Source of the DNA: a virus | Taxonomy: Duplodnaviria; Heunggongvirae; Uroviricota; Caudoviricetes | Reading direction: 5' to 3' (one strand) | Length of the DNA stretch: 64,000 nt | Virus record (IMG/VR): IMGVR_UViG_3300035501_000173 | Shown: in pieces, positions 1-64,000 of the stretch | Layout of the letters: each line of letters opens with the position of its first letter | How positions within the stretch are numbered: position 1 is the first letter of the stretch | The notes under the pieces: model-generated | Databases searched by the model: none | Seen by the model: only the letters and a program-made list of their open reading frames with translations | Told to the model about the DNA's origin: nothing | Position numbers and translations under genes: made by a program

Positions 1-296
1 CATCTTTAAAGGATGGTGGTGTGTATATTATAGGAATTAATTATCACAACACAAAATATTCTGGGATTTTTACATATGCAAATACAACAATGGAAGATGA
101 AGAGATTGTGTTACATTGTTGTAGTTCTCCCTCAGAGAGTTCACATGCTTCACAAGGACGAGTCTTTGCCAGAATTGCCTGTGGGGATAATTATGGAGCC
201 TTTGCTAAAACAACTAAATTTTAGTTTGCTTTAAGTAAAGCAGACTCTGCGATAACTACTTTTAATATTAAATTTAAATTATTTGCAATTCTATGA
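1..296 (+). CDS. 5'-truncated tail-fibre-associated protein (C-terminal domain only; 1 TAG read through)
   Basis: Frame is open from the window start; TAG at 222-224 is read through to TGA 294-296, which overlaps the next ATG (293). YSGIFT...EIVLHC...RVFA resembles the C-terminus of the next gene. Confidence 0.7.
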
Positions 297-2146
297 ACGT
301 AAAAGACGGGTATAAATAGCTTGGGACTGCTATTGTACATAGTTTAACCTTTAGTGACGGTAAATTAAGTTGGAAAAAATCAGATGACGGTAATTCATCA
401 TCAGACGCCGTCGTTGGAATCGTAGGTACATCCCCAGGTTTTACACCTGCTACAAGTACGGCGACTTCCACAGCCGCAACCAGTAGCCAATATGTGCTTA
501 CTGCTACCAAGGACGGAACTCCTACATGGAATGCGTTACCTGATAACGCTTTTAAAAATGATAATACTACATACAATGTAGTGTCAAGTACGGCTAATGG
601 TTTAGCCCCAAATACTGGTAATGCAGCTGCAGCAACTATAAGTTCTCAAAGTACTGAATGGGTATTAACTACTACAAGTGGCGCTGCACCAACTTGGAGA
701 GCACTTCCATCTACTGCTTTTAGTGATACAAAGTATTCTGCAAGTACTGGATTATCTTTATCTGGTACCACTTTTAGTTTGGCTAAAGCTACAAAAGACA
801 CAATCGGAGGTGTTAAGGTATCAACTGTTAATACTAGTACAGTATCTCCTACTACAGCTTCGGGTACTAATTACGGTTTAGCGGTTGATAGTAGTGGTTT
901 ATTGTATGTTACTATACCTACTACTAGTATAATTGCAGGAACTAGTTCAACAGCTACTTCTAATGGAAGTGTTACTGCTAATGGAAGTACTTCTACGGTT
1001 TATATTAATACAGTTGAAGGTAGTTCCGCTAAGGGATCTATATCAATTAAGGGTGGCGGTTTAACTACAGTTAGTGCTGCTTCAGGTGCTATAACAATCT
1101 CTACCTCTAATAAAACATTAACTATTAAAACTAGTAGCACTGCTTCTACAACATACAATGGAACTGCTGATGCAACTGTAGATTTATATTCACTTATTGC
1201 TTCAAATTCTGTACAGTTCTTGGGAGGTGTTGCATCAACTGATGAGATAATTGAAAAATCTACTGCTGGTTATGGTGACTATGTTAGAGCTACATCGGCT
1301 ATTACTATAGGTAGTACAACTGCTCATGCTGGTGACGTTATAATGCTTAATTCTAGTGATTCTGGTGCGTATGCAACGATAGATAACTGGGTAGTATTAC
1401 ACACAGAAATTGATACTAATACTAATACTCTGACCACTACCGGATCTATCTTAAAGGCAGATACTAATTTATATTTGCTAGGTGGAACTGGTAAATCCTC
1501 TACGTCATATCAAACGACTTATCTCAGTGGTGAGGGTGCTTATATTAATAATGGTTATGTATATTCTGGTAGTTCTAAAACTTTAACCGAAGCTACTAAA
1601 CTCTTTACGCTTAATAATACTGAAACAAGTGCAAGTACGTCAACAAGTATATATGCACCTACAGAGGGTGGTGCAGCAGGAACTATTTTAATCGGTTAGG
1701 GAACTACATCTAAACCTGCATGGTTATCTGCTGGATCTTCTGGATATGTATTAAAATCTAATGGTGCTGCAAACCCATCATGGGTTTCAGTAACTAATTT
1801 ACTATCATATTATTATGTACCCACAAGTGTAAGTGCTAGTTCATTAGCATTATCATCTGGAGCATGGGCACAGGTAGGTACAGCTTTAACAATTACAGCT
1901 GGAAGTACTTATGCAATTAGAATAGCTGTTACCGCTAATAGTATAGTATCTTACGCATCTGGAATATTTACAGCATCTACAGATGATCTAGCGTCTGATG
2001 AAATTCCATTGCACTGTTCTATTCCATCAGGTGGTTATAGAATTTACGCTAAGACTAAAGTTTCTGATAGTAAAACATATATATATCTTGCAGCTGATAA
2101 TAGTGTAACTGCAAGTGTAACTATTCATTACAAAAAATTAATTTAA
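293..2146 (+). CDS. tail fibre protein, 617 aa
   Basis: ATG 293 (MNVKDGYKQLG...), TAG at 317 and 1697 read through, TAA 2144-2146. Ser/Thr/Gly-rich fibre repeats (VLT..G.PTW.ALP..AF twice; GGVKV...YGLAVDSSG). Confidence 0.8.
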
Positions 2147-2152
2147 TTAATA

Positions 2153-5100
2153 ATGAAAAATTTTAGTGGATATTCAAAATAGAATTCAAGTGACTCCGAA
2201 GTCTTACTTGGTGGAGGAGGAACTAAAGCACTTTCTAATTTTAGTGGTACGATTTCTTGGGATGCCACTAATAACCAATTAAAAGTAACAAATGTAGCAG
2301 GTACCTCGTCCAATATAACTATTGTGCAAGCTACTAATGCTACTAATGCTACTAATGCTACTAATGTAATAGTAAGTTACAATAATACTAGTAATACTAA
2401 GTACCCAATTGTTTGGAGTAATCTATCTAATACATCAACTAATACTGCTAATTAGTTATATAAAAGCAGCAATTTTTATGTTAATCCTAGTACTGGTACT
2501 ATCACTGCTACCACTTTTAGTGGTGCTTTAAGTGGTAATGCTGACACAGCTACCAAACTTGGTACATCCACGGTAGGTAGTACTTCGCTTCCAATTTACC
2601 TTAATTCTGGTACTGCTACTGCCGTTACTGCCAGTTCATTGTTTTCATCCCTTACTAATTCTGGTAATAACATATCAATAACAATTGCTGGGTAGAACCG
2701 AACTTTGACTCCTGCATATGCTAGTACTGCGGCAAGTGCTACTACTGCCGAAAGACTTTCAGGAGGAACTCTTGGTACTTGGGGAACTCTCACTTCTGCT
2801 AATGGTTACTCATTAGTATCTGCTTATGACTACGGAAATACTTTAGGTGCTTATACATGGGCAGGAAAAAGTGGTCAGATGTCTATGTAGCTTGATGGGT
2901 ACTTCTATCAAAATGAAGGAAAATATAGGGTAGCTGATACTTCTGATTTATCTAAATATTTACCTTTAACTGGAGGAACTCTGACTGGGGCACTATCTGG
3001 AACAAGTATATCCATGTCAGGAGCTGCTACATTAGCATCTACTCTCTCGGTTAGCGGTGCTACTACATTGAATTCTTCTCTTGTAGTTAATGGAACAACT
3101 ACACTAAATTCAACAACTAATACAACAGCAGCAATCTCTGCTAATAAGTTCTTCCTTTCGGTTCCAAAAGGAGGCTACGTGAGAGGTGGTACCAATTCAG
3201 TAACCGGAGCCATCACAATTACACTACCAACATCACCAGGACAAGCCATGATCTCAATGTGGGTAGATGTATACAACTATGTAATTAATACGTCATTTAC
3301 CGTTCATGTTGGTGGTTATGCGTACGGTGGTTACAATCAATGGTATAATACCTTTGCAGTAGTCTATGGAGCTGCGTATACAGTTCGATTTGCATATTCG
3401 GATCCAAACTATATTATATATATTGGTGAAACGTCTAGCACATGGGCTTATCCCCAAATTCAAGTTCGTGATGTTATTATAGGTTATTCTCCAACTTACA
3501 GCAGCTGGGTAAACTCCATAGGTGTATCTTTGTCAACGTCTTTGGCAGATAGTTAGTCCACAATTACTCACTACGCATACACAACTAAGAATCTATCGTT
3601 CTATAATCTTACTTATTCAGCAGGAGCATTTAGTGCTGGTTCTTACACACCTAATGGCGCAGCTAAGACTATATACGTTCCAACTAATACGTCACATCTT
3701 ACAAATGATAGTGGCTTTATCACGTCAAGTGCAAGTATTACAGGTAACGCAGCTACAGCTACTAAATTAGCAACAGGTAGAACTATAAATGGTACAAGTT
3801 TTGATGGATCTGCTAACATTACTACCACTAATTGGGGAACATCTAGAAGTATTTATATAGCGGATAGTGATGGGTCAAATACAGGTTCTGCTGTTAGTGT
3901 TAATGGTAGTGCTAATGCTACTTTAAAACTCCCAGCTACTATTAAAGCAACCTTAACAGGTAAAGCAGATTCTTCTAACTGGTTAAATACTAATAGCACT
4001 CTGACCTACGGAGCAAGTGGTTTAAATTACTTTAATATTAATGGAACTGCTGGAACTACCGCTAATGAGAATGTTACTCCGACTTCTGCTTGGTATCATA
4101 TACTTAGAATGAATCATGCAAACTCCAGTGGATATTTTGTGGATATTGCTGCTGGTCTGAATAATGCTAATGGAATGTATTGGCGTCGTGTATCAGTAGG
4201 AACTAACTACGGATGGTATAAAATACTAGATAGTAATAATTATACTACTTATTGTGCTACAGCCTCTCATACTCATAGTTATGCCGGATCGTCAAGTGCA
4301 GGTGGAGCTGCAAACTCAGTAGCTAATAGTTTAACACTTAGCTATGGAGGTACTTCATCATGGACGTATAATGGAAGTGCTGCTAAAACTATAAATATTA
4401 AAGCTGGAACTAATGTAACTGTTAGTGGTGACTCAAGCGGTAATATTACAATCAGTTCTACAGACACTAATACACATTATTCAAGTAAAAACATTGTTAA
4501 CAGTGCTACAACTAGTACAAGTAATACAACTACAGCTTTAACTAATGGTAATGTATATTTAAATCATATAGAAAATGGTAGTGTAACTTCTTATCATAAA
4601 ATAAGTGGTTCGGGAGCTTCTACAGTTACAACTGATGCTAGTGGTAATATTATTATTAGTAGTACTAATACTACTTACACAAGTTTAAAGAACCCGAATA
4701 GTTTAACATTAAGTTATTATCCTAATACAGCTTCTAGCGCTTCAACTAGTTGGACATATGATGGTAGTGCGGCAAAAACTTTAAACCTAAAATATGGAAC
4801 CTATATTAATGTTAGTGGTGATACTAGCGGTAATATAAGTTTCAGTCACACTACTAGTGGTGTAACTGCTGGATCTTACGGTGCAACTTCAAATGCTACT
4901 CTAAGTCATTCTGGAACATTTAAGGTACCTTACTATACTGTAGATTCATACGGACATTTAACTGCTGCAGGAGCTATTACTTATACTTTACCTTCTGATA
5001 ATAATACCACATATTCTACTGCTACTTATAGTTACTTAGGTTTAATAAAACCTTGGTATAGTCATACAGCAGCATCTACTGGGCCTACGACAGGATCAGA

Positions 5101-6931
5101 TAGTACAGCAGTAGCTGTAAATACAATTACCTCAACTTCTGGTAAATATTATGCTATAGAGATGGATAGTAATGGTAGAGCTTTCGTCAATGTTCCTTGG
5201 AGTAACACTACTTACACATTTACCGCTAATAATCCTACACTTGATTGGAGTACTACTAGTACCCTAGGTACTATTGGTGGAACTACATTTAAGGTTACAA
5301 TGCCTGCTAATCCTAATACGGATACTAAAGTTACATCAGTAGATAATCATTACTCCCCATCGGCTAACAGTTCCTATGCTTTAGGAGCTACTTCTGCAGC
5401 AACATTAAGTTTTGGAGAATCTGTTATTACTGGCTTAACTAGAGATGCTAAAGGACATTTAACAGGAGTTGTTACAGGAACTTTACCAAGTAATCCTAAT
5501 ACAGATTATAAAGCAAGTTCTTATAATACTACATCTACAATATATTTAATAGGAGCTACATTATAGACATCAAGTACCTCTACAGGAACCACAACTTACA
5601 GTAACTCAGGTTGTTATGCTTCTGGTGGTTATTTGTATTCTGGAAGTGCTAAAGTTCTAACTAGTCACTAGACTATTTATAAACTTACTTTAAGTGCAGG
5701 AACATTTAGTGCTACTTCTTATACACCTAATAGTGCAGCAGCCACTGTTAATATACCTACAAGTACAAGTCACTTAACTTTTAATACTATAGCTACTTAT
5801 AATGGTTTAGGTGGTATTAAGCCTGCTTATAGCACTACAGGAGCCGTTACATTAACTACTACATCAGCGACATATACTGATACTCCTACTATAGCTACAC
5901 GTACGACAACAAGTGGAAGATTTTATGCTGTTGAGGTTGATGTAAATGGTGTACCCTATGTTAATGTGCCCTGGAGTAATACAAATACTACAACTACTGC
6001 TGCAAGTTCAAATTCTACTAGTAAACTTTATCTTATAGGAGCAACATCTCAAAGCAGTAGTGGTGTTACTACATACAGTAATTCAAGTTGTTATGCTACT
6101 AACGGCTCTTTATATACGAGTGGTATACGTACAAATTCTTTGTATAGTAAAACTTCTGATAAACTGTTATTAACCTGCAGTGATGCTTCAACTATCGAAT
6201 TAACCAAAACTTCTACTGCCACGGGGTCATTTACCCAAATTACACGGGCTGGAGTTTCTCGTTCTTGGCAATTAGGACGTGAGGGTGCTATAATTAGATA
6301 GACTACTGTAGATTCTTATTCTCCAGCTATATCTATAAAAACTACAGATGGTTCTTGGGAAATCGGGTCTTACGATAGCAGTACCTTTTTGAATTATCTT
6401 ACATTCTGTTATGTTCCTGACACCTCTTATACAAGTACTACAGCAACTACATATAGATTTTGTATAGATTCCACAGGTGCTCTTGTTGGAGATAAGGTAG
6501 GTAAGTATTTAAAATTATATGTAGATGGGGGAAGCACTGAGAATACTAATGTGTGGTCTTTTAATGGCTCGGAGTTAAAACAAATTAATTTCAAATCTGG
6601 TACTAACATATCATTAGTAGGTTCTAGCAATGCTATTACTGTAAATACTACAAGTACAATAACGGCAACAGCTTTCTACACCTCTTCTGATATTAAATTA
6701 AAGGAAAATATTAAACCATTATCCGAACATATTAGAGAGTTTAATTGGAAAGAATCGGGTAAAAAATCATACGGTATCATAGCGCAAGAATTAGAAAAAG
6801 AGTACCCAGAGTTAGTAATAGAAAAGGATGATGTTAAAAGAGTAGATTACACAGCAGCTCTATGTTTATTAGTTGCTAAATTAGAGAATCGAATAAAAGA
6901 ATTGGAAAATGTCATACGTAATAGCAACTGA
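2153..6931 (+). CDS. long tail fibre/spike with C-terminal Peptidase_S74 intramolecular chaperone, 1592 aa
   Basis: ORF pieces at 2705, 3014, 4109, 5966 and 6389 share one frame and are joined only by TAG. C-terminus TSSDIKLKENIK...YGIIAQELE...VDY...LENRIKELE is the S74 signature (SD at 6686-6691). Confidence 0.88.
2330..2365 (+). repeat. in-frame 9-bp tandem repeat (GCTACTAAT)x4 = (Ala-Thr-Asn)4
   Basis: Four exact copies read directly. Confidence 0.9.
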
Positions 6932-7991
6932 ATAGGATTGTAAAGATTTAGATAGTTCTATAACCATTAATAATGCTAATCATTGTCCAAATAAATCTGA
7001 AATTTTAGGATTTGGTGGGAATATTATAATATCTGGAGATTATGCTGATAACCAGTTAGTGGCTTTAAAAGATTTAGCTTCTCTGGGAGAAGTTGTTTGG
7101 AAATTTACCGGAGTTAATATTACTAGCAGCACTTCGCATGGTATAGATACTAATATTACATTTTCGGGATTTGATTGGTATGGTTTTGGTAACAGCTCAT
7201 AGAGCATGAGTTTTAGTTATAATATAACTGTAGGTGGGAAAGCTATTAGTTCTGCTTATTATAGTGTCGATGTTACTAATATTACCTGTGGTTATACAAA
7301 AACCCAGGGGTATATAAGCGCAAGTGCAAATATACAAAGCTGTTATACAAGTTGTACAGCATTTACTACGGATGCAACTTATGAAAGTACAAGTGGTAGT
7401 ACATACCCAATTTTTGGAACATCGTATCCTGGGGTTGTCTGGGCAAAAATTTAGTTAGACCTAAAATATGAAGATCAAATTTTAGCAACAAAATATATTT
7501 GTGCTGCTTTTGGGCCTTCTAATATAATGACCTCAGCGCATTATTACAGACCTGTAATAGGAATTTCGACAGTTTCTCCAACCTCGACTGCGAGCTATGA
7601 TATAACCGTTTGCGGTTTGTATACAAGCACAACACCGTCTACTAGTAATGTTGCGTATGTAGATTTAAACACACCCACTTCTTACAACGATGCCCACAAT
7701 GGTTTTACAATTACATACGATGCTAAGTAGCCCCGATACGTATTCCCACTTAATTGGGAGACCACAAATGCCCGATGGTAGTATCGAGAATTATCTAATC
7801 TGAACTCTGAAAAAACTATAGCAGCTAATACATTAGCTAGTTCGAGTTGTAAACTATTAGTAATACAATATAATACTACTACACAAAGTATAAACAGAGT
7901 GAAGAGTACAGACGTTCCAATAGAAGCAGGAATTTATTACTTTTTTAGAGTTGTTTCAGGATACATATATACAGTAACTATAAGTGCTTAA
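6909..7991 (+). CDS. hypothetical tail-fibre-associated protein, 360 aa
   Basis: ATG 6909 overlaps the end of the S74 fibre gene (MSYVIATEQDCK...GDYADNQLVALKDL). Joins ORF pieces 7206 and 7527 through TAG; TAA 7989-7991. Confidence 0.75.
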
Positions 7992-8014
7992 CATCTATAA
8001 ATATTGTTAATACT

Positions 8015-8046
8015 ATTGGAAATAAAATATCAATCTAGTATATTTA
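8015..8046 (+). promoter_or_regulatory. Bacteroidota-type promoter candidate (ATTG-N20-TATATTTA)
   Basis: Intergenic; near match to the TTTG-N19-21-TAnnTTTG consensus, ending 18 nt before ATG 8065. Confidence 0.45.
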
Positions 8047-8064
8047 TACATAAATTTTTACAAT

Positions 8065-8340
8065 ATGGCTAATTTTACAAATAAGAAAATTCAGTATTTT
8101 GTAACTAACGAGAATGCTGAATTAAAACTTACAGGAAATATTTCTGTAAGTAATTCCAAAATTAATTCATTTGATGGTAGTTTTAGCACTACTTCTGGTG
8201 AATTTGTTGGTAATTTTTATTACAATGAAGGAACAGATGATAAAGTAAATAAAAGTTTTAGCGAGATTGGATCAGAATATGTAGCTTCCGCAACAGCTTT
8301 GTTAGATGCTACAATAAATGATGCAAATGAAATTAAATAA
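8065..8340 (+). CDS. small hypothetical protein, 91 aa (TAG-free)
   Basis: Complete ORF ending in TAA, A-rich leader. Confidence 0.8.
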   Translation: MANFTNKKIQYFVTNENAELKLTGNISVSNSKINSFDGSFSTTSGEFVGNFYYNEGTDDKVNKSFSEIGSEYVASATALLDATINDANEIK

Positions 8341-8355
8341 TATAAGTAATTACAA

Positions 8356-8814
8356 ATGACGACTAATGAAGTATTGACTAAGCAGAATTTCCTCACCAAG
8401 CTTCTTTTGAAAAGCGGTGACTCTGAACTTAGTAAGAGCCTTAAAATTAAGGTAATGGCTATGAGAATTGAATATGCAAAAGTTAGAAAGCAATTTGATG
8501 AAGATTTACAAGAATTTGTGAAGGATCTTGCTCCGGAGCGTTTTAAAGAGCTTCAAGCTATTCCAGAGGATTCTCGTACTGATGCTGAAAAAGAAGAATT
8601 GCAAAAGCTGACTGATAAGATTAACTCTGATTATAACGCATATGTCAATGAAAGGGGTAAAGATGCAGTAGAGGTTTCTAGAAAATCTTTTACCGATGAT
8701 GAATATAATGAACTTGTTGAGGTAAATGCGGATAATGATGTTGATATTAATGGTACTAAGTTGACCGCAGCAGACTTTTTGGAAATACTTTACAGTTTAT
8801 TTGTAGAAGAATAA
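8356..8814 (+). CDS. acidic helical hypothetical protein, 152 aa (TAG-free; possible tail-fibre assembly chaperone)
   Basis: Complete ORF ending in TAA and followed by a terminator. The chaperone role is inferred from position only. Confidence 0.75.
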   Translation: MTTNEVLTKQNFLTKLLLKSGDSELSKSLKIKVMAMRIEYAKVRKQFDEDLQEFVKDLAPERFKELQAIPEDSRTDAEKEELQKLTDKINSDYNAYVNERGKDAVEVSRKSFTDDEYNELVEVNADNDVDINGTKLTAADFLEILYSLFVEE

Positions 8815-8823
8815 TACAAACAA

Positions 8824-8860
8824 GGGGCTGAGTCAGAAATGATTTAGCCCCATTTTTATT
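8824..8860 (+). terminator. intrinsic terminator
   Basis: GGGGCTGAGTCA-GAAA-TGATTTAGCCCC stem followed by ATTTTTATT. Confidence 0.85.
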
Positions 8861-8867
8861 ATTTAGT

Positions 8868-11800
8868 ATGGGATAGAATATAGAAGTTATAACTCAAATA
8901 GTCCCCAAAAATAATGCTAATCTAGCCGTAGCTGATGTTAATGATTTGAAAGGTGGTTATATACAAGTAGAAACATTAACAGAGTTAGACTATTTTAAGT
9001 AGCACTACAGCAATCGCTTAAAGATTGGAATGCTTGCTTATGTAACAAATGACAATGATTTTTATCAATTATGGGAAGAAGGTTGGAAAGTTTGGCAACC
9101 TAAATCTGGAGCAACTCTAGAATTATCTAAAGTTAAATCTATTGATGAACTAACTAATAGTACTTACGAAGTAGTTGGTAATGTAGTCTTTGTTACAGAC
9201 TTAAATGCTTTACGTTGGTATGATGGTAATACTTGGAATTCTTTTTCAAGAATTTATATCCAATCTCAAGCACCTGATGATACTAATGGTATATGGGTAG
9301 ATACAGATGAAAAGGGAATAAGCAAACCTGAATCTGTAACAACCTCTTTACTGAAAATGATTAATGTTCTTGCTAAACGTGTAAGTGCTTTAGAGTACAG
9401 AGAACAGCAATTACAATCAGGAGGCTTTGACAATAATATGTATAATTTATATGATGAGATAATTGGTGTCGATCCCGGAGAGGATATTAATGGCGTTGTA
9501 GATGAGGAAGATGCCGAAGGTACTACAGAGTAGACAGAGTATGACGAAAAAACTCTATTAGAGAATACCTTACTAGCAGATTCCTCAGAACCCATTACTT
9601 ATAAGGATACTTTACCAAATGTTAAGCACTTACAAATAAAATGGGGAACTTACGCAGATATGGTTAAGTACAAAGATTGCTTCTTACCTGCGGAATTATT
9701 ATATTGTTATAATACAAGAGAATTATGGATTAAAGATCCAAAAACCTATCAATTAATTAAAATTGGAGCTACTACTGTTAGTGGTGATGTAGACTCCGAA
9801 ATAGAGGATATTATGAATGGAATTATTCAAGACGGTGATTACATAAGTAGTATAGCATTTGTGGATATGGTAGATAACTCAAAACATTATACATTTAGTG
9901 TTCAAAACGGAGAGCTAGATTTATAGTGTGAAGAGGAGGTTGTCAATCCTGTAACTAGTACACAATAGGCATCCTTTACATCAACTGATGGTACTTAGTA
10001 CTACAGTACTCCTTACAATCCAGCAGGATCTGATAATACTGCTAGTGGTGGTAATGCTATGCTATGGATACATGCGGTTTATACGGCTGGTAATCCCGAT
10101 AATACATATACAGAAGAAACTAGTTCAATTAATGCTAATTATAAAGATTTAGGAACATTAGGTTATAGTGATTATAATCCCTGTAATTATAGTTTTATTG
10201 AATTGGTAAATACTAATCCCGTAGATATTAACCTTAATGGCTTTTTCTTACACTATACAGAAAAAACTAGTTTAGGCTGGATTTCTTTACCCTTAAAGGG
10301 AATCATTAAAGCTAAAAGTACTTATTTAATTCGAGCTTCAAGAACTGGTAAAGATGATTTTGCTAGAATTAAAGTAGGAACTCCTGATATTTATTTCCAT
10401 AAAGGGATAACTTATAATAATAGTATCTTTGAAAGTTCTGCTAATAAGCATAGTATTTGGGACGAGGACGGATTGTTATTAATAAACAATTATTGCTCAT
10501 TCTTACTTACTGGGCCTTGTTACTCTTCTACCGATAGTACTATGTCTGATCTTGCTTATACTAAGAACCAATTAGATAAAAGTGTATTTACTTGTAGTTC
10601 TCCTTGGTATGAATCCAATAGTATTGCTGGAGTAATTTATGGCTATTGTGACTTAGTTGGTTTTGGTAGTAGTATGCCTGCTGTATTAAATGGAGCTGCA
10701 TCACCATTAGTAAGTAATCGTCTAGCTATGCAATATTATTCAATGGATAATGTATCACAAGCTTTTAAAAATTCTACGCTTAATTCATCTAGTGGATGGA
10801 AGTCTAGTAAAACATGGACTACTGTAGAATTACTTACTAATAATGCAGCAATTGATGTTCCTAAATACACACCGAAGAATAGTAAATCTGGAAAGAATAT
10901 ATTTTACAATAAACACTTAATCGAAGATGGGGTTCCAGTAATTGTTACATGTTCCTTTGGTTATAATCCACATACTACTAGATGTTTCGCTTGGGTTAGT
11001 AAGGGTTATAGAGATGAATATTTGCAATATAAGAAAGAGGGTGATTCCGACTGGATTACCGTAGAATCCTTTAAATCTGGAGATGGTAGAACTTCTGATA
11101 AAAATTGGAATGATTCTTGCTATGATAGAATCCGTAGTGTAACTACCGATGGTACTTATTTTACAGCTCATAAAGTAATAATTGATTTGTATGACTGGAA
11201 AGGAGATGGGCCTGAAACTTCTGAAACTTACGTATACAGAGTAGGTTATAATAATAACTGGACTGATGAAAAGAAATTTACTCTTAGAAATAGACAGGAT
11301 ATTATTAAGAATGGATTCTCCTTTGTACAAACTACAGACTAGCAAGGATTTAATCAAGAAGAGTATGAAGAATGGAAGGTTGTTGCAGATCATATTAACG
11401 ATTATTATCGGGGTAAATCTGGAGAACCTTTTATAGAGTTTATGATAAACACTGGAGATGCTACATAGAATGGTAATAGAATAAATGAATGGATTGATTA
11501 CTTCAATGCCGGTGCTTCTATTACTGATATTATGGAACAACAATATACAGTAGGTAATAATGACTTATGCCCCACAGTTCCTTATGAATTAGGATTAGGA
11601 AGTGATACTACTAAAGTAAATCCTATTAATGTAGAATACTTCTTTACCTATGAGCATCCTTTTGAAGTACCTAAATCTAATGGAGTACACTTACCTAGTG
11701 TATATTCTTTCATTTACGGTAATACCTACTTCTTGTCAATGAACTCTGAATTTACAGATTCTAACAATGCCTGCGAAGACTTATATGGTTAGAGTAGTTA

Positions 11801-12611
11801 CTATGTACAAAATAACTGTATGAAAATTTGGGCAGATAATGATATGGCACAACTACCAGATTCCATTAATTGGAAGATTGCTTACTGTCATGAAGCTCCA
11901 TTTACCCTACTTATTAATAGTACTATTACTAATTATGATGGTGAAACACCTGCATCTGATAGAGGTAGTGTAACATCACACTTTAATTCTCCGGGTAATT
12001 GGTGGTTTAGTAAATTCTTAGAGGATAACGGATTTAACTTGTGTATATGTGGACATAAGCATACTTACACAACTTCCCATTATTTACATGATAATGAGGA
12101 GGATAGAATGAAGCCTTATGTTTATAAAACTTATAGTACTGATACTTTAATTACAGATACAATACAAAAGAAGTTAGTTAATATAACCGATGATACTACT
12201 AAGCATTATGTGAAATATACAATGTGTTAGGCATCTGGTTATAAGTTAACATCTAATAAAGAGCTTCCTGGCCCAAGTATTGGTTGGTTAGAGTGTTATT
12301 ATCCTGCTTCTGTATCTGGCACAAGTGTAAGTGTAAATACTGGACAGCGTTATCCTCATTACATAGTTTGGAATATTGGAGAAGGTACTGAAATTGAAGG
12401 ACTTGCTGATCAAGAAACTCCAGAATCTAGAGAAAGAATCTTAGGTAAAGCTTATAAAATTAGACGTGGTTAGGATAATAATAATCTAATGTTTAATTAC
12501 AATGATAGAGTATTTACCTATAAAGATGTAACTCGTTTAGGGGGAAATGGAGAAACTGAAAATGGAAATTTAAATATAATTGTTGAAAAATTACCTTATA
12601 CTGGTGAATAA
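8868..12611 (+). CDS. multidomain protein: lamin-tail-like domain + FN3-like purple-acid-phosphatase N-domain + calcineurin-like metallophosphoesterase, 1247 aa
   Basis: Pieces 9030, 9660, 10059, 11532 and 11820 are in frame via TAG. LTD-like NYSFIELVNTNPVDINLNGFFLHY (~10185). Metallophosphoesterase motifs TTDQQ (11337), TGD (11457), GNND (11553), CHE (11889), GHKH (12051). Confidence 0.82.
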
Positions 12612-15600
12612 TGGGATTAATTAAATATTTCAACAGTGAAACCCAGAGTTGGGAAATTGTAGCTGCTGCTGATGCTGCTAATATTTCATTACATAATGAG
12701 TATTTGTAGGATGCAGACGAAGCTACAATTTCTACAGCTCGTGCTTTTCAAAAAATAAATAATAGGCTTTCAAAACTAGAACATAACTTAGCTTGGATTT
12801 ATTTAAATGGAGCTAAAGGAGGTTCTGGTGGAAGTGGTGGAAGTAGCAGTACATATACTATAACAATTAAGGATAATAAGTAGACGTTCTATACATCATC
12901 TAATTCTGTAACTATATCAATGATGATTAATAGTGGTTCTACTAAAAAATCTTTTTATGTTAACGCCATTAATATGTCTAATGGTAAATATTTGGTACAA
13001 GCTGAGTAGCATTCTAGTATGACTTACTTTAACTTTACTATTAATAATTTACCATCTTCTACTAATTACATTTACTTACAAGCCTATGATTCTTCAGATA
13101 ATTATACAGAACTTGTAGAAATTACTGTAAATGTTGGAAGTATTGGTTTAGGCTAGGCTACTACACCTAATGCCACTTACGTCATTGGTGCTAATAATAG
13201 TACCGCAGCTAGTTTTTAGGTATCAAATAAAACAGGTGATGTAGCTTACTTATTAACATATCAATCTAGAGAATCCGATCCTTTACAGGATGCTTTGGAT
13301 TTAAATTTAACTTACGCTGATAAATTTGGAGCTACATATATAAGTTCAGTTCCTAGTAGTGGAACAGTTGGTACTTATGCAATTGACTTTGAAGAATTCT
13401 TAGCTTAGACTTCTGTAGGAAAGAGTGTAACATTCAAAACTGTATTATACTAGCCAACTATTGGTTTTACAAGTTCTTACTATACTAATACAATTACTGT
13501 AAGTTCTGGAACTTCGTTAGTTGCAATTCTATACAACTTAGGTGAATCAGAATCTGAGTGTATTTAGTACCCATTTAAGTAGAATAGCTACGTATCATTT
13601 GGGGTATTACTTTATTATGAGCCTACTGATATATCTCAATTCTACTATAAGTATAGTCTATATAATATGACGAACGATGAGGCTTTTTATTCAAGTAATG
13701 GTACTTTAAGTAAAGCTACATCAGGTTATACTTTAATGAATTGCCCAACTAGTAATTTTGCAGTAGGTGATTACATGATAGTATTTGAAGCCAGTGCAGA
13801 TGGTACTTATACAGAAGGGTCTACATATTCTAAAGCTATCGGTTACTTCACAGTAACAGAAAATGATGATATAGAATTTAAAGATTATCCTGGGGCTTTA
13901 TTAGCTAGATTTGGGGCTTTTAACTACCCAGATGCTGCAACTACTACTTGGAATTATCAGGTTCCTACTTCTGGCGATTATGCCTTTACTACATGGCCTG
14001 CTAGTACTTCACAGCCTACTACCACATTAAATATTATTAATAAGACTAATACTACTGGTATTGAATCTAATGGTTACAACCGTTTAAATCTTTCGGGAAC
14101 TACGTATGCTACTATAGATGTTTCTAAGTACTTTGTAAACTCCTCCGATAACTATATATTCGGCCCAGGTTTTAGTATAATGACTACTTATGAATATAAT
14201 AATGTTGATAGTAGAACTCCGTCTAATGAAACTATTCTTAGTTTCGGAACATACGAAGATGGGGAACTTACTGAAGGCTTTGAAATTAATTCTGATTATA
14301 TTACAGTAGCATATCAGTCTTCTAAAATTAAGACTAAGACTCCTATAAAAGCGGAGAACTTATTTGGTTCGGATTCAGATTAGAAGACAACTTCTACTAC
14401 AGTAGCTTTAAATGTTTGGGTAACTAAGGAAGTAACAAGTGTAACTAACGGATAGGAAACTACTATAGCAACTGTATATTTAGCTCTTTATATTAATGGG
14501 TCTATGTATAAGTGTATGCTTGTTTCAAGAGATAACAGTGCTTGGGTATTTGATGATAAAAAAATATATTTAGGTTGCCGAAATGATTTAACTAATTAGG
14601 CGGACTGCTGTATATATGACTTTAAGTTATATTGCCAAAAACAATCTGACTTATCTATTGTACATAATTGGGTTTCTTCTGTAGAATAGGCTAGTAAAAC
14701 CACATCTGGAATTAGTGATACTTTGGACTAGATCCTTAGAAAGCGTAATCTATTCTCTACTAGTGGTGGTTTTGATAACTTATTATTTGATCCATCTACT
14801 GGAGATTACTATGATGATGAAAGTGTGGTACTCTCCAGAATTAAAACTAGTTATAACACTTCCGATTACGAGTTAGACTATCCTATTATAAGTATTACAG
14901 ACGAAACATAGAATAGTGATTTATACCAAGTTATTAACGCTACTTGGAATGCTGGTGATAAGTATAATGGTGAGCTAATAACAGAGAAGTCTTGGAAAGT
15001 AAATGTTAATATCTATACTAAATATGGAGAAACTAATATATTTAGTAATGACGATGAATTAAAACCTACCATATCTATACAAGGTACTTCTACTTTAGCT
15101 AACTTGGGAAAGAACCTCGAATTTAAATCTGGTAAAGTAGATAATGATACTGATAAATTATTACAAATAAATGGCTGGCTTCCCGAAAATGAATTTACTT
15201 GGAAAGCCGATGTAGTTGATTCAGCGCATGCTAATAATGTTGTAATTGGTAACTTCATTAATAACACTTCTTATATGCCTAATTATGAAGGTAATGGTTA
15301 TTCTGCATCTTCTGCTGAACTTGGTAATAAGATTAAAAAGACTTCTGCAGGTTTCCCATGTTTAATATTTATTACATATGTAGATGGTTCTACACACTTC
15401 TTGGGAGTTTACAACTTTAACCTAGGACGCTATGCTTATTTTAATCTAGGTTTAAAGAAACTTGAAAGTTTTGAATATGATTCTGGTGATAATGTATCAG
15501 AAGATGGGCCTCACGTAATATCTAATTATAAGTATTCTGTACCTGATAACGTGTACTCTATGGAAGTAGCTGATAACTTTGGTGATCCCGAATTAATGTT

Positions 15601-18600
15601 TACTTAGGCTGATGAAAAGATTACATCTCATATGTTAGAGTGTCGTTACACATCAGATAATGAAGCTACTGCCATTTCTAAAATTACTAGCAATTTATGT
15701 ACTGTACTTGCTAAAGGTATTAACAACTTATCATATGCTAAGAAAACCTACAACGAGGATTATGATGCAAGTAAAGGAGAGGAACTATTCCCAACTATAA
15801 CGGATGCTAATGGTAATATACAATATTGGCAAGGTGATAGTGTATCAGCATCTGAAGAAACTATTAATGAGGCTTTAGACCTTGAAGTTGCTAGAAAATA
15901 CTTAGTAGTAATTCTAGTGTTTGGCATGGTGGATTCCTCTCTTAAAAATATGGTATTACGTTCTTGGAATGGTAAAAAATGGTATACATGTTTTTATGAT
16001 ATGGATTCTGCATTAAAGAAAGATAATGCAGGCGCTGCTAATGTTCCTTATAATGCACATTACAATTATTACTTTAACCTTCCGGGTAATCAAACTGCTG
16101 GAGATAGTTTTACTACTGGTGTAACATGGTTCCCTAAAAGTGTGGAGAGTGATGATTGGAGTTACGTATATGCAGGAATGAAATCTGCTGATGATACTAC
16201 ACCTAACAGAATCTGGAATATAATACGTTATTGTGATACTTCTATTAATAATGATTCAACTTCTAAATATAGTACTTTGGCTAAATACTATTGGGATTTA
16301 CGTACTAGTTACATTCCAGATCCTGAATAGTTTATCGAGGATAATTTCGTAGCGTATGTAAATAAAACAGGCCCAGCTTTATTTAATTATGACTATCGTA
16401 AAAAGTATGTAAGCTATGGACAAGTCTGGGATGGTTCGAGATTAGTTTCTAATACGTCTAACTCCTAGGCTGAGTACTTAGATGGGCCTCGAATTGCAGA
16501 AGTAAAGGATTGGTTTGTAAAAAGAATTAAATTCCTAGATTCTGTATATTTAAATTGGGCTACAAGTATAACTTCACTTGGTGATAATTGTTATTTTAAT
16601 AAAACTTGGAATGCTCGTCAACAAGCCGCAAGCACTACTAGTATTCAACCATTAACTTCTGATCAGCAAATAAAAATATAGTATCAAGTATCCTCAGATA
16701 ATCCAGTATATTTATGGATAAATGAAACTGAGACTACTTATAGTTTAACTACACAATCTTAGGGTAACTTATGGTACTTAAAAGGAGCTGGTAATATAAC
16801 TAGTTTTGATAACTTTAATACTTTAGGTTGGGTTCATTTAGGAAACTCTGCTTGGAATTTCACTTTACTAGAAAAGCTTAATTTAAGTGGCTTAACTATT
16901 TAGGGATGGAGTGATACGTTAAGTAACATGCCTAACCTAAAGGATTTAAATATGTATAATACTGTACTAAAATCTGATACGTAGTCTTCCTTTATTGTAA
17001 GTTTGTCCGCGGTTAAAACCCTCCAAAAATTAAATCTCGGAGGTACTTGTAATGTAACTAGTTTTACACTACCAACCACGGGATCTTTACAAGAACTTAG
17101 TATGCTTAATAATGCTAACATTATTAGTATACCAACTACTTCTGATGGATCATCTGTCTTGTAGAATCAGTCAGGTTTAGCTGTATTACAATTAAAAGGA
17201 ACTAATATTAAAGATTTATCTGGTAATAGAGCTTTAAGTAATTTACCATCATTAAAGACACTTACTTTACCAGATACTCTTTAGAAATTAGAAATTTCAA
17301 ATTGCGGTATAGAAGACTTAACTATTACTTGGTCAGATACCACTAAATTAAGTAATTTAACTAGTGTAGTAATATATAACTGTTAGAGTTTAAAATCTAT
17401 TAGTTTATCTGGGTAGAATAATTTAACTACTATTAGTATAGCAGAATGTCCTAATATTGAAACTATAAATCTTTATAAGGTTACTGCTAATTCTGTAACT
17501 ATTAAGTTTTCTGAGTTACACAATTTGAAAAGTTTAAATATAGCATAGACTGATATATTTACAGAGTTGGATTTAACTAACTGTCCAGATATATCAGATT
17601 TTAATGCTCAGCAGTGCAGGAGTTTAAAATCTGTAAAATGTACTAATAATAACGAAAATCCAATTGAACTCATACAACAAGCATTTAAAGATTGTACATC
17701 TTTAACTACTTTAACTGGTAATTTCCTTATTTAGGGTGCTTCTGTATTTGAAAATTGTAGTGTTTTACAATTTGATAAATTGTTAAATTCTGGTGACTTG
17801 GTAATAAGCTTTGATCAAACAGTATCGACATTCTCTAAATGTTTTAAAGGGTGTAGTTTACTGGGAACTAATAGTACTTCAACTATTTGGATTCGTGAGT
17901 TCTTAAAAGGTTTAGGTAGTAGTACAACTGACATTTCTTATATGTTTGCTAATACAGGAGCTTAGTTCTCTCTTAGCTCTAGTACGCCTTTATTTACAGT
18001 TTGTGCTAATCTAACTAATATAGAAGGTCTCTTCGAGAACACTAACGTCTGCGGATACATTTCTAAGGACACTTTAGGAAATATTAGTAAAATTATAAAT
18101 GCTAGTTATGCGTTTGCAAATAGTGGTGCTGCTCGTTATATTAGTAATAACATATTTAAAGCTGATTCTGAATCTCCGGAACACAACTGGAATTTCAGAA
18201 TTTTAAATAATGTAGATTATATATTCCAAGATAATACTAATATAAAATCAGTAGTTTCTGAAATAGATTATACAGAAGTGCCTTTACAATCAAAGGATTT
18301 CTTCTACAATCTAAATAACTGTATACATAGTAAAACTAAAACAGATACTTCTGATAATACAAGTATTTCTAATCCAGATTGGCCCTATCCTTGGGGTGTA
18401 TTTAGTGGAACTTCTATTAAAATGGAAGTAAATCTGGATGCTAATAATCACCCTTACTTATTCCATCTGTCAGACTAGTCTTATAAAAAAGAAGTAGTCT
18501 ACTTGGAAGATAAATTATACTCAGGTATTAAATTAATATTAGATGAAAGCTGTGATAGTTCTTACTTATTTGGAGGAACTTCACATGAGGTTGGAACCTC

Positions 18601-20128
18601 AACAGATGATATTATTGGTTATATACCAAAGTTTGCTAGAATCACTTCCCCATTTACGGCAAGTACTGATTTAAAATTAAATCTAGCACAAATAAAAGGA
18701 GAGGAATTTTTTGATGAAAGCACAACTTCATTTATACAACCATTTTCTGGGATGGCATTGACGGATGCCACTACCATTCCTGTAGATTTATTTAAAGGTG
18801 CAAGTAAAGTTGAATCTTTGGAAGGCTTCTTCTAGAATTTAGGCTTGAAAACTCCTAGTGGTGCATCTTACGAAATTTCCACCGATTTATTCGCGGATTG
18901 TACATCACTAAAAAATATATCCTACCTATTTAGTGGTTGTAATGAATTTAAGATAACATTAAATGGCAGAATATTCCAAAACTGCCCTCTTGTTTACGTT
19001 CAAGGTGCTTTTTAGAATTCTGCTATTTTAAATATTCCAGAAGAATTATTTTACAACGCACAAGGGTAGAGAAAGATAACAAATATGTCAAATGTTTTCT
19101 CAGGTTGTTATAATTTAGGTTATGGTGCAGACTATTAGCCTTATTATGTTTCTACTGACAGCTACGGAACTAAATGTAATTGGTCTGATCATGTTACTCT
19201 CTTAATTGAGGATGATGCGGAAACAGAAATAGTACAAAGTTCTTATTCTGTTCCACATGACTTATTCCATTACTGTGCTGCAAATGCAAGTATAAGTAAT
19301 GTTCTTGGCAGTCTATTCTGGAAACAGCGTGTAGCAACATATCAAGGCGACAATGTTTATAAAATAACAGAAGGGGATAAATGGATAGGGCCTAATTGCA
19401 CCATACCTTCTGATATTTTATAGGGAGAACAATTAAAGTTATCTACTACTCTAACATACATATTTGCCAATACACATTTTCAACCTTCTTACACAGAAGT
19501 TCCAACTAAAGCTAATAATTGGATGCGAGGTAATTTATATCCTGATGGACTCTTTAATGGATTTAAGAATTTATCCACTATTACGGGTATGTTTGCAAAT
19601 ACAATTATTGATCCGTACTGTATGATAAATTCTGATTTATTCCAGTATACAGATGGAGATTCTATTGTTTACTTACCATTAACTGATATTAGTTATTGCT
19701 GGTATAAATGCACATTCTAGTATTTAGCAACTGAGGATGGTGAAGAAGTAGGTTCTGGATAGCTCGATCCAGAAATGTTTGATAAGTTTACTCAACTTAC
19801 AAACATGTCTTACTTATTTGGGAATGATTATATTACGGCTAGTCAGTATGGTTTAGTTTACCTTACTTCTAAACTCTTTGAAAACTGGAAGACTGACGGA
19901 GGTACTATTAATATAGGCTATATGTTTGCGTACAATCCATTAAATGCTTATGATGCTGGTGGAGATTCTGTTGAAATTACAGCACCTACATTTAGTTAGG
20001 TTAGTAGTTTTACAAATACTGTTAGAACCTACTTAGCTGGAATTTCAGAAAGTAAGATTGCAAATGCAGATGATATAAAATTGTTATCTCCAGCACGTTA
20101 TCCACAAGCTTGGGATACTACTACTTAA
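12611..20128 (+). CDS. giant tail/surface protein with LamG-like region, CotH-like atypical kinase domain and LRR/BspA-like repeats, 2505 aa
   Basis: TAATG-coupled to the previous gene; all listed fragments 13667-19999 are in one frame. CotH-like motifs IQGTSTL..GKN, WKADVVDSAHANN, GFPCLIF, FLGVYNFNLG, VDSSLKN (15932-15949), FYDMD (15992-16006). LRR-like repeats run from ~16800 to 20000. Confidence 0.8.
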
Positions 20129-20130
20129 TT

Positions 20131-20418
20131 ATGAATTACAATAAAATAGTAGCAGATTTATTAGAAGAATTTGCAAGTAAGCTTCGAGTCGGGACTAGTA
20201 CACTTAGTCCTGACGAAGCTCTTGCTTTAGTTTCTAATATTGCTCATATAAACTTATCTAAGCAAGATGTAGCTGATAGATATGGAGTTTCAACAAAAAC
20301 TATAGAAAGAAAAGAATAGAATAATGAGATCCCTCGTAGTCACCCAGTAAGTACAAGTAAGAAACAATGGTGGCTTGATGAACTAATAGTATTTGAACAT
20401 GAGAATAATATACAGTAA
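20131..20418 (+). CDS. small helix-turn-helix DNA-binding protein (excisionase/MerR-like), 95 aa
   Basis: LSKQDVADRYGVSTKTIERKE(TAG=Q)NNEIP...KKQWWLDEL; TAA 20416-20418. Confidence 0.7.
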
Positions 20419-20770
20419 ATACATACCCTTTAAAGGGTATGTCGCGATGCTATTTTATAACATCATTTTTTGGAGAGAGGATTTGAAAGATTTGCAAAAG
20501 CGCGGAACTTATTTTAGTAAGACCTATAATCATGAGTCTATACATTTCGCGCAAATGCACGATTTCTGTAGATTTACTCCTATTGGAGGTACTATATTCT
20601 ACATTTTGTATTTTATTGAATGGATATTTAAGGTTTTATTTATCCACCCATTTAGTCACAAAGCGTATAAAGCTGTATCCTTTGAGCGTGAAGCTTATGA
20701 AAATGAATACGACTTATTCTACCTCACTAGGAGAGAAAAGTTCGCCTGGTGGAAGCGAATATTAAGATAA
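20399..20770 (+). CDS. zincin-like HExxH metallopeptidase-family protein, 123 aa
   Basis: NHESIH plus downstream SFEREAY, with a hydrophobic segment between them; TAA stop. Confidence 0.7.
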   Translation: MRIIYSKYIPFKGYVAMLFYNIIFWREDLKDLQKRGTYFSKTYNHESIHFAQMHDFCRFTPIGGTIFYILYFIEWIFKVLFIHPFSHKAYKAVSFEREAYENEYDLFYLTRREKFAWWKRILR

Positions 20771-20778
20771 GTCTAATC

Positions 20779-20836
20779 AGTTCCTCATTGTAAAGTATTG
20801 ATTATCAAGTACTTATGATGAGGAACTTTTGTTTTG
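20779..20836 (+). terminator. long-stem intrinsic terminator
   Basis: AGTTCCTCAT...TTGA-TTA-TCAA...ATGAGGAACT imperfect hairpin followed by TTTGTTTT. Confidence 0.75.
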
Positions 20837-20867
20837 TCTATTTAGTGGTTAGTGTCTAAGTAAGAAG

Positions 20868-20875
20868 TATTATTG
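20868..20875 (+). promoter_or_regulatory. possible -7 box (TATTATTG) upstream of the Gln-rich gene; -33 box weak
   Basis: Same octamer as at 28277; lies between a terminator and ATG 20908. Confidence 0.3.
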
Positions 20876-20907
20876 TATAGGTTAACCTAATTAATGTTTA
20901 AAACGAT

Positions 20908-21711
20908 ATGGCAGAAACTATGGATAATACAGGATTACTTGCCGAGCTTATTAATGCTAATGGAAGAGGTCATCATGATGGAGCAAGCAACATGTGGAAT
21001 AACCCATTTATGTACTTGATCTGGTTAGCAATGTTCGGTAATGGCTTCGGATTTGGGAACCGAAATAACCCAGATAATGGTGCGCAGAACACTCAAAATG
21101 CCGAATTTATGTCAAGATTAAACAGTATAGAAAGTTAGATACAAGACAATTAGAATAACAACTTAGCCTATCAAGCAATTACTGGTAATGGGAAGGCTCT
21201 TGAAGAGTTAGCTGGTAATTTGAATGTTGGTGTTGTTTCTTTAGGTCAGACGATTGATAGAATAAATGTAGCTTTAGCCGAAGTTGGTGGTAAGGTAGGA
21301 ATGAGTAGTGAACGAGTAATAAACGCTATCTCACAAGGTAATATGAATATAATTCAAACCTTTAAAGATTGTTGTTGCTCTACACAGAAAGAGATTCTAA
21401 ATATGGGTTATCAGAGCCAACTTGCTAATAAAGATTTACAGAATGCTATGTAGATGGGATTCTCCTCTACAAATGCAGGAATCGAAAGAGGTTTCTCAAA
21501 CTTAGGATTCACAGCCTAGTAGAATAAATGTGAGATTGTAACAGCTATTGGTGCTGCACAGCAACGTACTGCTGATTTATTACAGCAACACTGGCAAATG
21601 GAAACCAGTCAAGCATTACAAGATGCTAAGTTTGAAATTAGTTAGTTGAAATAGACACAATACCTAGCGGAATAGATAAGTAATAAGTCTACTACAACTA
21701 CTACAGCTTAA
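20908..21711 (+). CDS. conserved Gln-rich phage protein of unknown function (NNPFMYLIW...DCCC...ISQLKQTQY), 267 aa
   Basis: Joins ORF pieces 20908 and 21220 through 8 TAG codons (hand count); TAA 21709-21711. Confidence 0.8.
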
Positions 21712-21712
21712 T

Positions 21713-21743
21713 TTTGATTTTAACTTAATAAAGCGTATATTTA
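21713..21743 (+). promoter_or_regulatory. Bacteroidota-type promoter candidate (TTTG-N19-TATATTTA)
   Basis: Exact TTTG, 19-nt spacer, near-consensus -7 box; intergenic. Confidence 0.5.
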
Positions 21744-21745
21744 CG

Positions 21746-21780
21746 GGAGTTATTGGATTCAGTTCCGATAACTCCTTTTT
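21746..21780 (+). terminator. intrinsic terminator
   Basis: GGAGTTATTGGA-TTCAGT-TCCGATAACTCC followed by TTTTT. Confidence 0.88.
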
Positions 21781-21805
21781 GTATTTATTAACGTAAATTA
21801 AAAAC

Positions 21806-24178
21806 ATGGATTTTGTAAAAGAGGATTACCTATTAGGTAACAAAAAAGTTATCGTAGGGGATAACTTACATGATCTTGTGCTAGAGAATTTAGGTAAGAT
21901 TTATATACGATGCGGAAGTTCCTATAAAGAATTCAATAGTATTATAAATTCTATTGAAACAGGTACATCTTCTGAAAATTCCATTATTATTGAAGAAGAT
22001 GGCTTAGGAGATGCTACCAAATATAAGGATGGCTAGTTAATTTGGGATGCAAAAGCAGGTATATTATATCTTTTCTATGATGGAGAGTTTTTACCTTTAG
22101 CAGAAGATACTACTAAGTCTTAGAAATATGTAAGGAAAACAGGAGATACAATGACTGGATAGTTAGAAATTCAAACATCTGGGGCACCTTTAAAAGTAAC
22201 ATCTGCTGACGAGGTAGTTCATTTTAATTCTAACTATTTATAGGGTTATGTAGCTGACGACTTTGCAAGAAAAAGATACGATGAAAGCATTACAGGTAAT
22301 TGGACTTTTGACGGTAAGAATACTTTTAATAATACCAATTCTTTTAATGACAATACTTATTTTTATGATACTGCTATTTTTAGTTAGACTGGAAGTGCTG
22401 CCATAAAAATAGGTACAGGAGATTTAATTACTGACGGTAGTCTAGGATCAAGTTCTTTTAGTTCTGGGTATGCTGGATATGGATGGAGAATGGATGCAAA
22501 TACAAACACCCTCGAATTGGATAATCTAATAGTTAGAGGGATTATGCAAGTCTATGAACTATTAGTAAATAAAATATATGCTACTAATGGTTCATTCTGG
22601 ATTACTGATAGTTTTGAAGTTTCCACTGTAAATGATTTATATTACATTGATTGTGCAGAGCAATTAATATATAAGTCTAGTGATACTAGTAATCCAGTTG
22701 AATTAAAGACATCTAATCTTATTTAGGGTGCTTATTATATTCCATATAATTTTAGTACTAAGGATAATGTATATATTAAAGAATTGGATCTTACTGATGG
22801 TGCATTAGCAGAAAAAACTTCTGTAGTTAAAACTGGGACTAAGAATTACGTTAGGTTTAACTATATGATTTGTGTACTTGCCGCAGATAATCTTTCTAGT
22901 TACCTTACTGATCTTTGTAAAGAGGATACAGTAAATACACTGGCTTCAGACAATGTAATAGACAAAATAAATATAGGATAGAAAGTTACAACTTCAACTT
23001 CTTAGGATGAACAACTTGGTAGTACTACAATTACACCAAGAGATCCTGAGTTTGATGAATAGTACTATACAGTATTAGTAGCTCAAAATGAGGGTGATTA
23101 GTATTTAGTGGATAATGAGTATTTATTTAAGCAGTCTACTAAATGTAAAATGAACTTATACTATAAATACTTTGGTTAGCCTTATAAATCTGACATTCTA
23201 TCTAATAATAATATGTATTTGGTAACTTCTAAAGAAGGGGAGTATCCTGTATTTAGACCTGGAGATATATTACGCTGCTAGCGATTTACAGGAACAGCTG
23301 TAAAACAATATCATGCTGTAGTCCTATCAATAGTCGGATCTTACACATTCCTTATTTAGTTGCAATTAAATACAATACTTAATTAGAAAACAGAATACCA
23401 GTACGATGATAATGGTAATTTAGTTAGTTCCTCTACTACTTATGACTCTGAACTCTATTCTAGATCTGAAACTATTGATGAAGTTACTAATGGTAATGGA
23501 TTAACTACTGACACTGCTAGCGATGTACAAGCATCTACTACTTACACTCCAGCTTAGAAAGATACTATTGTTCGTATAGGTAGTATCTATCAAGGAACTA
23601 GACGTAATGGAATGTATTTAACCTCATCTGAGGATTATAGCCCTTATGAAGATGTACTAGTAGGTATTAACAGACCCGATTATACTGTAACATACTTTAT
23701 ACCTAAATATAAAACAATAACTACTAATGTAAATAATCACGAGACTGATTATTACATACAAAATAAAAACTTCAATACAGTAGCTAAAATTTATTTTCAA
23801 AATAATAAGAGCATTCCTGCGGATATAAATGATTTGATAGTGTTAGAATCACTTGCAGGTAATGCCTCAATTTCAGCAATATATGAAGTTGATAGTATCG
23901 TTAGTGTATTAGAGTCTGCAACGTATAAAACTATGTCTTTACCAATATCGGCTACGGATGATACATCAAGTACTATAGAACCTTAGAATATATTAGATGT
24001 TAATTTAACTTGGGTACCTAAAAATAGTTTGTATAATAACCAACAATTATTTACAATGAACTATAATGGTGATAAGTATTTTGTTACTAAAGATACTGCT
24101 AATGTAGTTGATATATTAAGTTCAACTAAAGAAACTCAAGGAAATCCTAATTTTAATTTAGCACCATGGAGCAAGTAA
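21806..24178 (+). CDS. crAss-type tail protein, N-terminal part, 790 aa
   Basis: MDFVKEDYLLGNKKVIVG...; tail motifs YVRKTGDTMTGQL, GWRMDANTNTLELDNLIVRG, GDILRCQRF, YLTSSEDYSPY; TAA 24176-24178. Confidence 0.78.
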
Positions 24179-27100
24179 ATAAACTAGAATATGGTATAAT
24201 TATACCAACTGTAGATGAGAATTATGCAAATCCTCTAAACTTACCCGTAATTGGTTACGTTTGGTCGCAAATAGAAAATGCTTACGGAACTTATGGATCT
24301 GATTACTCTAATAGTGATGCACAAGGTATTGTTGTAGCATACCCATATGGGGGTAATTCAATCAAATTACTGGTTTCTGCGGAAAGTAATTTAACCTATA
24401 ATTCTCAAACCTGTACGTATGTGTATGAAGTTACATTTGTACCTAGCACTGAATCTGGTAAATGGGTTAGAGGTACTGCATATTTACTCTCAGATTATTA
24501 GAACAATTTATCATTCCTATCAGGTTGTAATGCTCTAACTATTATTCAAAATTCTACAGGGGAGACAACAAGTCCATTTTTATCCTTAGTTCCTAATTAT
24601 AATGTATACCTTGCTGAAAGTACGGTACAACTTAGTAGTTCAGTTAGTGCAGAAGATAAGAGCAGCTGGAAAACTTATTTAGAATCTTTAGCTGGGCAAT
24701 ATAATTTTTACTATTGGACATATACCTTTGAACCGGGGAATCCTTATGGTATAAGAACCACAACATTGGTAAATTCTTCTGCTATAGAGCTTAACCCAGT
24801 TGATAAAACACAACAATAGTTTAATTATAATTTAACTATAACTCCAGATAACGATCAAACTAGTTTATCCGAAGTTACCATAGAATTTACTGATTACGAT
24901 GGTATTAGTTTTAATGAAGGTTGGGAGAGTTCTAGTAAACCAGAATTAATTGCTATAAATAGATTTGTAGATAAGTCTGTTCTAGAAACAACTTATTTAA
25001 CTAAAGATTAGGTAGATATTCCCTGGGGTGGAGAGAAAGCTAACAAGCTAGTACTAAAAGATTTAGGTATTGGAACTTCTACAGAGGCTCGAAATTATTC
25101 TATATATATTGCCGCTAATACACTATCCTTGTAGGAAGATAGTGATAATGCAACAAGTAATACAGTTATAGTAATTGTTTATAATTTACAAGCTACTAGT
25201 GCAGAAGAGGATGAAATAGCAGAATATGATATAGAATATGATCAAAAATTAAGCTACTTAAAGTTAAAACCTACCAATTTTAATATTTATGGTGTAGCTA
25301 ACAATAAATTATTAATAAATGGAGATTCTATTACAAGTTCAAGTATAGTAAATGTAGATGAAAACTATATTGAATATAATGGATTAACATCTTACGGTTC
25401 CGATAACGTTGATGAAGGCGAAGTTAGAACATATGAAATAACAATTCCAGCAAATACATTTGTAATAACTAACGCTAATTTATTATTAGCTTAGGATTTA
25501 ACCTTTACTGTTACGATTACAGGAACTAAAGAAGTGACTTCTGGTGAAGATACCAAAAATCCAGATTCGGGAGATTCTGAAAGTGGGGGTGATAATTCAG
25601 ACAATTCTTCTGGTGGAGGGGAAAATTCTGGCGATAATAACAATTCATCAGGAGGAGGCAATTCAGGGGAGGATTCTAATACACCAGAAACTGGTGATAC
25701 TAATGTATCTAAGTATGATGGTACTCTATTTACTATAGATGGTTATATAGATGATAAATTGAGTATTATTAATAACACCATGATTATTGGTGCTAATTTA
25801 TCTGAAACTACTAAGGTTACATTAAATAGAATTATTGTAGATGATGATAGTAATGCAATATGGTCTGATTCAGAAAAAGGTTATGTAAAAGCATGGTTTA
25901 GTTATTCCTATTATGATAGTAATTTTAAGTATGTTACAAAAACTTCCGCTTTCTAGAATATTACTAAGGATAACTATGCAGTAACTTTAAGTCTACCCAC
26001 TAATTGGAGATATGTTACTGTTACTTTAACTATGTAGTATGATGGTGGTACTATTACAGATACTTATGATATGTACAGAGTAAGTAGTAAATTGTATGAA
26101 TTATATATAGGCGGAACTAAAAGTATAAATAAGAAGATTGATTCTGAAACTATGGAAGAAATCATAGATACTGTAGTTTTAGCAGAACCTTCTGAATAGT
26201 GGGATATAATTCAAACCTCGATATATGATGGTACTACTTATTATAAAGCCAAAATCCCTTCAATTACTAAAGTTCGCTTAGGAAATCTTTCTGGAATTTA
26301 TAATGAGAAGTTTGGAACGAAACAACCTTATGGATATGGTCTTTATGGTGATAATGCTTATTTAACTGGAAACTTCTATTTAAATAATGGCAAGTCTTTA
26401 TTAGATGTTAGTAATACTATTACTATGGCTGTTGGAGATACTTCAAGGGTTGAATCTAATATATCTGATTTAAATGATAGACTAAAATCATTAACTAATG
26501 AAGTTTATAGTAATGTAGACTCTTCCGTTACTGAGCAATTAACAGATTTAAAAACTGCTATGACAGCTACTATTTCTAATGCAATATCGAATAATTAGGA
26601 TGCTGTTATGAGATTAGGAGGAGATTATGCTTTAATGGCTTTAGGTAGTGCTGGATTATCAATAATTAATCCAGATGTTAAATACAATGATGATGGGTAG
26701 GTTGATGAAACAACTATTGGGGATGGTGATGAATACATATTAATGTAGGGAGATAGTGTAAAAATTGCTACATATTCTAAAGGTAGTAATGGGGAGTATG
26801 AAGTCATTTATACTACAGTAAGCCCTAAGGATTGGAAGTATGTTAAAGGTGGGTCTACTCCTATGTAGGATGGTAACCCCGTAACTTTTGATACTACGAC
26901 TGTTGCTGGGTTTAGTGCTACGGTGGGAAGTACCACCGCTCTAAGATATGTAACTTATGAGAATTAGTTGTACTCTTTTTCATCTTGGCGTGAAGGAACT
27001 CTAAAAGGCGAGGCAATCTATTATGTGCCTAAAGTATCTTACACTGCATTATTTGAGGATGGTAAAATATCAGCAAATTTGATAGAAGTGGATACAGCGG

Positions 27101-28227
27101 TAGCTAATAGTGTTATTGCAACTGTAGAGAATAATTATGATGGGGATAAAGATAATCCGCTGAGACTAAAGGACTTTGATTTACCTTATGTTCTAATTAA
27201 TGGATCTACAGGTATGTTGAAAGCTAATATGATGTTTTTATCAGGAACTAATTATTTTAGCAATTCTAGTAATTAGCCAGTATTTATCACTGACCAAGGA
27301 GAAATTCTATTAGGATAGGTTATAGGTAATGATAAAATCCCAACTATAAATATTAGAATTGGTTAGGAGGGTACACATGATTTTAATCAAGAGGCTATAA
27401 CACTTAATAATGACCAAAACGCAAATGAAGGTAAGTATTGCTATAGTGCGGTTGCAAGCATTACTTTAACAGCTACTCGTTCTAAAAATTCTAGTGGAAA
27501 TTATGAGTATACATTGAATACAGATGGTTGGACTCCTAATAATAATTATAGTTATTATATAGATTTTGGGGAGTATTTTAGATTATATTATTACTCAGAC
27601 GAGCAAAAATTAAAAATATTTGCCAATACAGGTTATACGTACGAACATACATGGTTTGAGAATAAAGTAATTACTGCTGGAAGTTAGGTAACTATATAGT
27701 ATCCCCCAAGTTCAAGTTTTATCGAGTTTGAGTTTAATTATACTGATGGAAGATATTTATCTTAGCTTATTGACGGTAATTACTCTGAGTACAGCAGCGA
27801 AGCTTTTACAAAAGATGAGTTACAGAGTTTTTCTTATAAAACGAGTTATGAATCCTATTACAAAGAGGATTATAGTACCTCTCCTAATAAGGATTCTCTA
27901 AATCCTGTAGATACTATGGATCTAACTACAGCATTTAATAAAACATCAGTCACTAATGTATTAGACTGCACCACTACAGATTTTTATAGTGAATCTTCAC
28001 TTACTATTGGAAGTTTTGATACTATTCTTTATTTATAGACTTTATTTAAAGATACCGATACTAACGATACAGTTACTACTACAATGAGTTATTATGTGTC
28101 TAATATTTATGGCCCAAATAGCGTTATAGTATCGCAGTTTAAGTTTGCTGACAACTATATGAACATAACACCTTCAAAAATTTCTTATGGTGGGAAGGAG
28201 ATATTAAAAATGACAACTTCAAGTTAA
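24166..28227 (+). CDS. tail protein, C-terminal part (Ig-like segment, Gly/Ser/Asp linker, KVRLGNLSGI module), 1353 aa
   Basis: ATG 24166 overlaps the previous gene by 13 nt in another frame. Pieces 25534 and 26968 are in frame via TAG. KVRLGNLSGI...GYGLYGDNAYLTG at 26269-26370; TAA 28225-28227. Confidence 0.72.
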
Positions 28228-28251
28228 CTTAAAATCCTTATTTTACAAATA

Positions 28252-28284
28252 TTTGTAGAATTAATAGTATTTAAGGTATTATTG
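28252..28284 (+). promoter_or_regulatory. Bacteroidota-type promoter candidate (TTTG-N21-TATTATTG) for the capsid operon
   Basis: Intergenic, upstream of the scaffold-like and MCP genes. Confidence 0.5.
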
Positions 28285-28327
28285 TTTTTGTAGATGATAC
28301 ATAAACTTTTAAATGAATTAATGAATT

Positions 28328-29416
28328 ATGACAGAGGACGAAATTGATTTACTCCCTGATGATGTTGATGTTGATGATACTCAAGAAACAACTGATGATA
28401 GTTATAGCCAAACACAAGGTTATGACAATCTAACTGATTACTACAACGACTAGGAGACAGATACTAGTGGTACTGGGGTATCTCCAGAAAATCAAAATGG
28501 GACTATTAGCGATCCAGTAATGGACGCATATCTTAGATTTAATGGAATTCAAGATCCTTCACGTATTAAATTTGAAGGAACTGATGGTATTATGCGTGAA
28601 AGATCTTGGGAGGAGTTAAGTCCTTCCGAACAGTTAAATCTTTTAACTACATCTCAGGCACAACCTGAGAGAGATTTGGATGATAATGAAATTGCACTTC
28701 TAAATGAAATTAGAAGTAGAAATATTACTCCACAACAATATATAAATGCAATTCAGCAACAAGCAGCTCAAGATTATCAAGACTAGGCAGCAGCAAACCC
28801 TCAGTATCAAGTTGCTGACCTAACAGATGATGAACTGTTCATCTTAGACTTACAAGATAAGGTTGAAGATGCTACAGATGAGGAAATAGCACAAGCTTTA
28901 ATGAAGGCTAAAGAAGATCCACTCTTTGAAAAGAAGATGGCTGGAGTTCGTAGAGATTTGCAAGCACAAGAGCAGATGTATAACGAACAGCTTCAAGCTC
29001 AACAACAAGCTGCAGCAGAGCAAAATTTTGCAGATTTCCGAGATGCTGTAATTGATGGTATTCAATCATTTAACAAGGTTGGCGACTTAGATGTTAGTCT
29101 TGAGCCAGAAGACCAAGAAGACATAGCTGCATTCATCTTAGACCGAGATGAAACTGGTATGAGCTATCTTGGCAAAGCTCTTAATGATCCGAAAACTCTT
29201 GTAGAGCTTTCTTGGTGGGCATTAAAAGGACGCTCCGCTTTTAGAGATATTTAGGACTATTTCATTAATGAGATTAAAAACGTCAGACAGGAAAGCTATT
29301 AGAAGGGCTTGTTTGATGGAAGAAATGGAACTTCTAAAGTAGTAATGCGACCCCAAAATACCAATACATACAATGCTGGTAGACAGGTTGTATCGCAAGA
29401 TGATATTTGGGGATAA
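28328..29416 (+). CDS. acidic coiled-coil protein preceding MCP (putative scaffold; crAss gene-77-like), 362 aa
   Basis: Joins ORF pieces 28520 and 28901 via TAG; Asp/Glu/Gln-rich; conserved position upstream of the MCP. Confidence 0.75.
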
Positions 29417-29443
29417 TATATAAACCTAAAATTTAGTTAAAAA

Positions 29444-30868
29444 ATGATCGTAGCAAGTTTTACAACTTAGCGTCCTACAATGTCTGAGACGCATACGTAT
29501 GAAGATTTTTATAAGTTCTTGGGAACTAAGCCTCACATGTTGGGTATTGTTTCTCGTATGAACACTGACTTGACTGCCGATTATCTTACTCGTTCACTTG
29601 CTAATATTTTCTATAATGACGAGAAGAAAGGCAACAAGTTCCAAAACATTGATTCTATGTACTGGGAGTGGGAAATCGAAGATAACTATATCAAGAGAAT
29701 TCCTTTCGCAGCTGATGTAGAAGAAACTGGTGCTAACGGTACCGAAATTACAATGGCTTTCACAGAGCGTTACTTTGAAAAGTATGATATTTTCAAGATT
29801 GATGAAAGTCGTCAGCAATGTATTGTAGTAAGTCAACCTGTTCGTAAGGCTGATAACTACTGGGAAATTCAAGTTCGTCTTATTGATAATTCTTATGATA
29901 CCGAGCTTGATACTTCTGCTTGTCAGAAGGGTATGACGGCACGTTTCCAATCTAATGCTCATCCTGAATTGTCAGAAGAGGGTTACATTAAGGAACAAAG
30001 TTCTGTAAGTAAGCATCGTAACTATCTTACCATGTTTCGTAATGATGCAAGTTATTCTGAACTCTACAAGTTGCATGAGTCAACCTTTATTAAGATTGCT
30101 CAGGGTCAGAACCAGGGCGATTTGAAGGAAACTATCTATAAGATGGATCCTGTAGAGAAGAAGTTGCTTGATAACTTTATGTTGAGCCGTGGTCAAGGTT
30201 TGTTGTTCAACAAGTGCAACATCAATCCGAAGACTGGTAAGCCCACTATTGTTGATCCCGATACTGGTCGTCCAATTCCTATTGGTGATGGTCTTGTACC
30301 GCAAATCGAGCGTTTTGCTTCTAAGTATGCTTATTCTAAGTTAACTCTTGAGGTATTTAACACTATTATTCGTACCTTGAATGAGAAGCAAAGTAAGTCT
30401 ACTGGTAATAAGTATCACTTCATCATGAATGATAAGGCATGGAATGATCTCCAGTTTACTCTTGGCGATTATTTGGCTCGTTTTAAGACTGATGGTGCTT
30501 ACATGTGGTCTAAGGCTGCTAATGGTTATGTAAAGATTGGTGCTACTTATGATTCTTATGAGTATGGTGGCAACCAAATTACCTTTACTACTGACCGTGC
30601 TCTTACTCGTGAGTTTGGTAATGACAAGGGTTACTTCCTTTGCATTGACCTTACTGCTGATGAAGCTAAGAACCAACCTGCTGTAGCACAGTTCTCATTA
30701 AAGGGTAAGGAATTTATTTCTAACTCTATCGCAGGTGTTGGCGGACTCTCTGGTGGTCAGAGCGGCCCTGTTGCTTCACCTGTTGCTGGTAGCAAATTGA
30801 TTATTCATGGATATGCAGGTATCTGCGTATTCAATCCTTATCGTAGCTTTATTGCTCGTGAAATCTAA
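29444..30868 (+). CDS. major capsid protein (crAss-like), 474 aa
   Basis: MIVASFTT(TAG=Q)RPTMSETHTYEDFYKFLG...; crAss MCP motifs RFQSNAHPELSEEGY, IGDGLVPQIERFA, GICVFNPYRSFI; TAA stop. Confidence 0.93.
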
Positions 30869-30897
30869 TAAGATAATTAAATCCTATTAATAAGATT

Positions 30898-30922
30898 GGG
30901 GAGGCTCGATGATAGCCTCCCC
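30898..30922 (+). terminator. GC-rich hairpin after MCP (attenuator or mRNA stabiliser; weak U-tract)
   Basis: GGGGAGGCT-CGATGAT-AGCCTCCCC. Confidence 0.6.
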
Positions 30923-30944
30923 GTAATTATATGCTAATGTAAAT

Positions 30945-31796
30945 ATGTCAATCGCAACAAATGATATTATTGTATTAAGAAGTGTTTTTGGAAAAGTTGG
31001 TCAGAAATACTTTATTCAACCTGTAAAAGATCCGAAAACAGGTCGTTATCCTGATTTTGTAAAGAGGGTAAACTCACAAGGAGATATGATTTTAACTGAT
31101 CAGGAGCGTAACAGTAGGGAGTATTTTATTCCTGAAACGGAAGTTTTTGTTATTGAGGATGGTAAAACATTCAATCTTAATGACGAAGTAGAGAGAAAGC
31201 AGTGGGAAGCTATTAAGAATTGTTCTTACATTGCACCCTCTCGTTATGCTAAAGATAGTAAGGGTGACTCATTAATTGATGGAACTTTGGGTTGGAAGAA
31301 TCCGAATCCTCGTTATGGTCAAGCAGAACTTTATGTTTACAAACCCGAAGCTGAAACTAATCGTCGTCTCCAGAAACGTGATTTGTTCCGCAAAGCACTT
31401 AACTTTATCTATGAAGATGAGAAGGGCAATGCAGGACGTGTTCTTATTGCACGTTTACTTGGTAAAAATATGAATGGAGTAAGTGATGGTGAAGTTACTG
31501 ACTTCTTAGTTTCTATCGCTGAAACAGATCCTAATAAGATAATTAATCTTTACACTGGTAGTGATACTACGTTACGATTGCTGTTTATTGAGGCAAAGGA
31601 TAAGCATGTAATCTATGTAAAGAGCAAGCTCTATATGTACGCTGAGAATATTGTATTGGGAGCTACAGATGATGCTGTTATTACATGGATGAAAGATCCA
31701 AAAAACCATAAGCTTCTCGAACTCATTAAAAGAGATACCTATCCAGAAATGTATCAATCTGAGGAACCAGAGAAGCCTAGCAAATCTTCTAAATAA
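30945..31796 (+). CDS. conserved crAss protein following MCP (gene-75-like), 283 aa, TAG-free
   Basis: Complete ORF in the conserved post-MCP position. Confidence 0.8.
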   Translation: MSIATNDIIVLRSVFGKVGQKYFIQPVKDPKTGRYPDFVKRVNSQGDMILTDQERNSREYFIPETEVFVIEDGKTFNLNDEVERKQWEAIKNCSYIAPSRYAKDSKGDSLIDGTLGWKNPNPRYGQAELYVYKPEAETNRRLQKRDLFRKALNFIYEDEKGNAGRVLIARLLGKNMNGVSDGEVTDFLVSIAETDPNKIINLYTGSDTTLRLLFIEAKDKHVIYVKSKLYMYAENIVLGATDDAVITWMKDPKNHKLLELIKRDTYPEMYQSEEPEKPSKSSK

Positions 31797-31807
31797 TATT
31801 TTAAACT

Positions 31808-33049
31808 ATGTCAATGACTGCTAGACAGATTTATGAAGGCGTATTAGTTGAAATGAATAAAATACAAGCTCCTAGTATGTTGCTTGAAGACTTTAATTAT
31901 TTCATTAATAAGGCTATAAATCAGTACATTAACAAGAAGTATAACATTTATGATGTTAATCAGCAGGCAACCGATGATTTACGTGTATTGAAAGCAACTA
32001 TGGTACTTAAAGTTGCGAAAACTGATAAGTACGGGCCTATAAATGAATTAGGTGATGTTGTTTCTCGTAACTCAATGTTTGGTGCTACTTACGAAGCCTT
32101 CTTGCCTGAGGATTATTTACACATGCTTAATTGCATCTGTAATTACAAAGTTAAAAAGCAGTTCAAGTGCTATGACCCAAACACTTATGTACAGTTTGGG
32201 GCAACAAGATTAACGGCAGATTTATGGGGACAAATCTTGAACAACTTCTACATGAAGCCTTCTTACAAGAAGCCCTATTATTATCTGCACAATGTAAATC
32301 CCGTAGCTAAAGCAGATGGAGCTACTGATGATTCTGATGTAGCATCTTATGGACACGTTCCTACTAATCCTTACGATGCAACTACTAACCCGTATGGTAC
32401 AGACATGAATGTAAATCCTTATGGGGTTACAGTATCTTCAGAAACATCATCCAGTGTTTACATTCCTGTGAAATCCGGAGAATCTTACGATTCAAGTAAA
32501 GAGTATTATGTTTTAGACACTGATACAGGTTCTTATAAGAAAATTTCAAATGCTTCAGGAGCTAATTTCTTAAATAGAACCGCTACTTGGTATTCTCTGG
32601 AAACAACTGAGGCTGGCGATCCCTATGTAGTAAACTAGGGAGGTAATTCTAATTTACCAAGAACTTTTAAATTAAGCTCACCTTTAGCTAGTGGAAGTTC
32701 TATCGCATCTTTAGTAGAAAAAGCTACAGCTCAAAGAATTGCTAACCCTTCACAAGTACGTATTGAAATTCGTACAGGTAAGGATAGTTCTATCTTTGAT
32801 TTACAAACTATTTACATTGATTATATTAAAGCTCCATAGCACATTCGCTTAACTCAAGAGTAGATTGACTTAACCGAGGATACATCTCAAATGATGGAAT
32901 TTCCCGATTATGTATGTCAAGAGATTATTAATGAGCTGACCCATTTAATTATGGAAAATTCAAGCGATCCTAGATTACAATCACACATGCCGCTTTCAGT
33001 GTCTATTGCAAACCCAGCTCAACAAGCAAGTAGCGCGGCACAATCTTAA
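31808..33049 (+). CDS. putative head-tail ring/adaptor protein (gene-74-like), 413 aa
   Basis: MTARQIYEGVLVEMNKIQAPSMLLEDFNYF...; reads through TAG 32636 to the C-terminus IDYIKAPQHIRLTQEQIDLTEDTSQMMEFPDYVCQEII; TAA 33047-33049. Confidence 0.75.
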
Positions 33050-33066
33050 TTTTAATTTTTTGAGTT

Positions 33067-34083
33067 ATGTTAAATTATACTACTACTACCATCGTAAATG
33101 ATGGTTCTACCGTAAGTGTCAAGGAAATTGGCTCTACTGGTAATAAGAAACTTGTCGTAGCTTTTGCTCCCGAATTGTGGATTGATGATAAGCATAAGCC
33201 CACAGTTTTGGCTAAGACTCCTTATCAGGCAGCTCAGAAGGCTAAGGCTACTATCTCTAGTCTTCCTACTGATTCAGGTGTTTATCGTATTGCTTTGTAC
33301 ATTCGTTTGCGTAATAACCAAAATCCTTACTTTAGTAATGACTGGACTTTCAAGGGCAAGCCTTTGTTTATTGAATTTAATGGTGGTTCTACTGCTAAGC
33401 AGATTGCTTCTTTAGTTAAGAAGTATTCTCTTGTACAATATGGTTATGACCTCGTAAAGGTTAAGGCTAATGGTAGTTCTTTGGAAATTGAAGCTGTTGA
33501 CCAGTGGGAGATTTTCATGGATCAAGATGCTAATACTGGCGTTAAGGTTCAAGAGTTGGCTACTGTTGATATGGCTGGTAAGGTTGTTGCTTCTGGCACT
33601 ATTCCCGCATCTCCTACTCACGAAGCGTTTGTAGATAACACTTCTGTGACTGTAACTGTTGATAACGGTAATGAAGCCTTTGGTGACTTTGCCCACTTGG
33701 TTAAAGACTTACGTCTTCCGACTGGTGCTAACTTGCGTTGGCAAGGTATTGCTCAGGGTGATGTATTTGGTGACGAGCCTAACGATGATAGACCGTTGCC
33801 TACTGGTAAGTATACTCAATATACTATTCAGTATGATTCTGAGCGTGGTATTCTCCAGCAAACAGCTCTTGGTGGTCTTGCTACTTCTAGAACTGTTCAT
33901 GTATTCTATGTAGAGTCAGAAGCTGTTTCTGCATTTGATGCAGCTTTAGAGGAAGCTGGCTTGACCATACCAGAATCTAGTTCTTCTAGTTCTACAACAA
34001 CTGATTCTAGCTCTTCTAGTTCATCTAACTCTTCAGATTCTGATTCAGATCCTTCTAAACCGGGAGAGGATGGAATGATTTAA
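33067..34083 (+). CDS. putative auxiliary capsid (decoration) protein, 338 aa, TAG-free, Ser-rich tail
   Basis: Complete ORF with MCP-like codon usage; FGDFAHLVKDLRLPTGAN motif; followed by a terminator. Confidence 0.65.
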   Translation: MLNYTTTTIVNDGSTVSVKEIGSTGNKKLVVAFAPELWIDDKHKPTVLAKTPYQAAQKAKATISSLPTDSGVYRIALYIRLRNNQNPYFSNDWTFKGKPLFIEFNGGSTAKQIASLVKKYSLVQYGYDLVKVKANGSSLEIEAVDQWEIFMDQDANTGVKVQELATVDMAGKVVASGTIPASPTHEAFVDNTSVTVTVDNGNEAFGDFAHLVKDLRLPTGANLRWQGIAQGDVFGDEPNDDRPLPTGKYTQYTIQYDSERGILQQTALGGLATSRTVHVFYVESEAVSAFDAALEEAGLTIPESSSSSSTTTDSSSSSSSNSSDSDSDPSKPGEDGMI

Positions 34084-34104
34084 TTTAAAATAAAACTATA
34101 ATTT

Positions 34105-34147
34105 AAGGAGGCAAGGCTATTAAAGCCTCAGCCTCCTTTTATTTTTA
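34105..34147 (+). terminator. intrinsic terminator
   Basis: AAGGAGGC-AAGGCT-ATTAA-AGCCT-CA-GCCTCCTT followed by TTATTTTT. Confidence 0.85.
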
Positions 34148-34151
34148 TAAT

Positions 34152-34829
34152 ATGTACACTAAACTAGCATCTGCTATAATTAATGATGTGTATTCGGGAT
34201 TGGCTGGATTGCATCATAACATTTCAATGTCTATTGAGTAGTTAGAAGATGAAATAGTTTCAACCCGATTACAAGTAATTAAAGAATACCAATTAAAGGG
34301 AACCTTACCAATTAAGGATTTACTTCTTGCAATTAACTGCATTAATGTAGATTGTAAAGATTTAGAAAGGTGCCCTGCTTGTAAACAAGGTGATAAAACC
34401 CCTCAATACCACTTTGAAATTCCGTAGATACTTAATGAGTTTGGAGCTGCTGCTATTGGCTATGTTGGGTCTGTAGATAGAATGAATGCGTTTCCAGTTT
34501 ATGTATCTCCTGATTTTACAAACTTATATTAGAAGTATCGTAAAAGAGGTAGAAACAAGCCTTACGTATTTATAGATCCAGTACCTAACGAGAATAATAT
34601 GTACGATGGATATATTTTTAATGCTCCTTTAATAAAGACCATTTCTGTAGTTGCTATATTCAAAGACCCCAGACAATTAGATGGTTATGGGTGTTGTAGT
34701 GATTTAGACAATCTAGAGAACATGACCTTTATAGACAAGGAAGTTAAGAATAGATTAACTTAGGAGAAAATTCAGTATTATCGCTAGTTTCATGCAGTTA
34801 ATTAGCCTAACGATCAAGCTTATCACTAA
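34152..34829 (+). CDS. putative ring/neck protein (gene-73-like), 225 aa; absent from the standard-code ORF track
   Basis: MYTKLASAIINDVYSGLAG...IEQLEDEIV...VAIFKDPRQL; several TAG read through; TAATG-coupled to the next gene. Confidence 0.75.
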
Positions 34830-35515
34830 TGGATATACATTACGCACAATATTTAGCAAACGAACTCTATGGAGTTGAAATGTCAGAAGATAGATTTGAA
34901 GAACTTGCTTTAATTGCTTATAATCATATTGGAAATAAAAACTGTAAACTTTATCGTTACTTTGCTAATGTAGACCCACAAACTTTAACTGCTGATTTAC
35001 CTTGTAATTGTCTTTATGTAGAAGCTGTAACAGGTGCATTAGAAGACTGGGAACATGTAACTAATAAAGACTACAATGGTAATATGGATTCAGCTGTTAT
35101 TGAACAGTATATAGAATCTACTAAAATGTTCATGGATCCTCTTTACACTCCGGGTAAATATTTAAAGTACGAAAGAATTGGTGATAAACTATACTTCGAT
35201 AAACCTTATGGTTTTGTAGGAATTCTCTATAAAGGACAGGTACTTGATGATAATGGATTACCAGATGTAAATGATAAAGAAGCTTTAGCCATTGCTGCTT
35301 ACATAGCTTATACTTAGTTATATAAACAAGGTTTACAAACTATGAATGGTAATATAGTACAAATGGCTTAGCAATTAAAGTAGGATTGGAACATTAAATG
35401 TGATTAGGCAAGAACTCCAGAGTAGATTAATCAAAATGAGATGGATGAGATATTAGATGCAAAAACTAATTGGAATCGTAAACAATTTAGAAAAACATAT
35501 AAACCTTTGTTATAA
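34829..35515 (+). CDS. putative tail tubular/ring protein, 228 aa
   Basis: Extends ORF 34829..35317 through 5 TAG to TAA 35513-35515; GLPDVNDKEALAIAAY...W..KC.QAR pattern. Confidence 0.7.
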
Positions 35516-36537
35516 TGAGATATGCGTTAGGGTATGCTTGGAAATTGCCCGAAATTTATGAAAACTTTAAGGTTGATAAACTTATAGCAGATATATACTC
35601 TCTTAAATAGGTATATAGTGCAAATAGTAAAAGAGATTTCTGCTGTAAAGTACTTAGAAGTTGTCTTAAAATTATTGTTGATGATATAATTGAAAATGAT
35701 GTAGAATTCCAGCTACCTACGGGATCTCGTAAGACAAGTATAAGAATGCGTACATATAGAGATGTAGATTTTAAAACTGCTAGACAACATGGGAAATTCA
35801 TGGATGTGGATTTTCTTAATTCTAACTTTACAGCTAATCAACTACAGCTCTATATGTATGGGCATCGTAATATTCCAAAAATTAGACCTATATACGTTAA
35901 CAAAGATATTAAAGACAGGATTACTTAGTACTCAAATTAGGCTAGAATCTATTACGGTAAGATTCAGAAGACTATTAATGATTATTTACCCTTAGTGTAG
36001 TAGCTTTACCCTATAATCCCCATATCTGATTTAACGAAAATTTTGAATTTTGGTTTTAAATCTTTATATTTGGTGTGTAGCTATGGCGGTGATGTGAGTA
36101 TAAGAGTACAAAACTTTTGGCTCTATATAGGCTACCTTTACAGGGATTCTCTTGCATTCTTTAAATATTATAAAGTAAAGCTGTGTAATAAAATGCGAGT
36201 TTTGTCCACACGCCATAAAGTTCCTTGGGATGGATATTATTATTTTGCTTTAAATGATACTCAGCATGAAGCTTATTAGAAAGCAATACATAGCTTTGGA
36301 AGACCTAGGAAACATTATATATTAAAGAATATAAAGTTTTACAAACTAAAGGAAGAGTGTTTAATTGCAAATAGCTCATTTAAACATTTTTATAGAATGC
36401 CTTATCCTATGGTAAATGGTTTTTCATTTTTCAAAGAAAAACTAGATGCAGCTTTAGGAGTAGAACATATATTAGATAGAGAACCTTTAAAATTAAAAGA
36501 TATATTAACAACTAATTATAATTATGAATTAATATGA
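35515..36537 (+). CDS. basic conserved protein, possibly of the crAss IHF/HU-like family, 340 aa
   Basis: Joins pieces 35746 and 36043; TAATG and ATGA coupling on both sides. The family assignment rests on position and memory of crAss gene order. Confidence 0.55.
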
Positions 36538-39500
36538 GACAACAAGAAGCTAATCAATTTGATAAAGGTATGTCTCTAGATACTAATCCCATTGCATTGG
36601 ATAATCACTCTTTAACTAGTGCGTTAAATGCAACAATGATTACAATGAATGGTAATGAATTAGTTCTTTAGAATGATATGGGTAATGCCTAGGTTGAGAC
36701 AGCTTACCTCCCTAGTGGTTACGTACCTGTTGGTATGAAAGAATATGGAGGAATTGTATATGTTGCTTCATATAATCCATTAAAAGGTACTTGTCAACTA
36801 GGTAGTTTCCCATCTCCATAGTAGAATATAAGTAGCGAAGAGAATGGTGATTTGGGGTGTAAACTTACTAACCTTTTACAAGAAAAAATAACTACCTATT
36901 CAGAAACATCAAAACTCCTTGCAGGGCCAATAAGACCTGGAGATCAATTTGCTGTGTGTTATAAGGATGGTGATGGTTTTTTAACATCCCAATTAGCGGC
37001 TGGTATTTTAAAATTAGAACTTTTAATTATAACCGATACAGGCGAAAGTGAAGTTTTAGTAAATTCTGAAAATACTAAACTTTATACACAGGAAAATCAT
37101 CTAGAAAATGTAACATGGATATATAAGGCTAATAATGAAGTTAATTCTAGTAGAAGCTTGTACTATTTAAATAGTCGTTTAACAGGATCTTTGTATTTAA
37201 GACAGACTCTATTATTACCTACTAGTTGTTCAGTACATATAACACCAAATAGAAATGGTGATAATTTAGAGGTGAAAATAATACCTAGTGTAGATAGTGC
37301 ATACAAAAATCTTGGGATTACATACTATATATCTGGAACCCTAACAACTGCTAAAAAAACAACAAACTATTAGCTAGAAGATAAAAATGGAAAAATAATT
37401 TCAGCTGCCGAAGCCAGTTTTAATTTAGGGAACGTAGATTCTGGAAAATTTTCTTACACAGTTATTCCTGTATATAATGGTTGTAAATTAACTAAAGCAG
37501 AAAAATAGGGTACCATTGATTTACAATTATTAGGTACTGGTGTAATAGAAATTACTAGTTTTCGTTATTATAATGATATAAGTAGTGGAGTCTTTAGTTT
37601 TGAATATTCTATACAGTCCTATTTTGGAGATGGTCAATGTCTAGCATCATTACAATTGGAATTACAAGAAGCTACATTTGATGGATCTAATTGGACAATT
37701 GGCTCCGCATTTAGCATCGACTTAACTACAGCAGTTTCATTTGGTGATAATACTGTAAATATGGACTATAGTAGTGATGGTATAGAGTTAGGTAAAATGT
37801 ACATAGGTCGAGTCGTAGCTAAAAATAATAATGGGAAAGAATATGATAGTGCTTGTTATTGGGTAATTACAAATTCTTTAGCTAATGATTACTATTTTCA
37901 ACATCCTACAGACAGTATGATTCCCGGTGATGCTGAGTTAAATGTACCAATTACAGTTACTTGGAAAGATACTTTAGTTAATTCTGATGTATTTTCAAGT
38001 ATAATAGTCGATGAGGAATCTTTACAAACTGCAGAGAACGCAAAATTTGAATACCTTATAAATCCGTCTACTATATTAGAGCATAAATATGAAGCTGGCA
38101 TAGCCTATGATATTGATAATTTCCCTATTAAGTTGGAGTATTTTGTGGACTCTTCTATAAAAGAATGTGGTGATAATACCTACGCAGTTTCTAATTATTA
38201 TGCAGTTAGTGAAAATAAAAAGAATTTGGATTTGGGTATAGAAAATGGTAAAGAAACTATTATAGGTTCTCAATTACCTAATGTTGCAAATGCTTCATAT
38301 TATTACGTTAATGTAATTTCTGAATTTGATACTGAAACTAATATCACAAGGTTCGAAGCAACAACTCCAGCTTAGTTTATCGCTGATTCATATAAGAAAA
38401 CAGAAGATTTCTCGGACACTTACGCAATAGTACCATATACTTCTACATGGTTATCAGATTTGTACATAATGAATAAATTATTTGGAACTGATTTATATGT
38501 AGGAGATGTTAATAATAAGAAAACTACGGAAACTAGCGGTATTGGCTACTTCTTCTCTCCTACTAACTGGCTTACCTTAAAACTATATGAGAGTGGTAGT
38601 AAACGTATGCGTCTAATTGTTAGTGCTAATGATCCGTATGGTATTGAATTATCCGATACTACATAGACTTCTGAAAATGTCTCTTACGGAGGTGATTAGG
38701 GAGATGAATCTGAGAACGGTTCTTATTCAATATATAAAACTTCTTCAGATCCAAGCTGGGATAATTGGATTAATTACTGGAAATCATACGTTAATGGTAA
38801 TGGATAGTACCCTACTATGTATATGATGGGATCTAGCGGTGGTAATGAAGACACTAAATGTAATATTAGTGGAAGTACTAATGACTGGGGTATGCCGATG
38901 ATGTTCGATACAAACGGTAAAGCGTATCTATTTAATCAGGCTAAAAAATATTCAGGCAGTGGTAGAGGTTATTTAGGAATTATTAATGACTTTATACACA
39001 ACTTTAATAATATATATACACTACAACCTAATTAGGCTTTTAAATATGATTACTATAAAGCTGATGATACCTCATACTCTTATAATAAGTAGTATTCAGT
39101 TACTATAAATTACTCTCTAGAAAATAAGGTAACGATTAAGGATGGGGTAAATTCAGGAAATTCTACATATTTAAAGTTTCCTAAATTTAATGTAACTGTT
39201 AGTAATCAAACTTAGACTTATATATACTCAGTTTCCTCCGTAGACATTAGTTCTAAAGCCTAGGAATATTTAGATGCTTCCCCGACTTTAGGTAATGTAG
39301 CCCTTATTAAAGATGATTCTACGGAGTATAAGTATAATATTATAACTAAAGCCTATAACCCCAATAGTAAAACTTCCGAAAGCTTTAATAGTTCACACAT
39401 CTATTATAAAATAAGTGATACACACTTAGTAGACTGCAATACGTATAATATTACATAGATAGATAAGGTTCTTGGCGGTAGTAAACCATTAGGCTACTAC

Positions 39501-39785
39501 ATAGCTAATCTTGTAAACTTAGGAATACTGTTCTATCAATATAATTCAGATTTAGACTACAATACTTTCTATGTAAATAGTTCTAAATTAAAGTCTAATA
39601 AAATACAAACTACTAAGTTTGTTATAGGTCGAGGTAAAACCTCTGATTCTGGTAGTGGTGAGCTTACTAATGGCAAAACATGTAAATATTAGTTATTACA
39701 AGAATCTGATAGTAGTAAGCCAGCTACATATTTCACTAATGTAAATAACTCTGTAATAGCTTAGTATAAAACAAATAGCTTATAA
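36534..39785 (+). CDS. tail stabilisation-like protein, 1083 aa
   Basis: NGNELVL(TAG=Q)NDMGN...GYVPVGMKEYGGIVYVASYNP; pieces 36852-39035 are in frame; TAA 39783-39785. Confidence 0.7.
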
Positions 39786-39787
39786 TT

Positions 39788-42700
39788 ATGGGAGAAAACT
39801 TTTCTTATGTTGTTAAATAGATATAGCCTAAAGGTAAATTAGTATATGAGTATAACCCACTTCATAACTTTAGAACTGCGAACAGCGATGGAGAACTAAA
39901 GGATTTTGATACATCAAAATTAAATTTTGATTTATCCCACCCTGTAACTATTGATTGTTAGGAATCGTATGATAAATCAATTAATTTAATTCTTAACGAT
40001 GGCACAAATATTCCAAGAATTATAAATACTAGGTTTACAGCTAGGGAGAATAATACTTATGAAAGAGTTGATAGGTTAGGAAATACTGATACTAATATAT
40101 ATGATGAAGATGAATTTACTATTGATACCTCTTTAGTAAAACGCTATATTAACATTCCAGAAGTAACCTTTAAAGGCGTTGCTTATGGTGGAGGACTTCC
40201 AGTAGGTAATTACACATTTTACTTTAAGTTATCCGACGCAGACGATAATGAAACTGATATTGTTGCTGAATCTGGCTTAGTAACAATTCACATAGGAGCC
40301 CTAAATTCACCACCATCTATTAGAGGTGGGGAGTAGAATGAAAATAGTGGTAAAATGGTTCAATTCCAATTATCAAATCTAGATTCTGGTTATGATTATG
40401 TAAAAGTGTATTATAGTAGAACTACTGGAGTTGATAATGCAACTAGAACTACCACAGCCACAAGAGTAAATAATAGATTTAGAATTAAAAATAACTATTG
40501 TTTGGTTAGCATTACAGGTAATGAATCTGTTGATGATATACCTGTATCCGAATTAAGTTAGGATTTCTTTTTAGCAAGTTCTGCAAAAGCTCAAGCTATC
40601 TGTTAGAATATGCTATTTTTAGGAAATGTTTCAAAAGCTACCGCTGATTAGGGTTTAATTAATCTTAGTTTAAATTGGCTTCCCTATTATGAATCTGAAA
40701 CACCTTCTGATATTACAGATGATTTAGGAGTTTCGTATTCAAATTATACTGGCTACTATAATACAAATAATATATACAATAAGGTTGGTTATTGGAATGA
40801 AGAGATATACCGATTTGGTGTAGTATATATAATGGATAACGGTTCGTTATCTCCTGTATTTAATATTCGTGGTATAAATGGTGTTCCAGAAATAAATGAA
40901 GAAGATTCATACACAAAATTGGACAATGACTTTAATATTGACTATGATACATAGTTAATAAATTCTGGAACCTTGGAAAATTCTGCTGGTGTATGTCGTA
41001 TTGTGGATACTTCTGGAGGATAGTATTTTAAAGTAAGACACTTTAAGTTTTGTATTGACAAAGATACTTTAGAAAAAATATAGGATAAAGGTGTAAAGGG
41101 ATATTTCTTTGTAAGGCAAAAAAGAATTCCTCTCATACTGTGTCAAGCCTTTATGATTGGTCGCGATACATATTCTGGTATTCCTGCTTGGACGCTTGAA
41201 AATACTCATGTTACTGAAACTTTTTTAGACTCACAAGGTTACTTAACTTAGAATTATGAAGAGCGTCTTATATAGGTAAATGATAATAAGTATTCTGTAT
41301 CTGTTGGATTTGCTCCAGAATATGAACTAAATCAACCCTACTATAATAACTTTTTTACTGGTGATAAAATGATTATTAGGTAGGAAACTGCGAAAGGGTC
41401 TTTGCTTGCTGCTAGTAATCATATTTACTAGTTGGATAATACATCTTACACATGGGAAAATAATTCCACTATGCAAGCTAAGGTAATTTCAATACCTGAT
41501 GGTACTAATGTTACTGATGGGAGTACTAAGTTTAAAGGAGTTGCTGGAGCTGCCGAAGAACTCAAATTTACGTATGTTAATAATAAAACTAATAAGCCCA
41601 TTAAGAAGAATTTTTCAGGAACGAAAACTACCTACACATTTTTAAATGGGCATATACAAGTTAATACCAAAGAGACAACTAGTAAAGTAGCTATTACTAG
41701 AGGATTATATGGAACTTATCTTGGAGTTTATAACAATAATCTTATCCATGACAATAGTTTAATTAATATATATATTCCTGGATATGGTACTGAAAACATA
41801 AGTGAATACTTTAATATACGTATTAACTGCGAGGATTAGTATTACGCAGTTTCTGATAGAAAAACTTTAAAGCTTGGTAGTGAAAAGACTATTATAGAAG
41901 ATGTATATAGAGGTGACTGCTTTATCAGTTAGTTTACTCATAGAATAAATAGAAACTTCTAGGATCCTGATGCACCTTGTAATGATACTATAGTAGAAGC
42001 TAGTACTTGGAGAGATAATTATGATGCTGATAAAGGAACAGCTTCTGATGTTAATAGAGGTGACGTAAATGCCATTTAGATGGGAACATATATAACATTT
42101 AGATGTTATACTACCTACAATGTAGCAATGCGTGATTGGGATAGAGGTTATCCCTCAGAAGAGTCTTTAACTGGATGTAAAAGATCTTTTTATCCATTAA
42201 GTCCTATTCGCGTAGATGGACATTATAAAATACCAGAGTCCAATTAGTTTAATTAGGGATTCTCTGCTACTACTGGAGAAAAAGCACATTTCTTATAGCC
42301 AAATGTTCCATATATAAAGAATACTTATTAGACTAGAATTATATATTCTGATATAGCACAAACAGATGCTTTTAAAAACGGATTTAGAATATTTAAAGGT
42401 GTATCCTTTAGGGATTATTCTAACTAGTACGGAGGAATAACTAAACTTGTATAGTGGTTAGATAATCTAGTTGTAATATTTGAACATGGTATTGGTATTG
42501 CTACAGTAAATGCAAATGCTTTGATACCTACTGATGATGGAACTTCTATTTCTGTTGGAGCTGTTAAAGTTATTCCAGACACATTAAAAATGTTAAGCAC
42601 AGATTATGGTACTTAGTGGTCTGAATCTGTAGTATGTTCCAATGCGTATATTTATGGAGTTGATACAGTAGCTAGAAAGATTTGGAGAACTCAAGGATCT

Positions 42701-44557
42701 GGTGTAGAATGTATTTCCGATTTCCATGTTTAGAAATTTTTAAATGAGAATATTAGTCTTGGAGAACGAGAATTAACGCCTTTAATAGGTGTTCGTAATG
42801 TAAAGTCACACTTTAATAATTACAAGAATGATGTAATGTTCACATTCTATGATAATACTTATGGTTTTGAAGAAACTGTATGGAATTTATGTTATTGTGA
42901 AACTTTAAGTTCTTTTACTACATTCTATTCTTGGCTTCCTTCTTATTCTGCTAACATTGATAATGTATTCTTTACTTTTGATCGTAACTGTTCAAAATGG
43001 GTTTCTAAATTAGCTGCTAGTACGTGTACTAAAACAGGAAATGAAGTAACTTATAATAATGATGCTTCGGGTGTATGCTTAGATAGCGTACAAATAAACG
43101 GTTCTTCTTGGAGTGCTAATTTATATTTAAGTCCTGACAGAACAGAATTGTTAGATCAAGATAAGTAGTACACCTTAGAGTTTACACTAGAGCGTGATAA
43201 TTTTGGTAATTATGCTTATTTTGAAATAGTTAATAGTACACTAAAGGTAGCGGATTATCCAGGTTTACTTAAACACTGGTTCTTAGCTGCTGATGAATCT
43301 AAAGTAAAAACTCCGTCAGAACCTTGTATAGGATTAAATATTAAATGTACTATTTAGAGTAAAAATTCCACTGGTACATCTATTATTGATCACTACACCT
43401 TAACTAATGAAGGTTATTATTCTAATCAAATCTTCTTAACATTAGAGGATATTGTAAATAACTAGTCTAGTAAAAAAGAACTAGCCAATGGATCTGTTGC
43501 TATAACTGTACAGAATCAATTAAAGCTTAATGATATTACAGTTAATTTACCAACTTTTGAAACTGCTTTCTGGAAGCATGGTTTTGCTGGAATTATAGAT
43601 ACTTAGGAAAAAATAATGCCTTGCTTGTGGTATCATAAATAGCATCCATTTGAATTTGAATTCGTTACAGGTAATGATAATGCTGGTTATAAACAGTTTG
43701 ATAACTTAGTAATATCATCTAATAATGTAGCTCCAGAATCCTTCCATTATACAATTGTAGGTGATAGCTATGATTTCTCTGACTAGAAGCCTAGTATGTA
43801 CTGGAGATAGGAGGCTACTAAATATTTCTATCAGTATAATGGTTGTGATATTTTATATGACCATAAAGTATTTGACACACCAACAAAGTATGAACCTTCT
43901 CAAGTAACTTCTAGCACTTATATAGAAAAGACTAATGATAATACTAGTTATTTAAGACATTCATCAACAGTATCAAATGTATATCGTGATACGATGATGC
44001 CTTGGATATACACTAGACAGGATACCTTTAATGAGATTGAAGACTATTATAAAAGTATAACAGCTTCTGCTTATAAAGATTATCCTAATATTACTGGGGG
44101 TGAAATAGTTTGGGATTGTTAGTTTAATCATTTTAGTATTTGTAATCACGTTAAAGCTAGGGATGTTAAAAACGTAGGAAGAACCCGTGCTAATATGCAA
44201 TACATTAATGATAAGTGGGTAATTTAGATTACTCCAATTAATGTGTATAATAGAAATTACACTTGGTTTAAAGGTTCTGACGATAAGCAACATCCTAAAT
44301 TAGTTATTAATAATATTCCTACAGAAGTATTTAATCACTTAAAGGGAACTATTGACTCCAATAAGATACCAAGTGATTTAGAGGCTTATAGAAATGATCC
44401 TAGTGTGGCATTTGATATGACACCTTGGGAATCAATTGCTAATGCAAGAAAAGAAATAAAGCTTATGGATAAACAAATAAAGACAAAAATTAGATATAAA
44501 GGAGATTAGCTGGTAAATATATTAGCTGTTTCTACACAATTTAATTCTATGGTATAA
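39788..44557 (+). CDS. tail stabilisation/muzzle-like protein, 1589 aa
   Basis: LVYEYNPLHNFR...ESYDKSINLILNDG...YWNEEIYRFGVVYI...YGVDTVARKIWRT; pieces 40355-44509 are in frame; TAATG-coupled to the next gene. Confidence 0.72.
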
Positions 44558-45849
44558 TGGGAACTTCATTTGGATCTGTTTCAGGTTCTGGAAATACTGG
44601 AGGAAGTGGAAGCTCATCATCTTTAAAGGAAAAACTATCTAATAGTGAAGCCTATAACATAGCTGTAAAAACTATAGGTGGTGTAGCAGGTTAGTTTCCC
44701 ACTCCTAATGAAAATCTAAACAAGAATACTTAGCAAATAACCAGTCTTCGTAATACAGCTTCAGATGCTTTATTATCTTCTGGTAATCCATATGCAATGG
44801 CTGGTGGTGCAGCTCTTAAAGTAATGGGTGCTACAGGTGGATTTACAGATGCTTCTGAAGGACTTGGTACTGGTACAGATAATTTAAATAAATTTGCTTC
44901 ATTAGCATTACCAGGAGCAGGTTGGTTCACTAAACCTGTTGAAAAGTATTCTGTTGGTACAGATACTCAGGTTATGCAATCTGGCTATGCAAGTACTATA
45001 AAAAATAATGAAAAGGCTGCTAAAAATGCTGGAGCTAAATTATTATTTGGACGTAGTAAAGCAAGATCTATGATACATGAAGCTAAAGCTAAAGATATGC
45101 TTATTTCTAATATTAAAGAGGAGGCTGATGATAACTATGCTTCTATGGCTAGTTTAACTTAGGCTAAATCTATGTCAGATTAGTATGCTTATGAAGGAGG
45201 TTATTAGCAAGCCTTAGCAAGAGCCGGTAAATTAGGTATGAAACTTACAAAAGCTAGACAAATAGCTAATAGATTAACTCCACTATTACCTGAATTTTAG
45301 GAAGGTGGGATAATTGAAACTGATAACCTTATTAATGAACCCGAAGAAATTGAAAAGTTCATTCCTAAAGACCCTGCAGAATTCTTTAATAATATAACAT
45401 TTGATGACGTACCGGAGTTTAAAGACGGGGGTAGAGTTATTGAAGAATCTAATATTGAAAAGTTTGTTCCAACAACTCCTGAGTAGGATGCACAATTCTT
45501 TAATAGTTTAGTATTTGATGATGTACAAGAGTTTAAAGAAGGTGGCTAGATGAATGTAATTCCTGAAGGTAATTTACATGCTAGATTACACCACATGAAT
45601 GGTGCGGATGAACTTACTAAAAAAGGTATTCCAGTAGTAGATAATGATGGTAATCAACAAGCTGAAATTGAATTAAATGAAATTATATTTAATCTTGACG
45701 TATCTACAAAACTTGAAGAACTTCATAAAAAATACAAAGAAGAAGGTAGTGACAAAGATAAAATAGCTATTGAAGCAGGTAAGTTACTTGCTGAATAGAT
45801 AATGGAAAATACAGATGATAGAACTGGATTAATTGCACAAGTTTAGTAA
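44557..45849 (+). CDS. putative cargo/ejection protein, 430 aa
   Basis: Gly/Ala-rich N-half, three F[KQ]xGG-terminated repeats, C-terminal NVIPEGNLHARLHHM...QAEIE; ends GTT TAG TAA. Confidence 0.68.
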
Positions 45850-45850
45850 G

Positions 45851-46432
45851 ATGGAAACAGTTAAAGTGACTTTAGGAAAGAAAAGCTACAAATTAAAAGT
45901 AGCATCTACTAAATAGGAACTTCGTAAAGGTTTAATGGGAGTAAATCATCTTAACGATGATGAAGGTATGTTATTTGACTTCGGAAGAGAAGGTAAACAT
46001 GAAATGTGGATGTACAATACTATAATTCCATTAGACTAGATATTTATTAATGCCGAACAAGAAGTGACTAAGGTTGCTACTAGAGAACCTTACGATGAAA
46101 CTTTAGTAGGTAAAGAAGATAGTCTATATGTAGTAGAACTAAACGCTAATTCAGGAGTAAAAGTTGGAGATGAGCTTGAATTTGATGATGATACATCTAA
46201 TTATGTAATGCGAGTACTGTCACCAGATGGTTCTACACAAATGAACTTGCAAGGTGGTGAACGCATATTTAGTAGAAAGAATACTAAAGTATTAATTAGA
46301 CAAGCTAAAAAAGCTTACACTTCTAAGTCAGATTCAGACTATAAACGCTTAGGTAAATCTGTATTTAAATTCTTATCTATTCAGGATGGAAATAAACCTG
46401 AATATGTTCAACTACCTAACTCAAAAGATTAA
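45851..46432 (+). CDS. DUF192-family protein, 193 aa
   Basis: ELRKGLMG...EGMLF...[11 protein letters not shown](Q)IFIN is the DUF192 signature, recovered only with TAG read-through. Confidence 0.8.
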
Positions 46433-46444
46433 CCTTTAAAGAAT

Positions 46445-46475
46445 TTTGAATTGTTACAATAAAATCGTATTTTTA
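46445..46475 (+). promoter_or_regulatory. Bacteroidota-type promoter candidate (TTTG-N19-TATTTTTA)
   Basis: Intergenic, upstream of ATG 46521. Confidence 0.5.
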
Positions 46476-46520
46476 GTTCAACTAAGATAAAATAGAGAAT
46501 AACTTTAAAATTTATTAATT

Positions 46521-46820
46521 ATGTATATCAATTTTCCGAAAGTAAGACGCTTCCAAGAAGGTGGTGCGGTGCCCCCACAGGAGGCTCAAGGTGGCGCTCC
46601 AGCAGGTGGAGGTGATCCGATGCAAGAAATTTTACAGGCTGCTGCACAGGCTGTACAGAATAACGATGGTCAACTTGCTTTGCAGGTATGCCAAGCTTTA
46701 GTTCAATTAGCACAAGGTGGTGGCGGTGCCCCTGAAGGCGGTGCTCCAGCTCCTGCAGAAGGTGGCGAGGAACCCGTTTACAGATTAGGTGGTCGTCTAG
46801 CGTATCGCCAACGTTATTAA
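46521..46820 (+). CDS. small Gly/Ala/Gln-rich internal protein, 99 aa, TAG-free
   Basis: Complete ORF; RFQEGG near the N-end and YRLGG near the C-end; has its own promoter candidate and terminator. Confidence 0.8.
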   Translation: MYINFPKVRRFQEGGAVPPQEAQGGAPAGGGDPMQEILQAAAQAVQNNDGQLALQVCQALVQLAQGGGGAPEGGAPAPAEGGEEPVYRLGGRLAYRQRY

Positions 46821-46833
46821 TTCCTAATAAGGT

Positions 46834-46868
46834 AGGAGGTATGTAAGCAATTATATACCTCCTTTTTT
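46834..46868 (+). terminator. intrinsic terminator
   Basis: AGGAGGTATGTAA-GCAA-TTATATACCTCCT followed by TTTTT. Confidence 0.88.
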
Positions 46869-46883
46869 AATTTAATACCATTT

Positions 46884-49800
46884 ATGGCAGAACAAGAAGT
46901 AAAAAAAGTAAACATTGCTGGTAAAAGTGTTGATTATAATGAACTTGAAAGACGAGCAAAAGCTAAAGCTTATGCTTGGATGGATTACTAGGGATTGAAA
47001 GGTGATCAACGTAGGGATTTTATAGACGCTTTTAATCGCAAAATGACTGAGTTGTATGAAGGTAATGATTATGTTCCTGATGAGGCGCATATTAATTATT
47101 ACGGTAAACACTCTGGAAATAAAAAACAAGATGGTAATACCAAAGGCGGTATCTTGCGCACTGAGCGTCGCTTAGAATTTGACCCTAATAGCAGTGTAGA
47201 TACATTCTTAAATGGTATTGCAGGAGTTACCGAAGATTTAGACGAAAAAGCTAAGAGAGAGGAAGAAGAGCGTAAAGCTAAATTACCTCAATGGAATTCT
47301 TCTTTACTTGCACAAGCTGTATAGGATTCTATTTTTGGTGAAGGTAATGAATTTTCAGCAGACCAATTAATGGCTTGGGCTGATGAATTAGATCCTTACA
47401 CTAAAGGAACTCCCCGCTCCACAGCTAATCGTAGAGCATTTATAGCATCCGTAGTAAATCAATATAAGAAAGATTTACTTAATGGGAAATATAACATAAG
47501 TGACGAAGATAAAGAAGATGAATTACACAATGTAAGTTCAATCTTAGGAGGTGTATCAGGTTGGCAATTAAATAAAATTGCACCTTGGATGTCTCATCTT
47601 CTTTATACTGATGATAAATATTATGCAACTAATGAAGAACGAGACGCTGCTAAAAAGCAAGCATTAGAAGAAGCATTAGCAGAAGCAGAAACTGCATATA
47701 TTAATAATGGTACTGGTACTAACCCTTATGATAAAAGTAAAGATCCTGATAATTATAATCGAGTAGAATAGGCTAGGGGTCTAGTTTTAGATTAGCAGTT
47801 TCAAAATAAATTTGATAATTATAATGTTACTTCTAGTCGTTTAAGATCTCCTCACTGGTTACCTCGTTGGACTTATTTTAAGGATGGGAATGTATTTTCT
47901 GGCTATGATCCTAAAGGAGCCAATGGTATATTATCTTTAATTGATGCTGCTTATAAAGTGAATACTGACTACTCCGATGATGGTCGAGGTTTGGATTATT
48001 AGGGAACTGTAGGATTAGATTGGGAATGGGGGCATGATAATTATACAGGACGAGGTAAAGGTGATACATCTTTATTAGGAGTTTTACCTCAGGCTTATTT
48101 TGATTCTGACGAAATTCGGGGAAATGATGATATGCCTGACGATGTAACTCATAGTAATGTACGAGGTTATAATGTAGGACGCACCAATAATGGTGTTAAA
48201 ATGAAGTTCTTATCTGATTATGCCCACTTTGCAGTTAGCACTAATCCAAATCTTTATAGATTAAAACCAGGAACTTCCATGTTCTTATTACCAGACTTGA
48301 TTGATTGGAGTCGTGGTACTGCTTACGTTCTTAATGAGGGTGTGGATTAGAAAAATACTATAGAGCAAATCAACATAGCACCATATATTAAACAACTTAA
48401 AACTAATAATCCTGCTCTGTATAATCTTTTACTACAATCATACACTAAGGCACATAAATATAAGTGGACTTAGGATCCAACCGCTGAAACAGAAACTCCA
48501 GCAGCTGCTGTAGCATCTTAGAAAAACGGAGGACGCATTCTAAAAGCACAATTCGGTGCTGCTATGGAAATGGCTAATAGTGCTTCACAAGCTGATTTAG
48601 AAGCTTAGCAAGCACGTATCGCGATAGAGGGTTAGACGTAGTTTAATCGTGAGTTAGCTGCTTAGGATACTAAGTTATCCGCACTAGAATATGCTAGAAT
48701 TGGTGCAGCTGCTGCTGATATGGCTTCTATCGCAACTTCTTATGCTCCTGGTTATGGTACTGCAGCAGCTGCAGGTTTAGGACTAGTTTCTACAGCAACT
48801 AATTTAGTTGCAGATCTTAATGATAAATCTGTATCTACTGGAGATGCGCTCAAAGGCTTAGGAATTAATCTAGCTATGGATGTAGCTTCTTTAATCCCCG
48901 GAATAGGTACAGGTGCTGGTATTTCAAAAGTAACTAAGCCCCTTTTAAAACTGGCTCCTAAAATTTTAGCTGTTATGGGGGCAATTAATGTTGCTCCTGC
49001 CGCAATAGATTCTTTTAAGAAGCTTTGTGATGGTAAGACCCTTAATTAGGAGGACTACAAAAATATAGCTTACGGTTTAGGTGCTGTAGCCGGTATACAC
49101 AATATGGGACGTACATCCTACCTTAATCATAAATATAAGAATGCAATGCCTAAAGGTGTTGCTGCAACTAAAGGTGGTGGTACAGGAGAATTTAATGTTA
49201 AGTTTAAGAGTAATGGTTCTGAGCAAACTGTTAAACTTAGTAATACCGATATTGAAGCTATTAACAATGCTGGTGCTAAAGGAAATGAAGCTGCTCGTAC
49301 TAAATTCCGAGAAATACTTACTGGTAAAGGTGTAGATAAAACTATTGTTGATTAGGCAGAATTAGTCGGAACTAACTTTAGTGGTAGCCGTGTTAAACGT
49401 GTTTTTGATAAAAAATTATCGGGAGATGAAATCTTAAATGCTGATTCTGAGGGCAAAGCTCCAACTACAAAAGAAGTTCAGGATTATTATAAAAAACTTG
49501 TAGAGGAAAATCGTAAGTTAGTCAAATCGTACCAAACTAGTAAGCGTAGATGGAAGAGATGGATTGGTAATAACTTAAACACAGATGCTGAAATCTATGT
49601 AGGTCAGCAAGGAATGTTTAAAAATCCATTCAAGGGAAAGAAGAGCGGTCTTGAAGAATAGTATGCAGCTGTTAATAAATAGATTGCGGATGAACGAAGG
49701 GTTAGAGTTCAAAAAGAGTGGGATGAACGAAATAAACGAGTTGCTGAGGGTAAGAAATTAGCTGAAGAAGCTGGAAAAGAACGGGGTGTAGTATGGACTA

Positions 49801-52199
49801 AAGAATCTAATAAGAAATTACAAGATGATTTTGCAGCAGCGCCAGAACCTTGGGATGAGAATGCTGTCCGTGACAGAACTGTTAATGCACAAGCTGATAG
49901 TAATGCGAAGCAAGCTGCTTTAGATGCTTTAAATGCTAATCCTGTGCAGGAATTTACGGCAGCCGATGAAGGTCTAATGGCTACTAGAAAGCAGACACTT
50001 GCTGAAGCTGAAGCTAAGTTCCAACCTTATAAAGATCAAGAGAACGCAATAGTTGAAGCCCTAAACAGACACCAGTCAGATATTGATGCCCTTAAAAATG
50101 AGTAGCTAGCTTACGAACGTGAAAGTCATACTCCACAGCAAATTACACAAAGGAAAGCCGAAACCGATCAAAAGATTCAAGATTTAAAGGATGCTGTGCA
50201 ACGTTGTGCTAAGTAGCTTAATGATCATCAATCTAGTGTTGGTTATAAAAATGCTGAAAGGCAGATTACTAAAGCCACTAATGAGTTAGAAGCTAGTACT
50301 AGGGCTAAAAGTGAGTGGGAGGAATTTCAGACTAAACTAAAAGACGCGCAAGATGCTTTAGATGCTAGTAAAGCTACCGAAACTGAGGCTATAAATGCTT
50401 ATAATTAGTATTTGGCACAAAAGCAAAAAGTTGATAATATTAATAATGGAACCCTTAATCCTGCAACATTAACAGAGGATGAACTTAACGCTTTAGCAAT
50501 AGCTGATAAAAAATATTCTCCTGAAGCTCGTGCATTACAAGCACATCAAGAATTAAGGGGCAAAGTTCGAGACTACTATAAGGAACTTAAGAATCAAGGT
50601 CGGGCATCTTCTGAAAATGAGAAAGCTGCTAGAAAAACGGGATTTGCGAAAGTTGACACTTAGGTTGATTCTAATGTAAAAAGGTATGCTTCTTGGTTAA
50701 AGGATCCTATTAAAGCTAACAAAACATCTGAGTTTAAGAGGTTTATTAAAGATGTTGAAGCTAATTCTAATGGAAAACTAACTGAAAAGAAACTTGAGAA
50801 TATTCTTAAAAATGAGGCTTTGATGCAAAAGGTACGTAAGCTTTACGCCTTTAAGAGAGGAGGTTATGTCCCTTTTTATTCAGACGGAGATGAAATTAAG
50901 AAACCTAAAGAAGAAGAAACAACTTCTACAGCAGAACCCCTAACTACTTCCACCGCTGACGCTACAACAACTTCTACTGCTAACACTGAAGTCCCGGTAG
51001 TTACAACAGAAACTTCTGTATCTGTAACTCCTTACGGAACAATCTCAGGCAGTGGTAGCACCTCCGGAGGTAATAACGAAAATACATCTGGAGTTAGAAC
51101 AATCCTTAATTATGATAATGATAAGCCGGGAAATGGAAAAAAATCAAGCCTTCTTGGGAATCTAACTAATAAGTCAGACATGGCTATTTCAACACTAGAA
51201 GCTTGGAAATGGCATGATGCTAAATACAAGAATGCTAAAATTGCTGCATTAGGTAAGAAGATTAAAAACCTCCATGTAACACCATTACAAAGTAACTGGA
51301 GAATATTCTCTTCTAAACCTTTACTGGATTAGGCACAACAAGCAAGAACTGCTGGTAATCATGTAGGTCGTATGGCTGCTGCTGGTACCTCAGATCAAGC
51401 TCAAGGATTTGTTTATCAATTACATGGATAGAATAATGGTGAGCAAAATGCAAGACCTTATATCTTACAATCCGATGCTACTATTAAAGAAAATACTGAT
51501 AAGCAATGGTAGTTAGCTAATCAAAATGCTGCTAGTAGGCATGATGCTGCTGAAAAGAATGCTGCTTCTGATGTTGCTAAGTATAACTAGGATATTTTAG
51601 TTGATCAACAATTAATACATGATAATTCTACTAAAGATCAACAATTCCTTACAGCTGTGCAAAATGGTATTGCAAACTCTGATGCTTACTTTAAAGCTAA
51701 GAAACGAGCTAATTTCTTGAACAATGATGCAGAATTAGTTGCTGCTTATGATAAAATGAATACATTAAGAAAGCGACGTTCTGCAGCAGGTAATACTGTT
51801 GGATCCACTTGGACTTAGGAGGATGAAGATGCTTATATTGCAGCTAGAGATGATTACTCTGATTTACTTACTACAAAAATTCGTGAATACGATAACTTAC
51901 ATGGTAGTTCTGTAGGTCAATCATTTGCTATGCCTATTTGGAGTTATGGTTCAAACTACGGTGGGTATAATTCTAGTTCATTTAGTTTTGGTGATACTGG
52001 TAACACAACTTCTAGATTCTCATGGTTGAAAAAAGGAGGAAAAGTAGCTTCGGATTCGGAAGATAGTAAAAATAGACGTCATTCTGCTAAACAGTATTTT
52101 GAATTGTAGAAACTATTACTCACGGAAGCTAATAAAGATTAGCGTGCTATGGGTAATGGTTATGCGTATTTTAGAAAATTAATGATGTGTAGTAAATGA
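46884..52199 (+). CDS. large putative cargo/ejection protein, 1771 aa
   Basis: Pieces 46995-51332 share one frame. Gly/Ala-rich hydrophobic helices at ~48690-49100, long coiled-coil at ~49650-50700; TGA overlaps the next ATG. Confidence 0.72.
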
Positions 52200-54058
52200 G
52201 TTATATAAATAAATTCTAGAGTGGAGGGTCTTCCCTCCCTCTAGTTGATTATATGCCTTTTACTGGTGTTCAAGCTCCTGCTGCAAAACAAGCAGAAGCA
52301 AACGATGATGACATTGGTATTAAGGATATTTTAAAATTAACTAATGAATTAGATGGACTTCCTGTAGATATGGATGCTATTAAGACCTCCTTATATAACA
52401 TGTATGAAGACGCATCATTATTTAGTAATGGTCAGGTTTCTACAGGATAGTTGGTAAATACATATTTATCTGCTTTACAAAAGATTAAAGTAGCTAAATA
52501 TAATAAAGAATAGTTTGATAATGCTCAAAAAGAAGCTACTTCTAATGGAGGTTTACACGAAGTGGCAATTGATGAGCATGGAAATTTATTTGTTCAGGAT
52601 TAGGAAACAGGGTCTGTAGGATCTATAAGCTTAGCTTAGTACAATAAGCTTAAAGAAGAGGATCCGTAGAAATATGAAGCTCTTACTAATTCTAATTTAT
52701 TATATTATAGAGCAGAACATCCTGATTTTGCTTTTAAAAATAACATATTAAGAACTGTATCAAATGGTGTTGGTGAAAAGAGTGTAACTGAAACCCTTAG
52801 TAAAGTACTAGGAAGTTTTGGAACTGATACACTTACTAAACAAGGTTATTCTGAAAAAACAGCCGAGAATATTACTTGGGGAATGGAAGCTCTAAGAGAG
52901 GCTTACGAACAAGGTATGACAGTAGATGGATTATATAAATAGTCTGCTACCGAAGCTACACAAAAGGCTCAAATGAATGCTGCTTTGTAGTATATGTGGA
53001 AAACACTTCCTCAGAATATGAAAACATTCTTAGAGTATAAAAGTGGTGATACTGAGAATCCTGAAAGAGGTGCTATGAAACTAATGGCAGATTTAGCATT
53101 TAAAGGAACTAGTTCTACTAGTACATATACTTAGAGTTTAGTTAAGGATCCTAATAAATCTGGAACTGCTGGTGATCAGAATGATTTAAAGAAACAAATT
53201 GAACTAGACCCTGCTAAAGCTCTTGTATTAGGAATGGGTTATTAGAAAGACTTTGTACTTAACTCTGGAAGTAGTTATGAAGCAACTCTTAGTGGTAACT
53301 ACAGTGTCCTTACTGATCATTCTGGAGAACCTTTAGGAGAATTTTCTACTTTACGAGATGTATCTTCTGGTGCTATGGCTGGTATTCTTGATATGAATAA
53401 CGCTACATTCGGAGGAGCTAGAATTGATACCCTTGATAGAGCCTTCTTAAACAATGCTGATGTTATCGGTGTTGATTTACCGATTGATTAGCAATATTTA
53501 AATGATACGGGTAATATTAGACCCGATATTAAACTACTTGAAAAAGTAGAACAACTTCATACAGCTATTAAACAGAAAGTAATTGATGGTTCTAACCCAG
53601 ATGAAGTTAATGCTTATTGTGATAAAATTGGTTTACCTTAGATGTATTCTAATTTAGATGAGAATGGTATTCCACAACTTAATAAGAAATACTTTGCTAG
53701 ATTTGCACGTGTTACTGCTATGGTAGATGAATCTGCTTTAGCCGATGGTTAGCAAGTTGATAATACTGTACAAGAAGTTGGAGATAATAAACGTGAGAAT
53801 TTCAAAACCTATATGAAGAAAGAAAATAAGAATTATAAAATTTCTGACGGATTCTTCGGGTTAGGTAAAGATGAATTATATGAAGGTGCTATTTACATAC
53901 CTATAAGACAAGATATTATTGCTGCCTCACTCGCCGGCACTGCTAAATATAAGTTACCAGGAAATGATGCTATTAATGCAGCAAGTCGTTGGGCTGATAA
54001 CTAGGCAGCTTAGGATTATTAGGAAGCACCAACTTTAAGTGAACTATTAGGAGAATAA
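52196..54058 (+). CDS. putative cargo protein, 620 aa
   Basis: MSYINKF(TAG=Q)SGG...; joins pieces 52253 and 53813; TAA 54056-54058. Confidence 0.72.
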
Positions 54059-54064
54059 TGAATT

Positions 54065-57000
54065 ATGGCAAAGGAAAATGATTTGTTTTTAAATCAACTA
54101 GTGAATCCCGAATTCAGTGCATTTGATTTTAAAGTAGCTGGTTTAGATACAACCAATACATCCATACAAGATAAGAGTGTTTACAAAAATTTAGACTTCG
54201 TAAAGAATAATACTGCTTTACAAACAAATGGTAAGTTTGATGAAGCTAAATTTGATGCCATGTATGATTATGCAATGTCTAATTATAACTAGATGGCAAA
54301 TAATGCTGTATCTGAGGATATTGGTAGACACGCTGAATTTTTTAGAGATAACATATATGCACCAGCCGAAAAAAGAAAACAAGACTTAGGGTATTCTGTA
54401 CAGCGTGTTGCTAATCCATTACGTGAGCAAAAATCTACTGTAAGAGTTGGAGAAATTAAAGAAAATCCTTTGTCATTAAGAGAAATTGCACAAACCCAAC
54501 GTGTTTGGGATAGTAAAACTGATAGCTGGCAAGATGCTCCAAATGATTCTTTTTTCGCTAATTTTGCTGATACTAGAGTATTAGCTTAGTGGGATGAGGA
54601 TGGTACACACGAAGATCCAATTACTGGCGAAATCGTAGAACATAAGAAAGGCGACAAGAAAATAAATGATAACGGTACATATTACTATGAGAACTTAAAT
54701 GGTCGTAGTGTATATGGACGTGAAGTTCTTAGCAAAACAGACACACTCACGACTGATGGTTCAGCTTGGAATAAGTTTGATATATTCGATGCTGACGATA
54801 AGGATGAGAATATTACTAAAACTCTTCTTAGAAATGCCATTAAGGTAGTACCTGCATTTATTGGTGGTGTAGCACCTTGGTATATTGGTGCTAGAGTAGC
54901 GATGAATACAGCTAATTTAGTAGCTAAACTAGGCAATATCGTTACAGGAAATAATAATAGTTTATTTCATAATATGGAAGCCTATGTAGATTCATTAGGC
55001 TTCTCTCAATCTGATTATACTAGAGGAGGAATTTCTGGTACAGTAACTGGTGATAACCCAAACTCTTCTAAGTATATAACACCACATGCTTGGTCATTAG
55101 AAAGTATGTTGGGATTAGCTGCTGATACTTTTACATAGCTAGCAGAACAACGCTGGATTTTTAAGTATCCGATACAAGCCGTTAAAGGTAAGATGGTTTT
55201 TGATGAAGGTTTACAAGAAGCTTTTAAGAATAAAATTGTACAAGAGCGTTCTCTTAAAACTGGAAAAATGATTGCCGATGATATGGCTAAAGCTTATGCT
55301 AAGGGACTTGGAGAAGACTTTGGTGCTATGGAAGCAGAAGCACACATCATGAATAGCTTATATGCTCAGCAACAGCTAGATGCTTATTTAAAAGGTGCTC
55401 AAAAAATTGGTGAAAAACTTTCATTAGCTTACATGACTGGTATTACAGTAGCTGATTCTTATGGTGAAGCTCTAGAAGAAGGTGCAACACCTACTGAAGC
55501 CGCATTACTTACTTTAGGATATGCACTAGGAGAATATAAAATTTGTGCATCTGACTTAGGTAAGTGGATTCTCCCAGAAATGCGCATGGAACGTAATAGA
55601 TGGGAATTAATTGGAAAACGTTTAGCAGAGGCTGGTTTGGATGAAAGTTCAGCTCTACAATCTAAAACAAAAGCAAAAGCTAGTGACTGGGTTAGTAGAA
55701 TACTTAGACTTGGAAGTCAAACAGCTCTTGGTGATTACAAAAAAGCAGCTGATGGAACTTTAAAAATGACTTCTAAAGCTTTAATTGCTAATGCTCTAGG
55801 TGAAGGTACTGAGGAAGTTTCCGAAGAATTACTCTATGATTTTACTAAGGCTCTGTATAATAATACTGTATTTAAACTTACGGGTAATAATACTAAATTA
55901 TCTTCATTTGATGGTGTTTTCGATGATCGTGGTGTTGATGGTTTAGGTGATTTATTTAATCGCTACGCTCTTAACTTTGTTGGTGGTGTTATTGGTGGAG
56001 GACTTGGTGAAGCTTTACCCACTTATAGAGAAGCTTCTTAGTTTAAAAATATGGATAAGCAACAGGCTTATGAAGCTTTAGTACAATTAGTAAAGGAAGG
56101 TTATGGTGAGGACTTCAAAAAAGTTGTAAATAAGTCTACTTGGGCACCTAAAGATTTATCTTATGATATGGATGAGTCTGGTAATTTTAAACCTGCCGAG
56201 GACAAAGAACATAGTTAGAATGCAGTTATTAAAAATCTACTTAATCAACAAGTAGATATGATTGACTCTATACTTAGTTCATAGGGTGCTAAGTTATCTG
56301 ATAAGTCCTTAATCGCACGTCTTACAGATGTAAAAGATGCTCGTAAAGAGTTTAAAGCTTTAGCATTAGGACAATCTAAAATAGCTACAAAATTCATAGA
56401 AGGCTATAATCTATTATTAACAAATTTAGTTAAGCATAAAGCTACCTTAATAGGCTTAGATTAGGTTGCTAATGAAAAGTCCAAGGATTCTGCTAAACCA
56501 GAAGAAAACGCAGCTGCTCAAGAAGTAACAGAAAAACAACGTAAAGAACTTGAAGCACAAATAAAATAGGAAGAAGAAGCTTTACAAGAATATCTTAATG
56601 GTAAGAAGTCCCCGGAATTTATTAAAAGAGTATTATTTGAAGTTACTAACCCGTTAGTGTCTTAGTTTAAGAATACTACATTTATTAACTTTGTAGAAAA
56701 TAAATACAAAAAGAAAGCTAATGAATGCACAGATTAGGAACTTGAAAGTGCTAAATCAGAATGGGAGAAAGTAAAGGACTATGAAGCTGCTGACTTAGTA
56801 GATAATATATACGACTTATTTGAGGATGTTAATTTACGTTCTACGGATATTGTTAATGGTTATGTAAATCGTTATTTTGGAAACGATAATGTTGTAAATA
56901 TCTTTGGAAGAACTATTGATGACTATGCTTAGGATGTACTTGTAAAAAATGATGATAATGTAGCTTTATCAGAAGTAAAAGGTTTTGAGGAAAGTGAAGC

Positions 57001-60000
57001 AAATGGTAAACAAAACTTTAATGTTAATGTAAGCCCCTTGACTATGCTCGCCTATAGTTTAATTAGGATGGGTAAAGAGTAGGGTATAGATGTAACACGT
57101 TACCAAGATGCTTTAAAATAGAATTTTGAGGATTAGAATGGAGCCTCTCCAAAATCTCAAATGGCTGTAGGTTATCAAATGAATGATTTAATTAGTAATG
57201 CTGCCGATTCTTCCGGAATTCTTGACAATCCTCAATTATATAATGCTACATTAGATTTTATAAAAAACTCTCCTTATATTACAGTAGTACAAAGAAATCA
57301 ACTAAAGAATACTTTGAATAAAGTATTAAATGGTTTAGATCCTGAAGGTGCTAATCATGATACCTCCGTGCAAAGAATACTGGATCTTCAAGCTGCTATT
57401 GATAATAACTAGAATTACTCACCTATTCAAGAATTTATTGATGAGTTTAGTCTTAATTTAAGGGGAAATACTCAACCTAAATTATCTGAATTAATCAGCA
57501 AAATAGATGCTTAGATTAATATGAAAGGTAATGAAGGAAGTATTGAGAGTTTTAGTTTTGATGATGAGGAAACTGAGAAACAATTAGACAATGCTTTAGG
57601 TACTATAGCTATGGTAAAAGCTGTAGTAAATGCAGCAAGAAATGATAAAGCTCGTCATGGTGATGTATTTGGTTATAATAATACAGTTAATGAACTTACT
57701 CCTGGATCTAAATTAGCTGAAATTGATAGTAATGTAGCAGACACCATCTTACAAGAATTATCTTCCGAGGAAAATCGTCTTAACTATTATAAGAGAATTG
57801 TTGACTTAAACTCTAAGAATGTATTAAGAACTCACGATAGAACTGGTGTAAAAGCAAAAGTTCTTTTATATAAAAAGACAAAAGAGAGATTTTCTGCATC
57901 TAATTGGCCTCCTTCTTCTTGGAATTAGGATGCTAATCAAGAAATAAAAGACTCTTTTAATGATGATAGTTTCAAGTTACTTAATAAATTAGTAGCTGAT
58001 GATACTTAGGCAAACTATAATTTAAATCCTCAAGATACTTTATAGTTAGAGCAAGAGTGGAAATTGCTTAATGAAAAGTTGCATAAATTCTTTATTGATA
58101 ATTAGGCTAATATAGAAGACGAAAATAAATTAGCGGAACTTGCAGATATGCGAGTTACAGGTTTATATTAGTTAGATACTAGCATACTTAATCAACATTC
58201 TGAAGAAATATCCAACTCTTCTTGGTGGTGGTGGCTAGCATCAAGAGCTGCTATGGATGTAAATACTTATAAATAGTATGAGTTAAATACATTTAAGAGT
58301 AATGACTCTTTTGCACCTGTCCCTGGTTAGGAAATAGCTACAGAAATAGCTTTTTCTGCAATTACTAATAAGAAAATATTTAACTTATTTGGTAAAGCTT
58401 AGAATAAAGCTTTATAGGAATTTGTTAAAGGTCATGAGGATGAAAAACCTGGAGATCCTTTTTACGATTAGTACTTTCCTAATCGTGTTGATATGTTGTC
58501 AGAAATTGGTAGTGATTCTTCAAACTCTATTAATTATGCAGCTACGGTTCTTGCGGAAGGTATTGCAGGTTCTGGAAAATCTACAGGATTTACCAAGCAT
58601 TTAATAGACATGCTTGGAATGGATGAAAACATTAAAAAGGAAGTTCTTGGTAATATCTGGTTTGTACATACTTCTAAAGCTCAAGCTTAGAATTTAGCTA
58701 AGAGTTTGTTTGGTGAAGAAGCTGCTAATTAGTTGGCAGATAATTGTTTTTCTCACCAATCCATAATGCAGCATATTGCAGGTACTAATGATAAAGGGCA
58801 TACTTGGAATGAAACGTTTGATCCTACTACGGGAGATGTTATTATTAATCCTGATGATATAGTATAGGAATAGGGTAAGACCCTTCGATATAACTATGGT
58901 ATTAAAACTGGGATAAAAGCACCTACTTTAATAATTACTGATGAGGTTAGTCACATGTCACAACCGTCACTTGGATTAATTAGTGATTTTGTAAATGAGA
59001 CTGGTGGTGTGCATTTAACATTAGGAGATTTTGAGTAGTCAGGACTTAGGGGTATTGCCAAGGATTTAAAAATTGTAGACAATGCTGGAAATGTAGTGGG
59101 TACATCGGAAAATTACTCTTATCAATTAGATAATACTAATATAGTACATGTTCCAAAATTAGGACAATCATTACGTTCAAAAAATAAATTAAAAGATAAT
59201 AACAATGCTAAATTTAGGGAGGTTAAGAGTCTAATACTACAGAATTAGGCACCAAGTACAGTTTTAAATTATCACGAAAGTTAGGAAGAAGGTTTAATTG
59301 GTGATAAAATAATCTATAAAAATGCCATAGATTCTGATCCTAATGCGTTTGAGTAGTAGGTAGTAGACTTGTTAAAACGTACTAAAGCCTTAGGAAGTGA
59401 TAAGAAACTTGGTTATATTTACGATAAAGAATTTGATTCTAACGGTAATGAGGTTGAATCTACTACTACTAAAATTATAAAGAAACTAAATGAGTCCGAA
59501 GAATTTAAGGGTCTTGTGGATTTTAATAGTTCTTATGCTGCTTAGGGTAAGGAAAATCCATATTATGTAGTAAGTTTAAATAGGGATGTGTCTAAGGTAC
59601 AAACTCCCGAATATTTAGCGGATTTCTATACAGGATTAACTCGTGCAGAAGTTGGATCATTATTAGTACTTAATTAGGATATAGCTAACGCATTAAAAAT
59701 TTCATCTTAGCATGTTGAGAAGGCTCCTAAATTTATCATTGGTGATAATGCTATTAAAGCTTATAAGGAACGTAAGTACAATTTATATAAAGAAGTTTAT
59801 GGAGAACCAGAGGAAGGTAAAAAGCTTGTATTCTAGCAATACAAAGATCCTACTAGAACTATAATATCTCCTACAAACAATGCAGAACCAGAAGTTCCTG
59901 ACGGAGAACCAGAAATTGGCACAATAGTTCAGGATGGTGATGACGAAGAATGGGAAATCATTGGTTATGAGAAACAAAATAATGGTACTTATAAAGCTAA

Positions 60001-63000
60001 ACTGAAAAATGTTAATACAGGAAAAGAAGTTACTATAACCACTGATGAACTGGATGATTATACTACAGTAGTTTCAAATACTGGATCTAATAGTGCAGGA
60101 GGTATTACGACTGTAAAAGGTAATAGAAATGGTACAGAAGGTTTAACTAATAAAGGAGATGATGTGCAAATGATGCACCACTCTTTTAATGCTTATGAAA
60201 CTAGTTTAGTATATGACCCAAATACAAAGACTTACAAGTTTAGTGAAAACTTCCTAGAAAATCGAAAAGATAATGTGATTGGTTTAGCTAGAGTTGTTAA
60301 TGACATTACAACTTCTGATTAGGCAGCTAAATAGAAACTGTTAAGTCTGGATTCTACTGAGCTAAATGCCTTAAAGCAAGCTCACAAGCTTATATTTGAT
60401 ATTGCCAGAACTGGAACAAGTTCTGATGAAATCATAGACAGTATAAATGATGTTCTGCAAGTACGTTTTCAAGGTAAAAAGTTACCTGATGGAGCATTTG
60501 TAAGATTTGCTTACAAGTCCTGTCTACCTTACAAGGCTTTTATAGATGGTTCTGGAAAACCTGATACTACAAAAGTTAGCGCATATCATAATGAGAAGTT
60601 TGCGAAACCTTATGAAGAAAAAGTAGCACATAATGTTAATACTGATACTTAGAGTTTTTCTGATACTAATACCAGCACTATTAATATGATTGTTATTGAT
60701 AAAGATGGTAAAGAACTATTTGAAATAACTTGTGCTACTGATACTAATCCAGTAACTTTAGCTTTAACTAAAGGCTTTGAAGCAGATGCTAGTGGGTAGG
60801 ATATTAAAGCTTGGGTAACTAAAAGACGTGAAGAAATTTTGAATGATGCCAACATTGATAGTGATAAAAAGTTTTCGTAGTTAGTTGATGAGTTATATGC
60901 TGCTTTATTTAATCCTAACGAATTAGGAAAGCATTCACAAGCTAAAAAACTTATTCACCAAATAGATTTATTCTGGGCACATCAGAAAATTATGATGGGT
61001 AATATAAAATTCCTAACTACTGAGGATGCTAATGGTAATAAAGATTGGTTAATTCCCGGACGTGATTGGGAATCTAGTGGTGTTATTATCAATGACTCCG
61101 AGAATATTTCTATGACTAATAACTTACCTTATTATGCACAATATGGTGGAGAGTGGTTAAAATTTTCTGATATAGAGAGGGAAGGTGCTATATCCATGTG
61201 TGGCAAAGTTCTCATGGCTACAGCAAATACAAGAATAAATAAAAAGAATGGTGCCGTTGTAGAAATTAAAGCAGGAAAACCATTTGTAATTGTTTCTGAT
61301 GATACCAATTCTTATAATAATCAATTTACAACCCCTTAGTAGTGGATGGAAGCTTTGTATGATGAGAATGCAACTCATGTAACTGCTGTATACATTGAAC
61401 CACCTTCTACGGACTTTGGTGGTTATATGCAATATCTTGTATAGTACTATGGCAATACAGCAACTACATCGGATCGTATTGGTACAGCTTCAACGTCTTA
61501 TAGAATATTAAGAGAATTAATTAAATCTACAGAAGGTAAGAAGTTTTTACGAGAGCGTTTTGAAAAATTGTACCAATATAAACAACCTACACAAGTTGAT
61601 GAAGGCTTGGCATCTTTAGAAAAAGTTTTAGACCAGTTGGATAGCTTAGAGGGTAAAGTTACTAGTAGCAATGAAAACGCTGTAGTTGATTTACTAAAGT
61701 CTAGAGTAGTTGATGAATACGCTACTAAAGAATCTAGACCTAATTATATTACTAATATAGTTCGCTTGTATCCTAATACTACAATAGGAAGTTCTATTGA
61801 TAGAGTATTGCGATTTGTAGTTTAGGGTTATTATCCAATTAATAAGGTTCCCGCTGATTTAGCTTTTGAAAAATTAAGTTCGGCTAATGCCCAGAATAAT
61901 ATAAAAACTATTGATGATTTAATTAAATAGGGATCTACTTATCGTAGAGGTATATTTAGAAAAGTTAGTTATATACAGGCAAATACTGGCGTTCAGTATA
62001 AGGATTTCCGAGAAACTACATTGCCTATTAACGAGGCTTGGTTTAACGCAAGAATTGATACTGGTGCATGGAGAACAGTAGGTGATAGAGCTGTAGAATA
62101 TCAATCCTAGAAAGATGCTATGTTACTTGGAGTAGGTAGAGCTAAAAAGATTGATTATACTGACCACGAAATGTATGTAAAAGAAGATATGAAATCATTA
62201 GCTGATCCACCTAAAGTAGTTAAAAAGCAAACTTCAATTTCTACAGTAGATTTATTTAAAAGTTTTGATATTAAAGGTAAGGATACAATAGAGTCTTTAT
62301 CTAAAAAGAGTCGCACTTATTTATTATAGAAATACATTGATACTAATTTATCTGGAGCTGGTATAACAGTTAATAACATTACTGCGGATAAGATAGATCC
62401 TGCTAAATTTAAAACTATGTTTGATACAGCTTTAAACAATAAAGAAATATCTTATGTAGAAAATGGAACTATCTTAATTACTCCAGAGGATTTAAAACCA
62501 AATATTTTACGCACTAGTGAGACATTTAAAGGTTTCTTTGAAATTACTCCGGGTGTGTTGGGTTGTACTATAGAAGATTCTGCGGGTAATGAAACTAAAT
62601 ATAGCTTAGCCTTTAATATTGAAATTAAAAATAATAAACATTGTATAAAAGATATTGCGAGTACGCTTTATACCCCAACTACTAATCCACCATCAACAGG
62701 ATTAAATTGGAATAGTGTTGATGATGTTCGTTAGGCTATCATTACAAAATATGGTGCAAATACTAAGGTTACGAATGAGACAGCCACTTAGTTATATGCA
62801 AGATATACTGCGGCTACTAATAATAGCGTATTAACGATAGACGATATAATTAATTCTACAGATGTATTGTATCAAAATCCTGACGGGTCTTAGGTATTAT
62901 CTTCATTAGCAGACGTAGTCCATAGTATTGAAGATAATGCTACTGATGATTACAAAAATGTTATGGACTATCTTAGAGATCCTTCTGGTAAGCTTTTTGG

Positions 63001-63931
63001 TTATGAGATAGCTTCTACTGATATTGGTAAACCTCACAAGTACTATCAAATTAATAAATACGATGTTGATGCTTCTGGAAATCTAATATTAGATACTAGT
63101 GAAACCACGTTATAGGATTTTTATAATGCTATAAATGAAGCATAGAATTTCCTCCAAACTAATCATATAACTAAGTATTCGGATACTGTTATTAGTCACA
63201 TTACAGGTCTGGCTGCAAAAAATTTTCATACCTCTGGTTTTAACTATAAATCTGAACTTGCTTTAGCTGTAGATTCTAGTGGTGAAAAATACTTAATATC
63301 TAAGTAGGATATTGTAGACAAAATGAATATATCAGACTTTGGGTTTACTGAAGATAATTTTGCAGAACTCGATTTAGCTAATCATACTTATAAAGATGAG
63401 GATGGTAATGTTAAAACATTTAATGGTGATTGGGTATTCACTCCTACAGGTGATGGTTCTTATAAGTTAGAAAATAAAACTATTAGTACTACTAAGACAT
63501 TTATTGGTTTGGATGGTGTTGAGGTTGATCTTGAAAATTTAACTCCGGAAAATAGTATAATTTTAGATTCATTTGACTCATTTGGGGAGGGGTCTTAGCT
63601 CTCAGCGGACTTACAATTTCTCGGAATAACCAAGGGCTCTGGGCCTATCGCATTTAGTAACGACTTACTAGAAAGTATAGTTGCATCTATTAACGCGGCT
63701 AAACTTATTGATGTAAGTGATTCTATAAACAATGAGTTGAAATCTAAATTAAATTAGACTAAGTCTAATTTTGATAAACTTGTTAATAGGGCTAAGGGAT
63801 TAAGCCCCACAGATACATCAATGATTGCGATTCAAAATAGAATGAAAGAGTATATAAACTATTACAATTTTTTGAATGCTCTATTATATAAATTAGGGAT
63901 AAACCCAGATGAAGGGACAAGATGTAATTAA
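54065..63931 (+). CDS. giant virion-associated protein with internal superfamily-1 helicase/ATPase domain, 3288 aa
   Basis: The plus-strand fragments 54065, 54293, 54902, 55193, 57161, 57521, 58493, 60992, 61568, 62120, 62417 and 63323 are in one frame. SF1 motifs GIAGSGKST (58559), IITDE (58940), GDFEQ (59024-59038), AQGKE (59540-59554), YTGLTRA (59627); TAA 63929-63931. Confidence 0.82.
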
Positions 63932-63967
63932 CACTCTTTTACTAACATATTAAATTTTAAGTGATTT

Positions 63968-64000
63968 ATGGCATGTTCACTAGACATAAATGAAAAAGTT
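63968..64000 (+). CDS. start of the next gene (MACSLDINEKV...), truncated by the window end
   Basis: ATG after an AT-rich spacer; open to the window end; only 11 codons visible. Confidence 0.45.
   Translation, partial: MACSLDINEKV

Follow-up and report, generated by a model that had tools for sequence, protein, structure and literature searches.

Two adjacent genes of a TAG-recoded crAss-like phage, one for a predicted metallophosphoesterase and one for a predicted CotH-type kinase, constitute, to judge from sequence comparisons, a real, uncharacterised and mobile two-enzyme module. They lie in a 64,000-nucleotide stretch of DNA (the window, by which we mean that whole stretch) from a phage record of 109 kb with an estimated completeness of 60%. 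Crassvirales and Lak-type megaphages rank with the most abundant gut viruses of humans and animals, and, to our knowledge, it is poorly understood how they recognise their Bacteroidota hosts. A kinase and a phosphoesterase that retain conserved active sites and are swapped as a unit between unrelated large phages imply a phosphate-based chemistry, as yet predicted, for which there is no characterised precedent in phage–host recognition or virion maturation. Phosphate editing, if true, would be a covalent switch by which several of the most abundant groups of gut phages control adsorption or host range, and the pair also bears on the role of CotH-family kinases beyond sporulation. Since carriers of the pair are in culture (crAss002 on B. 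xylanisolvens, DAC16-like phages on B. thetaiotaomicron, and Bacillus phage G), the hypothesis is directly testable.

Gene structure and TAG recoding

Translation of the region 8868-20128 with table 11 or table 4 breaks it into fragments, and translation with TAG read as glutamine gives two open reading frames of exactly 1,247 residues (11 TAG codons) and 2,505 residues (38 TAG codons), joined by a TAATG overlap as the first-pass annotation had described:

8868..12611, + strand: P0001 gene, fibre-like N-terminus, lamin-tail-like domain and purple-acid-phosphatase (PAP)-like metallophosphoesterase; 1247 aa, TAG = Gln
12611..20128, + strand: P0002 gene, giant lectin-like/CotH kinase/leucine-rich-repeat (LRR) protein; 2505 aa, TAG = Gln
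12609..12613, + strand: TAATG stop/start overlap, read as GAA TAA TGG, coupling the P0001 and P0002 genes

Invariant glutamine columns of the homologues are TAG codons here (Q825, Q867 and Q1121 of P0001, and Q999 of P0002), and the same glutamine positions are in-frame stops in other recoded phages. Elsewhere the junction is a 4-nt overlap (cr52_1) or a 2-nt gap (crAss002, phage G and locus L104).

The phosphoesterase protein

P0001 can be divided as follows:

8868..9620, + strand: aa 1-~250, lineage-specific N-terminal region, candidate virion anchor (from tblastn ranges)
10185..10382, + strand: aa 440-505, lamin-tail-domain-like beta-sandwich (sub-threshold Pfam match in P0001)
10908..11267, + strand: aa ~681-800, N-terminal FN3-like domain of the PAP-type two-domain fold (faint Pur_ac_phosph_N match; structural alignments start at aa 681)
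11295..12377, + strand: aa ~810-1170, binuclear metallophosphoesterase catalytic domain (Pfam, invariant motifs)

Similarity to distant lineages begins only near residue 252 in tblastn comparisons, and the N-terminus of a homologue gives weak phage-fibre-like leads. The Metallophos profile (PF00149) matches P0001 above threshold (27.9-30.2 bits against a gathering score of 21.5). The structure model (pLDDT 83) indicates that residues 681-1235 are a two-domain PAP-like enzyme fold, with kidney-bean PAP 1KBP as a close match (E 2e-16, TM 0.69), further matches to plant PAPs, ACP7 and Rv2577, and poorer ones to PhoD and SMPDL3. Thus, of the lamin-tail-like, FN3-like and calcineurin-like motifs previously noted in this protein, the metallophosphatase stands and the 'FN3-like' segment is the N-terminal beta-sandwich domain of the PAP-like fold, while the lamin-tail match falls below threshold in P0001 itself (PF00932, 23.8 bits against a gathering score of 34.3), although many collinear homologues have a PF00932 match on record.

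Like the PAPs (1KBP, the sweet-potato enzyme and ACP7) and M. tuberculosis Rv2577, P0001 combines an N-terminal FN3-like beta-sandwich with a metallophosphoesterase domain, and it has the PAP five-block motif order in the invariant blocks D824-Q-Q826-G, G-D864-x-x-Q867, G-N897-N898-D899, H1008 and G-H1063-K-H1065. The Asp, Asp, Asn and three His metal-binding residues of this order are kept (D824, D864, N897, H1008, H1063 and H1065) and are invariant in the family. The signature as a whole (DQQG, GDxxQ, GNND, H, GHKH) is nevertheless non-canonical, including D-Q-Q-G as block I. In purple acid phosphatases the tyrosine of GDxxY is a metal ligand and the source of the purple colour; by motif order it is replaced in P0001 by an invariant glutamine (G-D864-A-T-Q867), and the histidine of GNH[D/E] is replaced by asparagine (G-N-N898-D, invariant in all loci). 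A true PAP was rejected on these grounds and, because the histidine and, by motif order, the tyrosine ligand are missing, the chemistry of the phosphoesterase may differ from that of PAPs. Unlike PAPs, P0001 is also phage-encoded and fused to a lamin-tail-domain (LTD)-like domain and a ~430-residue fibre-like N-terminus.

The kinase protein

The corresponding features of P0002 are:

14228..14710, + strand: aa ~540-700, probable Laminin-G/ConA-like lectin region (by collinearity only)
15068..16549, + strand: aa 820-1313, CotH-type atypical kinase domain (Pfam, fold, invariant motifs)
15932..15949, + strand: catalytic-loop motif D1108-x4-N1113 (family consensus D-S-x-C-K-N; here D1108-S-S-L-K-N1113)
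15992..16006, + strand: F-Y-D1130-M-D1132, candidate metal-binding (DFG-equivalent) motif, 22-24 residues past D1108
16838..17560, + strand: aa ~1410-1650, classical leucine-rich repeats
17561..20125, + strand: aa ~1650-2505, repeat-rich, lineage-variable C-terminal region, candidate receptor-binding part

Laminin_G_3 is above threshold at residues ~511-660 of the homologues P0095 and P0111; P0002 itself has no Laminin_G_3 match and a weak Atlas lead for the lectin region. The C-terminal region contains a phrog_9915 segment (aa 2039-2169) and a faint DUF285 match, and similarity to distant loci ends near residue 1717 save for a short block at 2021-2172.

The CotH profile (PF08757) matches P0002 marginally, at 24.0-25.4 bits against a gathering score of 23.8 and over profile positions 88/111-221 of 322, and does so only if the segment is scanned by itself; 15 of the 46 family members match it, with a best E of 1e-8. 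Comparison of an AF2 model of the domain (pLDDT 81) with the PDB by Foldseek gave B. cereus CotH (5JDA/5JD9, prob 1.0) as the only significant matches, and VIA-align superposed 302 of 359 residues of that protein (Z 22.8, rmsd 3.4), the next family scoring Z 11.1. The five nearest Swiss-Prot models are all CotH, and Rhizopus CotH invasins are also among the structural matches. On the model, residues 820-1313 are therefore a divergent CotH-type kinase fold, in agreement with the earlier CotH reading, which named 15000-16600 as the stretch to compare with CotH, and with the presence of a kinase fold on which that proposal depended.

The first-pass annotation had placed D-x4-N and FYDMD motifs here and read the kinase core as intact. 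Both occur at the positions listed above, and D1108, N1113 and Y-D1130-M-D1132 are invariant in the alignment of the 46 members, the motifs being held across ~100 loci. From motif, spacing, invariance and fold, we infer that D1108 and D1130/D1132 are equivalent to D228 and D251 of B. subtilis CotH, which are 23 residues apart as compared with 22-24 in the P0002 family; the D228Q and D251A mutants of that enzyme are inactive (PMC7821199). P0002 and the CotH proteins of B. subtilis and B. cereus thus have in common the atypical kinase fold, D-x4-N and a downstream acidic D-x-D at matching spacing, and each is produced in a cell in which a large extracellular particle is being assembled. The P0002 domain is, however, only ~10-12% identical to CotH and, with insertions, ~140 residues longer (aa 820-1313 as against 359 residues) and, unlike spore CotH, it is phage-encoded and sits from residue ~820 inside a 2505-residue lectin/LRR giant.

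Linkage, conservation and mobility

The two genes are linked in relatives as they are here, which the earlier proposal had required. Linkage was counted in 92 loci, two of which have too little upstream DNA to score, and each of the 90 informative loci has the phosphoesterase just upstream of the CotH domain, in the same orientation and at a distance of 2.4-4.2 kb. The pair is carried by, among others, Crassvirales, DAC16-like Bacteroides phages, Lak megaphages and Bacillus phage G, with the phosphoesterase–CotH arrangement present in crAss002, cr7_1, cr52_1, DAC16, Lak-B2, phage G and loci L009 and L104. A CotH giant that lacks the ~650-residue N-terminal region (L007) has no phosphoesterase neighbour. 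Both active-site signatures are near-invariant in ~100 loci, phage G included, among domains that are 25-54% identical to those of the window. The distance matrices of the phosphoesterase and kinase domains are correlated with r 0.93, a value reached in 0 of 2000 permutations.

A search with the window's capsid protein found Crassvirales only, at ~26% identity, with DAC16, Lak and phage G giving no match, whereas the pair in these three is 25-39% identical to the window's (domain-level tblastn). The contrast between capsid and pair suggests that the two genes passed between phage lineages as one horizontally mobile cassette.

Genomic setting

In support of the first-pass annotation, the pair lies in a TAG-recoded late/structural block, where it adjoins Ser/Thr-rich fibre-like genes and is upstream of the capsid gene. 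The following open reading frame precedes it:

8356..8814, + strand: 152-aa ORF upstream of the pair, co-conserved with it only in closer relatives (42 loci)

The fibre-like proteins upstream contain 25-32% Ser+Thr, and the protein encoded at 33067-34083 ends in a poly-Ser/Thr/Asp tail; such Ser/Thr-rich neighbours are not kept across the lineages that share the pair. Fibre-like neighbours are found in the window and in cr52_1, and an endolysin adjoins the cr52_1 pair; the neighbours also include a tail protein whose annotation notes similarity to the major tropism determinant. The phage G pair, by contrast, is surrounded by non-structural genes and lies a long way from the main tail module. 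Features that would suit an appendage are the lineage-specific N-termini, the variable P0002 C-terminus, and the lectin-like, LRR and LTD-like modules. The crAss002 paper contains no virion proteomics or structural evidence placing either homologue in the particle, and the phage G papers omit gp352 and gp353.

Proposed function and alternatives

We consider it about an even chance that the mobile cassette encodes two late, fibre-like proteins with competent enzymes, likely virion appendages, that act on one common phosphate-bearing target; virion location, enzymatic activity and common target are each inferred. In P0001 an N-terminus peculiar to the lineage is followed by a lamin-tail-like beta-sandwich and the PAP-like binuclear metallophosphoesterase with its two domains. 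P0002 likewise starts with a lineage-specific part, which is followed by a lectin-like region, the divergent CotH-type kinase, the LRR solenoid and a C-terminus that is variable and rich in repeats. Once decoding of TAG as glutamine is switched on, the two would be co-translated through the TAATG coupling and most likely be mounted on the virion as host-recognition appendages, their enzymes working on one phosphate-bearing target at the interface of phage and host surface. ATP is scarce outside cells and an extracellular kinase reaction is problematic for that reason; the kinase would add phosphate using ATP inside the infected cell or beside lysing cells, and the phosphoesterase would strip or cleave phosphate esters on surface glycopolymers or proteins. 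Writer/eraser action of the pair is put forward as a hypothesis. More specifically, and only tentatively, CotH may write at assembly or lysis, and the Gln/Asn-variant PAP-like enzyme erase or cleave outside the cell, on a single shared substrate, which could be an appendage of the phage or a polymer of the host surface.

The substrate might instead be the virion itself, with the CotH domain phosphorylating Ser/Thr-rich virion proteins as they assemble in the ATP-rich cytoplasm, much as CotH acts on spore-coat proteins in the mother cell, and the PAP-like enzyme later erasing these marks, for instance once the virion is released, as a maturation or activation switch. The one activity proven for CotH is to phosphorylate Ser-rich structural proteins in the course of assembly (PMC7821199), the active sites of both enzymes are conserved, the Ser/Thr-rich fibre-like proteins and the poly-Ser/Thr/Asp tail described above provide candidate substrates, and separation of the reactions in time would remove both the ATP problem and that of a futile cycle. 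We nevertheless regard this as rather unlikely, given that the Ser/Thr-rich neighbours are not conserved with the pair and that an external ligand is what the lectin, LRR and LTD modules point to. The location of the phage G pair outside the tail module, the endolysin beside that of cr52_1 and the restriction of ATP to the cell interior or to lysis are all consistent with late effectors that are not tail parts. These would work within infected cells or be set free when the cells lyse, and would modify neighbouring cells or the envelope of the host, as in superinfection exclusion or lysis-associated envelope remodelling. This reading is unlikely, as the proteins are of fibre-like size (1247 and 2505 aa) with lineage-specific N-termini and a variable C-terminus, and placement beside fibre-like genes better fits appendages; no export signal was noticed in passing.

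Obligate adjacency and coupling would be equally expected of structural partners in one fibre complex whose enzymes are independent, the phosphoesterase destroying or exposing a receptor and the CotH/LRR giant being a separate receptor-binding protein. Phosphatase domains of Crassvirales tail spikes have been discussed as having depolymerase-type functions (PMC10136315), but independence leaves the invariance of the kinase active site unexplained, and we think it improbable. Least of all do we credit a catalytically silent adhesin, in which the CotH fold is a binding module, as in the Mucorales CotH invasins, and the metallophosphoesterase fold likewise a scaffold. The Rhizopus invasins among the structural matches and the marginal CotH Pfam score agree with it, but the catalytic and metal-binding residues are near-invariant across the ~100 diverged loci, a conservation not expected of scaffolds that only bind.

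Relation to annotated and characterised systems

The genes are not new to annotation, and the suggestion that no characterised phage system resembles them holds only in that the pair is uncharacterised. In GenBank, gp19 and gp20 of crAss002 are labelled 'phosphatase' and 'transferase', the cr7_1 proteins 'phosphatase' and 'spore coat protein-like (CotH kinase)', and gp11 of cr52_1 (partner gp10) 'internalin-like, receptor-binding protein'; phage G gp352/gp353 and DAC16_85/86 are further annotated orthologous pairs. All five have the same families, order, architecture and adjacency or overlap as the window's pair, which on this comparison is one more member of the set, differing by its domain identity of 25-39% and by TAG recoding.

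BFVD holds viral 'CotH kinase' models, and phage CotH domains fused to hypervariable C-type lectin domains have been described and called unstudied (Benler et al. 2021, PMC8008677). As in P0002, the CotH fold of those proteins is set within phage proteins of host-recognition type. P0002, however, has an LRR/lectin-like targeting part in place of the C-type lectin, neither a reverse transcriptase nor a hypervariable element was noticed beside the window's pair, and the obligate phosphoesterase partner present with P0002 is undescribed in PMC8008677. The same paper cites cytoplasmic kinases of phages, T7 gp0.7 among them, which are early host-takeover or abortive-infection enzymes; as far as that citation describes them, they are phage-encoded like P0002, whose kinase activity is predicted, but are of a different kinase family, P0002 being a late, TAG-recoded giant with adhesin-type modules. 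P0002-type kinase domains form a tight clade, mostly of giant proteins, with only 479 representatives in 1.84 billion.

Reading frames of the gene pair

Under the standard bacterial code, ORF calling in the window breaks the pair region into short ORFs, and translation with TGA as Trp (table 4) was rejected as the window code because the frames stay closed. Reading TAG as Gln resolves the whole window into a one-strand array of large genes. It also returns exactly the two ORFs described in the first-pass annotation, together with the TAATG coupling it had claimed between them:

8868..12611, + strand: P0001 gene, 1247 aa, 11 TAG codons (TAG=Gln ORF)
12609-12613, + strand: TAATG, overlap of the P0001 stop and the P0002 start (from the sequence)
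12611..20128, + strand: P0002 gene, 2505 aa, 38 TAG codons (TAG=Gln ORF)

The assignment is supported internally because TAG codons fall where homologues have an invariant Gln (Q825, Q867 and Q1121 of P0001; Q999 of P0002). In five further loci (L097, L099, L101, L092 and L003) and 14 IMG/VR loci, the positions of invariant Gln in the metal-site motifs of the phosphoesterase are occupied precisely by in-frame stops (D*QG, DQ*G, GDxx*), and hence functionally critical Gln residues are written with a recoded stop in several lineages. ARAGORN found no tRNA gene in the 64,000-nt window, so any TAG suppressor tRNA would lie elsewhere in the 109-kb record, which is ∼60% complete by CheckV estimate. 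A 208-aa antisense ORF within the phosphoesterase gene (window 10917-11543, − strand) is most probably an artefact, as the + strand frame is strongly conserved.

P0001 carries a PAP-like phosphoesterase domain

P0001 matches the Pfam Metallophos family above threshold (27.9-30.2 versus 21.5 bits), and a Pur_ac_phosph_N match is faint. The lamin-tail domain proposed at first pass is sub-threshold in P0001 itself, but LTD matches are recorded in many of its >840 collinear homologues (40-59% identity). Comparison with purple acid phosphatases (PAPs), which had been suggested as a check, bore out the relationship. A structure model of aa 430-1247 (pLDDT 83) matches two-domain PAPs from aa 681 onward, with kidney-bean PAP (E 2e-16, TM 0.69) followed by PhoD (3e-11), mammalian PAPs and the SMPDL3/acid sphingomyelinase phosphodiesterases; among Swiss-Prot models, Rv2577, plant PAPs and ACP7 head the list. 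Five PAP blocks occur in order, in a distinctive form that the whole family shares without variation (T-D824-Q-Q-G, G-D864-x-x-Q867, G-N897-N898-D, H1008 and G-H1063-K-H1065), and six of the seven classical PAP ligand positions are kept in P0001. By motif order, P0001 differs from PAPs in having Gln for the Tyr ligand and Asn for the His of GNH[D/E]. The domain is therefore a PAP-like metallophosphoesterase, of predicted activity, and strictly speaking no PAP.

P0002 contains a CotH-type kinase domain

A Pfam scan of the whole of P0002 did not report CotH, and the relevant segment scanned alone barely reaches the gathering score (24.0 versus 23.8 bits; 25.4 in the genome search). Sequence searches of the PDB, whether with this segment, with the profile of its family or with two of the family's members, returned chance matches only, so that a fold comparison was needed. 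A search for full-length relatives found 488, nearly all of ∼2,500-2,900 aa and with the domain in constant position; when 1.84 billion representatives were searched exhaustively with HMMER, only 479 relatives emerged, mostly giants. CotH was matched independently by 15 of 46 aligned family members (best E 1e-8).

An AlphaFold2 model of P0002 aa 820-1350, built from the family alignment (pLDDT 81, pTM 0.85), has B. cereus CotH (5JDA/5JD9) as its only significant PDB matches. VIA-align gave Z 22.8 and an rmsd of 3.4 Å with 302 of 359 residues aligned, the runners-up being PI4K-II alpha (Z 11.1) and HipA (∼10), and the five best Swiss-Prot models are all CotH proteins, one from B. subtilis and four from Rhizopus. 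The central domain of P0002, as modelled, thus has the CotH-type kinase fold for which the first-pass annotation had proposed a search. Its two putative catalytic motifs lie where they had been placed (translation with TAG=Gln):

15932-15949, + strand: D1108-S-S-L-K-N1113 (D-x4-N)
15992-16006, + strand: F-Y-D1130-M-D1132 (FYDMD)

No substitution of D1108, N1113, D1130 or D1132 occurs in the 46-member family alignment. Activity of B. subtilis CotH is abolished by D228Q and by D251A (PMC7821199), and D228 and D251 are 23 residues apart, which matches the motif spacing of 22-24 in P0002. From motif, spacing, fold and invariance we infer that D1108 and D1130/D1132 are equivalent to CotH D228/D251.

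Linkage and distribution of the pair

When each domain was searched by tblastn against 50,697 phage records, both searches retrieved 36 records with an identical breakdown by phage group. The carriers are:

Crassvirales, several families: crAss002, IAS virus, cr7_1, cr52_1, cr107_1 and others
∼178-kb Bacteroides phages: DAC16/19/20/22/23/SJC03
Lak megaphages
Bacillus phage G

Wherever the genes are annotated, that for the phosphoesterase sits directly 5′ of the giant gene. The two overlap by 4 nt in cr52_1 and are separated by 2 nt in crAss002, phage G and the closest relative, L104. A linkage sample of 80 viral and 12 'genome' loci was then retrieved through the CotH domain. The adjacency in relatives on which the first-pass annotation depended was present at all 90 scorable loci, with the P0001-type domain on the same strand and its end 2.4-4.2 kb (median 2.5 kb) upstream of the CotH domain; the other two of the 92 have <2.1 kb of upstream DNA, too little to score. 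Domain identity to the window is only 25-54% across these loci. Both active-site signatures are kept at essentially every locus, phage G included (kinase, D-[SN]-x-x-K-N...Y-D-[MV]-D; phosphoesterase, DQQG/GDxxQ/GNND/GH[KH]H). Pairwise divergence of the two domains correlates among 27 non-redundant loci (r = 0.93, reached by none of 2000 permutations), a value to which shared ancestry by itself would contribute.

There is one true exception to the pairing. Locus L007 encodes a 1980-aa CotH/LRR protein (L007:1665-7607) that lacks the usual N-terminal ∼650 aa and a phosphoesterase partner; a hidden pair was rejected, since an unrelated gene lies upstream (hhalign prob 0.2%). This giant gene adjoins four or five clustered glycosyltransferase genes, which lie on the opposite strand.

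Searches with the window capsid protein found relatives only in Crassvirales (∼26% identity) and none in DAC16, Lak or phage G. The cassette is more widely shared than the capsid gene, which argues, from sequence comparison, for its horizontal transfer as a unit. A cellular chromosomal home, suggested by two 'bacterial MAG' contigs of the linkage sample (L098, 360 kb, 'Bacilli'; L100, 400 kb, 'Erysipelotrichaceae'), was rejected because a large-terminase match lies on the same contig as the cassette in each; these are probably genomes of megaphages, or else large prophages, that were binned as bacterial. A complex prediction for the PAP-like core of P0123 and the CotH domain of P0004, homologues that are neighbours on a 164.5-kb contig, scored 0.00, which gives no answer and is uninformative on binding either way.

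Architecture and gene neighbourhood

By tblastn, similarity to distant lineages starts at ∼aa 252 in P0001 and at aa 264-820 in P0002, where it stops near aa 1717 except for one short block. Such a layout, in which the N-terminus is specific to the lineage, the enzymatic core is conserved and the LRR/repeat C-terminus varies, is typical of exchangeable host-recognition appendages. P0002 has classical LRRs (Pfam), and a Laminin-G lectin domain is found in its collinear homologues. NCBIfam gave weak LRR-effector matches only; in PHROGs, P0001 had no match and the P0002 C-terminus matched just one unnamed family. Look-alikes of the homologues' N-termini (Ig-like/LamG and phage-fibre-like) are weak leads only.

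The genes upstream of the pair encode fibre-like proteins rich in Ser/Thr, of which one has a C-terminal long-tail-fibre match, and the capsid gene is ∼9 kb downstream. Three successive proteins at window 293-7991 (617, 1592 and 360 aa) contain 25-32% Ser+Thr; the 617-aa and 1592-aa proteins have a 49-aa segment in common (47% identity), and the C-terminus of the latter resembles a long tail fibre (phrog_33119). Downstream of the pair in cr52_1 come an endolysin and a tail protein whose annotation likens it to the major tropism determinant, with an adjoining reverse transcriptase. The only third co-conserved gene that recurs, and in closer relatives only, is a 152-aa ORF just 5′ of the pair (8356-8814), which keeps its place relative to the pair in 42 related loci (37-68% identity) and has no counterpart in crAss002, DAC16, Lak or phage G and no family match. 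Its product could be an assembly factor.

Possible function of the pair

The comparisons show two apparently active enzymes, carried on fibre-like late proteins, that are inherited and transferred jointly. The cassette that the first-pass annotation observed is real, and its interpretation is partly supported. We see an even chance that P0001 and P0002 are virion appendage proteins whose kinase and phosphoesterase would share a single phosphate-bearing target where the phage meets the host surface. The original proposal, a writer and eraser acting on the virion itself, is attractive because ATP would be available only during assembly, and it parallels CotH, which acts on the spore coat inside the mother cell; we nevertheless regard it as rather unlikely.

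Late effectors outside the virion are slightly less probable again. The phage G pair lies amid non-structural genes far from the tail module, which argues against a universal tail location, and our literature search found no virion proteomics for any orthologue, including crAss002 gp19/gp20 and phage G gp352/gp353. That the two enzymes are structurally linked and chemically independent seems improbable, and silent adhesin scaffolds, which the invariance of the active sites disfavours, are the most doubtful reading.

Both components belong to known superfamilies. GenBank labels orthologues 'phosphatase' and 'spore coat protein-like / CotH kinase / internalin-like', and viral CotH-like models are present in BFVD. 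Phage CotH domains are unstudied according to Benler et al. (PMC8008677), and a review of Crassvirales refers to tail-spike phosphatase domains (PMC10136315). No paper was found that treats CotH, phage and metallophosphoesterase together or describes obligate pairing. The cassette is uncharacterised, and it is experimentally tractable.

A 338-aa protein in the capsid-proximal block (window 33067-34083) ends in a poly-Ser/Thr/Asp tail (aa ∼288-338) with 55% Ser+Thr over 40 residues. As this tail resembles the Ser-rich sequence phosphorylated by CotH in spore coats, the protein is, speculatively, a candidate substrate of the CotH kinase.

Follow-up and report, generated by a model that had tools for sequence, protein, structure and literature searches.

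No viruses of the human gut are more abundant than the crAss-like phages. The locus described here raises the question of what a helicase does inside a giant protein of such a phage, encoded directly in front of its RNA polymerase (RNAP) gene. The window (the whole analysed stretch of 64,000 nucleotides of the virus record IMGVR_UViG_3300035501_000173) comes from a large, stop-codon-recoded crAss-like gut phage. How an enzyme that prefers single-stranded DNA starts on injected double-stranded DNA was left open by the structural study of the phi14:2 RNAP (bioRxiv 10.1101/2020.03.07.982082). A helicase gene located directly before the RNAP gene is a concrete, testable answer for one large lineage.

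The region forms a single frame of 3,288 aa only when TAG is read as Gln; translation table 11 splits it into frames of at most 282 aa, so the helicase domain is hidden under code 11, as the original prediction stated.

54065-63931, plus strand: gene of the giant protein P0001, TAG read as Gln, 59 in-frame TAG codons (ORF translation)

The neighbouring RNAP giant has 79 TAG codons, and the minus-strand replication block, which carries PolA, ligases and Thy1, has 0-1 per ORF. The recoding of P0001 is of the late type. A tRNA search of the 109-kb record (about 60% complete) gave none, suppressor tRNAs included.

The helicase domain and its motifs are arranged as follows:

58304-59719, plus strand: SF1B helicase domain, about aa 1414-1885, two RecA-like domains (profile, AF2, Foldseek, VIA-align)
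58328-58330, plus strand: TAG codon of the invariant upstream Gln, Q1422 (alignment)
58559-58582, plus strand: motif I/Walker A, GIAGSGKS, with G1499, G1502, G1504 and K1505 invariant (alignment)
58940-58945, plus strand: motif II/Walker B, D1626-E1627, invariant (alignment)
59024-59038, plus strand: motif III, GDFEQ, with G1654, D1655 and Q1658 invariant; Q1658 is a TAG codon (alignment)
59156-59176, plus strand: motif IV-like, KLGQSLR, with K1698 and R1704 invariant (alignment)
59543-59554, plus strand: motif V, QGKE, with G1828 and E1830 invariant; Q1827 is a TAG codon (alignment)
59630-59644, plus strand: motif VI, TGLTR, with T1856 and R1860 invariant (alignment)

Motifs I, II, III, V and VI had been predicted between 58550 and 59650, and all five lie inside these limits: GSGKST starts at aa 1502 (nt 58568), ITDEVS at aa 1624 (nt 58934), GDFEQS at aa 1654 (nt 59024), AAQGKE at aa 1825 (nt 59537) and GLTRAE at aa 1857 (nt 59633). 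The catalytic residues of motifs I-VI are invariant across 54 homologous domains that are only 23-42% identical. The claim that invariant Gln residues are encoded by TAG holds for Q1422, Q1658 and Q1827, which align with Gln in 33, 33 and 31 rows, respectively, of the 33-row A2 alignment, P0001 itself being one of the rows (Q1827 is at least 90% conserved). The helicase domain is complete, and its intact catalytic motifs are under purifying selection.

A profile of the 54 domains matches SF1 helicases of the PDB, with nsp13 at E 1e-7 and HelD, Upf1 and RecD also found; phmmer with the single domain found no match in the PDB. The AF2 model of the domain (pLDDT 87.8, pTM 0.87) was matched by Foldseek to RecD2, RecD, nsp13 and Dna2 with E about 1e-10 and probability 1.00, which bears out the SF1 fold expected for this region. 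In VIA-align the model gave Z 19.6 with DSH9 (rmsd 4.2, 321 residues aligned), 18.9 with T4 Dda over about 300 residues and 15-16 with Pif1; the SF1A helicase UvrD scored 16.6, only about 3 under Dda. The domain had originally been called UvrD/RecD-like. Its placement among SF1 helicases stands, but the class is better described as SF1B (Dda/Pif1/RecD2/Upf1-like), because of the sequence-profile hits, the top Foldseek matches and the top Z-scores.

The SF1B helicases T4 Dda, DSH9, Pif1 and RecD2/RecD share the two-RecA-domain fold with P0001 (Z 14-19.6 over 260-320 residues) and, like it, have motifs I-VI intact. However, they are free-standing proteins of 400-750 aa or RecBCD subunits, whereas the P0001 core is embedded at about residues 1414-1885 of 3,288, and its sequence identity to them is only 13-18%. 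None of the curated Pfam helicase models scored above its gathering score (the best, AAA_30, reached 14.9 bits versus a cut-off of 27, E 0.022), and one relative gave weak AAA_19 and AAA_30 matches. The P0001 helicase is a divergent SF1 branch, assigned to the superfamily by profile and fold. Its predicted activity, by analogy with the SF1B class, is ATP-dependent 5'-3' translocation and unwinding.

The homologue search gave 90 matches, about 70 of them full length, with the helicase at the same place (about aa 1320-1980). The helicase-giant family thus defined includes about 70 clusters of proteins of 2.6-3.5 kaa from Zeta-like crAss phages, and one of these clusters comprises 1,393 sequences, from contigs as long as 190 kb. 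The full-length alignment A2 of helicase giants is collinear, the conserved N-terminal region included. We know of no cultured member of this lineage. Searches with single sequences were less productive: P0001 found no family in PHROGs, the helicase domain found no relative in IMG/VR, and among 50,697 phage records tblastn with the domain matched only MT835470.

Genes upstream and downstream of P0001 follow the order muzzle, 430 aa, DUF192, 99 aa, 1771 aa, 620 aa, helicase giant, RNAP giant:

39788-44557, plus strand: Crassvirus muzzle protein gene, the context anchor (PF25731, E 3.4e-33)
45833-46432, plus strand: DUF192 gene, kept between the muzzle and cargo genes in relatives (domain match)
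46884-52199, plus strand: gene for 1,771 aa at the position of cargo protein C1, ending in ...LMMCSK before the stop (position)
52196-54058, plus strand: gene for 620 aa at the position of cargo protein C2 (position)
63968-64000, plus strand: P0002, RNAP giant of 3,921 aa running past the end of the window, with DYDID at aa 2522 (motif)

The original prediction asked whether the gene starting at 63968 holds the RNAP motif DxDxD, and LQGSDYDIDKVSLLG, containing this motif, was found in it. In P0002, GSDYDIDK corresponds to GSDFDVDK of crAss001 gp50, with a BLAST E of 0.04 across this motif. Sequence searches of Pfam, PHROG and the PDB found nothing for P0002, whose identification as RNAP relies on the conserved GSDxDxDK and on two collinear, short BLAST matches with gp50. 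For the major capsid protein, phrog_11589 is the matching family, and the identity to its counterparts in cr60_1, cr109_1, cr113_1 and cr4_1 is 26%. cr60_1 belongs to Suoliviridae. With a muzzle protein, a crAss-type major head protein and a giant RNAP with DxDxD, the P0001 genome carries the marks of Crassvirales. The 1,771-aa product has no family match. A counterpart of the 620-aa gene, of about 610-640 aa, is present in the contexts of four out of five relatives.

P0001 was described in the original prediction as a cargo-region protein, and its gene does sit in the cargo/transcription block. The helicase giant directly precedes another giant in six loci of relatives (L006, L007, L010, L022, L023 and L024). 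DxDxD was checked in the downstream giant of L006, and L007 has the same gene order; the downstream ORF encodes 2,275 aa in L010 and more than 3,400 aa, reaching the end of the locus, in L022, L023 and L024. In the Zeta crAss-like phage Lera the helicase giant also stands before the RNAP giant block (PMC12386605, Table S1). The cargo block of L024 follows the muzzle, as in the P0001 window. In L006 and L007, which represent abundant Zeta species, the block follows genes of the NUDIX/CTP-transferase type and not the muzzle, and it is not recoded.

Outside the helicase, P0001 has the following recognisable parts:

54065-56164, plus strand: N-terminal region, aa 1-700, where the family is best conserved (alignment A3, AF2)
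54836-54892, plus strand: most hydrophobic segment, aa 258-276, a Gly/Ala-rich helix (Kyte-Doolittle 1.35)
55802-55816, plus strand: EGTEE motif, aa 580-584 (family alignment)
55982-55999, plus strand: invariant GGxxGG in a Gly-rich helix, aa 640-645 (family alignment)
59855-63931, plus strand: last 1,350 aa, weak conservation, no domain recognised (alignment, profile searches)
63923-63925, plus strand: conserved C-terminal Cys, C3287, in the tail ...GTRCN before the stop (family alignment)

Conservation in 100-residue bins peaks at aa 1-300. The AF2 model of the N-terminal region (pLDDT 79.8) shows a small alpha/beta portion and, after it, long helices, and comparison with the PDB gave nothing significant (best Foldseek E 0.4; only helical hairpins with Z at most 8 in VIA-align). 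E580, E583, E584, E587, E588 and D592 are invariant or almost so in the helicase-giant family, and Gly and Ala make up 24% of aa 401-600 compared to 9-17% of the other parts of P0001. The EGTEE motif and the Gly/Ala-rich stretch are therefore present as predicted, but the accompanying suggestion that EGTEE is typical of ejection proteins in general is not established: an invariant EGxEE was found only in the helicase-giant and gp47 families. Neither aa 690-1420 nor aa 1930-3288 gave Pfam or PDB profile matches; the C-terminal part has conserved islands, among them RIDxxNGL at about aa 2067-2073. All 33 helicase giants have a Cys at most 15 residues from the C-terminus, where about 3.8% per sequence would be expected by chance. 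A membrane-anchored motor was also considered and dropped, as no transmembrane helix is predicted in P0001 (the maximum Kyte-Doolittle value is 1.35, the rule-of-thumb cut-off being about 1.6).

A counterpart of this arrangement is the cargo block of PhiCrAss001, where the muzzle gp44 is followed by C1 (gp45), C2 (gp46), gp47 and, later, the RNAP gp50. Mass spectrometry has found gp45, gp46, gp47, gp49 and gp50 in crAss001 virions (PMC10172136). P0001 occupies the same position after the muzzle, C1 and C2 as gp47, described as RNA-polymerase-associated cargo, and both proteins are giant. Both also have EGxEE, invariant in the two families, and some 60 aa after it a Gly-rich helix, and both end in ...RCN(S) before the stop; a Cys in the last 1-5 residues is common to the two families. 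P0001 differs in its helicase domain, which gp47 lacks; a search of gp47 for Walker A patterns (G.G.GK[ST] or G....GK[ST]) found none.

Sequence and profile comparisons gave no statistically significant similarity. Pairwise BLAST of the 620-aa product with gp46 and of the 1,771-aa product with gp45 was not significant. As a homologue search with gp47 returned only 96-99% identical sequences, a gp47 profile of six members was built from phage records; it found nothing in the P0001 genome. hhalign of the helicase-giant family against gp47, gp49, gp50 and the gp47 profile was not significant either (P 0.005-0.5, probability at most 7%).

We give about an even chance to the reading that P0001 is the Zeta-lineage counterpart of the cargo giant at the gp47 position, with an active SF1B helicase inside that opens the template for RNAP. 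The helicase fold with intact motifs, the late-type recoding and the fixed synteny with RNAP are observed. The presence of P0001 in virions and its injection are suggested by the synteny with crAss001, the late-gene TAG recoding and the motif-level likeness to gp47; that the substrate is DNA and not RNA, and that the helicase cooperates with the RNAP, is likewise presumed. P0001 would be made late, after the phage switches TAG to Gln, and packed in the capsid with the two-barrel RNAP from the next gene. Ejection into the cell would follow, before the DNA or together with it, and there the ATP-driven helicase would move along one strand of the incoming genome, opening the duplex. The opened duplex would provide the RNAP with its preferred single-stranded template for early transcription.

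Three roles suggested for such an injected motor, namely pulling in DNA, unwinding for the RNAP and countering host defences, cannot be separated by sequence, and unwinding is favoured because of the published biochemistry of the phi14:2 RNAP. This enzyme, gp66, is efficient on single-stranded or denatured DNA and poor on double-stranded DNA, and QDE-1, related to it in structure, depends on RPA and the helicase QDE-3 (bioRxiv 10.1101/2020.03.07.982082). QDE-1 of Neurospora and gp66 are two-barrel RNAPs preferring single-stranded DNA, and P0002, with its GSDxDxDK, is a homologue of that class. QDE-3, however, is a cellular helicase of the RecQ type (SF2), whereas the P0001 core is SF1B and its partnership with the RNAP is presumed.

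Several points may be held against this reading. Profile-profile and HMM comparisons give P0001 no significant link to gp47, gp49 and gp50. A search of seven reference genomes (five of Steigviridae including phi14:2, one of Suoliviridae, and Cellulophaga phage phi17:2) did not find the helicase domain, therefore their RNAPs manage without one. The block of L006 and L007 neither follows the muzzle nor is recoded. Finally, passage through the tail would require the folded helicase core, about 470 aa long, to unfold.

Other explanations agree with part of the same evidence. P0001 could be injected as proposed, with its helicase acting on RNA or RNA-DNA hybrids as an accessory factor of the virion RNAP, in transcript release, termination, R-loop removal or polymerase recycling. 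Sen1, Upf1, HelD and the ATPases packed with RNA polymerase in poxvirus cores are the relevant comparisons. The fixed synteny with the RNAP gene suits this role as well, the best profile matches are nsp13, Upf1/NAM7 and HelD, and the HelD-RNAP and Sen1 structures match the helicase model at Z 15-16.5. As the top profile matches include the RNA helicases nsp13 and Upf1, the choice between DNA and RNA is not settled by them. We nevertheless consider this reading rather unlikely, as two DNA helicases, Dda and DSH9, have the top structural scores (Z about 19), followed by Pif1 and RecD2, Pfam and PDB profile searches recognised no RNA-binding accessory domain in P0001, and the documented limit of crAss-type RNAP is template opening, not release (bioRxiv 10.1101/2020.03.07.982082). 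An alternative that dispenses with injection pairs P0001, as a late non-virion enzyme, with the last gene of the late block, a 1,655-aa giant with a PD-(D/E)XK nuclease domain (PDDEXK_1, E 5e-7). Such a RecBCD/AddAB/Dna2-like pair could recombine DNA, process concatemers, degrade host DNA or protect against host nucleases. Foldseek places RecD and Dna2 among its best matches and the counterpart nuclease gene of Lera is annotated as exonuclease V (PMC12386605), but the RNAP giant and a 361-aa gene stand between the two genes, the replication enzymes are in the unrecoded block on the opposite strand, and the position, N-terminal motif and C-terminal Cys tail of P0001 resemble the virion cargo gp47. 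This makes the pairing unlikely in our opinion.

It is quite improbable, too, that the injected motor mainly pulls the phage genome inside or strips host proteins off it, with transcription support being secondary. Genome entry is driven by enzymes in T7 and N4, which sets a precedent; the gene is in the cargo block beside candidate channel-forming proteins and its product contains a conserved, predicted ATP-driven translocase. However, since SF1B enzymes track along single strands, pulling in a duplex would demand an unusual anchored geometry, while hydropathy (maximum 1.35) reveals no membrane anchor and the tight link is to the RNAP gene. The least credible explanation by far is that the helicase-like core has degenerated into a non-catalytic scaffold within a structural protein: Pfam gives it the sub-threshold AAA_30 match (14.9 bits, 27-bit cut-off), but all catalytic residues of motifs I, II, III, V and VI are invariant at 23-42% identity.

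If P0001 is indeed packaged, it would be a virion-delivered helicase and would offer a biochemical handle on the giant "dark" cargo proteins. We also speculate, with considerable reservation, that the two giants, helicase and RNAP, are injected together with their neighbours as a single self-contained machine in which the helicase opens the incoming duplex for the RNAP to start, and in which the Cys tail (together with EGxEE in gp47-type proteins) is a storage or ejection signature. Such a machine could couple genome entry to transcription, and Zeta-like crassviruses would then be the first phages known to bring in a helicase of their own along with their DNA. The C-terminal Cys tail that P0001 shares with gp47-type proteins may indicate a general cargo signal.

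P0001 is not new as an object, as its relatives have already been named "RecD-like" or "Helicase". The UniProt/BFVD entries A0A8S5RTY8 ("RecD-like protein") and A0A8S5TKT5 ("Helicase") match the N-terminal model with E 9e-26 and 3e-22, respectively, and ORF 191 of Lera is labelled "RecD-like protein" (PMC12386605, Table S1). These sources give the label only, without functional analysis. By its Table S1 description, Lera ORF191 is likewise a giant gene (8,346 nt); it follows a gene for about 630 aa and precedes giants including the RNAP gene and the "exonuclease V" giant (PMC12386605). P0001 is longer (3,288 aa), and its genome has TAG recoded, whereas in Lera TGA is read as Trp. The RNAP gene of Lera is broken by a homing-endonuclease gene (PMC12386605).

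P0001, the helicase giant, is encoded at window 54065-63931 (+) by one frame of 3,288 codons that includes 59 TAG codons when TAG is read as Gln; under table 11 the longest frame across the same interval is 282 aa. The original prediction placed an SF1 helicase within this protein. String search of P0001 found strings for all of its motifs, as well as EGTEE, inside the intervals it gave (aa of P0001, nt of the window):

aa 580, nt 55802, plus strand, EGTEE
aa 1502, nt 58568, plus strand, GSGKST
aa 1624, nt 58934, plus strand, ITDEVS
aa 1654, nt 59024, plus strand, GDFEQS
aa 1825, nt 59537, plus strand, AAQGKE
aa 1857, nt 59633, plus strand, GLTRAE

With the single P0001 sequence, Pfam gave only AAA_30 under the cut-off (E 0.022), and neither PHROGs nor phmmer against PDB gave a match. 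When 1.84 billion representative proteins were searched exhaustively with HMMER, 90 relatives emerged; about 70 are full-length (2.6-3.5 kaa), and in these the matching stretch has the equivalent relative position (approximately aa 1320-1980). In an alignment of 54 domains, 23-42% identical to that of P0001, the columns without variation coincide exactly with the catalytic set of SF1: GxxGxGK (motif I), DE (II), GDxxQ (III), K...R (IV) and T...R (VI). In motif V (QGxE), GxE is invariant and the Gln at least 90% conserved, and a further, upstream Gln is almost invariant. The PDB profile search with this alignment had only SF1 helicases as top matches, MERS nsp13 (E 1e-7) being followed by HelD, Upf1/NAM7, SARS-CoV-2 nsp13 and RecD. 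The AlphaFold2 model built with the same alignment (pLDDT 87.8, pTM 0.87) was matched by Foldseek to RecD2, RecD, nsp13, Dna2, Upf1, Sen1 and Dda, all with probability 1.00, and VIA-align gave Z scores of 19.6 for DSH9 and 18.9 for T4 Dda over about 300 residues, approximately 16.5 for UvrD, 15-16 for Pif1 and about 14.5 for RecD2. The intact motifs and their conservation, the profile matches, the confident model and the structural matches together confirm the predicted SF1 helicase and show that its fold is genuine and nothing of it is missing. SF1B-like describes it best, by a modest margin over SF1A.

The claim that conserved Gln residues of the domain are encoded by TAG also held: TAG specifies Q1422, Q1658 (motif III) and Q1827 (motif V), which align to Gln in 33/33, 33/33 and 31/33 rows, P0001 counted, of the full-length alignment of helicase giants. 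Taking the 59 TAG sites together, the residue aligned to them is most often Gln (18% vs a background of 4.7%), a pattern shared with the CAA/CAG sites of the gene. TAG is abundant in the plus-strand late block, with 0-1 per ORF in the minus-strand block, which codes for PolA, DNA and RNA ligases, Thy1, dNMP kinase and a sigma-70-like factor. The window corresponds to bases 11135-75134 of the 109,382-bp IMG/VR record, whose completeness is estimated at 60%. Despite the heavy use of TAG as Gln, no tRNA genes of any kind, amber suppressor included, were found in these 109 kb; a suppressor tRNA may be located in the missing part of the genome.

Counterparts of the major head protein in cr60_1 (Suoliviridae), cr109_1, cr113_1 and cr4_1 share 26% identity with it, and those of two unannotated gut phage scaffolds share 58-60%. 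The late block contains a landmark gene:

39788-44557, crassvirus muzzle protein gene (PF25731, E 3.4e-33)

It is followed, in order, by genes for proteins of 430 aa, 199 aa (DUF192), 99 aa, 1,771 aa, 620 aa, P0001, P0002, 361 aa and 1,655 aa (PD-(D/E)XK). The 3,921-aa P0002, starting at window 63968, contains LQGSDYDIDKVSLLG, a motif that a relative's equivalent giant retains as LQGSDLDIDKVSLLG and that matches LSGSDFDVDKLYIML of the crAss001 RNAP gp50 inside a short collinear BLAST hit. The gene after P0001 is therefore a homologue of the DxDxD RNAP, whose motif had been suggested as a check. The 1,655-aa product of the last late-block gene (TAG-recoded, L003:1089-6056, i.e., bases 87957-92924 of the record, beyond the window) carries, at aa 183-360, a nuclease domain of the PD-(D/E)XK type (PDDEXK_1, E 5e-7), so that the RNAP giant is flanked by the helicase giant on one side and a nuclease giant on the other.

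The arrangement recurs in five other contexts of distant family members: a giant gene follows the helicase giant in 5/5, a gene of about 610-640 aa precedes it in 4/5 (1,212 aa in L022), and one context starts with a muzzle gene. Contigs of relatives reach 190 kb and one cluster has 1,393 members, which fits the Zeta group of crAss-like phages (Yutin et al., PMC7886860). In abundant Zeta-like species (L006 and L007, contigs of 127-190 kb) the block 1594-612-2689 (helicase)-3092 (RNAP)-361 is in the standard code and is preceded by NUDIX, CTP-transferase-like and YqeY genes, not by the muzzle gene; recoding and block placement therefore both vary within the family.

In crAss001 the muzzle gp44 is followed by C1 gp45, C2 gp46 and gp47; the RNAP gp50 is close by, and gp45, gp46, gp47, gp49 and gp50 were detected in virions by mass spectrometry (PMC10172136). 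The P0001 gene occupies the gp47 position. The original interpretation, an injected helicase, is partly supported: the helicase and the RNAP as next gene stood, while the identity of P0001 as virion cargo is one that we infer. Hhalign comparison of the P0001 family with gp47, gp49, gp50 and a six-member gp47 profile gave P 0.005-0.5 and low probabilities, and a gp47 profile search of this genome gave no match; homology to gp47 is formally not demonstrable. The two families share three rare features. EGxEE is invariant in both, and the top (non-significant) hhalign alignment falls exactly on it; a Gly-rich hydrophobic helix lies about 60 residues further on in both; and both end in Cys tails (...GTRCN* in P0001, ...ALRCNS* in gp47). 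Cys is near the end in 6/6 gp47-family proteins checked, and within the last 1-5 residues in those of IAS virus, cr85_1, cr111_1, cr106_1 and the phi17:2 'structural protein'. The last Cys is 1-15 residues from the end in 33/33 helicase giants, the chance per sequence being as low as about 3.8% because these proteins are very Cys-poor. In the block that begins, downstream of the muzzle gene, with the 1,771-aa gene, 4/6 genes have Cys in the last five residues (...MMCSK, ...TRCN, ...GKPC, ...EKCD) vs 2/41 other ORFs of this genome:

window 52185-52199, Cys tail of the 1,771-aa gene
window 63923-63925, Cys codon of the P0001 tail
L002 and L003 (record beyond the window), Cys tails of the 3,921-aa and 361-aa genes

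The coincidence of the three features lends moderate support to a gp47-type cargo identity, and the C-terminal Cys may serve as a signal for cargo, packaging or cross-linking.

Drobysheva et al. (bioRxiv 10.1101/2020.03.07.982082) found that the virion RNAP of phi14:2 works efficiently on ssDNA and on denatured phage DNA but poorly on duplex, and pointed out that QDE-1, to which it is structurally related, depends on the helicase QDE-3 and on RPA. The P0001 helicase would be made late, delivered together with the RNAP and open the duplex for it. We give this reading about an even chance and consider it the simplest, as the protein is late-made, its catalytic residues are conserved and, in the cargo block, its gene always immediately precedes that of the RNAP. 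Alternatively, P0001 could be an RNA or hybrid helicase for transcript release, a genome-entry motor or, with the PD-(D/E)XK giant, half of a non-virion helicase-nuclease pair. An inactive scaffold is unlikely, the helicase motifs being invariant. The question of function is a good and testable one.

No copy of the domain turned up in crAss001, phi14:2, IAS virus, cr85_1, cr106_1, cr60_1 or phi17:2, with MT835470 as positive control (E 1e-49), which makes it, as far as these searches go, a lineage-specific feature. The near relative MT835470.1 also has a free-standing 456-aa frame (L012/L014, about 3375-3767) with weak helicase-profile matches (E 3e-5 over motifs II-III); it probably encodes a distinct SF1 helicase of replication type. 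The 109 kb of this genome yielded no second copy. In the Zeta phage Lera, ORF 191 (8,346 nt) is listed as 'RecD-like protein', with a 1,887-nt gene on one side and giant genes on the other, including that of RNAP and, last, an 'exonuclease V' giant, the counterpart of our 1,655-aa nuclease (Babkin et al., 2025, Table S1, PMC12386605). BFVD entries matching the P0001 N-terminal model are likewise named 'Helicase' and 'RecD-like protein', and the papers we consulted do not discuss the role of this giant. P0001 adds a member to a family that has been labelled before, though not studied, and as far as databases go the finding is not new.

By per-bin alignment conservation, the family is best conserved in its N-terminal 700 aa. 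Their model, a confident one (pLDDT 79.8), predicts a small alpha/beta part and long helices; structure searches gave no significant match, and no convincing transmembrane helix was seen. Gly and Ala make up 24% of aa 401-600 vs 9-17% elsewhere in P0001, and no recognisable domain was found in its middle and C-terminal parts.

The DUF192 protein (PF02643, E 1.6e-22; window 45833-46432) is encoded downstream of the muzzle gene and upstream of the cargo-type genes; in L022 and L024, from distant relatives, a small DUF192 gene occupies the equivalent position. A 286-aa sigma-70-type protein, encoded in the unrecoded early/replication block (L004:9460-10320 (-), bases 102384-103244 of the record), has regions 1.2, 2, 3 and 4 each over the Pfam cut-off. 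It has the look of a complete phage sigma factor; the phage encodes an RNAP of its own as well.
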